63,694 nt of DNA, filler included, from Nemertoderma westbladi (GCA_032718475.1; 3 parts of 3 records of this genome joined end to end with filler, not necessarily neighbours in it), one strand, 5' to 3'; numbered from the whole stretch's first letter, positions 1-63,694 are shown. Numbers and translations: made by a program. The notes: generated by a model from the sequence alone, not told the origin.

Positions 1-56
1 TACTAAGTCGTGCGAGCTGCGAGCGACATACTAAGTCGTGCGAACGACATTATAAG

Positions 57-378
57 TTGTTTAACTTAGGCCAAACATACGGACAGATTTCATCTGCTTT
101 AAAACTAAATAATGAAGTTATCCTAAGCGTCCGACAAATTGAAAGAATATTGAGTGGACTGAATTTGGGCAGGAGAAATGTTTACACTAATACAGAAGAA
201 GTTATTAATTTCATTTCCAATGAAATTAAAGGATCAGGGCACCTGCATGGGTATCGCATGATACACACCAAGTACTTATTAGCTGGTCTGCGAGTGCGAA
301 AGGAAGATGTGCGTCACATTCTCCGCATGCTCGATCCTGAAGTATCGCAATGGCGCGCTACGAAACGTTTGCGTCGCG
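57..378 (+). pseudogene. N-terminal fragment of an IS3EU/integrase-core-type transposase
   Basis: Motifs LSVRQIERIL, GSGHLHGYRMIH and VRKEDVRHILRMLDPE...RLRR. It breaks into the repeat array before any catalytic DDE core. Confidence 0.6.
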
Positions 379-548
379 ACTTAGTATGTCGTTCGCACGA
401 GTAGGTTAAGTCGTACGCTCGACTTAGTATGTCGTTCGCACGACTTAGTATGTCGTTCGCACGAGTTAGTTAAGTCGTTCGCTCGACTTAGTATGTCGTT
501 CGCACGACTTAGTATGTCGTTCGAAAGACTTACTAAGTCGTTCGCACG
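378..548. repeat. 21-bp subterminal tandem repeat (GACTTAGTATGTCGTTCGCAC)
   Basis: About 8 imperfect copies; reverse-complement copies at 1-50. Confidence 0.9.
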
Positions 549-600
549 TGTTAGCGAAATTTTTTTTTTCTCATGTCCCTTCAGGGGCTCCGTAGAAACG

Positions 601-1280
601 TATAGTATAAAAAAAGGCGTTCTGAGATAAACGCATTTCAAGTTTTAGGATATGTTTATTTTTCCTTGCAAACCCTATGCCTATGGTCTAGAATGACAGT
701 TTCTGACTCAAAACTTTACAAGGTATCCGAAAATTTTGATTTAAACCACGTAGAAGCAATCCTTTGTTCCCAAATATATGATGACAGACAGACTGGCAAA
801 ATGACGGACAGGCGGACAGACAGTCTAGATTACGTGAAATTTGAAAACTGACATCAGAAATGAAATCACAAACCCGGAAAACCTCTCTAGCCATAATTTT
901 AGTTAGTTAGCATGCTTTTTTAATGTTTGACAGACAGTCTGACAAAAAGATGGACAGACAGACAAACAGCCTATTTCGTAAAATGTGCAACCTAACATCG
1001 CAAAAGAGATCACGAACCTGTAAAATACCCGTAGCGAGAATTTTAACTAGTTTGTTTGCTTTCTTAATGTTTGACAGACAAACAGACTGACAGACAGAAA
1101 TATGAATGGATATCTGGTGTGGTCTGAATTCGTTTTGAAGAAATTATGAGCGATCGATAACCCTTAAAGTGATAAGTTCATAAGTTCTTAAAGTGAAAAA
1201 GATAAGATCACTTTCCTTAAAGGAAAGTGATACTGTAGAAGATAAGTGTTATATACCACTAGAAAGCCCGCTTATAATCT
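601..1280. mobile_element. Probable non-autonomous Helentron/DINE-like element with ~145-bp internal repeats and GACA microsatellite
   Basis: Degenerate units begin (AATGTT)TGACAGACA at about 782, 923 and 1067. Boundaries are approximate. Confidence 0.4.
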
Positions 1281-1325
1281 CGATAATTCCATTATTATAA
1301 TTTCTAAATTTTGATTTTGTAAAAT

Positions 1326-1695
1326 CTGCCTCCAGTCACGTGTGGCGGCTACATGGCTGCCTCCCGTGACGCGTGGCGGCTACATGGCTGCCTCCAGTCA
1401 CGCGTGGCGGCTACATGGCTGCCTCCAGTCACGCGTGGCGGCTACATGGCTGCCTCACGTCACGCGTGGCGGCTACATGGCTGCTTCCAGTCGCCCGTGG
1501 CGGCTACATGGCTGCCTCCCGTCACGCGTGGCGGCTACATGGCTGCCTCCAGTCACGCGTGGCGGCTACATGACTGCCTCCAGTCACGCGTGGCGGCTAC
1601 ATGGCTGCCTCCAGTTACGCGTGGCGGCTACATGGCTGCCTCCAGTCACTCCTGGCGGCTACATGGCTGCCTCCAGTCACGCGTGGCAGCTACTG
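1326..1695. repeat. 31-bp GC-rich minisatellite (GGCGGCTACATGGCTGCCTCCAGTCACGCGT), about 12 copies
   Basis: Read directly; explains the 31-aa periodic ORFs at 1342-1796. Confidence 0.95.
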
Positions 1696-1849
1696 TACAT
1701 GACTTTTTAATTCTACACTTAAGTAAAATTTATTATTATAATTTTTATTTTATCCTTAATATATTTTTACCATTTACAGTAGGCCTAGTTCCTTAATCCC
1801 AGGCTATACAGTACATAATGTAATTCAAGCGTCCAAAAAATGCTTTCAG

Positions 1850-3038
1850 GTCGATATCTTAGAAGAGAGCCAGTACATCGACATCATCGGTGGCAGTCTC
1901 CCTGGCGACTACCAGGCTTTCAACGCCCATTTCCATTGGGGAGTTGGGAGTAATGATGGATCGGAACACGCCATCAACGGCCACAAATATGTCGCAGAAA
2001 TCCACATCGTATGCAAACAGAAGGGTCTAACATGGGAGCAAGCTTTCAAGGACCCAATCGGCATGGCGGTCGTGGGCTTTCTACTCGAGGCAAGTAATTT
2101 ATTTTTAGTTAATTATTAGCTAAGAAGATGATGTCCTCGTTTTCCCCATACTATAACTAGATTTCCTATCTCAGGAAAGTGATGAAGATAACGAAGTGTT
2201 TGCTCCAATCGTCAGGCACGTTAATGAGCTTCTTGGAGAGAATTCTGAAGTTCTACTTTCTGAGAATTTGGAACTCAATACGTTACTGGAAAGTCATGAT
2301 CCTGAGTATTACAGGTAAACCGACCTTGTTTTCTGTGTTACAGTAACAGCCATAACTACCCCCCCCCCCCCCCCCCCCCCCACACAAGACTGTATAAATG
2401 TATGACTACTACATTTAAAATTACAATGTTATCTTAAGGCCCGTTCACATCCAACGGAACAGTACACCGCTGACTGTGAACGACCCAACAGGTAGTTGTG
2501 CGCTAAACCACGCGGTTTACCGCAGCCCATTTAAACAATATGTTACAACAATTAATGTAATTTCCTGTAGAATTCACAGTCGACAGATAGACAATCAGCT
2601 ACCGCAACGGTACCGTTGGGTGTGAACGGGCTCCGGGTACTGTACCGCTGGCTTACCGCTTCAATACCGCCAGACTACTTTACCGCTCACGCACCGTTGG
2701 ATGTGAACCGGGCTTTACATTACAACCATAACCCCCCAAGTAGGCCTACTGTACGATTGTACAGTACATCACAATGGTTATAATCTGAACACATTCATTC
2801 ACCCCTACACACTACTATACTGTATAGGTACAATGGAAGTCTACCAATTCATTCGTTTGCTGAGGTGATTGTATGGACTGTATACGTTGAGCCCCATCAC
2901 ATCGGCCGCCAGCAACTCGCCGCCTTGAGGAAGCTGACTACAGGACGGGATCAACCACACCCGATTAGAACCAACTCCCGTCCATTACAAAGTGTTTACG
3001 GAAGAGAAATTCTGAAGAGTTGTCCTGGTGGAAGATAA
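1850..3038 (+). CDS. Alpha-carbonic anhydrase, 3' three exons (1850-2089, 2175-2314, 2828-3038); 5' exons not located
   Basis: Spliced translation gives AHFHWG...GSEHAING...AEIHIV (three Zn His), GMAVVGFLL, YYRYNGSL...VWTV, QLAALR and NSRPLQ, then TAA. Splice phases 0 and 2 are consistent; the first intron is GC-AG. Confidence 0.9.
2437..2714. mobile_element. PIF/Harbinger-type MITE in carbonic anhydrase intron
   Basis: TIRs AGGCCCGTTCACATCCAACGG and CCGTTGGATGTGAACCGGGCT, flanked by TTA on both sides. Confidence 0.75.
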
Positions 3039-6000
3039 CTTGCGCGCTTCCGTGGAAACCTGTTAATTAATCTTCATTGCTTAACAATATGTAGGAGGTA
3101 CCAAACTCTACAGAATAAGTTTGATTCTAATGTTTCATCTAAGTTTTCGCAAAAATAATCAACACTGAGGAGTTGAGTACAAGATTATTTGTATCGTATT
3201 TGAATGAAACCGTTTGGGTATTTATAGGCCTACTCTACTGAATATCTTAAACAAGTCATAAGGAGAACGGAAAGAGCGATTTGTTTTTTCAGTAAGGAAA
3301 CCATTACCCAAATCTACTCTTATTACTGTACAATGATCTGTGATATTTTACTTCTGCCTATGGAAGTATCACAAACCATTTTGTTCGAAAAATATGACAC
3401 TTTTTGTGCAGGTCGGTTTTTTCAAAAATTTTATACATTTTAAGGCTTTTATATGTAAAATATATCATGTAGAAAGATCAGTAATACCATCTGGGTTGAA
3501 GTTCTCTGTCTATATGTTCGGCGCAATGGACCTAGGCCATCTTTTATGAAAATTTCAACAAAAAAATATAGTTTTTGAAAAATATTTCTGGGGGATTTAT
3601 AGTAGTGTATGTTCGGACTATATTTTGGGGATCATACATATTGAGATAGACAAAACGTAGCAGTTACAAATCGGATCCAGAACATTCAAATTAGCATGTT
3701 TTACAAAACCAACACTCACTATTGTAGCGCTAAAGTTGCTGACATTTTTGTATGTGGTTAATGAAATATTTGAGTGAAAAATATAAAAGTAGTAGGGAAG
3801 GAATTTAGTGAAGAAAGAGAGTGAAGTTGTCTTATACAGAGACATGAATATCAGCTATGAATACAGGGGCCGCTTGCATAAAACAACCTTAAAGGTAGGA
3901 TGAGTGAGGAAGACTTGATTTTAGGGGAGACTTGATTTTTTTTACTAACTCAAAAACTATTGTAAATTATTTGACAATACCACACAAAAATGTGTAAAAT
4001 ACATGTGGCAACACCCGCGCAACAATGTTTTATTACCTTTTGGTTATTTTTTGTTTTATTATCAATAAACGTTTTCTGAGTTCAAAAGTAAATTTTGCCC
4101 TTTACAACGAATGAAAATTCGCATCCTTATTTTACTGTATGTTAATTGTAATTCACAGCATGTGTTGACTAATTATTGCACTAACCTGCCATATATTGTT
4201 TTCCAGTTTTGGTGCAGCCGTTGTGAAATTATATAAATTAATATAAAAAAAAGCCCATGTGGGGAGACATGCGCCCGAGTGTGAGGGAGACTTGAAGCCT
4301 TCAATGCTGACGTCTACCTAGAGATACACCCACGTAGAGAACCATTACACCAGAGCACTCCAACTAGTTGATTGGCGCTTACACAGACCAAGCTATGAAT
4401 GGAATGTGAATACAATGGAGTGGCCAGGGAGAGAGAGAAAGAGAGAGAGAGAGGCCTTGATAAACCCAGCTAAACCAAGCCAACCAACTCTTCCTTCCCT
4501 CTTTGCAATGTAGTTAGTAGCCCGCCAACTGGGTGATTGACAGCTTAAACAAGATGCCGCTACGTCAGAAAGCGGCACACATCAATAGAATTACAGGAAA
4601 ACAATTAATATATGCCTGGATTGAAAATTATACAAGATATTCATTAATAAATAGTACATTCCCGCGTTAAATTTTAATGCGGTTTTAATGAACTATTATT
4701 TATTCAGTTCTTGTTGGGAGAACCATGTGAACGACCACCTAAATTTGTATAAAATTTTGGATTCCAACAAGAAATTTTGGAACCAACTCCCGTCCATTAC
4801 AAAGTGTTTACGGAAGAGAAATTCTGAAGAGTTGTCCTGGTGGAAGATAACTTGCGCGCTTCCGTGGAAACCTGTTAATGAATCTTCATTGCTTAACAAT
4901 ATGTAGGAGGTACCAAACTCTACAGAATAAGTTTGATTCTAATGTTTCATCTAAGTTTTCGCAAAAATAATCAACACTGGGGAGTTGAGTACAAGATTAT
5001 TTATATCGTATTTGAATGAAACCGTTTGGGTATTTATAGGCCTACTCTACTGAATATCTTAAACAAGTCATAAGGAGAACGGAAAGAGCGATTTGTTTTT
5101 TCAGTAAGGAAACCATTACCCAAATCTACTCTTATTACTGTACAATGATCTGTGATATTTTACTTCTGCCTATGGAAGTATCACAAACCATTTTGTTCGA
5201 AAAATATGACAGTTTTTGTGCAGGTCGGTTTTTTCAAAAATTTTATACATTTTAAGGCTTTCATATGTAAAATATATCATGTAGAAAGATCAGTAATACC
5301 ATCTGGGTTGAAGTTCTCTGTCTATATGTTTGGCGCAATGGACCTAGGCCATCTTTTATGAAAATTTCAACAAAAAAATATAGTTTTTGAAAAATATTTC
5401 TGGGGGATTTATAGTAGTGTATGTTCGGACTATATTTTGGAGATCATACATATTGAGATAGACAAAACGTAGCAGTTACAAATCGGATCCAGAACATTCA
5501 AATTAGCATGTTTCACAAAACCAACACTCACTATTGTAGCGCTAAAGTTGCTGACATTTTTGTATGTGGTTAATGAAATATTTGAGTGAAAAATATAAAA
5601 GTAGTAGGGAAGGAATTTAGTGAAGAAAGAGAGTGAAGTTGTCTTATACAGAGACATGAATATCAGCTATGAATACAGGGGCCGCTTGCATAAAACAACC
5701 TTAAAGATAGGGTGAGTGGGGGAGACTTGACTTTAGGGGAGACTTGATTTTTTTTACTAACTCAAAAACTATTGTAAATTATTTGACAATACCACACAAA
5801 AATGTGTAAAATACATGTGGCAACACCCGCGCAACAATGTTTTATTACCTTTTGGTTATTTTTTGTTTTATTATCAATAAACGTTTTCTGAGTTCAAAAG
5901 TAAATTTTGCCCTTTACAACGAATGAAAATTCGCATCCTTATTTTACTGTATGTTAATTGTAATTCACAGCATGTGTTGACTAATTATTGCACTATCCTG

Positions 6001-8113
6001 CCATATATTGTTTTCCAGTTTTGGTGCAGCCGTTGTGAAATTATATAAATTAATATAAAAAAAAGCCCATGTGGGGAGACATGCGCCCGAGTGTGAGGGA
6101 GACTTGAAGCCTTCAATGCTGACGTCTACCTAAAGATACACCCACGTAGAGAACCATTACACCAGAGCACTCCAACTAGTTGATTGGCGCTTACACAGAC
6201 CAAGCTATGAATGGAATGTGAATACAATGGAGTGGCCAGGGAGAGAGAGAAAGAGAGAGAGAGAGGCCTTGATAAACCCAGCCAAACCAAGCCAACCAAC
6301 TCTTCCTTCCCTCTTTGCAATGTGGGGCGAGCCACGAAGTGAGTGAGCCTTAGCGTAGTGGTACCATTAATCAACCTGTCGTTCTGTCGTGTTCAATTTT
6401 AAACGTTAATAACTCGGCCAATCTTTGATGAAATCTATCCAAACTTGGTACACATGTTGTTTGGCAAAAGTTTAGAAATTTTCCAAGTAGAATTTCCGTG
6501 TGGCCTTCGAGAAGCTAAGATAATAGCAGTTAATTAGTTAATTAAGTTGATTGCGGTGAAAACGCCATTTTCAACCTGCCTTTTAAAGGAAATTAATTGT
6601 TTTACAGTATAAGATTTAAATAATTATACTTAAAAATTATACAGATATAATCCACATACGCCATTCTATTATAGTTTTTAATTAGTTTAAGTGATTTGCT
6701 TTAATAAATGTGTCTTTAATTGATCTAAACGTAATTAAACCTCACAATTATTGAGTACAAATTTAATCCTTCCCATTATTGGTCAAGTCTCTGCTGGTGT
6801 GGAGCTAGCTGCTGGGAGTTGTGGCTGTAGACTAACCTGAGAGGAATTGTAATAGAGGCAACCAGTATTGCTATTCCAGCCCAATCACTGAATTGTGTTT
6901 ATTATAGGCTGGACGGGCCGCATAACCGTTCGACTACTACTACTATTGCTATCTCAGTTAAATAACAGATATAATAACATAAATACAATCCATGGCATGG
7001 CTGTTGTAGGCTTCTGAAATAGTTTATTCCACAATGTATATGTCTGGTTATTTTTTAATTGAATTTTTGCAAAGTAGTAAAATTAATGTTCTTAAAAATA
7101 ATATTATTATTTTATATGTAACCTAGGAAATTAGCTACATTTTTTCGCTGCAGCTTTAAGAGTGTACATTGATTTAATATTATTTCAATACCCATATTAC
7201 TACATCGGCATAAGATGCGTTGGCGTTGTATCACACATCTCCACATATCCCACATCTCCACATAGATGTATCAACAGTTACTCGCACAGTTTCGAAACTT
7301 CGTATAGTTATAACTGTACAAAGATCGTCAGTCTGCGTTTAGGAAAAATATTTTATGACAAAACAGGACAAGCGACGAGCGCAACGAGGCATATAATGAA
7401 GACGAGTACTGCGTTGACTAAATTATTATATAAACCACCTGGCTTCACATATTAATCGCATCCCTAGTTATTATTATTATAAAGATCGTCCTAGCCTGCG
7501 TTTAAGAAATATATTTAAATACAAAACAGGACGAACGCAAAGAGGCTTATAATGAAAACGAGTACTGCGTTTATTATATTCCTATAAACCACCTGGCTTT
7601 GCATATTTAACGTGCGATTGGAAATAAGTTCGTGCTACCCTTCCGTGGGTGGAAGATGTCGCGGTTATGTATTGGTGGTTGGGAAGGGTGGGGGGGGGGG
7701 GGGAGAGAGATTAAAAGGGGTGAACACGTACTGTCCCCCTTTCTTTGATTGATTGGTGGTGTGGGTAAATTTCTCAAAACCTGATTTTGTGATACAGTCG
7801 CTCAATTTTAATTTGTATATAATAACTAGGCCTCGTGCTGCGCGAAGGCCCCACGAACGTGTAGTTAGTAGCCCGCCAACTGGGTGATTGACAGCTTAAA
7901 CAAGATGCCGCTACGTCAGAAAGCGGCACACATCAATATAATTACAGGAAAACAATTAATATATGCCTGGATTGAAAATTATACAAGATATTCATTAATA
8001 AATAGTACATTCCCGCGTTAAATTTTAATGCGGTTTTAATGAACTATTATTTATTCAGTTCTTGTTGGGAGAACCATGTGAACGACCACCTAAATTTGTA
8101 TAAAATTTTGGAT
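2968..8113. repeat. Recent tandem duplication of ~1.8 kb (copy 1 2968-4762; copy 2 4780-8113 including a 1.5-kb insertion)
   Basis: Near-identical sequence at offset 1812; the ORF track repeats (3340/5152, 3618/5430). Copy 2 resumes at 7861 after the insertion. Confidence 0.92.
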
Positions 8114-8675
8114 AATAATTTAACAATCGCATTTTTTGAAATTTTCTTGCTCAACTAGAAAATAGACATGTTGAACATGTAATTATTACACATCTTCTGC
8201 ATTTTTGAACGAATTTACAAGTATGCGAGGTGGGGTTCAAGTCTCCCACCCTAGTGTCATGTCTCCCCCCATTAAGGGAGACTTGACGCTTTTTCGAAAA
8301 TTCGAATAATTGGTTTAATTGAAAAAGTTTAAGAGTTGAAATTCTCAAACTCTCACATAATGATAGCAATCATAAATGTAATGTGAAAAAGTTAAAACGG
8401 CATTGAACGATTTATTTATCTGTTCTTTAGAGCGATTATAACTTTTGGGGTTCAAAGTCTCCCTTGTAAAGGGCAAAAATTTACTTTTGAACCCAGAAAA
8501 CGTTTATTGACAATAAAACAAAAAATAACCAAAAGGCAATAAAACATTGTTGCGCGGGTGTAGCCAACATGTATTTTACACATTTTTGTGTGGTATTGTC
8601 AAATAATTTGCAATAGTATTTGAGTTATTAAGAAAAATCAAGTCTCCCCTAAAGTGAAGTCTCCCTCACTCACCC
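5710..8675. mobile_element. Non-autonomous Tc1/mariner-pogo-like TIR element (partial duplicate at 3898-4762)
   Basis: Inverted termini of about 200 bp (GGGTGAGTGGGGGAGACTTGACTTTAGGGGAGACTTG... / ...CAAGTCTCCCCTAAAGTGAAGTCTCCCTCACTCACCC), flanked by TA. No transposase ORF. Confidence 0.75.
6322..7860 (+). mobile_element. Helentron-associated (HINE/DINE-like) non-autonomous insertion
   Basis: Absent from the duplicated copy at 4510. Subterminal inverted motifs GTGGGGC / GCCCCAC, short 3' hairpin, CTGTCGT microrepeat. A related end occurs at 52390-52430. Confidence 0.65.
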
Positions 8676-9233
8676 TATAGAAGTAGTAGTCCTTGGCAGC
8701 TTATTGTGTGGATGATGGAGGATGATTTGGGTTATGTTGCGTTAGGTCCTGGTAGCATTAGGCCCGTGGTATTAGGTCCTGATTGGTAGCATTAGGTCCA
8801 TGGCGTTAGGGCCATGCCATTAGGTTATTAGGTCCAGTGTGCCTCCAAAACCAGGCAGGTTAGTAAAGGAGCAGGTTACAGAGGCGAGTTGAAAGGAACC
8901 AAAACAATAAACGAGAGTTAGGAATTTATTGAACAGGTAGACTGCAGACTGGCTGTCTGAGTGTCTGGGTAGTCAATCCTTCCGCTGTAGGGTACAGTCC
9001 TACTGCAGTGCAGTACCGGTACTGTCCTATTCTGGCTGATTTTATTTATCCTGTTATCTGTAGGCCTATCTACTGGCAACTGGTCCTTCAGTACTTCTAC
9101 TTCAGTACTTAGGCCTATTACTGTATTACTTACTCTGTTACTACAGTACTAAACAGACTAACTGCCCTACTTATTATACCTGTCAGCCAGTATACTGAAT
9201 AATACCGGTACCAAATACTGCAATAATCTGATA

Positions 9234-10118
9234 ATGGCAAAAGCTAGTAAATGGAATTCCCCTAACTTGCCTGCGAGTTCTGCGTTCGATATTCTAGGGA
9301 GTCTCGCCGAGGAAGGATTTACTGAAGACGGTAAGAAAAAAAAGAACAAGAACAAATCGAAACAACGTGCAGCGGAGGTACAAATACCTCGAAATGCCCC
9401 AAAAACCACGGCAAAATCCGGGAAGAAATCTAGTCCAGCCGCTGTGAGCGACACGCAATGGCAGGAATGGATCGCTAAAGACCTGGAAACCGTAGATAGA
9501 CAGTACGAGGATGAGCTCACAGAGGCGATACGGCTGAGCTCCTTGGAAGAGACAAGAAAACCAGTGGTTGCGGGGAAGTCTCGTGCTAAACCCATGAGTC
9601 TACAAGACTTCCAACAGGACAACTCGCATGAAGAATCTGTCGAATCTTCTAGATTGAAACCTTGTAATAATAATGAAAATATAAATAATAATAATATCGA
9701 TATTCCATCTAATAAATCACTAAACAACAAAGGCGATTTTGTTAGCGACGCCAAACGATTAGATTCCTTAGCGAAAGACCATGAAAGGCAAATAGCTGAG
9801 AATATTAGACAAACACATTTGAAGGATGAACTCGATAAGAAAGGATTGGAGGTTGACGATTTGTTACGTGAGAATGAGGAACTCAAGAAGGAGGTGGCAC
9901 GTGTGAAGAAACGCAATAAACAATTGTGTTTCATTTTGGGACAGGGCGAGATGAAAGAGAAGTTCGAGTTGTTGGAACAGATCGATCAGCTGACTGTCTG
10001 CAAGGAGGAGCTCACGGAGAGTACGGATCAGTTGCACAAACAGGTTGAACAGGAACGAACTATTAGCAAAGGGTTGCGAGCCGATCTAGTTAAGTTCCAG
10101 GCCAAATTCGGAAAATAG
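9234..10118 (+). CDS. GKAP1: G kinase-anchoring protein 1 homologue (294 aa, single coding exon)
   Basis: SAFDIL, WQEWIAKD...YEDELTEAIRLS, AKPMSLQDFQ and C-terminal coiled coil VKKRNKQLCFILGQGEMKEKFELL...EQERT match my recollection of the GKAP1 family signature. Confidence 0.85.
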   Translation: MAKASKWNSPNLPASSAFDILGSLAEEGFTEDGKKKKNKNKSKQRAAEVQIPRNAPKTTAKSGKKSSPAAVSDTQWQEWIAKDLETVDRQYEDELTEAIRLSSLEETRKPVVAGKSRAKPMSLQDFQQDNSHEESVESSRLKPCNNNENINNNNIDIPSNKSLNNKGDFVSDAKRLDSLAKDHERQIAENIRQTHLKDELDKKGLEVDDLLRENEELKKEVARVKKRNKQLCFILGQGEMKEKFELLEQIDQLTVCKEELTESTDQLHKQVEQERTISKGLRADLVKFQAKFGK

Positions 10119-10302
10119 GCCGCCTCAAATAATTATGTAATAAATACTGGGAATTTGCAGTTCGGTGACTTCAGTATCCCAAGTCATTCGGTTCCTATCT
10201 CTGAAATTTTATGGAAGATAATTATAACTAAATGGTAAGATAACAGATTTGAACCGAAAAGCTAATTGTGATTTGTAATACAAAGTTTCCAAACCGCATA
10301 TT

Positions 10303-10680
10303 TACAACACGTCCCGCAATATAGTGTCGTAATTATTCAGTGACCCCATCCCCCTCTCCTTCCCAATTTTTCTACAAATCTTAATGATATTTCATTAAAC
10401 TTGAAACAGAGAGAGTTTCACTTCCTTACCACTTAGTGGGTGAGCCAGAATTGTTATTTTAGTTTTCAATCTTTTGCTACGAGCATTTAGTTACACCGCG
10501 GTTGCAGTTAGACTTCAACCTTGTTTTTTGGTATTGATGCAAAAAGTAACTTTGCAAGGATTCCAAATCTTTAATAATATTTGAATTTAATTATAACTAT
10601 CTGAGATATGGACGTTGGGAAGTTACATGTTTGATGGCTTAGGTAGCAACAGCATCTTCGCGAGGATATTCAGTATCCAC
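10303..10680. mobile_element. Degenerate half-copy of the MITE at 19742-20666
   Basis: Shares AATATAGTGTCGTAATT...TCTACAAATCTTAATGA...GAAACAGAGA...GATATGGACGTT. Confidence 0.65.
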
Positions 10681-11504
10681 TTGCCAACCATTCTATTCTA
10701 GAATAAAGATTTTCTAGTATTAATTATATGCCGGTAGTCTTCTAGATTGTTTGTTAATTAAATATCCTGTCGCAGTTGGGTAGACGTGCAACTTTCAAAC
10801 GCAATTGTCTCAGCACTTTCTCAAAGAAATAAACCATAAGGTTGAAAAAGAATAATCATTTGTATCACTGAACCAACGGAACTCGTCTTTGGGTGCGAAA
10901 TTACAATATTACTATGGGAATTTGTTAAGGGAATGGGTGTGTGGGGTTGCTCAAATACCATGACAGCTTATACAAATACAACCTCTATTTATTCCTAATA
11001 TTACCGACTATATTATATAATATACCGGTATAATGAATGGGTAATCCGGCCCCTGTGTATTAAGACACTATATTCCGGGCTATGGTATAGGAACGTTACA
11101 TATTGAATTATGTATGTGAGTTGAGTTTATTACTGTAATATTGTGTTTCGTTCTATTGCTTCGTTCTATTTTAATGTACCTTATACGTGCTTACCTTACT
11201 CGAGTTACGAGAATATACCTTTTAATCATTTATTATTTCTGTTTTTTATATTGTGGCACTGTGGCTGTCGTCAAATGTGCGACTGACTTTCACAATCGCC
11301 ACAGAAGTGTACATTAGTTAATTATTTCATATAAAATCGTCTGTATTATTACTTATGTTGGTTGGTATTGCTGGTTGTTGGTGAGTTGAGATGCCCAGCG
11401 ATTTGAATGGAAAATTATTTGTTCAAGACAATTATTGTTGAATTACCAAGCGATCACTCATGTACATAAATTAGGAATATATGGCGGCGCGTAACTTCAT
11501 CCAT

Positions 11505-11779
11505 GAATACTGCACTGGTAGGAATACCGCACTGGTAAGAATACCGCACTGGTAGGAATACCGCACTGGTAGGAATACTGCACTGGTAGGAATACCGCAC
11601 TGGTAAGAATACCGCACTGGTAGGAATACCGCACTGGTAAGAATACCGCACTGGTAAGAATACCGCACTGGTAGGAATACCGCACCACTGGTAAGAATAC
11701 CGCACTGGTAAGAATACCGCACTGGTAGGAATACTGCACTGGTAGGAATACCGCACTGGTAAGAATACCGAACTGGTAG
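11505..11779. repeat. 17-bp minisatellite (GAATACCGCACTGGTA[G/A]), about 16 copies
   Basis: Read directly; produces 17-aa periodic ORFs. Confidence 0.95.
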
Positions 11780-12093
11780 TTAGGAACCCAGGAATGCCTC
11801 CTGTCTATTAAGGAAGTTCCCATGTCAACGAATGTTGGTGGTGAGATGGCTAGTGAATATGATCTCTTTATTACTTTTGGTTTGGATTTTGTTTGAATAT
11901 CACAGTAAGAAAGACTATTTCGTCTCCATTGCAGACAATATTCCTTCTGAACGTTAGTGGGTTGTCTGACTCTTGTATATGATATATTGTCTGTTGTTTC
12001 TTCTTCGATAATTCTAGATGAGTTGACTTTTCTACAATCATAAATCCCATCGTCAGTAAACGATAATGCAAGATCTTCATCAATATACATCAC
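11780..12093 (-). pseudogene. Truncated paralogue of orphan gene 29042-30028
   Basis: QKEYCLQWRRNSLSYCDIQTKSKPK...SPPTFVDMGT...DRRHSWVP aligns with QKEYCRQWRRTSLSYCGVETKSKPK...SPRTFVNMAT...DRKHSYAP. Homology stops at the minisatellite. Confidence 0.75.
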
Positions 12094-12273
12094 ATTTACT
12101 GTAGATAATTATATTATCGTATATTTAAATGTAATGAACGGTACCGTATATTAATTGCAAGGCTTACTCATACACCTACGGTATATCAGGAAGCCCTCTG
12201 TAACAGGTCGCGTTTACCTGTTATCTCTCTACTGTAAGTAAAATATATTTTAAGTAAATTGTTTAAGGATTAT

Positions 12274-12949
12274 TGTTCGCGCTTTCAGACCTTTGGCAGT
12301 TTAACCCACCAAATTAAGATGTCTTCTAGATATTAAATCGGTTTTTAGTCTATGACAAGTATTTGATTCACTACACTAGTCGAAACCAATCTGTGCGCGA
12401 TCATTCACCCGCTGGATATTCCCGGGAGATTGGGTTCGACGGTTTAATTTTATTGCTATGTAAGCCTAATGTATTATTCGACTGACAGTATTATATAATC
12501 TCTGACAATATTATTCACCTTCGGGAATATTAACAGTTCCTTTAGGACGTGGCGCTTTATCTATATAAACAGAGTTATGACTTAAACTACTCACAACGAT
12601 ATGGCTTAATTATAATTCACATATATGGCGCATTCTTTAGGAATTGCTTCTTTAACAGACTCACTCATACACAATGCTGCACAATACTGCACACTAATCT
12701 GCCAATCTTCACTGATTTTAGTCACATATAAAAGGAACACAGACTGACTCATGTAGGGTCTATCAAATAACATTAGATTCACTTCAAACCACTTTAACAT
12801 AAGTCACAATCGTTTATCTGTAACCCTTCTCTCTTACCTTCGGTATATCAAGAATATTGGGTTTCGGGGTTATTTATCGTTATTCCAAATATAATAATTC
12901 ATCAACCATATTATGAAGAACTGACAGTAAATAGCAGTATAAAACAACA
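12274..12949 (-). repeat. Truncated 3' LTR of BEL element 1
   Basis: Direct repeat of 18162-18837. Confidence 0.9.
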
Positions 12950-15911
12950 ATCCAGCAAAGATGTCCTCGGCTAGTTCCCTATCGATGAATGTTCCCGTGC
13001 TGCCGGAGTCCAGGAGGGCGTTCACTATATAGCTCTTCTGAGGTACGTGGACCCGTAACTGGACTACAGGAAATTCTCGGATTCCTATATTGGAAGTTGG
13101 CGCTTTCCAAGATGGTTGTTGATCGGAAGTAGTTAAGGTAAGGTCGCTGTCTGTGTCTTTCTCATGCATGAGTGCTCGATACACTGCGGTGGTGTTTATT
13201 AAGTAACAGGATTCGTTTTCGTCGGAGAACTCGTCTGTATAGAATCCTTCCATCTCAGATTGATCAGTGTCATTCACATCACTGAATTGGACATGTAGTT
13301 CGGACTCACTTACCTGACTCGGGCTGTTTCGTTCGAATTCCGTGTGCAACAAGATATGATGTTTTGCGCCGCACTTTGCACACCTTGCGTCGGAGTAACA
13401 GGTTCGCCGTTGGTGTCCTCGTCTGAGGCAATTATAACACAACCGCTTATCCCACATGACTTCACGTCTATCCTTTAGTGATTTCCTCAGGAATTTATCA
13501 CACGCATTTAAACGGTGGGGCCCGTCGCACAGCACACATTTCGGCTTGATGTTACTTACTTTAACCTGTGCTATGTGGTGCACACTTGTTCTTTCCTCGG
13601 GCTTTCTCACCTGAATTCTTTTAGGAGACGTAGGAAGGGTTTTTTGTACCGGTTCCCTTCTGCCATTGGGTCGAGACTCGGATTTACTTACCTGATCTTT
13701 AGGCATTTTATTGACATAATAAGATCTGTCAGTGTCTTTCCCGCTGTCCTCTCCTTGAGAAGTTTGGCTTTCACCGTCGTCGGTATAACATACTGGTGTT
13801 ACCCTTCTCCTAGAAACGGGTTTCTCACTTACCTTGTTTTCCAATGTCTTCTCTCTGGACTGCCTTAGGAGCTGTAATTTCATTTCTCCATCTAAGAATG
13901 ACATGAGATCAGCCATGGTAGGGTCTCGTCGTTGTTGTTCCATCATATATAACACTTTCTTATCCCAGCGTGTACCTACTCCACCCTTCGGTAAAGTAGA
14001 AGCCACTGCTCTAATAACCATAGCACTCTGATACTCATGAGACTTACCTAGCCAATCTAATTGTCTGCAGATCTCCTGAATTTCATCGGAAAACTCTATA
14101 ATCCCGCTGCTAATAAACTTTCGGGGCGCTACCAACTTTGCATACAAATACCCAGCTATGTTATTCCTATTACCATACCTGATGTTTAGTGTATCCCAAA
14201 CTTGTCTTAATCCGTCTGGATGTCCAATAAACCTTAACGCCATTAACTTGGGAGATCCTTCCAAGCACTCGATGAGGTATCTAAGTTTTTCTCCATTAGA
14301 TAGTACAGAGTTCTGTATGTTATCTTTGTAATATTCATTAAAAGGTAACCATTTCATCTCATCTCCATTGAACTTGACGATCTCTCCCACCTTTACCGCT
14401 TGCCGGGCTTCGGTTCTAGCCATTTGACGCGTAAAACTTTCTTGGGCCATCGTGTTATTTAATATCGAGTTATCGGTATATAAATTTCTCGGATTATGAT
14501 CAGTTCTATGTGGAATATCATTATCAACAGGTCTATAATTACCCTTAATAGGGTTCACTATAGGAGTTTCTACTTCGCTAGCAGTATATATGCGTGTAGG
14601 TTCCACACCTTGCGCATGCGATACTTCAGACCTAACAGGTTGACACATTGTTACAGAGGGTGGTGGTATACCTCTTTGAGTATTTACTAATTTATCGCGT
14701 TCTAGCGCGATACTTTGCTGCACTTCTTGCAACTCTAGCCTACTTTCCCTTACTGTGCCCTTGAATTGCTGGACAGTATCCTGCATCTGCCCGAGCAGGA
14801 TATCCATCCTCCGCCGTCCCTCGTCCACCCATTCGACCGCCGAAGCGGGAGTCGCCAACGTTGTAGCGGGCGGACGATGGACAACGGGCGACATATTATG
14901 AATATTTCGCTCGGGATCCAGGACCTGAACTGTCTCTGGGGCAGTTCTACGGGGCACAGGTAGCTTAGTGCTATGCAGAGGGAATTTAGAGGTAACTTCA
15001 GGGAGCACAGGTGTGTCTATCAACGAAGGGGTGATTTCAAGAACAGGCCTAATTATTTCAGGCTCATCTACTATAGTAGGGAGTCTTTCTATTTTAATTA
15101 TTTGGTCTGTGGGGTCTGTACTACCTAAGTTGGTGTTATTTAGTTGCCTTCTAACAGCTGGAGGCAAATCAGGCAATTTCTGACGGTGGAATGTTCTTTT
15201 ACGTCTGCTTAGACGAGATCTATTTCCTTTGCCTTCAGTATCGGTGGTATCGCCTTCCTCAGATGATGTATATCCCTGTCTTTTGGGAGTAGATCGATTC
15301 ATCATCTGCATATTACTAGCTGTTAACTGTTTGCTGAAGTCGTCTTGCTTCTCCTGAAGATTTTCCAACTCCAGTTGGGCGATCTCTTCAGCCGCTCTCC
15401 GTTCTGCTTCCGCCACCGCTGCCGCTTTTGCCTCTGCCGCTGCCGCTTTTGCCTCTGCTTTTGCTTCTGCTGCTGCCGCTGTTGCCTTTGCCTCTGCTGC
15501 TGCCGCTGTCGCCTTTGCCTCTGCTTCTGCTGCTGCCGCTTTTGCCTCTGCCGCTGCTTCTGCCAAGGTCGCTTTTCTTTCCGCCTCTGCCACTGCTGCT
15601 ATCTTTCTGTCTTCTATACGTTTTTTCCTTACTTGTTCTTCTTGGACTCTGGTGATGCGGAGTTGTTCATCAAATTTAGCCTGGTTCGCAGCCCTCATTT
15701 CCACATCGATGGCATCCAACACAAGCTTGGTTCCTTCACTATTAGGGCTAAGTCCCTCTAACCTTCTCCTCAACTCGTCATTACCTAAAAAACGTTGATA
15801 GTCTGACAGATAGATGTCAATGGCATCCCTCTTATGCGGTTTCTCTGCTGTCACTTCGCTCTCGGTTGTATCTAATAGACTGTCTGACAGGTTCTGCTTT
15901 GCGTCAGACAT
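12870..15911 (-). CDS. BEL/Pao Gag plus N-terminal part of aspartic protease (1013 aa, uninterrupted, reads into the LTR)
   Basis: DUF1759-like KFNGDEMKWLPF...GEKLRYLIECLEG; three BEL knuckles CVLCDGPHRLNAC, CYNCLRRGHQRRTC and CAKCGAKHHILLH; protease ALLDSGSTGTFI; N-terminal AEAKAAAA repeats. Confidence 0.9.
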   Translation of the reverse strand: MSDAKQNLSDSLLDTTESEVTAEKPHKRDAIDIYLSDYQRFLGNDELRRRLEGLSPNSEGTKLVLDAIDVEMRAANQAKFDEQLRITRVQEEQVRKKRIEDRKIAAVAEAERKATLAEAAAEAKAAAAEAEAKATAAAAEAKATAAAAEAKAEAKAAAAEAKAAAVAEAERRAAEEIAQLELENLQEKQDDFSKQLTASNMQMMNRSTPKRQGYTSSEEGDTTDTEGKGNRSRLSRRKRTFHRQKLPDLPPAVRRQLNNTNLGSTDPTDQIIKIERLPTIVDEPEIIRPVLEITPSLIDTPVLPEVTSKFPLHSTKLPVPRRTAPETVQVLDPERNIHNMSPVVHRPPATTLATPASAVEWVDEGRRRMDILLGQMQDTVQQFKGTVRESRLELQEVQQSIALERDKLVNTQRGIPPPSVTMCQPVRSEVSHAQGVEPTRIYTASEVETPIVNPIKGNYRPVDNDIPHRTDHNPRNLYTDNSILNNTMAQESFTRQMARTEARQAVKVGEIVKFNGDEMKWLPFNEYYKDNIQNSVLSNGEKLRYLIECLEGSPKLMALRFIGHPDGLRQVWDTLNIRYGNRNNIAGYLYAKLVAPRKFISSGIIEFSDEIQEICRQLDWLGKSHEYQSAMVIRAVASTLPKGGVGTRWDKKVLYMMEQQRRDPTMADLMSFLDGEMKLQLLRQSREKTLENKVSEKPVSRRRVTPVCYTDDGESQTSQGEDSGKDTDRSYYVNKMPKDQVSKSESRPNGRREPVQKTLPTSPKRIQVRKPEERTSVHHIAQVKVSNIKPKCVLCDGPHRLNACDKFLRKSLKDRREVMWDKRLCYNCLRRGHQRRTCYSDARCAKCGAKHHILLHTEFERNSPSQVSESELHVQFSDVNDTDQSEMEGFYTDEFSDENESCYLINTTAVYRALMHEKDTDSDLTLTTSDQQPSWKAPTSNIGIREFPVVQLRVHVPQKSYIVNALLDSGSTGTFIDRELAEDIFAGLLFYTAIYCQFFIIWLMNYYIWNNDK

Positions 15912-17274
15912 GCTTATGTGTACAGTTGAATGTCTACTGCTGTATTACAGTCTGAGCAAGTCTAGTAACTCAGTATTAACTGCTAGCCTAGTAATTAATT
16001 ACCGGTACTGCTACTCAGTGTAGCGTGATATATAATATATTAGAATACCGGTATGCTTATAGTATATATAACTATTATTACAGACTAGGTTTATCACCGA
16101 ATACCGGTATAATTTTAGCACAAATATATATAAATATATAATAGGCCTATCGGGAATACCGGTATACAGTTTACAGTTTGTAGTATATATAATTCTGGAC
16201 TAGAATTAATTATAAGTACCGGTATAATTTCAGCCTAAATTTATAGAAATAAAGATAATAGGCCTATCGTAAATACCGGTATATCAATTATTTTAAATAA
16301 TTGAATTTCTGTATTTTAGGGTTACTTGATTACTTTACTTACTTTACTACCGTTATTTGAGCAGTAATCCAACTGATATTGAGACCTAATGGTTGTATGG
16401 CAGGCCTACTATTTATAAATCGTTTGAGTTGATTTATAATATATATATACCCGTTTTAATGGGTTTTGTCAATGTTGAAATAAATGTTATTATTTCTGGG
16501 GGGTAATCACTACACAAAGCGGTGCGCTTTCAATGAAGTGTTACTTATAAGACACTAAAACAAATAATTCTAATTTACCTAAGTTACTTAATACTACAAA
16601 TTACGTACAATTCGGGTGAGATTACAATCTCTAAATAAACACAAAAATTTACAAAAAACACAAAATACGAATTTTTAGGGTAATTTTACAAGAAGTCTAC
16701 TAACCAGCCTAACAAAGGGTTAGAAACTGGTTATTACAACGGACAGGGTACTAGGGTATTTGAAATAATAAGTAGTAGTAAATACACTGCGTTGTCCAGA
16801 TAGGAAAATACCACCGCCTGACGACCTATAGCTGTATCGCTATAGGTTCTACGTTATGTATCACGGATTGTTCCTACCTAGAAGTTAATAGAGCTAATCG
16901 AACGTGCCTATTAACCACTTTACAACACAAATATAATGCCTACACTAATTACTCTCGGAAAGCACTGTACACTAAACCCTAAATTAGGTACGAGTACTTG
17001 TACAACATATAATCAGTAGTTAAATATACTTGAACAGCTAAAAGAACCACGGCATCTGCTGGAGTGACCGATGCACAAAATCACCAGTCTTTACCTACGC
17101 CGAGCAGCCCGTGTAGTACCGGGGTTAATTTATCTATAGCGGTATGTATAACAAACACAATTACTGTAGGAACAAACTTGGGGAATGAATGTTGCGGATA
17201 ATCGCATAAACTCTGAATAATAAATATTACGCTACGCGTACAAACTACTCAAACAAAATGCAGACCGAACACTG

Positions 17275-17790
17275 ACAGACTACTATCAAGCCTAAACAAA
17301 CTACAGGACATGCAGACTCCGAAATGATTAGGGAGTATGCGTTCTAACCCAGTAGTACGACTTATTCTTTAGTTGGGGGTTTACCTTACAGCGTTCGCTG
17401 CCCCTACTTCCTAACCGTACTTAATCGGACAAGTGATCTACACACACTGCAATCCGTTCAGACCTAATAACAGCCAGACAACTATCCAGCCTACAAATTA
17501 TCTAAATAAAATTATACGCTACCCGTACAGACTTACACAAACAAAGTACAGACTAAACGATGACAGACTACTCTCAAGCCTAAATAAACTACAGGACATG
17601 CAGACTCCGAAATGATTAGGGAGTATGCGTTCTAACCCAGTAGTACGACTTATTCTTTAGTTGGGGGTTTACCTTACAGCATTCGCTGCCCCTACTTCCT
17701 AACCGTACTTAATCGGACAGGTGATCTACACACACTGCAATCCGTTCAGACTTAACAGCAATCAGACAACAGCTCAGCCTACAAATTGTC
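17275..17790. repeat. Direct repeat of about 225 bp (offset 288) in the 5' UTR of BEL element 1
   Basis: CAGACTACT.TCAAGCCTAAA...GACTCCGAAATGATTAGGGAG...CCTACAAATT occurs twice. Confidence 0.9.
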
Positions 17791-18161
17791 TGTACAATCT
17801 GATCAGGCTTACACGCCTTCTGTTCAATACTGGCCTACAAACAAATAAAACTTGACAGAAATAAGTAAAAATCTCAATAAAAAACCAGGGCTGCAGTCCC
17901 TGATTAATTATTAAGGCCTACCGGTATATAACTATCAAAATCGAATAATACTAATGTACTTATACGGGAAGTACCGGTTAGGACAGTTAGGCCTACGGAC
18001 CTACAGAAGTACCGGTTCTTGCAGTTGGACCTACGGACCTAAGGCAGTACCGGTTCTGGCAGTTGGGCCTACTGACCTACAGATGTACCGGTTCAGGTTT
18101 ACCGGTTGACCGGTACTTTCAACTTTATTGCTTACTGCAATAAAGAAGCTATAGCCTTTAA

Positions 18162-19369
18162 TGTTCGCGCTTTCAGACCTTTGGCAGTTTAACCCACCAA
18201 ATTAAGATGTCTTCTAGATATTAAATCGGTTTTTAGTCTATGACAAGTATTTGATTCACTACACTAGTCGAAACCAATCTGTGCGCGATCATTCACCCGC
18301 TGGATATTCCCGGGAGATTGGGTTCGACGGTTTAATTTTATTGCTATGTAAGCCTAATGTATTATTCGACTGACAGTATTATATAATCTCTGACAATATT
18401 ATTCACCTTCGGGAATATTAACAGTTCCTTTAGGACGTGGCGCTTTATCTATATAAACAGAGTTATGACTTAAACTACTCACAACGATATGGCTTAATTA
18501 TAATTCACATATATGGCGCATTCTTTAGGAATTGCTTCTTTAACAGACTCACTCATACACAATGCTGCACAATACTGCACACTAATCTGCCAATCTTCAC
18601 TGATTTTAGTCACATATAAAAGGAACACAGACTGACTCATGTAGGGTCTATCAAATAACATTAGATTCACTTCAAACCACTTTAACATAAGTCACAATCG
18701 TTTATCTGTAACCCTTCTCTCTTACCTTCGGTATATCAAGAATATTGGGTTTCGGGGTTATTTATCGTTATTCCAAATATAATAATTCATCAACCATATT
18801 ATGAAGAACTGACAGTAAATAGCAGTATAAAACAACAACTGAACACTGATTGTTATGAGTTTGCAATGTTTCAGCAGTCAGTATGTATGATCAGTTAGCA
18901 GCGATTAAAAGCCAGGTTAAAGGATATATGTCCTTATAATTAAACCTACTAGTGTAAGACTAAAAACTGAAAACACGGAGGTGCCAAAAGCCGGTTCTTA
19001 GGCTCTGGGCAAAAACATAACACTGAACTACTGAGTTTCTGTATATACCTCCAACACAGAGACAACAAACGCTCTGATTGGTCAACCTGAACAACGAGAG
19101 AACAAAGAAACAAAGAAACGTCGACGTGGCAATATCAGCTGCTAGCCGTCGTCATGGTAGCGACACTGTTTTCAAGAGTATCGAGCTTTTACGTCACGGA
19201 ATTACGGATTATGTCCTCTAAAGTACAAATACAGAAGAAATAGCTTTTATGTCCGCTAAAACACCAGTACAGCAAGGACACGGCCTTTTTATGCCTGGTA
19301 AACCAACTACAGAGTATTTTACGGGAAAATAAGGAAAAATAACCGGACAATTCAGCAAAAGCTTTTACA
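18162..19369 (-). repeat. Complete 5' LTR of BEL element 1 (1208 bp)
   Basis: Minus strand TGTAAAAGC...GCGAACA; bounded by the ATTAT TSD. Confidence 0.85.
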
Positions 19370-19741
19370 ATTATGGTCCTGAGTTCGCAAAATGTGATTA
19401 TATAATAATCGACTTTTCTAAAATTCCCCCAATCTGGATAAATCCCGCCTTGATAGTCCCCATCTGAATAACCCACTCCGTTTGCCATTGGGTATTCCCA
19501 TTACCCTGTTACGTAAGTATAGCTAGCTATACATACATTAATCTTTCGTCATAATACATAATTTATTTCCCCTTTTAGGGGAGAGAGTTGGGTTTATTCA
19601 ACAATATCCCCTTGATTATTGCTAAATAGCCTATCAAATAATGACGTCAATACGCTAATCTGATATAAGATTTATACACAAAACCTGCCCATCTGTGTCT
19701 ATTTAGTATTTTATTGCCAACACTACAGTACATACTGTATA

Positions 19742-20666
19742 CACCATGTCCCAGAATATAGTGTCGTAATTCAGTGACACGATCCCCCCCCCCCCCCCCC
19801 CCCCCCCCTAATTTATCTACAAATCTTAATGAGATTGCATGAAATTTGAAACAGAGATAGTTTCACCTCCCGACCACTGACACTGCCAGAAGTTTTATTT
19901 TTTCTTTCAATCTTTAGATACAAGCGTTTAAAAAAGTGTCTCCACGATATTACACCAGTTACACCTCATATCAGTAATTCTTCTTCTACCTTATAGCTGT
20001 TTGTTGGTACCAATGGAAAGCTGGCCCTGAAAGGATTTCAAATATGTAAAACAATTTGAATTTCGTTGTAAAATAGCTAAGATATGGACGTTCAAATGTT
20101 GCATGGTTATGCACCTGCGCGAGGCTATTTTTTTCTATTTAATAAATGCATCATAATCTGGAACATTTTGTTTATTCAAATACGTAGCTGGGCAACAATG
20201 CATTACATCTTTAATCATACTATTACGTAGCTATTCATACATTTAAAAAATGTTCCAGAATATGGTTTATTTATTAAAAGAATAAAATAGCCTCGCGTCG
20301 TTGCAAAACCATGCAACATTTGAACGCTCATATCTCAGCTATTTTTCAACGAAATTCAAATTGTGTTACATATTTGGAATCCTTGCATGGCCAGTTTTCC
20401 ATTGGTACCAACAAACAGCTTTAAGGTATAAAAATAACTGCGGTTTAACTGGTGAAATATTGCTGGAGACACTTTTTTTAAACGCTTGTAGCTAAAGATT
20501 GAAAGCAAAAATAAAAATTCTGGCTCACCCAGTCAGTGGTCGGGAGGTGAAACTATAGCTGTTTCAAATTTCATGCAATCTCATTAAGATTTGTAGAAAA
20601 ATTAGGGGGGGGGGGGGGGGGGGCGGCGTGTCACTGAATTATGACAATATGTTCTGGGACATGGTG
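19742..20666. mobile_element. Tc1/mariner-type MITE with very long TIRs (near-palindromic)
   Basis: TA|CACCATGTCCCAGAATAT... and ...ATATGTTCTGGGACATGGTG|TA; roughly 400-bp inverted arms. Confidence 0.85.
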
Positions 20667-20944
20667 TATTCGAACAATATGTACAGTACAGTATTTTAGT
20701 AATTGGAGTACTGTACACTAAACTGTACACTAAGATCTTTTACTGTACAGTAGCTTAAATCGTAGACAAAATCAAACAATTAAACTGCTGTAGACTTGTC
20801 CCTGTGACGAAACGAATCCCATTACCACATAGTCCAAGATGCGCCAAATTCACGCCAAGCTTTAGTCAGTGAAAGGTCTCGGGACTCAGCATAGTTCATT
20901 AAAAATTCAAATTGGTTGATTCATAAAATATACATTCACTTACT

Positions 20945-21048
20945 ACGTACTTAGGCCTATCAATGCCTATCGAGCTCCGGACAGTGGAAATGAGATCCTT
21001 CCAGGTTTCCCGATTCTCCATACAGTAGTTGTCGCAATTTCGTTTCTC
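20945..21048 (-). mobile_element. Short 3' fragment of RTE-like LINE family B
   Basis: Reverse complement of 26820-26900. Confidence 0.7.
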
Positions 21049-21050
21049 CT

Positions 21051-21777
21051 TAAGAATAAAGTTGCTCAACTTTTACGGCAACTTGAAAGAATTTGCGTTG
21101 GCGAATTAAAGCGGGATAATCAAATTAAATTATCAAAAACTAGATCGTAGATAAAATGACCCACTATTTTAATTTTACAGTCAAACTAGCCAAGTTGCTC
21201 AAAAAGTTGCCGGACAAGTTGCTGGTAAAGTTGCCACGTGTAAACAACCATTAAATTAAGTTGCTCCAAAAAAAGTTGCTAGTTGCCGAGAAAGTTGCTC
21301 TAAAAGTTGCCACGTGTAAACAGGCCTAGTTTGACTGTAAAATAGTGGGTGATTTTATCTTATCTACTAGCTAATTTTCGATAATTTAATTTGATTATCC
21401 CGCTTTAATTCGCCAACGCAAATTCCTTCAAGTTGCCGTAAAAGTTGAGCAACTTTTACAGCAACTTTTTTACGTGTTTACACGGAGCAACTTGATCGGC
21501 AACCTGGGTTGCTCTACAAGTTGCCGAGAAAGTTTCTCTAAAAGTTGCCACGTGTAAACAGGCCTTTAGGCCTGTTTACACGTGGCAACTTTTATAGCAA
21601 TTTTCTCGGCAACTAGCAACTGTTTTTGGAGCAACTTAATTTAATCGCTGTTTACACGTGGCAACTTTACCAGCAACTTTACCAGCAACTTGGCCGGCAA
21701 CTTTTTGAGCAACTTGGCTAGTTTGACTGTAAAATAGTGGGTGATTTTATCTACTACTGTAGCTAGTTTTTGATAAT
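21051..21777. mobile_element. Cluster of three partial copies of a Harbinger-like MITE in mixed orientation
   Basis: TIR GGCCTGTTTACACGTGGCAACTTTT, many AAGTTGC subrepeats, TIR-to-TIR junction ACAGGCCTTTAGGCCTGT at about 21558-21575. Confidence 0.7.
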
Positions 21778-23290
21778 GACTGAGGTCTTTAAAATACCTG
21801 AGTGTTTAAAGCTCATCTATCCCATCATAGTAGACATGTACCGAACAACAAGAGTCACACAAGAAATGAAAACAAATAAGTTGGTGCCAGTTCCCAAGAA
21901 GGGCAACCTAACACTCTATGGTTCTTTTCGGGGAATCTCATTGATCTCGACTGCTGCAAAGCTATACAATAGAATTATATTAAATCGCATCAGGGATCCC
22001 ATTGAGAGACTGCTCCGTGGAAATCAGAATGGGTTCCGTAAAGGTCGTGGGACCATGGAGCCCATTTTGGCACTTAGAAGGATAATTGAAGAGTTATCAA
22101 AAAAGAAAGACATGCATCTGGCTGTTATCTTTGTCGACTTCTTCAAGGCCTTTGATTCAGTCTCTCGCTCACGTATGTTTAGCATACTTTCATTATATGG
22201 GATTCCTGATGAAATTATTGCTGCAATCAGATCAGTATATGATGGTTCGACAACATTTGTGTCTACTGTTGACGGTGACACAGAACCATTTGAAGTGTTA
22301 TGGGGCGTCCTTTAGGGAGACACACTTGCACCATTCTTGTTCATAATTGTGGTTGACTATGTTCTACGCATGTCCTTAGATCATCATAATGATGATGGGG
22401 TGATGATAACTCCACCTACTGGCTCCAGAAGTCGAGGAAATCCTGCCAAGTAACTAACTGATCTAGACTTTGCTAATGACTTAGGAGTACTCTCAGAATA
22501 ACTAGAGGGAGCCCAACGGCTCCTCGGCTCATTAGAACATGCTGCTTCTAGTGTTGGTCTTTTTATTAACCCCAGAAAGACCAAAATGTTGACAGTTAAC
22601 TTTGAAAGTCCTCCGCAAGTCTCTGATCGGATGAGCATAAGCTCAAAGGATGGTATGCTTGAGCATGTGGACGACTTCTGTTACCTGGGATCATGGATCC
22701 GGAAATCAGGTGAGGACCTTCGAATACGTAAGGTAAAGGCATGGGCAGCCTTGAATAGGCTTTCCAGGATTTGGAAGTCACCGAGAATTAATCGGAAACT
22801 TAAGGTCCGATTATTTATAGCAGCAGTAGTTCCAGTACTCCTCTATGGGAGTCCATGCTGGGCTCTAACTGCTGAGGACACCAAATCTCTGGATGGCACA
22901 TTCACAAGAATGCTACGCCGGGTTCATTGTGTCAAGTTCAATGCACACATCTCCAACCAGACACTATATAACTTTGGAGGTATCTCATTGGTTCCCCCAA
23001 GCTTGACACTAGAACAAAATCGCCTCCGCTTTGCAGGACATTGCTTTCGCCGTGAGGACCAGCCAGTGCATAATCTTGTACTTTGGCAGCCTCATGAAGT
23101 AAATAATCATGGTGGACAGCCCATGACTTTCTTGAGACGCATCTTAAAGGACACAGGCCTTGAAGATGTGAATGATCTAGCAAATGTCATGGGTGATAGG
23201 GAGTTGTGGCGGCGCAATTATGTCGACAAGCCGTCACAGCATTCTTATAAATGCAGCTGCAATGCAGCATGCCGATCCTAGTAGTAGTTG
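21778..23290 (+). mobile_element. 5'-truncated RTE-like non-LTR retrotransposon, family A (RT pseudogene)
   Basis: PVPKKGN...FRGISL, NQNGFRKGR, FVDFFKAFDSV, GVL*GDTLAPFLF, DFAND, YLGSW, RLRFAGHC; in-frame stops; (TAG)n tail. Confidence 0.92.
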
Positions 23291-24446
23291 TACTCGGGAG
23301 TCATTTCAAGAGGGAGTTATCTCAGCCCTGTACACCGGTCGTCCAAGGCTACACTTTAGGCTACACTATGGTCGTCTTGTGTAGCAACCATCAATTCGTT
23401 ATTCACGTGATTTCGTCAGAGTCCAGGTCTCATCCCCGTATAAAAGTACACTTTCCACTTTAAATAACTTAGTCTTCAGGTGCCTAGAGAGATCTGATTT
23501 CCAGATTGTATCCATTTTTGATAGAGCTACCCATGCCTTTGCTTTCCTAACTTCTATGTCCTTTTTGCTACTCTCTATCCATGATCCAAGGTACTGGAAG
23601 TCGACAACCTTCCTTAGTTAAATATTATCAATTGTTGTTAAGTTTCCATCATCTTTAAAATTGAAAAGTCCTGAATTCGTTCTTGGTAGCATTTATATGC
23701 AATCCAAACTCTTTAGCAGCCCTCTCCACTTTATTCAGTATAGGCTGTGCATCTGCTAGCGTATTTGAGAACCGGGCGATGTCATCCGCAAAGTCGATGT
23801 CTGTGACTGTAGGTGCCGGATATCAACTACTTATGCGTTCTTGTAGTGTGATTCACCCTTTTGTAGGCGTCCTCATTGCGTAATCCTTTACAATTACAAA
23901 TAGTAATGGTGCTAATGTGTCACCTTGCAGTACGCCAGACAGGATTGATAAGAACTCAGTTTCATAATCTGGTGGGAGTACCTGAGCTGTGTCACAATAT
24001 AAATATCCAATGCCAGCGACAATTACTTCTGGTATTCCATAAGCTCTTAGGATTTCAAGCATTTTACCTCTATGGACGGAGCCGAATGCCTTCTTGAAGT
24101 CCACAAAAGTCATGACTGCGGGGAGATTCTTTGACTTAATGCCTTCAACCAGCCTCCGGAGCGCTAGTATCTGAGATATTGTTGATCTATTTGGTCGAAA
24201 TCCGTTTTGGCTCTTATGCAGTAGTTTCTCTATGTGAGGCCTAATTCTATATAGAATCATTTCATTGTATATTTTGGCAGCTACCATAAGCAGACAGATC
24301 CCACGATAGTATGTTGGTACACCGAGGTCTCCTTTCTTGGGGACAGACTTTAGTTGACTTTTAGTCCAAATTGGTGGTGGCTTTTCCCTTTTCAGCATCC
24401 GGGGCAATGGTATGTTCAGTACTCCTATTTTCCATACCTTTGCAGG
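23290..24446 (-). mobile_element. RTE-like LINE family B, internally deleted copy
   Basis: PKKGDLG...YRGICL, QNGFRPNRST, FVDFKKAF, GVLQGDTLAPLLF; close inverted match to 25490-26800. Confidence 0.88.
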
Positions 24447-24619
24447 TGGTCTCCCTTCTGTGAATGAGGTCACCACCTGGACGTCATTGTCGACTTCACA
24501 AAGGTGTGCCAAGTGCCAAACGATAGTTTAAATAATATGAAACCAATCATTCACTCAAAAACACCAATAATAAATTATAAAAAAATTCCGTTCGGATTTC
24601 TATATTATGGCTGTATAAC

Positions 24620-26914
24620 TCTCTTTCAATACCCTAATGGAACCAAAGCACAACTGGATTACATCCTTATAAACAAAAAGTGGAGAAACAGCATGATCAA
24701 CTGCGAGGCATACAGCTCGTTCAACCTAATTGGTTCGGACCACAGAATAAATTGTGACTGCAGAGATCAGACTTAGTTTGAGAGCCAGCAAACCCAGGAC
24801 AAGCAAGCAAATCAACTATGACTGGGAGAAACTCAGAACTGACAATGCTGTAAAGGATGCTTACACAGTGGAAGTTCAAAACCGCTTTGAAGCACTTCAG
24901 TCAATGGATGAAGACCAGTCCACCGATTCAATGTATCAGAATATAATAACAGCCCACAAGGAATCAGCTAAGAGGCATATCCCCCAGAAACCCAAACGAA
25001 AACAGTATGTGCCATGGCAAAACTCTGAGGTTAGTTGTAAGAGAGAAGATCTTAAGATAGCCTACAAAGTTAAAACAGAACAACCAACAACCGAAAACAT
25101 TAACAAGGTTGAGAAAGCTAAGGACGATCTTAAATTGGCCTACAACATCGGCCAGGAAAAGTACATACAGGGTAAAATTGAAGCAATTACAACTGCTCAC
25201 ATACAGCAACAATCAAGACTTACCTGGCGAACTGTAAACGAGGTATCTGGTCGGAAAAGTTGTGCAAAGGGGACAAAGCCGATAGTCCTGAAGAACATGT
25301 TGGGAAGTGGAAAAATCACTTCAGCAACTTGCTTGGGCAGCCACCAAACATCGAGGTCAGCCCTACAAGGAAAATATATGACAATACACTACCTATAGAA
25401 ACAGGGGACTTCACACCTGCCGAACTCCAAAGAAGCATTAAAAGCATGTCCAATAATAAAGCGAGTGGATTGGATGAAATCCCAGCGGAGGTATGGAAAA
25501 CCGGAGTGCTAAACAGACCATTATTGATTGTTTGCAACCGGATGTTAAAGGGGAAAAGCCACCACCAATTTGGACTAAAGGTCAACTAAAGCCTCTCCCC
25601 AAGAAAGGAGACCTCGGCATACCAACAAACTATCGTGGGATCTGTCTGCTTGTGGTAGCTGCCAAAATATACAATAAAACGATTCTATATAGGATTAGGC
25701 CTCACATAGAGAAACTACTGCGTAAGAGCCAAAACGGATTTCGATCAAGTAGATCGACAATAGCTCAGATACTTGCATTACGGAGACTGATTGAAGGAAT
25801 TAAATAAAAAAACTCCCCGCAGTCATGAATTTTGTGGACTTCAAAAAGGCATTCGACTCCATCCATAGAGGTAAATTGCTTGAAATCCTAAGAGCTTATG
25901 GAATACCAGAAGTAATTGTTGCTGGCATTGGATTGTTATATTGTGACACAGAAGCGCAGGTACTCTCACCAGATGGTAAAACTGAGTTTTTCTCAATCCT
26001 GGCTGGCGTACTGCAAGGTGACACATTAGCACCATTACTATTTGTAATTGTGCTGGATTACGCAATGAGGACGGCCACAAAGGGTGAAGATGTGGGATTT
26101 ACACTTCAAGAACGCAGAAGTAGTGGATATCCGGCAACTACAGTCACAGACACCGACTTTGCGGATGACATCGCCCTGCTCTCTAATACCCTAGCAGATG
26201 CACAGCTTCTACTAAATAAAGTGGAGAGGGCTGCTAAGGAGGTTGGATTGCATATAAATGCCACCAAGACCGAATTCATGACCTTTAATGTTGATGGAAA
26301 CTTGACAACCATTGATAATAATCAACTAAGGAAGGTCGACGTACCTTCCAGTACCTTGGATCATGGATAGAGAGTAGCAAAAAGGACATAGAAGTTAGGA
26401 AAGCAAAGGCTTGGGTAGCTCTATCAAAAATGGATACCATCTGGAAATCAGATCTCTCTAGGCACCTGAAGACTAAGTTCTTTCGAGCCACAGTGGAAAG
26501 TGTATTTTTATGCGGGGGTGAGACCTGGACACTGACTAAATCACTTGAACAACGAATTGATGGTTGCTACACAAGACTACTAAGGGCAGCCCTAAACATC
26601 AGCTGGAGACAACACATGACAAACGCCGAGCTTTATGGTACAATACCACCTGTATCAACCACCCTCCGTGAACGCAGATTAAGATTCAGTGGGCACTGCT
26701 GGCGAAGTAAAGACGAGGTAATACCAGATCTACTTTTCTGGTAACCAACTCATGGAAAGCGTAGTCGTGGACGACCTGCCATAACATATATAGATCAACT
26801 TGAAAGGGATACTGAACTTGGGAGAAACGAAATTGCGACAACTATGGAGAATCGGGAAGCCTGGAAGGATCTCATTTCCACTGTCGGAGTTCGCTCGACC
26901 TAGTAGTAGTAGTA
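24620..26914 (+). mobile_element. RTE-like LINE family B (APE C-terminus plus RT, frameshifted)
   Basis: QLDYILINKKWRNS...GSDHR (APE end), LQGDTLAPLLF, FADD, RLRFSGHCWR; (TAG)n tail at about 26901-26914; several frameshifts and a stop. Confidence 0.93.
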
Positions 26915-27151
26915 TAATTCTCTCTTGCCATAATTTTTAGTTAGAGTATATTATTAATCATAGTGGCCGTGATGGTTCATACTGTAGTTAATATGCACAA
27001 CATTTTCATTGCAGCGAGTCGAGTGGGTAATGACGGTTAAAGTACATTAAGATTGAGCACAGTGGCAGCAGATTATGGTATTGTCAGATGGGAGGCCATG
27101 AGTATGGCATACATGAAGGGATAAATTGCGGACATATAAGGTAATGCAGGA

Positions 27152-27223
27152 GCCTCTGTGGTGTAGTGGTTAGCATACCTGAACGTTTATCGGGAGAAGC
27201 AGGTTCAATCCCCGCTGATGGCG
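27152..27223 (+). pseudogene. tRNA-like sequence (GTT at anticodon position; pseudo-tRNA or SINE head)
   Basis: Box A TGGTGTAGTGGTT, anticodon stem CCTGA/TCGGG, box B GGTTCAATCCC, T-run downstream. Acceptor stem is mismatched and U33 is missing. Confidence 0.6.
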
Positions 27224-27337
27224 AATTCATTTTTTCAGCTCCATTTGCTATAGAGTTGGATCATCCTAAGTCCTGTTTAAATTACTTAATAATATAAGGT
27301 AATATTTCGGTATTATTTCCAGGTCTACCTTTTACCT

Positions 27338-27410
27338 GTGCCACTAGCTGTATGGATAGAGCGTCAAACTTCCATCCTGGTGGTCACCAGTTCGATCCCA
27401 CCTGGACGTC
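27338..27410 (+). pseudogene. Second, more degenerate tRNA-like sequence
   Basis: TAGCTGTATGGATAGAGCG (box A-like) and AGTTCGATCCC (box B-like); stems poorly paired. Downstream sequence recurs at about 24470-24580. Confidence 0.45.
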
Positions 27411-27539
27411 ATTGTATAAAGCACTGCCCAAAGAAGTTATAATAATATGAAAAAACTCTTCACTCAAAAAAGCCATTAATAAATTATATCCCATTATAAA
27501 ATATGGGATAATTGGACGGATCCATCATGGATGTTGGCC

Positions 27540-28750
27540 GGATCCATCATGGAAGTTGGACGGATCCATCATAGATGTCCTTATTTCTCAAGCTTGTTTG
27601 TGTTTGTTTGTTTGTTTGTTTGTACACACAACTTCGTGCACTTAATGTTGATGGAATTGAATGAATTCCAATCCAATCCAGATGATAAGTTCATTATCGG
27701 ACCTAGTTGTGTTAATCTTGCATACACAATCGTGCATCTTGCATACACAACCGTGCATCTTGCATACACAATCGTGCATCTTGCATACACAACCGTACAT
27801 CTTGCATACACAATCGTGCATCTTGCATACACAACCGTGCATCTTGCATACACAATCGTGCATCTTGCATACACAACCGTGCATCTTGCATACACAATCG
27901 TGCATCTTGCATACACAACCGCGCATCTTGCATACACAATCATGCATCTTGCATACACAACCGTGCATCTTGCATACACAATCGTGCATCTTGCATACAC
28001 AATCGTGCATCTTGCATACACAATCGTGCATCTTGCATACACAATCGTGCATCTTGCATCTTGCATACACAATCGTGCATCTTGCATACACAATCGTGCA
28101 CCTTGCATACACAATCGTGCATCTTGCATACACAATCGTGCATCTTGCATGCAAGATTTTGGTTGCTAGGGACCTGTTAGTTGCCTAGCAACAGTGAAAA
28201 TAATTCTAGAATGACCGATCATAATCGTAGAATTCACTCAATCAAAATTTTGTCGACACCCCATAGCGAACATCTATTGGACATGCTTTCTGCAACATTT
28301 CGCTGTATTTCGTTCAGAATTGCGGAAGATACATTTCTTCTAAACATTGTTTTTTAACATACAATATATACTACTATTTTATACTTCGACCAATGTTTCG
28401 TTTTTCGTTATTAGGCTGCCTTGCATAGGCGCGTAAATTATTATTGTACAGACGGTACTTCGCCCAATGTGTCGTTTTGCGTTTTTCGTTATTAGGCTGC
28501 CCTGCCCTGCATAGACGCGTATATTATTACAACAATATTGTTGGTAGCAATGGATCCGTCCATTTTGCCAGCTCTCGGCTGGCAAGCTTGTATTATTACA
28601 GTATTATCGGCAACAACGATTTAAACAATTCATTGTTGCAGCTATGCTCAATCTTACTGTACTTCTATGTTTCCATTATGCAGGCGGCATTTTGAATGTG
28701 GGAATTTTGAAATAAAACAGCGAGCAAACTTGCTGCAAAATATCTCTATT
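27540..28750. mobile_element. Probable non-autonomous Helitron/Helentron-type element carrying a minisatellite
   Basis: GTTT microsatellite near 27595 and terminal hairpin CAGCGAGCAAACTTGCTG followed by CTCTATT at about 28719-28750. Boundaries are approximate. Confidence 0.4.
27715..28150. repeat. 21-bp minisatellite (GCATCTTGCATACACAA[T/C]CGT), about 20 copies
   Basis: Read directly; T and C variants alternate in the first half; gives 7-aa periodic ORFs on both strands. Confidence 0.95.
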
Positions 28751-29041
28751 ATTATTATTTTTATTTACACGCCAATTTTTACTAATTTGTGAAACAAAAC
28801 CACCTGAATTAATACACTGCAGTACAACAGGACACGTACGTCGAGTACGTACAGGGTACAGGTACGATTTACTTTTGTGTGAGTTTTCTACAACTACGGT
28901 ATGTGTAAATAGTTCGCTTGCCAGCTGTTTTTTTTTAAATGGAATAATCGTAGCTCAAATAGGCCTACAGCACATTATGAACAGAATAAATTATGAACAG
29001 TAAAAAGGATTGTACTGTTGGTTAATGTTTTTTCGCTCCAA

Positions 29042-30028
29042 TCAGACTCTACCACTTATGGATAAAACGCACTCAGTTATAAACAGTTTGCTGCAATCGT
29101 GACAATCGCAACGGTATATCGTTCGCTCGTTAACAACAGGAACGTGAGCGCGTGAACAATTCTTCTTGTTACCACAAGAGGGCTCAACAGAAATTCCAGC
29201 AAACATGTTCTCATCACCGATAAAGCTCACCAAGTCGCTGTAGAAATTTTTGGTGCAATGGTGGCACTTTGAGTTGCGAAAGTTTTCAATTGTGAGAGGT
29301 GAAATTCCAGCCTGAATATTTTTCTTGCAGCAGTTTTTGTCAGACCGGCAGCCGGAACTCTTGAATTCTGAAATAATGAATTCCATCTTTACTTCTTTTT
29401 CATTGTTGTTGTCACGGTCAAAGGCCTCACGGAATACGCTATCGTTGCCTTCATCGTGATCATCATCTTCATATATAACGTCCTCTTTTATGGAACATTC
29501 TGCCTTGACCGAATTACTCAATTTTGTTTCGATTCCTTCTGCAGCCTTGCTATCAAGAAAGAGTTTTCTGGAACTAGAGGAAGATGATGAACTAGAGGTT
29601 CTAGATGATGTTGAACTTAGATGTTTGGATTCCAAATTCGTTACTGAAGGAGCATAGGAATGTTTCCTATCTGTTGGGGGAGTTGCCATGTTAACGAATG
29701 TACGTGGTGAGGCGGCTAGTGTATCTGACTTCATTATTTCTTTCGGTTTGGATTTTGTTTCAACTCCACAATATGACAGGCTGGTTCGTCTCCATTGACG
29801 ACAGTACTCTTTCTGTTCTTTGGTAAGTTTTTTTACTCTTGTAGATGATTCTTTATCAAAGGTTTCCTTTTCCACAGCGATGGGTGTCGACTTGACTTTT
29901 CTCTCAATATAAAATTCTCTATCACTAAAGTTACTTTCATCAAGTTCGTCTCCAAATATCTTGTTACCTCCAACAATATAAAATTTTCTATCAGTAAACG
30001 GACTTTCGACCTGTTCTTCGCCATACAT
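29042..30028 (-). CDS. Uncharacterised 328-aa protein with Ser-rich/acidic middle and duplicated Cys-rich C-terminal module
   Basis: Uninterrupted ATG-to-stop ORF in non-repetitive sequence; local paralogue at 11780-12093; no family recognised. Confidence 0.7.
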   Translation of the reverse strand: MYGEEQVESPFTDRKFYIVGGNKIFGDELDESNFSDREFYIERKVKSTPIAVEKETFDKESSTRVKKLTKEQKEYCRQWRRTSLSYCGVETKSKPKEIMKSDTLAASPRTFVNMATPPTDRKHSYAPSVTNLESKHLSSTSSRTSSSSSSSSSRKLFLDSKAAEGIETKLSNSVKAECSIKEDVIYEDDDHDEGNDSVFREAFDRDNNNEKEVKMEFIISEFKSSGCRSDKNCCKKNIQAGISPLTIENFRNSKCHHCTKNFYSDLVSFIGDENMFAGISVEPSCGNKKNCSRAHVPVVNERTIYRCDCHDCSKLFITECVLSISGRV

Positions 30029-31476
30029 TTCGTTACAAGTCCATCAAGTTTTGGTAAAGATTATTTTACTGAAATGAATAATAAACAGGGAATTGATCAA
30101 TCATAATATCTCAATTGATAATGCCTAGAATTTCTGACAACATTTTGTTTCTAATAATTGGGGTGTTGATTCGCCTTGAATTTAATTACCAGGTTTCTAA
30201 AAATAACGCAGCTTGATATTGTTGATTAGTTTACCAATGTAAGGCCATCTCATTGGAATACTGTATATATAATTTTATTCAACAATTAAAATCCCCAATT
30301 ATTTTAAATACCCGCAGGTCACAAGATAACGAGAATCCCATTTACGACCCACCTAGCATTTACTTGCCAAACACTGTAGTAACGAATTACTACAGAGTTA
30401 TCGCCTGAACGGCACCGAATATAACAATTAAGCTGTTAATCTTTTGTTTATCGCATTTCAAGTATTTAATTAAGCATACTGTATCCTTGAATTTTACTTA
30501 TTGTTGAGAGGTTATACTGTTCCGACAAAGGTAAGTTTCTCACAGTAATTTAGATTTATAACCAGGGAACCAACCAATAGGGGTTCGTATAATTGTCAGA
30601 TAGTGGAGCACATTGACCGCAAGTGATAATTGTAATCTTCAGCGCCAATTGACCGACCGCAAGATGAATAAATTATCGTTTATTGTTTTAGTTAGAAAAC
30701 ACGCCCACTGTAACCTGCTCCTTTCCATTGATGTTTTATTCAAACCCACTAAACACACATTGGTGTTTGCGGTCATTGACTCATATTTATTCACCATCTT
30801 AAACATCAGAACAAACACGATGTACAATATATAATGCTTACCCACCAAATGATGCATTTTCAATTCTAAATATTTGAAAATGTATTTCAACTTTCATGGC
30901 TACGGTGTAATAAATATTCACATCTTAAATCACCACGCGAGATATGTAAACAATAACTATTCCTTTGACACGGGTCGTGGTTACGTTGTGCATACAATCC
31001 CGACAACCGTATAAACAATAACAATGTTTCAGTATTCCATTTATGGCCTTCAACCGGGGGGCACTGTAGCTGTGTAGGTAGCTGTAGCTGTAGGCCTAAT
31101 GAAATATATGAAGCAGAACATCTCGTCTTATAGTATATGAAGTAGAAACAAAATGGAACGCACGATATAAAATAAGTAATAAGAGATGATATATTTATTA
31201 TTATGCAACTCTCTCATCGTTTCGCGATGACATGTTACATGTAAACAACTTAACCGGATGTTATTTACATACAGTACATAATTAATCATTCATAAGTTTA
31301 GCAAGCACCAAGCACGCTGTACTAAAGGCAGTGAAATGACACATTTTCAACATATTGTCCGACCGATCAATTTATTCTTCTAAATTAAGTATGATATTGT
31401 TAAAAATTAAATAATTTATATTTATATTCTTCGAGACCATGAGATAGTTTGTCGAGATGGGATTGCGCCAATCTAC

Positions 31477-31576
31477 NNNNNNNNNNNNNNNNNNNNNNNN
31501 NNNNNNNNNNNNNNNNNNNNTTAATTAATTAANNNNNNNNNNNNNNNNNNNNNNNNNNNNNNNNNNNNNNNNNNNN
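31477..31576. other. Assembly gap with artificial spacer (N44-TTAATTAATTAA-N44)
   Basis: Ns flank a six-frame stop linker; identical to 56724-56823. Confidence 0.98.
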
Positions 31577-32361
31577 CTATATCAGATGTATCAGATATAT
31601 AATGTGCAACCCCATTAAAACAACACGAAGTGGGATCTTTGCGCAGCACATATCGGAATGTTAAGCGTCCACTCGTAAGAGAAAGAATTATAAGCAATAT
31701 ACACTGTATTAGCATATATGTCCTCTAATTACTCAGATTATCATTTATCAGCCACAGTCTGCTTCAGTATGATATCAAAGCAGCGCTACCGACGCCACTT
31801 ATTTACTTATTGAAGTTTCCGTACCAAACGTAACTGGACTGTAGAACATCAAATCTAAATCCAGTTTATCAAATCCAAATGACCAAACAAATCTACTCCA
31901 ATGATAATATCAATATAAAGTATAGAAATATACTGCTTTTCATGCCCTATATTTTTTACTTATTATGCCCTATATAATTCCTTTAATGCCCTACATATAT
32001 AATTCCTTTAATGCCCTACAGTATATAATTTTATTACTTTTTATGCCCTATATTTTTTACTCATTTGCCCTATACAGTATTTATGTAGGCCTAAATTTAA
32101 CACGGTACAATGTACAACCTAATCCAGTACCGGTGTCCTAGGCGATTCTGTCCAAGGTCGATTGGTTTATTTTTTGGTTAGGGCTACAGTAGTTGGTCAG
32201 GCCCAAACCCTAATTAAAACTGTCATGTAACCCTACCTAACCCTAAGTCATGAGGCTATAATCTAAGAATGTTTGTGGAATTTTCGATCCCATTAATGTG
32301 GTCAATTTCTTAATTACGACGTTTATTACTGTAGTTTAATTTGTAATTGCAATAGGCCTAG

Positions 32362-35300
32362 TGTTAAACTAGCGGGGGTCCCTGCCTAACCAATAAAGAC
32401 ACAAAGACTGCTCTACTGTTAAACAGGGGTAATCAGGAGCGTGCTATTACTAATGTAGGGCTGCTAAATACAAAACCGCTACTTACCGTTGGATGGCGCT
32501 AACCTGCCGTCCGCTAATATATTTTACTAATTTTCTACGGCTCCTGCTAATCGCTTGTTCCTTTCTCTACCGATCGCTCGATAGAGAGCTAACTGTTCGA
32601 ACATATGAGCCACGTGGGAATAACCAAAACAATAAACCCGAATCGGCTCCCTAAGCTTACTTAAGACGGTTGTGAGAGGCTTTACACTCCAGAGTATATT
32701 CTTATGGTCTAATCTTACTGTTAAAACGCGCTAATAACCGCGTCCTTTCTAATCGCAAATACTGGGGTTCCCTAACGGAATGTGTGAATGTGAGAATATT
32801 TAAATAATCAAAAATGGTACAGTGTCTTATTAGGGCTAATACCTACTAGGGGACTAAACTTGCCTTCGGCTGGCTTTAGGCTAGCAATTTACTAATGCGT
32901 TTGCGCACTGAATACTGCGATCTAACTTATTGCCCGCTAATTTCAAATAACCGCCCAGCGTGAATAGCTTACGGTACTCTAAATTATTACCTTAACAATT
33001 CTCCGCTATGCTGCATACAAATTCTTAATTTTACTAATTAATTACAGTCACAAATATGCAACAGCGTACTAATTACTAAGTGTTCCAGAATGCGTAATTC
33101 TAATTTATTACACAACGGGTTGCACTAGTAACAGCCTAAATACTGTATTATTTTCGACCTAATCAGTAATTATTTTTCGTAAACTAAGAAATAGAAATCA
33201 ATCAGAGGAAAAGAGCATCTATCTAAGCATTCGGGATTTATTAGGCATCACCAGCGAGCTGTCTCCACTTCACACCGCTAACTTTCCGACCGCAACGGTG
33301 ACCCCCCGCCAGTGTTGCTTGCCTTTGAATCCTCCGCACTCCCTTCGTCGCTAACCCCCCGATGCGCCCGCCACGCCTACCGGTACCTCAGCCCTCCATC
33401 TAATGAGTAGCTACCGTAACGGCGCATGCAATCACAAAGTCTGACAGTCTAAGAAAATCCCGTAGGATTATTGCATCGAAAGGAATTACATAGAACCATT
33501 AACTAAAGCGTAGAAATCATAGTTCCAATTGTAATTGACAGTAATCATTGGGATTGATTGAGAAACACACCAAGAAATCAGTAGAGATTACAAATTAGCG
33601 TATTATTACAAGAAATAATTGCAAAAGGCAGAAATACGCAAAATACAGAATAATTAGTCGATGAATTAACTGGATTACAAGCAAAATTACACAGCACATA
33701 CCGGAAACACCGCCAATTTATAGGTGATTCATGGAGGATGATGCAATCGTTCTCTCATTGACTCCCCAATCCGCGCTACCATTAGACCAATCTGGAAGCA
33801 GTTAGGCCAATAAGGAAGCCGGATTGTGAACCTATCGCTCCCCGAAATCACAAATTATTACCATATATGGTAATTTTGGCGATGCTTAATTTAGCAGTAC
33901 TAATAATATGATACATAGAAATTAATTTAGCGCAATTATAAAGAAAATTAAGACCAATACATAGTACTGAGCCGTATTGAGGCTAATAACAGCAAGCTTA
34001 TATCCAGGGTCCAACAGGAAACTTGCTACCCTGGAACTATTTACTTATATCCTATTACAAAATTACTTAGGTAGGACTACATACTATTCAAAATGGGTAA
34101 AGTCAAATATATGGGCGTTTTATTTTCCTTATCTAAATATTGTTGCGCGTTATTATGGCTTATCTAAATAATTATACTGCATAACGACTAATATATTATA
34201 CTGTACAATGGCTAATATATTTATTGTTGCCGTTATTCCCGACACCATGGGGGAAAACGCCGATGCTGGAGGCGGAACTTTTCAGACCACGGAATCCCGG
34301 CCAGTCACCGGATATTGGTAGTGGAGAAGGAATACGTTCTTAAATGCAAGATTGCGATTGAGGAAAAGTTTCATTGGTTGGATATACTCTTTAATGTAAC
34401 TTCCCTACAGTTGAACCTTGATTGAGAATAAGTTGGGCATCCCCAAACCAATATACACCAAATGTTCACAATAATATAACACGACAATATAAATCCCTAC
34501 AGTACATTATTTAAATTACCCACTGTTCGCTCAGATTTTAGCCTAACTAATGTTCCCCAATTTTCCCCTGGTCCTAGTCTCGGTACCGTAGTGTCGGTGT
34601 CGGTCGACCCTGTTGCGTGTCCGTCCCACCCTTTCTGAACCCCGAAGGGATCGGTCATCAGGAACCAGTACGGCTTGGCTAGGGGTCTGTCATGTCGGTG
34701 GACCCGTTTGCGTGTCCGTCCCACCCTTCCTGAACCCCGAAGGGATCGGTCATCAGGAACCAGTACGGCTTGGCTAGGGGTCCATCGGTTCATCGCAGGG
34801 ACCCAACCACCTAGGCTTTCCGAGTCCTTATTCAGGCTCGTAGTCACTTCGGCAGCCGAGAAGCTGCTCCGAACAGTCGGTAGGCCAGTAGAGTCCAGTC
34901 CTTTGTCTTTCGACCCCGTTGCGTGTCCGTCCCACCCTTCCCGAACCCCGAAGGGATCGGTCAGGAACCAGTACGGTTTGGCAAGGGGTCTGTCAGCCCG
35001 TCGTGAGCCCCAACGGTTGGTGGTTTTCCGAGTCCTTATTCAGTCTCATACTAACGCCGGTCGTGGAACCCACTTCAGGAAGGCAGTCCTCGTCAAACCC
35101 TTCCTCCGTTAGTCGGTTGACCCGTTCGCGTGTCCGTCCCACCCTTCCCAAACCCCGAAGGGATCGGTCAGGAACCAGTACGGCTTGGCTAGGGGTCTGT
35201 TGTCGGTTCCCGTCGCAAATCCCTGACACAAGCAGCAGACTTTCCGATGTCCTTTTCAGGCTCGTAATAACTGCTGTTGGCCAGGGACCGCTAAGGGCAG

Positions 35301-35685
35301 TCCTTGTCCTTTAGACCTAGTGAGTTACCAAATCCAGCTCTCCAGGCAGCAGGAAGTTGGCTAGGCCTAATAGTAATCAGGCAAACCTGAATACTGCTTA
35401 ACTTTTCCTCCCACCCCTGGCCCTTAAATACATGAAATGAGTCCCGTACCCCGTAAGTCGCCCCAATATTCGCCCATAAATCGCCCCCAGTCCATTGAAT
35501 GTGCCCAAATCCCATGTTCCCGCACCCAGTAGTGATATCAGAATATTCATTTTAAATAAATCCAAAAAATATTCAACTCGCGTTAGGAAAAGTTGAAATA
35601 CCGCGAACATTTATACTGTATAACGGCTAATATATTATACTGTATAACACGGACTAATGTAGGTACAGCGCCATATATCGTAACA
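32362..35685 (-). repeat. 3' LTR of BEL element 2 (interrupted by a solo LTR; lacks about 260 bp present at 51158-51420)
   Basis: Matches 49474-52331 up to about 34162. A 24-bp subrepeat continues on both sides of the nested insertion; ends GTAACA before the PPT. Confidence 0.8.
34225..35609. mobile_element. Nested solo LTR of a different family (1385 bp)
   Basis: TGTT...AACA termini and exact 5-bp TSD TTTAT (34220-34224 and 35610-35614); four internal ~85-bp GC-rich repeats. Confidence 0.85.
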
Positions 35686-36280
35686 CCGCTCCAAGGGAAA
35701 TCAAGCAATGTTTCCCTCCAATTGTAGAAGAATATAGGGCGATGTATACAATACAAAATAAATTCGCTTTCAAATAATCTAATTATCTTGGTACTATAAT
35801 AATTCTACTATTTACAAATATTGCCATAGATATTGCATAATGGTTTTGCATACAAATTAAATTTACAAAATATTATCTCTCTCAATGTTAACGATTATTA
35901 CATACAAATTAAATTTACAAAATATTGCTTTCTCTTTCGTTCTACATAATGATTACTACATACAAAATTAAATTTACAAAAATATTGCTTTCATATAAAA
36001 AAAACTTGCTATGGCAGGTGAAAGGAGTAAGCCAAACCCGCAGGTTTGTCTCCCCAATCACCTCCTTCGCCTCTCTCATAATATAAATTCAAATTGATAC
36101 GACTAGTATATATGAGTCCCGTCGGATATTTACAAAATGCTACAATATACATCAGAGCGACGATGATGTATATATCTAGAGTCTGTCGCTCCGTGATATG
36201 ATCGCATTACCGACCCGCTCCTGGGTTCTTTGGGCTCACTCCTCTTTTCCGCCCCCTCCCCAGATACACCAATCTTCCTC

Positions 36281-39200
36281 CTATCGATTCTGTTGATGTC
36301 GTCCATGAGGCGTCACTCCCCGGAATCGGCGACGATGTTCCCTGAGCCCCGACTGATTCCCAGCTAGTGCTTCTCCCTCGACCTCGTCCCAATTGTCGTG
36401 CTCCTGTAGTCGCTTCCGCCAACTCTTCCTTCTGAAATTGCACACGCGCTTTTTCCGACGCGCCTTGCGCTGCAATCGCTGTGCCTCTATAATTGAGTGA
36501 TAGTGGTCGTCCTTGACTTGACGCTTGTCTTGGACCTCTCCTCCTGGTTCTCGCCGCGAGCCTTGAGCTCCAGCGGTCGTCGCTGTGGGTGCTGCGGTTC
36601 GCTGTTCCTTGATCCGCTCGGCGGTCAATGACCCCACCGGTACGTGAGTTAATAGGAACTCGTTGTGGTATTGTATAGCCACCATCCTCCAATCTCCTCG
36701 CGCGCGCACCACCTTCATGGTTTCCGAAAATAGACCTTTTGTTATATGGTCGCAAATAGCAACAAAGTTCCAAGTATATTTGTTATCCATATTAAGTTGT
36801 CAAAAATATTCCCGAACAACGATAACTCCAGTGTTCTGCGGAAGATCTTGAGCGGTCAATATTAGCTCCTGATATTGCGGTAATGACTGTAGATACGGCT
36901 TATACGCAACGTGTGATGGGTCTACTGCCCAAAATCCGTATCCTGCCTTAAACGGCAACCAACGCATCTGCGCTTGGATGTGGTAATAGGCCACACCCTC
37001 CCACTTATCTAGCATCTCTCGAAGCAGGTTGGCGCTATGGTTTATGGAATCATCTCGCAGTTGGCATCTCGCGCTACGATGTCCTTTTACCCCACAATAT
37101 CCGCATTGAGAAATGAAGACGGTGCACGTATGAAACGAATGGTCGGTCTCATTACACCAATGGCAGACCTTATGCGCCGCCTCTACTACTGCGTCGCACG
37201 ATTTTTGATTGTGCCTTGTGCTGCCGCACAACTTGCACCTACGCTCTTGTGGAAACCAGGCCCTCTCATATATGAGGTCTCCAATCGGTTTCGCACTTCC
37301 TTCTTTCCCAATGTCTAATACGATGTCGTCCTCTCCGGTCAGAGGTTGTTGTCCGAGTGTTGATCCGGTCGGTCCATTGTGTCCGTTCGGAGTGTTGATC
37401 CGGAACAAAGTAAACATCCTCGCCCTTGTCCTCTATCTCCAATATTTCCTCCCGCGTTCGTTTCGGATATGTCTTCTCCACCGGAAGATCCACTCCGAAT
37501 ACCTCTACTAACGTCTCCGGCCAACCCTCTCTAACAGGTCTATCAGCTTCCAAAGTGGAAGAGAGTACCAAACCCGCGGGTTTGATTCCCAAACCTCTTC
37601 TCCAAGGCCTCTGGCATCGGATACTCCATCGACGGTCGGTCTCCCAAATCTCCGATGTTCTGTCGATATATTCCTTCGAATATCGCTAATCCTCTCCTAA
37701 CCATCGATGTATTCTCTAATGATTGGTTGAAGAACAGGGTTAAGAAACGCTTCATCACGTCGGATTGGATTCCCCCTTTCGAGCGAACGTATTGATCTCC
37801 TCCGAACACCAATGGATGATGCTTCAAAACTCATACAACGATATCCGCTAATAAACAAGTTACCGTGTTCGACTCAAGCACCAAATAATATTGCAACGAC
37901 GCACGGGGTGGCGCGCAAATGTTCCAATACACTAACGCTTGCCGCTTGAAGTGGGATTTGAACTCCGCTCCCGGTGGCGTGTTATATTCACAATACGCCT
38001 CCTCGTATTTCTTTTGCATCTTCAACTTGAAGTCCCAATTATACAACAAATGCGCTATGAAGCCCATACCAGTCTTGGCAGAGTTGGGATACTCCCTATA
38101 AATTCCAATATCCTGTGCCCATAGCAACAATAGCTTGGTGTCGACAAACGGTCTCGGCAATCTGTCCTCCAAATCAGTCATGGCGTTGAAGTCACTTTCC
38201 AAATCGCTCTGGACTCCCGATCCCATCTTGACGTAATCTTGGTTGAGAATCGCCTCTCTAAACTTCTTGGGTAGCATCCTGGTGTCGATACGCTCCGCTC
38301 CGTGCATACCTCCTCGCCTGCATACCTCCAAAATCTGTTCTCTGGGATCCTTCCCTTTTCGATACTGCATCGTTATTATGGGCTCCGGTCTCTCTCGGTC
38401 CGCCCTCACGCGCATAAACACATGAGTCACACCATCAGCCGCGCGAATTTGAATGCACTTGCTAGTTAAACATTCTTGATGGGACCCTCCTTCATTGTCG
38501 TAGAACATCACTCTCCAATCCTGTAGTGAATCCTCCGTCTTCCTCCACTGACGCTGAATCTCGTCGGATGGGGTCCACATGCGCTCGATAGCCTTGTGGT
38601 CATCATATCGGGTGTAAGAACCCTTTCTCCTCAGCCACGCCTGGTCTACCTCCTCGTCGTCTGGGAATGTAGCCACCTCGACCCATACCTTTATGTACTT
38701 ATCCAACCATCCAAACAACTTGCTCTCCTTCCCCGGAGCTCCAATCTTGTCTAGTGTGTCGTAATCCGTGATCTGCATCGGGACGTCACGCAAGAACTTT
38801 GCGCATAAAACTTCCCGTAGACAGTCGACGTTCCAATGATCCGACATCCTCACCATCGGCAAGAATCTAATCGCTTCTCGCGACTCCGGGTGATCTACCA
38901 ATATCGCAGGTTCATTACCGTCGGAATAATACACCGGTTGGGGTTGAGATACGGCCAATGGAACAAATCCGGTCACTCTCCTCGTCTCCTGATGTCTATC
39001 CGCGGTCTTATTATACTCTATGACTCGTTCTTCGAATAATTGTTTCGCCTTCGCCGCTCGCTCCTCCTGCCGCAACGCGTCTATGTCGTCCTGATGCTCA
39101 GGCGTGAGATTTCTCGCTCGGTGAGGCGAAGTAAACGTAGTCCAGGGACTCGAGAGCTCCAAACCCGCGGGGTTGGTACCCGAGTCCCGTGCCGCTTCGC

Positions 39201-39949
39201 GCCGCGCCTCTAGGTCCTTATAGGCTCGGTATAGCGAAATGGCCGCTGCCATCTCTATCAAACTGGGTGTTGAACAGGGTTTAATCTCCGTATACGGATC
39301 TAATGTCGTAACGGTTGGCGTAATGGGTCTCGGAGGTCGCTTTCCGCTAATGTCGATACTGATCATCGGGTTGCTCATTGGGTAACCTCCCTCGTTGTAT
39401 CTAAGGAACTGGTGAGCTTGACATCGCGTTAATATCGGTTCAGGATGTTGCTTGTTCAGTCGGTCGGGAATCGCCACGTCTTGTTTATTCATGCATTCAC
39501 CACATTTGTAGAACAACTTGTATACACTGAAGACCTTTGGCGTCTCTTGATCCTCGCCTCGAGTCCTCCGGTACAGATGCATTCCGTCGAACTGATCTCA
39601 GACTGCAGGCAGAGGTTCATCGTGTCGTAAATACATGTTCATATGGTACAGCCGCGCGATCTCCTCGTCCGGGTATGCACTAATGTCGCATACGTCTAAC
39701 GCAAAGTCATAGGGATAACGAGTGCGATACTCCTTCCGCAAAACTTCCATACGGTCTCCCAACGCCCTCATTCGTTCCCTCCTCAATTCTTTATCATACG
39801 TGGGTTTATACTTCCCATTCAATTCCATTACCGACCTCCCATGGTAGTAAACGTTCGAGTCTTTACACCCGGGTCGGGTCCCATGGTAGTTCCACCTCTT
39901 CTCTGGCAGTAAATCCTCTCCTCAGTTGCGCTCTAATTTCCTTCTCCAT
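36281..39949 (-). pseudogene. Extra ORF of BEL element 2: ~1,200-aa protein with DEDDy (WRN/EXD-like) 3'-5' exonuclease, three CCHC knuckles and a basic tail; disrupted
   Basis: ORF pieces 39828-39598, 39582-37831 and 37827-37543 are in one frame, separated by single TGA codons; 37417-36800 and 36790-36281 likewise; about 3 frameshifts. Motifs FYDNEG, CIQI, LPKKFREAILNQDYVKMGSGVQSD, FVDTKLL, GMGFIA, QYYLVLE; CKLC..H..C, CHWC..H..C, CGYC..H..C. Confidence 0.75.
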
Positions 39950-40679
39950 TATAACCGCGTATATACATATATATATCCCAATAGGTCCGTTACGTAACTA
40001 ATTACACTGTGTGTAAATCAGTTAAATGACGCTGAAGGACAGACCTCCTGAACCCCCCTCCCGCCTTCCAGCAGTTCAGGTTCGACTCTCTAGATCCCGT
40101 CTCATTCCTAACTATCCTCTAACCTATTCCCATGCATAGCGCAAAAACTTTGGAGATAAACTGGCCATGACCAACTCACTTTTTGATGCCCAAACTACTC
40201 CCATTACTCGTACAAAACTACAGTAGTTAGAAAGGACAATAGTCTCTATGCTCGAACATCTCACTTCACTGCAAACTACTGAGTGGGGCTTGTGTACGCC
40301 TCTGGTGCTACTAACCTTTAGCACCTTGGTTGTTGTACTGTTGGCACCAATCTGTGGAAGTTGCTAAACTCAATTTACACTCCTACATAATATAGCCATC
40401 ACCATGGTTTCTAAATGCTATTTTCCAGGCTTCATGAGTTTTCAAATTACTGTATATCTATAGACGAATTCTAAAACGCGTCTACACACAGCGTCTGGAA
40501 TTGTCTTGGGTTCACTTCTAATTTTTTTTTAAATTTTTAATTTTCCAAAAATTTTGAAAATAAAATTTTATTTTGATACCCACCAGACAAATTCTCACGC
40601 AAATCACCGCAATCCCGCTCCTATGCATTTCCTAGTATTTGCATACGAGGAATGCATACGAAGTGAGTTGCGTCCAACA

Positions 40680-43600
40680 CTAATTCCGGTTTGAGGCAGG
40701 AGACAAATTATAATCTCCTGTCTCGATGCGTGTCTCCTCTAATAACACGATATCTTGGACCGGTCGGTCCAAGGTGTGTAAACCATTAGTTTTACACTTC
40801 TTTGGGTGCGGACACTTGCACCTAATTTTCACAGTGACTGTGCGCACTATATTTTGCACGTCTGGGTGTATGTGCAAGATGACACCAGTTTCCCAATATT
40901 TTCTCTTGACAACGGGTTCGGTTATCAATACATAGTCTCCTCTTTGGAGGCTCCGAACCATTTTGTACCACTTCGATCTGGTGGATATGGTGGGAAGATA
41001 ATATTCCCGCCAATATTCCCAGAATATGTACGCGACAAATTGAGTTATTTTCCAGCTCTTACGACTGTATAGGTCGGCACTAATTGGTTCTGATGCCGGC
41101 ACAAGAAATGCTGGACTCTGCATTAGCAAATGATTCGGCGTTAATGCAACACCGTCTGGCAACATAGCTATCGGCCTCGAGTTTAGTGTATGCTCGATTT
41201 CGATGAAAGCTGTGACCAGCTCGTCGTCGGTAAGTTGTTTGTTTACAGGCAATGTCTTAGCAATAGCCTGCTTTATGGAGCGAACCAAACGCTCCCAACT
41301 TCCTCCTCTCCAAGGACTTTCTGGAGTGTTAAATCTCCATTCTACTCTTTGCGGCAAAAGTGCTGCAGAGATTTCTTTATTCTGCGCCGCCCTATGAGCC
41401 GTGTTCAACTCGCTATTCCCTCTGACAAAGTTTGTACCCTTGTCAGAGTAGAACGCCTTTACTAGTCCTCTCCTGGCCATAAATCTCTTTAAGGCCAGGA
41501 GCAGAGATTTGGTCGACATGTCTGCCATGCGCTCGATATGTATGGCTCTACTAGCCATGCATATCAGTAGCAGGCCCCATCGTTTGTGGGTCAGCCGTCC
41601 ACTCTTTGCCTCAATCGGACCAAAGCAGTCCACCCCTGTATTTGTAAAGGGTGCGTCATATGCCTGCACTCTCGCTCCCCGGAGTTCAGCCATCTCCTGT
41701 TCCAATACTCTGGCGTTCACTCTCTTGCAAACCAGACAGGCGTCGTACATAGTACCTACTGCCCTGCTTGGCTGCAATAGAATGAATCGCTGTCTCGCTG
41801 CCGACAAACAGTGTAACTTTCCCACATGATGCAACCTCTTATGTATATCCCATAGAATCGCTCTTTGCAATTCTATTGGGTAACTAGGGATTATCACTGG
41901 GAACCTAAACTGTGAGTTTATGTCGACAGTCTGGATTCTAGATCTATGACAAATCAAACCCTTATGGATTAATGGACTCCATTTTCTAAGGGGTTTATAG
42001 AGAACTGGTCGTTGAGCCGATAATAGATAGAATTCCTTTGGGAAGGCACACATTTGATAATGCTTAAAATGCTTTAATTCCACTTGATCAATCTCATCCT
42101 CTGTCAGAGGTTTTTCAATTTCTGAATTCGCTCACTATTAACGCTCATTTGTTCTCCTAAATGTTCCGAATGTTTTACACAAAGGTACGAAACATATCGG
42201 CTTAACCACGCAGTTCTTTTACAAATTGTCAGCCAAGAGGCAGACGAATTTAGTAATTTGTCATAAATACTGCATGGCTCTAATGCCAGCGACGGTTGTC
42301 CGCTAACTAATGGAAGTTTCGAATCCAAACCCGCAGGTTTGGAAACCAAAGGCTCCATTGTGTCGGTCGTTTTCTGTCCGTCACTTACCAACTGTGACCC
42401 TGATGTAGTCTGTAGGGGTGGTTTTATGTCATAACTTACCCTTCCTGACATAGTAGTCACGTAAGTCTGTAGGTCTGACAGGTCTCTGGGCCGCTCCAAT
42501 GACTCTTCAGGCCGCTCCAATGACTCTTCAGGCCGCTCCAATGACTTGAGTTTGGCTTTCGACTTTGACTTGGAGACTTTCTCCACTTTGACTTCTGCAT
42601 CTTCAGGCATCGGATTGGTCACTGTCTTCAGTCACTCTGGCCAATGTTCCTGTGTCCTCGTTACAAAATCAGGTCCATGCAACCAAAACTCCTGGGACTC
42701 TTCCTGACAGAATTCCGCCAGCATAGCACCTCTCGAAGTTATGTCGGCCGGGTTCAACACTCCCAGAAAATGTCTCCATTGTTCCTTCGTCGAAAAGTCG
42801 ACGATCTGAGTGCGTCTGTTGGCCACAAATGTATTTAGTGCAATATTGTCGGCTGCAATGTATACTAACACTAAGGATGCGTCCGTCCAATAGAATAAGG
42901 TCAATGTCGAGTCTAACTCCTCTATTATCTGCTTACTTACCTCGACTGAGACTACTGCCGCCTGTAACTTTGCACGAGGGACAGTCATGTATTTGACCAG
43001 CATTGTCTTTGATCTAGAAGTCACAAAGGCCGTCTCAAACTTGTCCTGACTTACCTCTCGGCGAAGGTAGGCTACCATACCAAAGCCGGTGTCACTTGCA
43101 TCACTAAATAAATGCAGTTCTAAATCAGCTGGAAATACCAGCTGGTTCGGAAAGTAGGAGCGGGGTACATCTATGTTTTTCAATAGATGCAACTTGGCTT
43201 CCCACTCTGTCCACTGCTTTGCATGTATAGGAGACATTGGTTCATCCCACTCTAAGTCGGACAACCAAATTTTCCTCATACACACTCGTGCCTGTAATAT
43301 TACCAGACTGATAAAGTTCATCGGGTCAAATAGTCTACTCAATGTCGAAAAGCAGATTCTCTTCGTCAAAACCTTGTCTGGACTACTGGGCTCAAACCTA
43401 ACTCTTACCTGGAACTTATCCGTGTTCGGATTCCAAGCGAGTCCCAGTACTCGCGCCATGGGGATGGGTTCTACACCCAACTCAATGTCTCTGCTCCCGC
43501 GATCTTTCACCGAGAACGACTCTAATAGGGCCTCCGAGTTAGTAGTGAACTTGGTCAGAGGAAATCCCCCTGTAGCCAAGCACTCCTGTAGGCCGTGAGC

Positions 43601-46600
43601 CACTTCTATGGCTTGTTCCGCTGTGTCCTTGGACACCAATCTGTCGTCCATATAGAAGTTTCTCAAGATGGACTCGATAACTTCTACTGCATACTTACCA
43701 ATCTGGGCCGTTGCCATTTTCTTTAGAACAAACAGCGTGCCATTTGGACTATCGCGGGCACCAAATATCCTGACATACATTTGGTATGTAACCACTGGGC
43801 CGGATAGGTCTTCATTCTCAAACCAGAGAAATCGAAGACTATCCTGGTCTGCCTTACAGGCTCTTACCTGGTGGAACATCGCCTCGATGTCACAAGTAAA
43901 CGCGAATCGCCGCTGTCTAAAGCGCAACAGTATTCCTAACAAATAATTATTCAGGTTGGGACTGTCCATCAACTCTGAATTCAGGGACATGCCTCTATAG
44001 ACTGCCGTGCAGTCGTTGACTACTCGGACTTTGTTTGGTTTGTCAGGGTGAGTCACATAGTGGTGTGGGAGGTAATAAGTCTGGTCCATCACTAAGTCCG
44101 GGTCCTCTACCTTCCCAGCAAATCCCTTGGCGAAATAGTTGTTGATCTGGGCGCAATACTTCTCCCTAATGTCCGGATTCCTTAACAACCGAGCCCTTAC
44201 TCCGTTTAATCTTTTCAAGGCTAAGTTGTAGTTGTTCTCCAACTTAGGTGGTTGTCGACGCCACAACATTCCAACTTCAAAATGTCCAGTCGGTAGTAGA
44301 CGTATGGTATCTTCCATCATCTCCAGCGACCGTTTCTCATCAGTAGACATGGCTAGGTCATATCCACCGGGTTCCATTGCGTCCCTATCCAGCCATTCGA
44401 CGGTTCTGGCTCCTGTCTCGAGGTCCTGGCGTATCAATTCCTTCTGTAGCTCCTCCTCACTGTATTGGAAAATGTCTAGGTCTCGATATTTAGCCACTTG
44501 ACCCTCCACTATATCTGTATAAGTCAAAACGTTACTCAGATAAGTAGCGTGGGCCGCTGAACCAGACCCACGGGTCTGATAACAGTAGTCCTCGGGTTCA
44601 CTATCTGTCCGGTCGTTGTGGAGTGGTTCCGACAACCTAACATTATCGGGAATCAACTCCTCGTCCGACTCGCTAAAGTCACTATAGTGGTCAATACAGG
44701 TTCTCCTAAACTCGTCTATGTCTGGTGGTTCTACTGACGGTGGTTGAGTTATAGGCTGTAATTCGTCGTATCTGTCTATTGGCTTGTCGCCACCTGTAAA
44801 CTCATAAGACATGGGTACTCGTGTATACCAACCTAGTATAGTCCTATGGGCATGTGGTCCGTTGACATGCGGCTCAGCTGGTCTCGTTTCCCATATTTGG
44901 TGTGCGATCAGCTGTTCTGCACCAATTAACATAGATACATTCCTATAACCTACCTGGTGTTTCGGTACTCTGAGCTTGTCAAAATACTCCTGTGCTATGG
45001 GACTCATCGGCGGCACCTTACCTAACTGCCTGCCGAACCCTTTCATAGCTAGACTCTTAAATCACAAGCTTAAAGCAGCGCTCTCCGTTCTTGTCGAGTG
45101 TGCTGGTCTCTCGGGAGTAGGGAGTCTAGTTCTACCGAAATTCTGTGTCCCTTGAGGTCCCCTACCCCGTGCATGGACTTTAACTCTATTTGGATATCCT
45201 CAGCGTCCTGGAAGCTGGAAACGGCTCTCGCCACTTCCTCGTCGATATAAGATAATGTGGACGCAGTGTCCAACATCACATATATTCTCTTTGATCACTT
45301 ATCTCCAGTAAGTTTCACCGGAATCACGCTGAATATTTCCGACGAGGCCGATGATAAATACGTCCGCGCGCTGGTCCATGAACTATCCGCGGTGAAACCT
45401 TGGCAGGTCACTTCTCTCACGCTCGCCTCGCCATCCTCGTCCGACGAACCTGGTTGATAACCATCGTCCTGAATGCCGTTGTACGTATTTCTTGTTATCG
45501 ATACGGGATCTCTGCTCCCCTTCCTTTGAGGATTTCTCTGTAAGTAACGGTCCGTTGGGGTATGGAAATCCGCATGTAGCAACTTGTGATATAATCTGCC
45601 GCATTCCTGCATCCGTCCTTGCTGTTCGGGCACTGCCGCCGTACATGACCTGGCGCAAGACATGCCCATCAGGTGTCCAACGTCCGCACTTGAACTCTTC
45701 TCTGTTCCGAAGTTAATTCTTTGAACCGTCTGCAACTGTCTAACTTATGTTTATCAGATCTTACCTACTTTAGTAAGCACAATTGGCAACCTACAAATCC
45801 ATCCGGCAACTCCTGTTGCCTTAACTTAGGTCTATCTGACCGCTCACCTGACCATACTCGCGAGTCTGATCTAAAGGCAGGGGTACTCGAATTATATCTG
45901 TCTACTGAGTTAAAAGTCACAGTGGTTCTGTCATCGTCAAAACTTACCATTGACTTACCGGTAACAGGTTTAGACTCCCTCATATTCTCCTCTGAGAAGT
46001 TTGATTTCATCTCTGCTACTGCGTCTGTGGCTATCATGTCATGGATGTGTTGAAGTGTCAATACTTTACCTTGACCCTCTAACTTATTCTCTAATTTGCG
46101 CCATTTCTGTCGGTAACGCATGTTTAAACGTCTTATTATGCTCTTCAAAACTTCGGCGTGATCACCATGATGAGGTAGATTCACTGTCCTCAAGATGTCT
46201 AATGCGTTCGAAATAGCGTTCGCTAAGTTCAACAGCTCTAACGGAGTTGTAATCCTTCCGCCCTTACCCAAGTCTTCCACTATTGACTGTGCCATCTTGG
46301 TTTTATTCCCGAAGATGTCGCTAAGCATCTTCATTGCCAACTCAAATGCTCTTTCATTGCCGACGAAGTTGTCAGCAATGGCTCTAGGTTCTCGATGGAG
46401 CATCTGAAGCAGATAGTTGAACTTCTCGTTGGGAGTAAAGGTGCTGTTGGTCAGCTGTTCGTCGACATAGGTTTTGAATGTCCTCCAATGTTTATGGTTA
46501 CCCATAAACTTCTGGGGTTGTTGCGTCGGCAGTCCTTGCCTAGCGGAAAACTTACCTATGTCTCTAAGGGTTGCGTCGTTCCGGGTTAACAAATGGTTTA

Positions 46601-48292
46601 GTTCTGCAGGGTTATTAAGTCTGGTCCTTTCCCGGTGGTTCAAACTTACCTGCTCCGCATCGGTCCTTCTTTCCTTATAGTTTCGGTTCTGACGTCTCAT
46701 GTCTTCCTCTTCATCGCTTGAGTCTGTGTCAGTCCTTAACACTCGCGTTGGTTTGCATGCCGAGGCCCAGACCCAGGCTTCTTGTATAAATCTTTCTGCC
46801 GAATTCTCGAAGTTGGGATTATGAATCGTAGGGACAGGCGCTCTTACCTGAGGTCTATGTGGTATAGTTGCCTCTGATATGCATACTTGTTGACTAGGTT
46901 GGACTTTATCTAACTCAGGCCTGCTAGGATTAGAATTACTTCTTACCTGGGCTGCTTCCTTTAACTGTAGGTTACTAAGCATGTCCGTTATAGGTTGGAT
47001 GTGCGGCGATATAGCTTGCGCTAAACTAGCACTTAACTCATCCCTCGTAATAAATTCCTGGCTAGGGTTCTGTTGTATAGTCGGCTCTATCTGAGTAATC
47101 CACTGTCTCTCATATGATCCCTCTCCTGGTTTAACCCGGAAGTTCTCCATCGAACTGGGTCGGCGCTCTGTCCGCGTATTCCAAACCCGCGGGTTCGGTT
47201 CGCGCAATACTCGGCCTGTCGGAGTTTCTCCTCTAAACTCTTCGTTCGCTCGTTCAGTATGTAGTAGTGCGGTGTCCTGATGACGTGGATCCTGCGCGAT
47301 GGGTGAAGCACTAATACCAACTGGCGTGCGATATTTAGAGAACGGTTTAGCGATCCGAGTACTCGTAATAGCTGGACCGGGTATAGGAATTCTGGTCGTC
47401 GTCGACTCGCGTATAGTCGGAGTTCTCGCTTCCTGTTCGGCTTTCTGCAGTGCGAACAGTTCTCGCAACTCGGTACCTACACTCGTCCCACATTCTTTGA
47501 TTATTCGCATCCCCTTCTCGGCGATTTCATTCGCCTTCCTAGTCCGTTCTTCGCTCTCTAAATTTAATCTCGCAATTTCCAACTGCGCCAGTTTACGTTC
47601 TTCTTCTTCCCTCACTCGTCTCGCTGCGCTCTCTTCTTCCACACGCGCCTTCTCTTCATACAACGCCCGTCGCTCCTTCTCAATCTCGAGTTTGCGTTCC
47701 TTCTGTTCGCGTTCAAGTTGGAGTTCACGTTCCTTGCGCTCGCGTTCCGCTTGCTCATGCTTACTTATTTCCTCCAACTCTCGCAACTTTGCGTCTAACT
47801 TCCGTGTGTGCTCCCGTTCTCACTCAGCTTCCTTCCGTGCTTCCGATGCACGCAAAACTTCCGCCTGTTGTTCATCCAGTCGGCATCTTCTCTCCTCCGC
47901 CGAGTTGTGAGAAACAAGGGATCTAGCACATATAACTTTCCCTCGCGCGTGACTAACCTGGGAATCGCCACTATCTCTAGATGCATCGTCGGGTGGAGTC
48001 AACATCCGGCACTCGCTTCTGCTACACTACCCTCCCTATCACTCACCTCTGGCCGGGCTGCTATACAATCCTTCCTTACATTAGTGGTAGGGGATCCTAA
48101 TACTATTACTTGAGGTCCTTGTTCTTCCTCACTAGTTACTGTCTCGTCCTCCTGTTCACTTACGTCAGCGTCGCTCGCTGCGTCGTCATAGTCGGCATTG
48201 TCGTTAACAGTAATATTAACGCTATCGTCAGTCGGCGGTCCAGCCGCCGTCTCATAGCTGTCCTCTAGTGCCTCCTTCTCTGAGACACTCAT
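40680..48292 (-). pseudogene. BEL/Pao gag-pro-pol polyprotein (disrupted)
   Basis: Gag DUF1759-like FMGNHKHWRTF...EKFNYL; protease MLDTAST; RT YYLPHH, DIEAMFHQV, FGARDSP, FYMDD; RNase H LHLFSDAS, WTDA, NPAD; integrase HHCC, DCFGP, SDKGTNF, GGSWERLV; several stops and frameshifts. Confidence 0.95.
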
Positions 48293-49473
48293 AGTCTAAA
48301 TAATATTTTGTCTTCCGGCTAAAATCTCACAAAATTCGAGATATATATATAATTTAATCGAAAATACGATTAAATTATTTGTCAAATAATTGGTTGGTCC
48401 CAAAATGTCAAATAAATTCGCAATACAATATTGTGAATTTAATAGGATATGCTTATAGCAAATACCAGTACAATATTTAAACAAAAATATTATTCTATAG
48501 CTATTATATAGCATTTAAATACCGGTATGACACAAAATAATTTCTGAATCTAATTCAAAATATTCAAAAATGAACTTGCCACCCAAATATTTCTAATTTT
48601 ACATATATAGCTCTAATCAACACAATTTTAATTTCAAATATTATATGTATCCACTAGCGCGTGGCTACACCTTCGGGTTGCGACTCTCTCTCTCTCTCTC
48701 TCTCTAACTTGAGCGATTCAAAAAAACCATGGCCGGCTAAACCTAACTATCCTAACTAATAAATTGAGTTCAGCTTCGCAGTTAAACAACCGGTAATTTT
48801 TTACTGCTTCCACAAACACAATGGTGCCAACAGAACAACTAACCTTGTTTGCTGTGAGATTCCACGTCCGCGTCCAAAGTTTCAGGCTCTTCGCTGATTG
48901 CAAACCGAACCCGCAGACCCACACGAACCCCAAACGCAGTAGCTCCATCTTGCCATGTATCTTCAGATGGTATAAAACAACTAAGCGGTTATCTAACATA
49001 CTGGTACAAAACTCTAGATTTTATTATAAAATAATTTTGACCAAAACTGAATTTTCACAAACCTAGCTAAAATTTTCAAAAACTTACTAATTACAGCTTG
49101 CCCTAACGGCCTAATGAACTGCTGTATTTGCGATTAGTAAATGCACTACCGTACATTCACTATTACGCAGTACAGTAAGTAAAACAGTACACTAACCTAA
49201 CAGCCTAACGAATACTGTATGTGGTACAGCAAAACAAATATCTTTTCTACCGTACACAGTAACAGCAATCAGCCCAATACACTACTGTACTACTGTATTG
49301 CGACTAGTGAATACAGTAATCTAACCTAACAGCCTAATGAATACACTATGTCTTACTGTACGCAGTACAGCAAAACCAAATATCGTACTTCACTGTACGC
49401 AGTACAGTGATCCTACTTAACAGCCTAAAAAATATACTCTTTACTGTTGCAAGCAACAGCAAACGTACTTCAC

Positions 49474-52331
49474 TGTTAAACTAGCGGGTCCCTGCCTAAC
49501 CAATAAAGACACAAAGACTGCTCTACTGTTAAACAGGGGTAATCAGGAGCGTGCTATTACTAATGTAGGGCTGCTAAATACAAAACCGCTACTTACCGTT
49601 GGATGGCGCTAACCTGCCGTCCTTTAATATATTTTACTAATTTTCTACGGCTCCTGCTAATCGCTTGTTCCTTTCTCTTAGGGCTCGATTGGAGCTCCGG
49701 CCTCTGACTCCGGCTCCGGCCATTTTGGCACCTCCGGCTCCTGCTCCGGCTCTGGTAAAAATATTGCCGGAGTTAATTTTTTAATAAAGTATTATATTTC
49801 GTGCATATTCTACAGTTCTAATCTGAACAATTATTTACACAAGTACTGTACTGTAGTACAGCTTCAATATCAAGCATAATACTGCAGTATTTACTTAAAG
49901 TCAATGACTGACTGACTGTACTGCAGTACCGGTACTGGCTGACTGGTACTGGCCAGCTGGCTGACTAGCAGACTATTACAGGATAGGCCCTACTGTAAAA
50001 AATTGTAAATGCTATGATTGTACACTGTACCACTGCAGCCATTTACTGCTGTCATGCCAGCATACTGTACTGCAGTACTGGTACATGTACGGTACCGGTA
50101 GGCTACCTACAGTAAACAGTACACACCTCTACCACTCTACCACAGTTAATGAGTTAGGCTGTTAGGTACTGTAGGTAATTTTTAGCCGTCAGCGTCAGGC
50201 CGTCTGTCCGTGATAAATTAATTACATAAATTTTAAATTGAAAATTCGTAAATCTATAAATTATGAAATTAATTAGACCTACAGTATGATTGATTATGAG
50301 CGATTGGCGAACGATAACCCTACTTTATTTTTTTTAAATAAATAATTAAATTTTTAAAATTTTTGAAAAACTCCGGCTCCTGCTCCGGCTCCAGCCAAAT
50401 TGTCCAACTCCGGCTCCTGCTCCGGCTCCGGCTCCGGCTCCGGCCAAATCCCAACTCCGATCAAGTCCTACTTTCTCTACCAATCGCTCAATAGAGAGCT
50501 AACTGTTCGAACATATGAGCCACGCGGGAATAACCAAAACAATAAACCCGAATCGGCTCCCTAAGCTTACTTAAGACGAGTGTGAGAGGCTTTACACTCC
50601 AGAGTATATTCTTATGGTCTAATCTTACTGTTAAAACGCGCTAATAACTGCGTCCTTTCTAATCGCAAATACTGGGGTTCCCTAATGGAATGTGTGAATG
50701 TGAGAATATTTAAATAATCAAAAAGGGTACAGTGTCTTATTAGGGCTAATACCTACTATGGGACTAAACTTGCCTTCGGCTGGCTTTAGGCCAGCAATTT
50801 ACTAATGCGTTTGCACACTGAATACTGCGATCTAACTTATTGACCGCTAATTTCAAATAACCGCCCAGCGTGAATAGCTTACGGTACTCTAAATTATTAC
50901 CTTAACTATTCTCCGCTATGCTGCGTACAAATTCTTAATTTTACTAATTAATTACAGTCACAAATATGCAACAGCGTACTAATTACTAAGTGTTCCAGAA
51001 TGCGTAATTCTAATTTATTACACAACGGGTTGCACTAGTAACACCCTAAATACTGTATTATTTTCGACCTAATCAGTAATTATTTTTCGTAAACTAAGAA
51101 ATAGAATTCAATCAGAGGAAAAGAGCGCCTATCTAAGCATTCGTGATTTATTAGGCACACTTTAGTAACACAACAATCAATGTAACAATCAATAGTTTAT
51201 ACTTACCAATTATAGTTCCTAATGTACAATTCACAATCAGCAGAGCAATTCACAGTTCGCAATACAGTGCAGTTTGTCATTCGCAATGTTCGCAACTCGC
51301 AATGTGAAGTACGAAGGCCTCACCCGGGTACATCTAAGGCTTCCTAACTAACCCGATTCCTGCCCCCCTAATACTATAAAATAGAGACAAAATCTGGATT
51401 ATCAGCCCCCTAATTACTGTACCAGCGAGCTGTCTCCACTTCACACCGCTAACTTTCCGACCGCAACGGTGACCCCCCACCAGCGTTGCTTGCCTTTGAA
51501 TCCTCCACACTCCCTTCGTAGCTAACCCCCCGATGCGCCCGCCGCGCCTACCGGTACCTCTGCCCTCCATCTAATGAGTAGCTACCGTAACGGCGCATGC
51601 AATCACAAAGTCTGACAGTCTAAGAAAATCCCGTAGGATTATTGCATCGAAAGGAATTACATAGAACCATTTACTAAAGGGTAGAAATCATAGTTCCAAT
51701 TGTAATTGACAGTAATCATTGGGATTGATTGAGAAACACACCAAGAAATTAGTAGAGATTACAAATTAGCGAATTATTACAAGAAAAAATTGCAAAAGGC
51801 AGAAATACTCAAAATACAGAATAATTAGTCGATGAATTAACTGGATTACAAGCAAAATTACACAGCACATACCGGAAACACCGCCAATTTATAGGTGATT
51901 CATGGAGGATGATGCAATCGTTCTCTCATTGGCTCCCCAATCCGCGCTACCATTAGACCAACCTGGAAGCAGTTAGGCCAATAAGGAAGCCGGATTGTGA
52001 ACCTATCGCTCCCCGAAATCACAAGTTATCACCATATATGGTAATTTTGGCGATGCTTAATTTAGCGGTACTAATAATATGATACATAGAAATTAATTTA
52101 GCGCAATTATAAAGAAAATTAAGACCAATACATAGCTAGCCCTATTGAGGCTAATAACAGCAAGCTTATATCCAGGGTCCAACAGGAAACTTGCTACCCT
52201 GGAACTATTTACTTTTATCCTATTACAAAATTCCTGAGGTAGGACTACATACTATACAAAATGGGTAAAGTCAAATATATGGGCGTTTTATTTTCCTTAT
52301 CTAAATATCGTTGCGCGTTATTATGGCTTAT
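49474..52331 (-). repeat. 5' LTR of BEL element 2 (outer end truncated, hAT MITE inserted)
   Basis: High-identity direct repeat of 32362-34162. Confidence 0.9.
49679..50470. mobile_element. hAT-type MITE inserted in the LTR
   Basis: TIRs TAGGGCTCGATTGGAG / CTCCGATCAAGTCCTA, exact 8-bp TSD CTTTCTCT, CTCCGG subterminal repeats; absent from the other LTR. Confidence 0.9.
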
Positions 52332-53724
52332 TGTGTTGAAGACTTTTGACTAACAGCAGACAAATCGTTAATGGTTCCCACATGCTAAAGGCTTTGCTCA
52401 CTTCGTGCTGCGCAAAGGCCCCATGAACGTCATGATCATGTCATTGTTGATAATTTAGAATATTATAGCGTTTCGGCGCGAATAATAGAAAGAGGGAAAT
52501 TAAAGCTTTAATGTGCTAATTATGAACAATATCGAATCTCATTTTATTTATTTCTTGGGTATTATTTGTAGTTATACACTTAACCTTTCTAGAACAACCT
52601 AAAAATGACGCGATGACATACTGCATATACTGCGAATGCATTTTTTAATTCAACACAAAATTTATTTTATACAAATAAATAAAACATTTATATGATGTAG
52701 AGTACTAAGTGTTAAAAATAATGTAGAATTGTTGTGGCACAGACACGAAATATGCCGTAACTTTTGACTGCATGCATGGATTTTGCTAGAATTACGTGCA
52801 AAACTTTTATACGTCAATGCTTTTTCAACGTATTTAATAAAGTTTAAATAATTTCACCAAAAATATTTTGTTTACTTTTTTCGCCGGTAAAAAAGTAAAA
52901 TGAATTGATTCCCATGGATTACAATTTTTCCCTAAGGAACAAAACTGGAACTTTTTCTCCCGATTTTGCTATAAATTCGAGTGAAAAAGTAACAATTTAA
53001 GAATAAAGCTTTACTTAACTTATGTTAACTATGTAGTACAGTTCTACTATACATAAGTAATTTATAGCTATGAAAACCATTATTTATTGAAAAATAAGCA
53101 TTTTTAAATTTTTAACTGCCTTTTATAGAAAACGGAACCCTATTTTTGTAATTTTATTGAATTTTTTGATGAAAGAAAGAGCTTCTCATTGGCTATTAAT
53201 CTTGTTATCACTTCATCAATAATGTAGTCATTCTTTGACCTAATATCAATGGCATTTCACCTTTGTGGTTTCCTTCTATAAGACGGTTGATATAATGCAA
53301 TACGCATCAATAAAGTGACTCATATTCGCTTCTCGACACAAATTTCCACAACCTATTACAGTTGGAAATGAGCCACTAAGCAGAACACGAGCATCCAATA
53401 ACCATGACTCACACACATATTAAGCCGTACCATAAATGTACATGAGGGCAGTGACACAACCCTGTAAAGGAAACAACATGACACATATCCTCCATTCCTT
53501 AAAGGCAGTAGCCAGTTACAGTTTAATCACCAATAGATTGCTCTACACCAGTATCCAATCCAACTACAAGAAAGCCTTATACGACAATTAATGATTGACA
53601 TCCAGGATACAGTTTAACACTTAAAGATTGCACGAATATTTAATATTCTCTAACTATACCATATGTTTGTCAAAATTAGAAAATTTCTGAAGAACATGCT
53701 TATATTCATACTACTGTACTACTA

Positions 53725-54590
53725 ATATAAGGATCAGCATGCTGCATTGCAGCTGCATTTGTAAGAATGCTCTGCCGGTTTGTTTACAAAATTGCGCCGC
53801 CACAACTCCGTATCACCCATGACATTTACTAGATCATCCACATCTTCAAGGCCAGTGTCCTTTAAGATGCGTCTCAAGAAAGTCATGAGCTGTCCACCAT
53901 GCTTATTCACAATATGAGGCTGCCAAAGCACAAAATTATGCACTGGCTGGTCCTCACGGCGAAAGCAATGTCCTGCAAAGCGGAGGCGATTTTATTCTAC
54001 GTGTATTCTATACATGTTACATAGTGTCTGATTGAAAATGTAAACATTGTTCTTGACACAATGAACCCGGCGTAGCATTCTTGTGAATGTGCCATCAAGA
54101 GATTTGGTGTCCTCACCAGTTAGATCCTGGCATGGAATCCCATAGAGGAATACTGGAACTTGTGCTGCTCTAAATAATCTGACGTTAATTTTCAAATTAT
54201 TGCTATGACATTTAGAAATCCTGGAAAGCCTATTCAAGGGTGGCCGGGTCTTTCCCTTACGTATTCGAAGGTCCTCACCTGACTTCCGGATCCATGATCC
54301 CAGGTAACATAAGTTATCAACATGCTCTAGCATACCATCCTTTGAGCTTAAGCTGATCTGATCAGAGACTTTGTGGGCACTTTCAAAGTTTACTGTCAAA
54401 TTTTTGGTCTTTTTTTTTTATGCGGTTTAATATAATTCTATTCCATAGCTTTGCAGCAATGGATATCAATGAGATTTCCCGAAAAGAACCATACAGTGTG
54501 TTAAGTTGCCCTTCTTAAGAACTGCCAGTAACTTATTTGTTTTAATTTCTTGTGAAACTCTTGTTTTTCTGTACATGTCTACTAGGATGG
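53725..54590 (-). mobile_element. Diverged, internally deleted RTE-like family A copy
   Basis: ORFs 53734-53943 and 53992-54399 align with 22586-23281; 54440-54590 matches about 21820-21960. Confidence 0.9.
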
Positions 54591-56723
54591 GATGTATTGA
54601 TAACATTACATTATTACATTACACTATCTCCTTTACAACAACAATTGCTGTTAACATTTACTATTAGGGGGAGGGGGGGTTAATTCGCTTTATTGTATAC
54701 ATTTACTCTTCGGGGGGGGGGGGGGGGGGGGGGGGAGGCAGGGGAGGTTGTTAAGTCGCTTCAAAACATTATGTCATTTATGAAGATACCCCAACACTTA
54801 GCCTGCAATTGCATTAAACAAATAGCATTACGATAAACAACCATATTCTATGTATATTTGAAAAATTTTAATAACCCTATGACCCTAATTCACAACGAAA
54901 TCAGTAATACATATTAAATAAACAATATAAATTCCTTGTCCTGATCCATATAGATAAAGAAATCTTTGAAATCTTAGTCATTTCAATCCTCATCCACATA
55001 ATTTGTCTGTCCTGCGGAATAAATAATTAATATAATTAATTGTATTGTCAAAATAGGCGAAAGTTTCTCCGTTTTAAATTCACATAGCCACTTGTGGAAT
55101 GATTGAGATTAAATGTGTATTTGAATGGATCTAAAATCACCCTCCATATGGTGCGCCGTATTAAAAAAAACCCCAATGCGATCCCAAGATATTTATTTAC
55201 AATATGAAATTCATTCATCACCAGGTATATGAATAGAGGAAATAAATGGGTGAAAATAAATGGGGGAAGTGTTGATTAAATATGACACAGCGTTCCGGTG
55301 TTTCAATTTCTTTGTATCTACATATTGAATTTCGTCTCAGCAACTGTAGGTAGCAATCTACATTGTACACTGAAACACTTTATTGCTGTAATATTACCTT
55401 AACAGTTCTTCTGGTAGCCTCGTGATAGATGCGGTTATTGCTTGAAGGCTGTCAGTAGGATTACCTCCCTATCTAATAATACCATATATGGTAATTCACT
55501 TGGAGCTTCCCTAAGCCTTACCATTGGTCGTTACATTGAGTTATTCGAACTGTAGGGTACACTGATATTCCCCTGGCAGTTCTATTGGCGGGTTGTGATT
55601 GGCTTGCTGACTGTAATTGGATCTAGCTTCATTCAGTTCATGAGCTATATAATTAAATAATCAGTTGCTATATTTTATTCGTTATTGAATTTTGTTATCT
55701 CGCAAATATTTGGAAAATTATAGATAATTATTATTTGCGTATTTTTTCTCCGTGTTTTTTTCCGTATTAACAACAAAACTTCAAAGGTAAGTTTAATGTT
55801 ACCCAAGGTGGTTTGCACTTGCAGATTCAGATAAACCTGCTTGCCTGTTGGACTGTTCTGATACTGCAGTACTTGGTACATTACTGCATTACAGCCTTAT
55901 GTTTTTGAATGTGTAGAAGTAGAACTGTTAGACTACTACAGTAGCAAGTACCGATGTACATTGTACATACATACTGATGTAGGCCATACTTACTATACTA
56001 GTTTTCCCCTGTTGAAAAGTTTTATTTTCTCCGCCAAACGCTGTGTTATTTTAAGTGCATAAAATCGTGGAGCGCTAGATGCAAACCTTGTGCTGAGCAG
56101 ACCTTTTGGCACCGTGTCCGGCGTAGCAAATTTCTGCACCAGCTCCTGGGATCCCGGCGCATTATACAGTTATAGGCTTATTTCTATCTATTTTATGTTA
56201 GGCTGTTAGGCGTATTTCTATCTATTTTATGTTAGGCCTACTATTTTGTTGTGTTAGAACTGCTATCATCAGATCATAGGCCTACCTCTGTACCTACCTG
56301 CCGGTCCTACGACCTAGCACCTTCGCAAGCAGTCTAGAGGCTGAAAGGCGAAAGTTGTTTTTTTTTTTTTTATTACCGGTAGTGATCTGCCGATAGTCCT
56401 ACAGGTAGGCCTACGTAACGGTCATTTTTTTTTTATAAGCGGCGTAGCATATTTCAACACCAGCTACCGGAAGCCCGACACAAATTTAAATGCTGCGCCA
56501 AACGTAATGCGTCAGTCTGTCAGTGAGCCAGACCAAAGTTTAAATGCTCAGCAGCAGAACGTGTACAACGTAGGCCTACTGACGAACACACTACACACTG
56601 ACACAGGTCAGGCCGCAAACGACCACTGAATTGCGCACAACGCCTGCGCACAATTTTTCAGCCGCGCAATATCGGACAGCTGATATAACGCGCATGCACC
56701 GAAAAAAACGCACACACCACATT

Positions 56724-56823
56724 NNNNNNNNNNNNNNNNNNNNNNNNNNNNNNNNNNNNNNNNNNNNTTAATTAATTAANNNNNNNNNNNNNNNNNNNNN
56801 NNNNNNNNNNNNNNNNNNNNNNN
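56724..56823. other. Assembly gap with artificial spacer
   Basis: N44-TTAATTAATTAA-N44. Confidence 0.98.
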
Positions 56824-56924
56824 CTTACTACAGCATGTATAATTAATATATTATTATATATATTTATAATATTATTTATTTTAATATTCTTTCTGGAGAT
56901 ATATTAACCTGCCATTTCAGATCC

Positions 56925-58335
56925 TGCACTCGGACTGTGGAAAAGAGATCCTTCCAGGCTTCCCGATTCTCCATAGTTGTCGTAATTTCGTTTCTCTCAA
57001 GTCCAGTACCCTTTTCAAGTTGGTCTATATATGTTATAGCTGGTCGTCCATTGCTACGCTTTCCTTGTGTTGGTTGCCAGAAAATAGATCTGTAATGACC
57101 TCATGTTTACTTCTCCAGCAGTGCCCACTGAATCTTAATCTGCATTCACGGGGGGGGGGGGGGGGGGGGGGGGGTGGTTCATACAGGTGCATTGTACCAT
57201 CATGATGTTTAGGGCTGCCCTTAGTAGTTTTGTGTTTTGTGTAGTAACCACGAATTCATTGTTCATGTGATTTTGTCAGTGTCCAGGTCTCACCTCCGCA
57301 TAAAAGTACACATTCCAATGTGGCTCGAAAGAACTGTCATCCGCAAAGTCGGTGTCTATGACTGTAGTTTCTGGATATATGATACTTATGCATTCTTGTA
57401 GTGTGAATCCCAGATCTTCACTCTTTGTAGCCATCCTGATTTTATAATCCAGTACAATTACGAATAGTAATGGTGCCAATGTGTCACTTTGCAGTATGCC
57501 AGCCAGGATTGAGAAGAACTCAGTTTCACCATCTGGTGAGAGTACCTGAGCTTCTGTGTCGCAAAATAACAATCCAATGCCAGTGACAATTACTTCGGTC
57601 TAATTCTACATAGAATCATTTTGTTGTATATTTTGGCAGCTTCCACAATCAGACAGATCCCATGATAGTTTGTTGGTATACAGATGTCTCCTTTCTTAGG
57701 GAGAGGCTCTAGTTGACCTTTAGTACATATTGGTGGTGGCTTATCTGCTTTCAGCATCAGGTTGTATTGTATATTTTGGCAGCTACCACAATCAGACAGA
57801 TCCCATGATAGTTTGTTGGTATACAGATGTCTCCTTTCTTAGGGAGAGGCTCTAGTTGACTTTTAGTACAAATTGGTGATGGCTTTTCTGCTTTCAGCAT
57901 CAGGTTGTAAACATCCAATAATGGTCTTTTTCATTCCTCTGTTTTCCATACCTCTGCAGGGATTTATCTAATCACTAATCTACCTAATCTACTCACTTTA
58001 TGTTTGGTCATGCTTTTAATGCTTCTTTGGAGTTCGACATGTGTGAAGTCCCTGTTTTTATAGGTAGCATCTTGTCTTATATTTTTCTTGTATGACTGAC
58101 CTCAATATTTGGTGGCTGCCTATGTAAATTGCTGAAGTGATCTTTCCATTTTCCGAACCATCATTCTTCAAGACTATCAGTTTGGAGGGGTCCCATAGTA
58201 CAACTTGTCCGAGTAGATACCTCATTTACAGTTTGCCAGGTAAGTCTTGATTATTTATGTTTGTGAGTAGTTGTAATTTCTTCGATTTTGTTCTGTATGT
58301 ACTTCTCCTGGCTGATGTAGTCCAATTTAAAGAAA
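56925..58335 (-). mobile_element. Older, rearranged RTE-like family B copy
   Basis: LQSDTLAPLLF, DTDFADD and 3' end similar to 26820-26890; internal deletions and a local duplication near 57620-57910. Confidence 0.85.
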
Positions 58336-59199
58336 CTTGTGAGCACCGCATAATATGGGATGATGATAATACTGTAGGTATAATTTTTGGAAGACCAACT
58401 GCTGTTACAATCTCCAAAGAGGCCTCAGCTGGGTGGTGCTCCATGTGGGTGTTTGAACCAGAGTGGTTCAAAGACTGTTGTGACCCCTTATGTTGACCTC
58501 CACATCAGGCTGCTCTAAAGTCCCCCCCCCCCCCTTCATATTGTTACCTACCTTACAGCTACATGGACCTGACCCTCCAACATGAGTTTACTAAAAATAC
58601 GTGGTGTATGATCTTTATCCTTAGATCGTAGAGATGTTCCATGGCTGAGCAGATGAACAAACTGAGCATCTGCCTCTACTAGTATCAACCTTCCCTGAAG
58701 CCAACAGCTTAAGGCAAAGCTACAGATGATGCCAGATTTCTTGTCCTCGTCGAATGTATGTGTCTATTTGTAGCATCATGCAGGGCAATATATAAAATCA
58801 TTCTTTCAGAGTGGTTGTGGCCCTCAGCTATGAACATTATTATTATTATTAAAAGTATTTTTATAGCGCCAATACGCATTGTTCTTGGCGCTACTCCTTA
58901 CAGTAACACATGATAACGGTAACAAAGAAATAAAATTAAAGTTATACATATACGGTAAAAATATATAAAATTGACACACTGATATATAAAATGGATATAC
59001 TGTAGAGTTATTATCACCGTGAACTGAACATGAGTGCTGTTCTAAAATAAAATAAGTAAAATTCAAGTTAAACATAGCATGTTTGTGGTGATTCCTTGGC
59101 ATGAGTTAAAAAGGAGCATCATGGTACTAGCTTTAAATCAGTTTTTTATTTAATTTATTAAAAAAATTTCAATAGTGGCTGATTAGCAAAGCTTGAACA

Positions 59200-59710
59200 G
59201 TATGTAAGGTGTCAATAAATTGCGGAGATAGTGCCAAGCCAAACTTTTATAACACAACTTGCCAGTTTAAACTTTACCTGTATAGTAATAGGGATAGTAA
59301 TAGGGAGCAAATGAGGTCGTTTTAGAATGAGAGTTATATTTGACACTTTCTAAGAGTCATGCAGCAGAGTTTTGTACATATTGTAACTTCATATATTTGG
59401 CAGGTAATCCATAATAAAGATAATTTTTATTAACCAATTTACTTGTAATACGAGCATGTATTAATTTTCCAAGTCAGGTTTGTAAAGATGCCGTTTGATT
59501 TATTCAAAGATGATTTAAGTTCAAAAGATGGTAGAACGACTCTTGTGCAACATTGGAAATTTGTTTTTTTAAAGGTAAGGTGCTTGAGTCCATGATGAAA
59601 CCTATATTGCATGCATGGTCACTGTAAGATATAAAATCATTATCAATATTAACTTTGAGGGGGGGCATCTTGGTCATCAAATCGAGACTGCAGAAGAAGT
59701 AGTTCGGGTT
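59200..59710 (-). mobile_element. Highly degenerate CR1/L2-like LINE 3' fragment
   Basis: SDHACNIGFIMDS...KKQISNVAQESFYHLLNL resembles the post-RT region of L2/CR1 ORF2. Confidence 0.55.
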
Positions 59711-60119
59711 TATCTGTAACAGGGATACATAACTATCCCCACCTAATATATAGAATATGTCATTGATAATTTGATAATTGCTATAAACTTGATCATGGAG
59801 ATGGTGTATATTATTAGTCTTCATTAATTCGAGTAATTTAATATCCCTATATATTTTTTTCTCAACTAGCACAAAATAATATAATGTTAATATTTTATAT
59901 TCTGTAGCTAGAGCTAAATAATTTACACAATACTGAGGACTTCTAGAGCATAGTATTCATTCAAAAAGAATATTATGTACTACTACACTAGAATAATTAC
60001 TATATTCTAGAAGTCCTTCATTATACAGCCCGTTTCTTCATATTATTATTTATATCATTACATTGGATATTGATTCTATCAATTTGAATTAGTAGCTAAG
60101 CACGAGTTCTCAAACAATA

Positions 60120-61865
60120 ATGTCAAATTCCAAACAGCAGCAGCCCCTGTATCACAGGGAAGAACCTCTAGTAAAGAGCACAATCAGCCGTCCGATGAGT
60201 GGACCCTACCAAGAGGGACCAATTGGAGAGTTGATTAAACATGCTTATGAGAAATACAAAGATAATATTGCCTACATATTCCATTCGTCAAATAAAGAAG
60301 TAACATTTGGTGAAATATACAATAAAGCAATTAAATTCGCTGCTGGTTTAATAGGGTTGGGTTTGAAACAAGGTGACCTCTGCGCAATATTAGCTGGTAA
60401 CGATCTGCCGTGGGTGATAGTGTTTTGGGGAGCAATTCTTGCAGGTCTCATTGTGGTGCCCATTAATGTCATGTCGACCTCAAATGAATTATTCAAATCC
60501 TTAGCAAAAACAGGTGCCAAGGCCTTGGTTTGTGATTCTGGATTCCGCAACCATGATTATTACCCAAGTATTTTAAGCTTTTGTCCAGAAATCGCGCTTA
60601 CTGAAGGAGGAAATTTAGAATGTGAAAATTTGCCAAATTTTAAACATGTTATTTTTACAGATAACATTAATCGTAAAGGAACACTAACATGGAATGATCT
60701 TCACAGCATTGGTGAAGGTCTAAAGGTACCAGATATTGAAATAAATCTGGAATCTCCAGCAGTGTTGATATCTACAAGTGGAACTACTGGATTTGCCAAA
60801 TTCGTCGAAATATCTCATTTCAGTTTAAACAATGCGATTATAAGAACAAACACTCCACCTTCAAAACAAAGATCTGTTCGACTTATTGAACCCCCATTCT
60901 TTGGTGTAATGTGTTGCAGCTCAGGACTTATACGTCCTGTAATAACAGGTGAAACCATCTGTATCGCTGCCCCATTCCCGGAAGCAAAAATCATCATGGA
61001 GGCCATTGAGAAGTACAAAGTTACTCACATGTATTGTGGAACATTGTCACTAATGGCACTTCTTGATTATAAGGATACATATGATTTGTCATCTTTGATA
61101 GATATAGTGGCTGGAGGGATGCCAATACCATATGATCTTTGCGAGGAATTAGAATCTGTGTACAAGAATTTAAAAATACGACATTTCTATGGTATGACTG
61201 AAGCATTCACTATAAATGTTGGGATCAGTGCTGACACTCAAGAAATGCGACTTTCAAATGAGGGTCTCCCAAATGTAGGAGTAGAAGTTAAGCTTACTAA
61301 TCAAAATGATGAAATAGTTGACATAGGTGAGACAGGAGAGGTGCTGGTCTACAGTAAAATTCTATCTAAAGGCTATTGGAATGATATTCAAGCTACCAAC
61401 ATGGCTTTCACAGAAGATGGATGGTACCGCACAGGCGATTTGGGTCTTATGGATGGTAATGGTTATCTCAAAGTTGTTGGACGGATCAAAAATATTATCA
61501 TAAGATCAGGATTTATGGGAAACATTGTTCCCAGTGAAGTAGAGGCTGCTATCGCAACCCATCCAAAGGTTTATGATAACTGTGTATTCGAGATGTGGGA
61601 TGAAAATGGTAAAGTCCTGTTGGCGGCAGCCATCATATTAAATCCAGGAGAGCACAGTTGTCAAAAAGAGATCCTTTCTTTCCTCTCCGAAATTCTATCG
61701 GAATTTAAAATTCCAGATGACATATACTTTGTGGCGGAATTTCCTAAAACAGCCACAGGTAAAGTAAAGCTGAATGTTTTACGTGAAATTTTGGATGAAG
61801 CCTCAAAGCATGACCTGCAACCGTCAGATTTAAGTTGGAATAACATTTCATGTATCATGACTTAA
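60120..61865 (+). CDS. ANL-superfamily acyl-CoA synthetase, ACSF2-like (581 aa, single coding exon)
   Basis: STSGTTGFAK (P-loop), FYGMTE, YRTGDLG, VGRIKNIIIRSG, PSEVE, FPKTATGKV; DYYPSILSFCPE...LPNFKHVI segment resembles ACSF2. Confidence 0.92.
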   Translation: MSNSKQQQPLYHREEPLVKSTISRPMSGPYQEGPIGELIKHAYEKYKDNIAYIFHSSNKEVTFGEIYNKAIKFAAGLIGLGLKQGDLCAILAGNDLPWVIVFWGAILAGLIVVPINVMSTSNELFKSLAKTGAKALVCDSGFRNHDYYPSILSFCPEIALTEGGNLECENLPNFKHVIFTDNINRKGTLTWNDLHSIGEGLKVPDIEINLESPAVLISTSGTTGFAKFVEISHFSLNNAIIRTNTPPSKQRSVRLIEPPFFGVMCCSSGLIRPVITGETICIAAPFPEAKIIMEAIEKYKVTHMYCGTLSLMALLDYKDTYDLSSLIDIVAGGMPIPYDLCEELESVYKNLKIRHFYGMTEAFTINVGISADTQEMRLSNEGLPNVGVEVKLTNQNDEIVDIGETGEVLVYSKILSKGYWNDIQATNMAFTEDGWYRTGDLGLMDGNGYLKVVGRIKNIIIRSGFMGNIVPSEVEAAIATHPKVYDNCVFEMWDENGKVLLAAAIILNPGEHSCQKEILSFLSEILSEFKIPDDIYFVAEFPKTATGKVKLNVLREILDEASKHDLQPSDLSWNNISCIMT

Positions 61866-62419
61866 TAACTCTGAAAAAACTATATATTTGTCGAAAATAA
61901 ATAGCTCAAAACGTTTTATCACCTTTACAAAACACTACCTTTACCAAGCCGTGATTCACAGCAATTTAAATTATCGACGGACTACACAATAGTACTTAAC
62001 TCAAAACTTAATTTAAAATACTTTATATTTACATAATAATATTCTATGAAATTATAAATACAAAATAGTTATATAACATATTCTACATTAATAATATGAA
62101 CTATTGTTATTCTATATTTTAGTTAACATAAGTATATATGAGATAGATAGATACATCATCGGTTACACTTTCCTCAAAACATCCTCAAATTACACAACGA
62201 GATTCATATATGACAAGTCAGATTTTCGAACACAATGCACCCACTGTATAATTGTTATACAATGATATAATTAAAGCATTGTAAATGATAAGTTATGACA
62301 AGTGTCTTCGAATTAATTGCGTTTAAATGGTTTAGAATTGCCACCAGTTGGCTTAATGAAATTAAGAGGCAACAGTAGGGTAGGACCCAGCAGATAAATA
62401 CTTAATTAGTAGTCGTATT

Positions 62420-62548
62420 ATTTTCTACAAATCTTAATGGGATGTGAAATTATCTCTGTTTCAAATTTCATATTATCTGATTAAGGTTTCTAAATCAATT
62501 AGGTGGAAGGGGATGAATTATGACCTTATATTGCAGGACATGGTGTGA
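62420..62548. mobile_element. Short internally deleted relative of the 19742-20666 MITE
   Basis: TTTTCTACAAATCTTAATG...TGTTTCAAATTTCAT...GGACATGGTGT. Confidence 0.55.
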
Positions 62549-63694
62549 TATATTTGCACCATCACCATGCATGGTATAATACAATACAAGTAATTAATAT
62601 AATATTAGACCTATTAACATTAGCATACGTTATTCGCATACAGACTCAAGCAATACTGCAAATGCATGCATGAAAAAATTATAATAAAATACATCCTTAC
62701 ATTCACCCAAAACATAAATATAGAATAATATCAAAGCATCCTCATTTTCAATATTTATTCAGTTATATTTTGAGTATTATTTTAATGGTAATTTTACAAG
62801 ATGGTGCTTATACGTTATGGTGGTGGTGGTGGTTGATTATAATTCTGTACACGAATATTCTTACGATTTACTTATTATCAGTAATATAGTGTCTCGAAAC
62901 AACCTCTCCACAATTTTTTTACAACACTTTTTCCTATTGCTTGAAATTTCATACACAAAATGTTCCAACACACCAGAGTTACAGCGGAGCCAGAATTACG
63001 TATTTTTATTAATTTATTTTGATTGAATTTGAATTTAAAATTATAATGTTGTAAAATTGCACCTTTCATATTGGGGCCTTCTTCACATTAGTTCCTATTG
63101 ATAATCTGTCATTTAGAGTCAGCAGGAAGGTGGGGGGGGGGGGGGGGGGAATCCCCTCTATGCGAATTTATATCTCGTCTGGCTCCCGGAAAAATGCCCT
63201 CCAGACAACAATGCCTCCTGAACAAATTCCCCCCAAACAATTTTCCCCCGGACAAATGCCCCCTGCCAATTACTTTACTTTTTTTAGGTCCGCGAAGCGA
63301 GACCTCTATTATTCACTCCTTTGGGAGATATTCGGACTTCGAATCTCTAGGTATCAAGTTCAATCCTCACATTCCGCTGAATTTTAAGCCATTCGAGAAG
63401 ACAGTTCATGCGTTAGTAGATGCGGACCTTTGACCTTTGCCCTATTTCGTGCTTGTTTTGACCTGAGACTCGCTAGTGCTTTTTTTTATAACATAATTTA
63501 ATGGCTTCATTTCGTTAACATTTAATTTTTATTGTAATGAAATAATTCAGTTTTAAAATAGCAGATTTACTCAGGAAATAAATAAGCAAACGTGAAAAAT
63601 ATTTATTTTAATTGTTAAATATTTGTAATTTCTTTTCATTTTTATAACAAGCTAGGAACTGGATAGCTAACTAGGAACAACCATATTTGCTTTC

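Follow-up and report, generated by a model that had tools for sequence, protein, structure and literature searches.

An element that we assign by its domain order to the BEL/Pao retrotransposons carries, between its integrase and its 3′ long terminal repeat (LTR), in the place where an env gene might be expected, a third gene, ORF3, whose core very probably has the fold of a DEDDy 3′-5′ exonuclease. The core of this reading frame is under purifying selection, and copies of it are present in hundreds of contigs and in a second organism. The element lies in a window of 63,694 nucleotides of Nemertoderma westbladi DNA (GCA_032718475.1), by which we mean the whole stretch analysed, made of three parts joined end to end with filler. 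Feature coordinates are given in Table 1.

Structure of the BEL/Pao element

The element lies on the minus strand, between about 52331 and 32362 of the window, and its Pfam domains occur in the order DUF1759 (gag), a weak RVT_1, Peptidase_A17, Integrase_H2C2, and DUF5641. This Pao-type order of gag, pol, and integrase domains, scored on the pieces other than the protease, supports membership in BEL/Pao (Belpaoviridae), together with the LTR pair and the purine run. The LTRs are 97 to 98% alike in three blocks (44 mismatches over a total of about 1,800 bp), and each holds a later insert; contigs from other copies run across both insert sites. The unit minus these inserts measures about 18 kb, and each LTR is close to 2 kb. 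Both the family assignment and the size had been put forward in an earlier note on this DNA, and both were recovered here. Because the corresponding part of the 5′ LTR is missing, we infer the start of the 3′ LTR at 35684.

Both gag and pol are broken in the window copy, and no TGG-type primer-binding site, as would be expected for a tRNA-Arg/Gly primer, was found in it within 90 bases past the 5′ LTR end at 49474. The stretch from 49474 to 48900 is rich in TACTGTAC-like repeats and is variable among copies in the contigs. Integrase-based scans for related elements gave none. The insert at 34225-35609 in the 3′ LTR contains four internal repeats of about 90 to 100 bp, is deeply covered in the sequencing runs, and resembles a solo LTR from a different family.

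Table 1. Features of the element, in the order of its sense strand (window positions)
Feature	Position	Strand	Evidence or remark
5′ LTR	49474..52331	-	outer end missing; insert of about 790 bp at 49679-50470; matches 3′ LTR
gag, main open piece (BEL-type, broken)	45768..47819	-	Pfam DUF1759, E 2e-9
pol fragments spanning RT and RNase H (broken)	42107..45061	-	Peptidase_A17, E 2e-34; weak RVT_1, E 0.07
Integrase, stop at 40680	40680..42131	-	Integrase_H2C2, E 4e-5; DUF5641, E 6e-17
ORF3, about 1,200 codons	36281..39949	-	3 TGA codons and 3 frame changes; covered by contigs of 4/4 runs
ORF3 N-terminal half	38521..39949	-	CxxC...CxxH at 39504-39412
Likely DEDDy 3′-5′ exonuclease domain	37834..38520	-	ExoI D/E 38499-38491; ExoII D near 38205; ExoIII-like YYLVLE 37890-37873
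Three CX2CX4HX4C zinc knuckles	37237-37196, 37165-37124, 37105-37064	-	motif; weak Pfam zf-CCHC, E 0.12-0.85
ORF3 C-terminal part and Arg/Lys-rich tail	36281..37063	-	sequence; no significant Pfam match
PPT-like short purine run adjoining 3′ LTR	35685..35691	-	sequence
3′ LTR	32362..35684	-	split by TG...CA insert at 34225-35609 (about 1,385 bp), flanked by ATAAA

Reading frame and architecture of ORF3

ORF3 lies on the sense strand of the element and begins about 730 bp past the integrase stop. The minus-strand frame 39921-37546 comprises 792 codons with only two stops, both TGA (39598 and 37831), while base shuffles of the same stretch gave a mean of 42 stops and a minimum of 23 in 2,000 trials. 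A second frame, 37432-36284, comprises 383 codons with a single TGA at 36800, where shuffles gave a mean of 19 and a minimum of 6 (2,000 trials). A codon model trained on the gag/pol ORFs of the window traced a path that changes frame three times, near 39850-39920, near 37600, and at 37350-37400. The frames and the model agree with the three TGA codons and about three frameshifts given in the earlier note, and the pieces would together form one protein, perhaps starting at ATG 39949. One contig from a second organism, organism B, covers 37187-37982 and joins the ExoIII-like motif to the first knuckle. It shows two length differences; since these equal the frame changes there, they support the nuclease and the knuckles as parts of one protein. 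Directly before ATG 39949, positions 39950-39985 hold a strong start context and an AT run resembling a TATA box, and this stretch could be an internal promoter for ORF3.

The short motifs of the frame were found where the earlier note placed them: CGEC (39504) and CQAH (39423) in the N-terminal half, followed by FYDNEG (38505-38488), CIQI (38457), LPKKF (38274), KMGSGVQSD (38229-38203), FVDT (38148), GMGFIA (38070), and YYLVLE (37890-37873). The knuckles, previously described with variable spacing, are all plain CX2CX4HX4C, a pattern that occurs only once elsewhere in the six frames of the window. The N-terminal stretch 39597-38521 has no Pfam match at E≤10. Hydropathy over 19 residues peaks at 1.7, at the ExoIII-like helix, and reaches at most 0.73 in the other pieces of ORF3. 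The scan showed no clear membrane anchor, the tail is basic, and no env family matched in Pfam, in agreement with the earlier view that the product is not env-like.

Spread through the family and purifying selection

Three DNA runs of organism A, from two samples and two studies and possibly including the source of the window itself, cover 30/30 bins of 34000-52400. For organism B, one run covers 28 of those 30 bins, ORF3 included. A 471-bp piece of the nuclease core was recovered in 447, 280, and 205 contigs of three runs from two studies, at likenesses from below 90% to above 99%, and it showed no length change at the 5% level except one joint in a single contig. Since hundreds of contigs and a second organism cover ORF3, it is a gene of the family and not a one-off insert.

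Within the nuclease core (38155-38476), 26 of the 32 differences listed are synonymous, compared with 33.5% expected for transitions (p 4e-8), and 25 of the 32 fall at third codon positions. Among differences that vary between copies, 13/14 are synonymous. These counts apply to the nuclease-core stretch, with differences scored singly and three pairs sharing a codon. No listed difference alters ExoII, and ExoI lies just outside the span in which differences were listed. The nuclease core of ORF3 is under purifying selection, and this synonymous bias, together with contig coverage in both organisms, rules out a one-off insertion.

No contig bridges integrase and ORF3, but the two are probably linked in other copies. 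In summed contig depth, which is no measure of copy number, ORF3 lies below pol in two runs, X1 and X3, and the depths of the two overlap in X2; subfamilies without ORF3 may exist.

Likeness of the ORF3 core to DEDDy exonucleases

We consider it very probable that the ORF3 core has a DEDDy fold, and we lean slightly towards predicting that the exonuclease is active in intact copies. The earlier note had called the protein a WRN/EXD-like exonuclease; three approaches favour that claim, and standard database searches give it no backing. Among ESM Atlas neighbours of two overlapping queries, 24/30 and 27/30 carry PF01612, with scores of 0.91 (recognition 2629), to be read against shuffled proteins that attain 0.9 in 4 to 10 of 100 cases; shared-feature counts were 153 to 166, short of the 170 that true family members typically show. 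Against a WRN/EXD2-like profile built from 120 bacterial proteins, for which WRN is the nearest solved structure (E 2e-13), the ORF3 domain ranked 5th of 2,002 when set among shuffles (P about 0.002), with ExoII in register. HH-align to the same profile gave a probability as low as 9.9%, and when 846 six-frame tiles of the window were ranked, the domain came 3rd to 4th at E 2.7 and does not stand out. No signal was obtained in the ORF3 domain with a second profile, built from 30 bacterial domains of the RNase D, NrnC, and Pol I types. Because that profile is silent and the WRN-like one is not, the WRN/EXD branch is hinted at, and these weak but concordant tests support a domain nearer to WRN/EXD2 than to RNase D or Pol I.

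In an ordered nine-block test, devised after the motifs had been seen, ORF3 scored 97, a value reached by 0/500 shuffles (mean 61, maximum 92; z 4.2). The 33 other protein tiles of the window scored at most 78, E. coli RNase D scored 97, and 30 true DEDDy domains ranged from 53 to 130, so that ORF3 falls within their range. In MAFFT alignments, FYDNE falls in the ExoI columns and K-x-G is in register. The residues VMFYDNE occupy the invariant ExoI columns if the query includes the 40 residues upstream, while a shorter query was misaligned. At ExoII, the K and G are invariant and an Asp stands 8 residues past the K, with aligners taking a second Asp 4 residues further on. To be aligned as DEDDy, the domain must accommodate about 40 inserted residues past the third strand. 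ExoIII had been described as having Glu in place of Asp: YYLVLE does have the Glu, but the block test places ExoIII near 38004 instead, and neither candidate has the usual Asp.

Structure prediction from the single sequence, which the earlier note had suggested as a check, was uninformative: the AlphaFold model had a pLDDT of 33, and fold searches with it gave a best Z of 4.8 and a best Foldseek E of 0.9, with no match. Poor as it is, this model shows strands and then helices in DEDD order. An alignment-guided model (pLDDT 53) matched EXD2 at Z 5.8 (rmsd 5.5, 111 residues aligned), but this result is circular, and we do not count it as evidence because WRN-like rows shaped the model. In Pfam, PF01612 was not matched even at E≤10, and the knuckles matched zf-CCHC weakly. 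No DEDD chain matching ORF3 was returned by PDB sequence searches, and phmmer against 1.84 billion representative proteins gave no match. No relative was found in word-index protein searches, PHROGs, or exact look-up, by tblastn of phage and plasmid sequences (best E 0.2), or in metagenome, viral, or prokaryote contigs. The best PDB sequence match, rotavirus VP8* over 60 residues at E 0.004, was dismissed as chance.

Other features of the window

Several features outside the element were noted. A second BEL-type gag-protease ORF (DUF1759) lies at 12873-15944 on the minus strand, with no pol ORF seen; it is beside and between direct repeats at 12270-12950 and 18158-18838 that are 99.9% alike, and 12270-18838 is perhaps a young non-autonomous element. 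Long inverted repeats of about 1 kb and 83% identity at 19724-21800 are typical of foldback or MITE-like DNA, and fragments of non-LTR elements (RVT_1, DUF6451) lie in both orientations at 21800-26900 and 53700-58300. An intronless ORF of 589 codons at 60096-61865 encodes an AMP-binding enzyme (Pfam E 7e-58) with about 25 to 28% identity to three prokaryotic loci. Another intronless ORF, of 318 codons at 9162-10118, has no match in Pfam, and its C-terminal part resembles a coiled coil. Two related ORFs without known family, at 29042-30043 and 11497-12108, share 76% DNA identity over 200 bp, and the former has a Cys-rich C-terminal part.

Possible roles of ORF3

Our best explanation, which we regard as possible and put forward tentatively, is that ORF3 trims small silencing RNAs of the host and so eases the spread of the element. 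ORF3 would be a WRN/EXD-type 3′-5′ exonuclease whose three knuckles hold RNA for trimming, and it would be translated separately, from a subgenomic RNA; both the knuckle-assisted trimming and the separate product are proposed on the model of Trypanosoma RNase D, mut-7, and Nibbler. RNA is the likelier substrate since the zinc fingers of the trypanosome enzyme raise RNA binding and trimming. That the target is host silencing RNA is a guess, favoured over the alternatives because ORF3 stands apart from pol and such a gene is absent from most BEL elements. A point against it is that mature piRNAs have 2′-O-methyl ends, which resist such enzymes. It is somewhat unlikely that the same enzyme acts instead on the nucleic acids of the element itself during its cycle, as a trimmer of 3′ ends on genomic RNA, primer, or cDNA. 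A role of this kind has been proposed for rotifer ORF3 and for the DEDDy domains of Dada transposons, nucleocapsid-like CCHC knuckles could bind the element's own RNA, and the window copy has no TGG-type primer site past its 5′ LTR; however, the absent site may reflect decay of this copy, and most BEL elements replicate without an exonuclease gene (PMC8742986).

The absence of the usual ExoIII Asp at either candidate site would suit a catalytically dead DEDD fold serving as an RNA-binding adaptor or decoy, like EXD1, Maelstrom, and Egalitarian, and inactive DEDD derivatives in piRNA biogenesis are noted by Rodriguez 2017 (PMC5408684). We consider such a protein unlikely, given that the ExoI Asp/Glu and the ExoII Asp are present and that ExoII is unaltered in the listed differences between copies. 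WRN-type domains act on DNA, and the unit is roughly double the size of 4 to 10 kb given by the ICTV, both of which would fit a proofreading partner of the reverse transcriptase for an 18-kb genome. Yet ORF3 is separate and not fused to pol, and planarian Burro elements exceed 30 kb while the extra domains named for them in the available text of PMC6431247 are others, making proofreading highly improbable. The blank standard searches, and a rotavirus match showing what chance yields for ORF3, would be expected if the protein were a conserved, knuckle-bearing accessory factor that resembles an exonuclease by chance. This is improbable, as Atlas features, the WRN-like profile, and the block test agree on one family and one register, and even the poor single-sequence model places its strands and helices in DEDD order.

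Trimming of host silencing RNAs leads to a broader and rather unlikely scenario, in which this BEL/Pao lineage independently captured an animal small-RNA trimming enzyme of the mut-7/Nibbler/EXD type, fused it to a triple knuckle, and employs it as a suppressor of piRNA silencing. If true, such a capture would account for the high copy number of the family, and repeated DEDDy capture by unrelated retroelements would represent convergent counter-defence. It is an open question whether animal retrotransposons encode their own proteins against piRNA silencing, and the DEDDy cargo of rotifer elements was reported with no function. A second LTR superfamily, a different DEDDy subtype, purifying selection, and many copies together suggest repeated capture for a reason, and the ORF3 family may offer a tractable system for testing both the enzyme and its target.

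Comparison with known systems

Like members of the Belpaoviridae, the element is bounded by TG...CA LTRs that enclose Pao-type domains in the order gag, pol, integrase. It differs from them in its length of about 18 kb, far above the known BEL range of about 4 to 10 kb, in LTRs near 2 kb where 0.2 to 1.2 kb is described (ICTV profile, PMC8742986), and in a third gene that is not env-like. The main text of a survey of BEL elements (PMC3118150) does not contain the word "exonuclease." In the open literature, we found no DEDDy ORF3 in BEL/Pao and no WRN-like form with three knuckles; Repbase, GyDB, Dfam, subscription journals, and supplements lay outside this search.

Among cellular enzymes, the WRN exonuclease, EXD2, and mut-7/Nibbler (PF01612) have the ExoI/ExoII order and spacing seen in ORF3. 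Compared with bacterial WRN-like members, ORF3 has about 20% identity and two large inserts. The RNase D of Trypanosoma brucei (TbRND, PDB 7c42) resembles ORF3 in having a DEDDy domain followed by a zinc-finger cluster, and its fingers raise RNA binding and cleavage in an enzyme that trims guide RNAs (PMC7797062). It differs in that it is cellular, belongs to the RNase D branch, and has four fingers, and PDB sequence searches showed no sequence likeness between the two. Dada DNA transposons (PMC3706591) are likewise mobile elements with a captured DEDDy exonuclease, but there the domain is set inside the DNA transposase and keeps all four acidic residues.

The closest parallel is in bdelloid rotifers, where a DEDDy ORF3 is carried by Juno, Vesta, and Athena/Terminon elements (Rodriguez, Kenefick, Arkhipova 2017, PMC5408684). 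That paper raises both 3′-end processing and a mut-7-like role as proposals, and this cargo is repeated in three reviews (PMC6431247, PMC5718144, PMC6338049). Rotifer ORF3 and the BEL ORF3 have in common that they are not env, follow pol, and have, in the BEL case probably, a DEDDy domain with an altered acidic motif. The rotifer protein is described there as RNase D-like, with the motif DEED, in low-copy families, and "BEL" does not occur in the paper. By these descriptions, the BEL ORF3 is distinguished by its BEL/Pao carrier, a domain nearer to WRN/EXD2, a length of 1,200 residues, three knuckles, and purifying selection. The novelty that had been suspected for this cargo therefore holds in part: LTR retrotransposons with a DEDDy ORF3 were already described in 2017, so the kind of cargo is known, whereas the BEL/Pao carrier, the WRN-like subtype, and the triple-knuckle architecture appear to be new.
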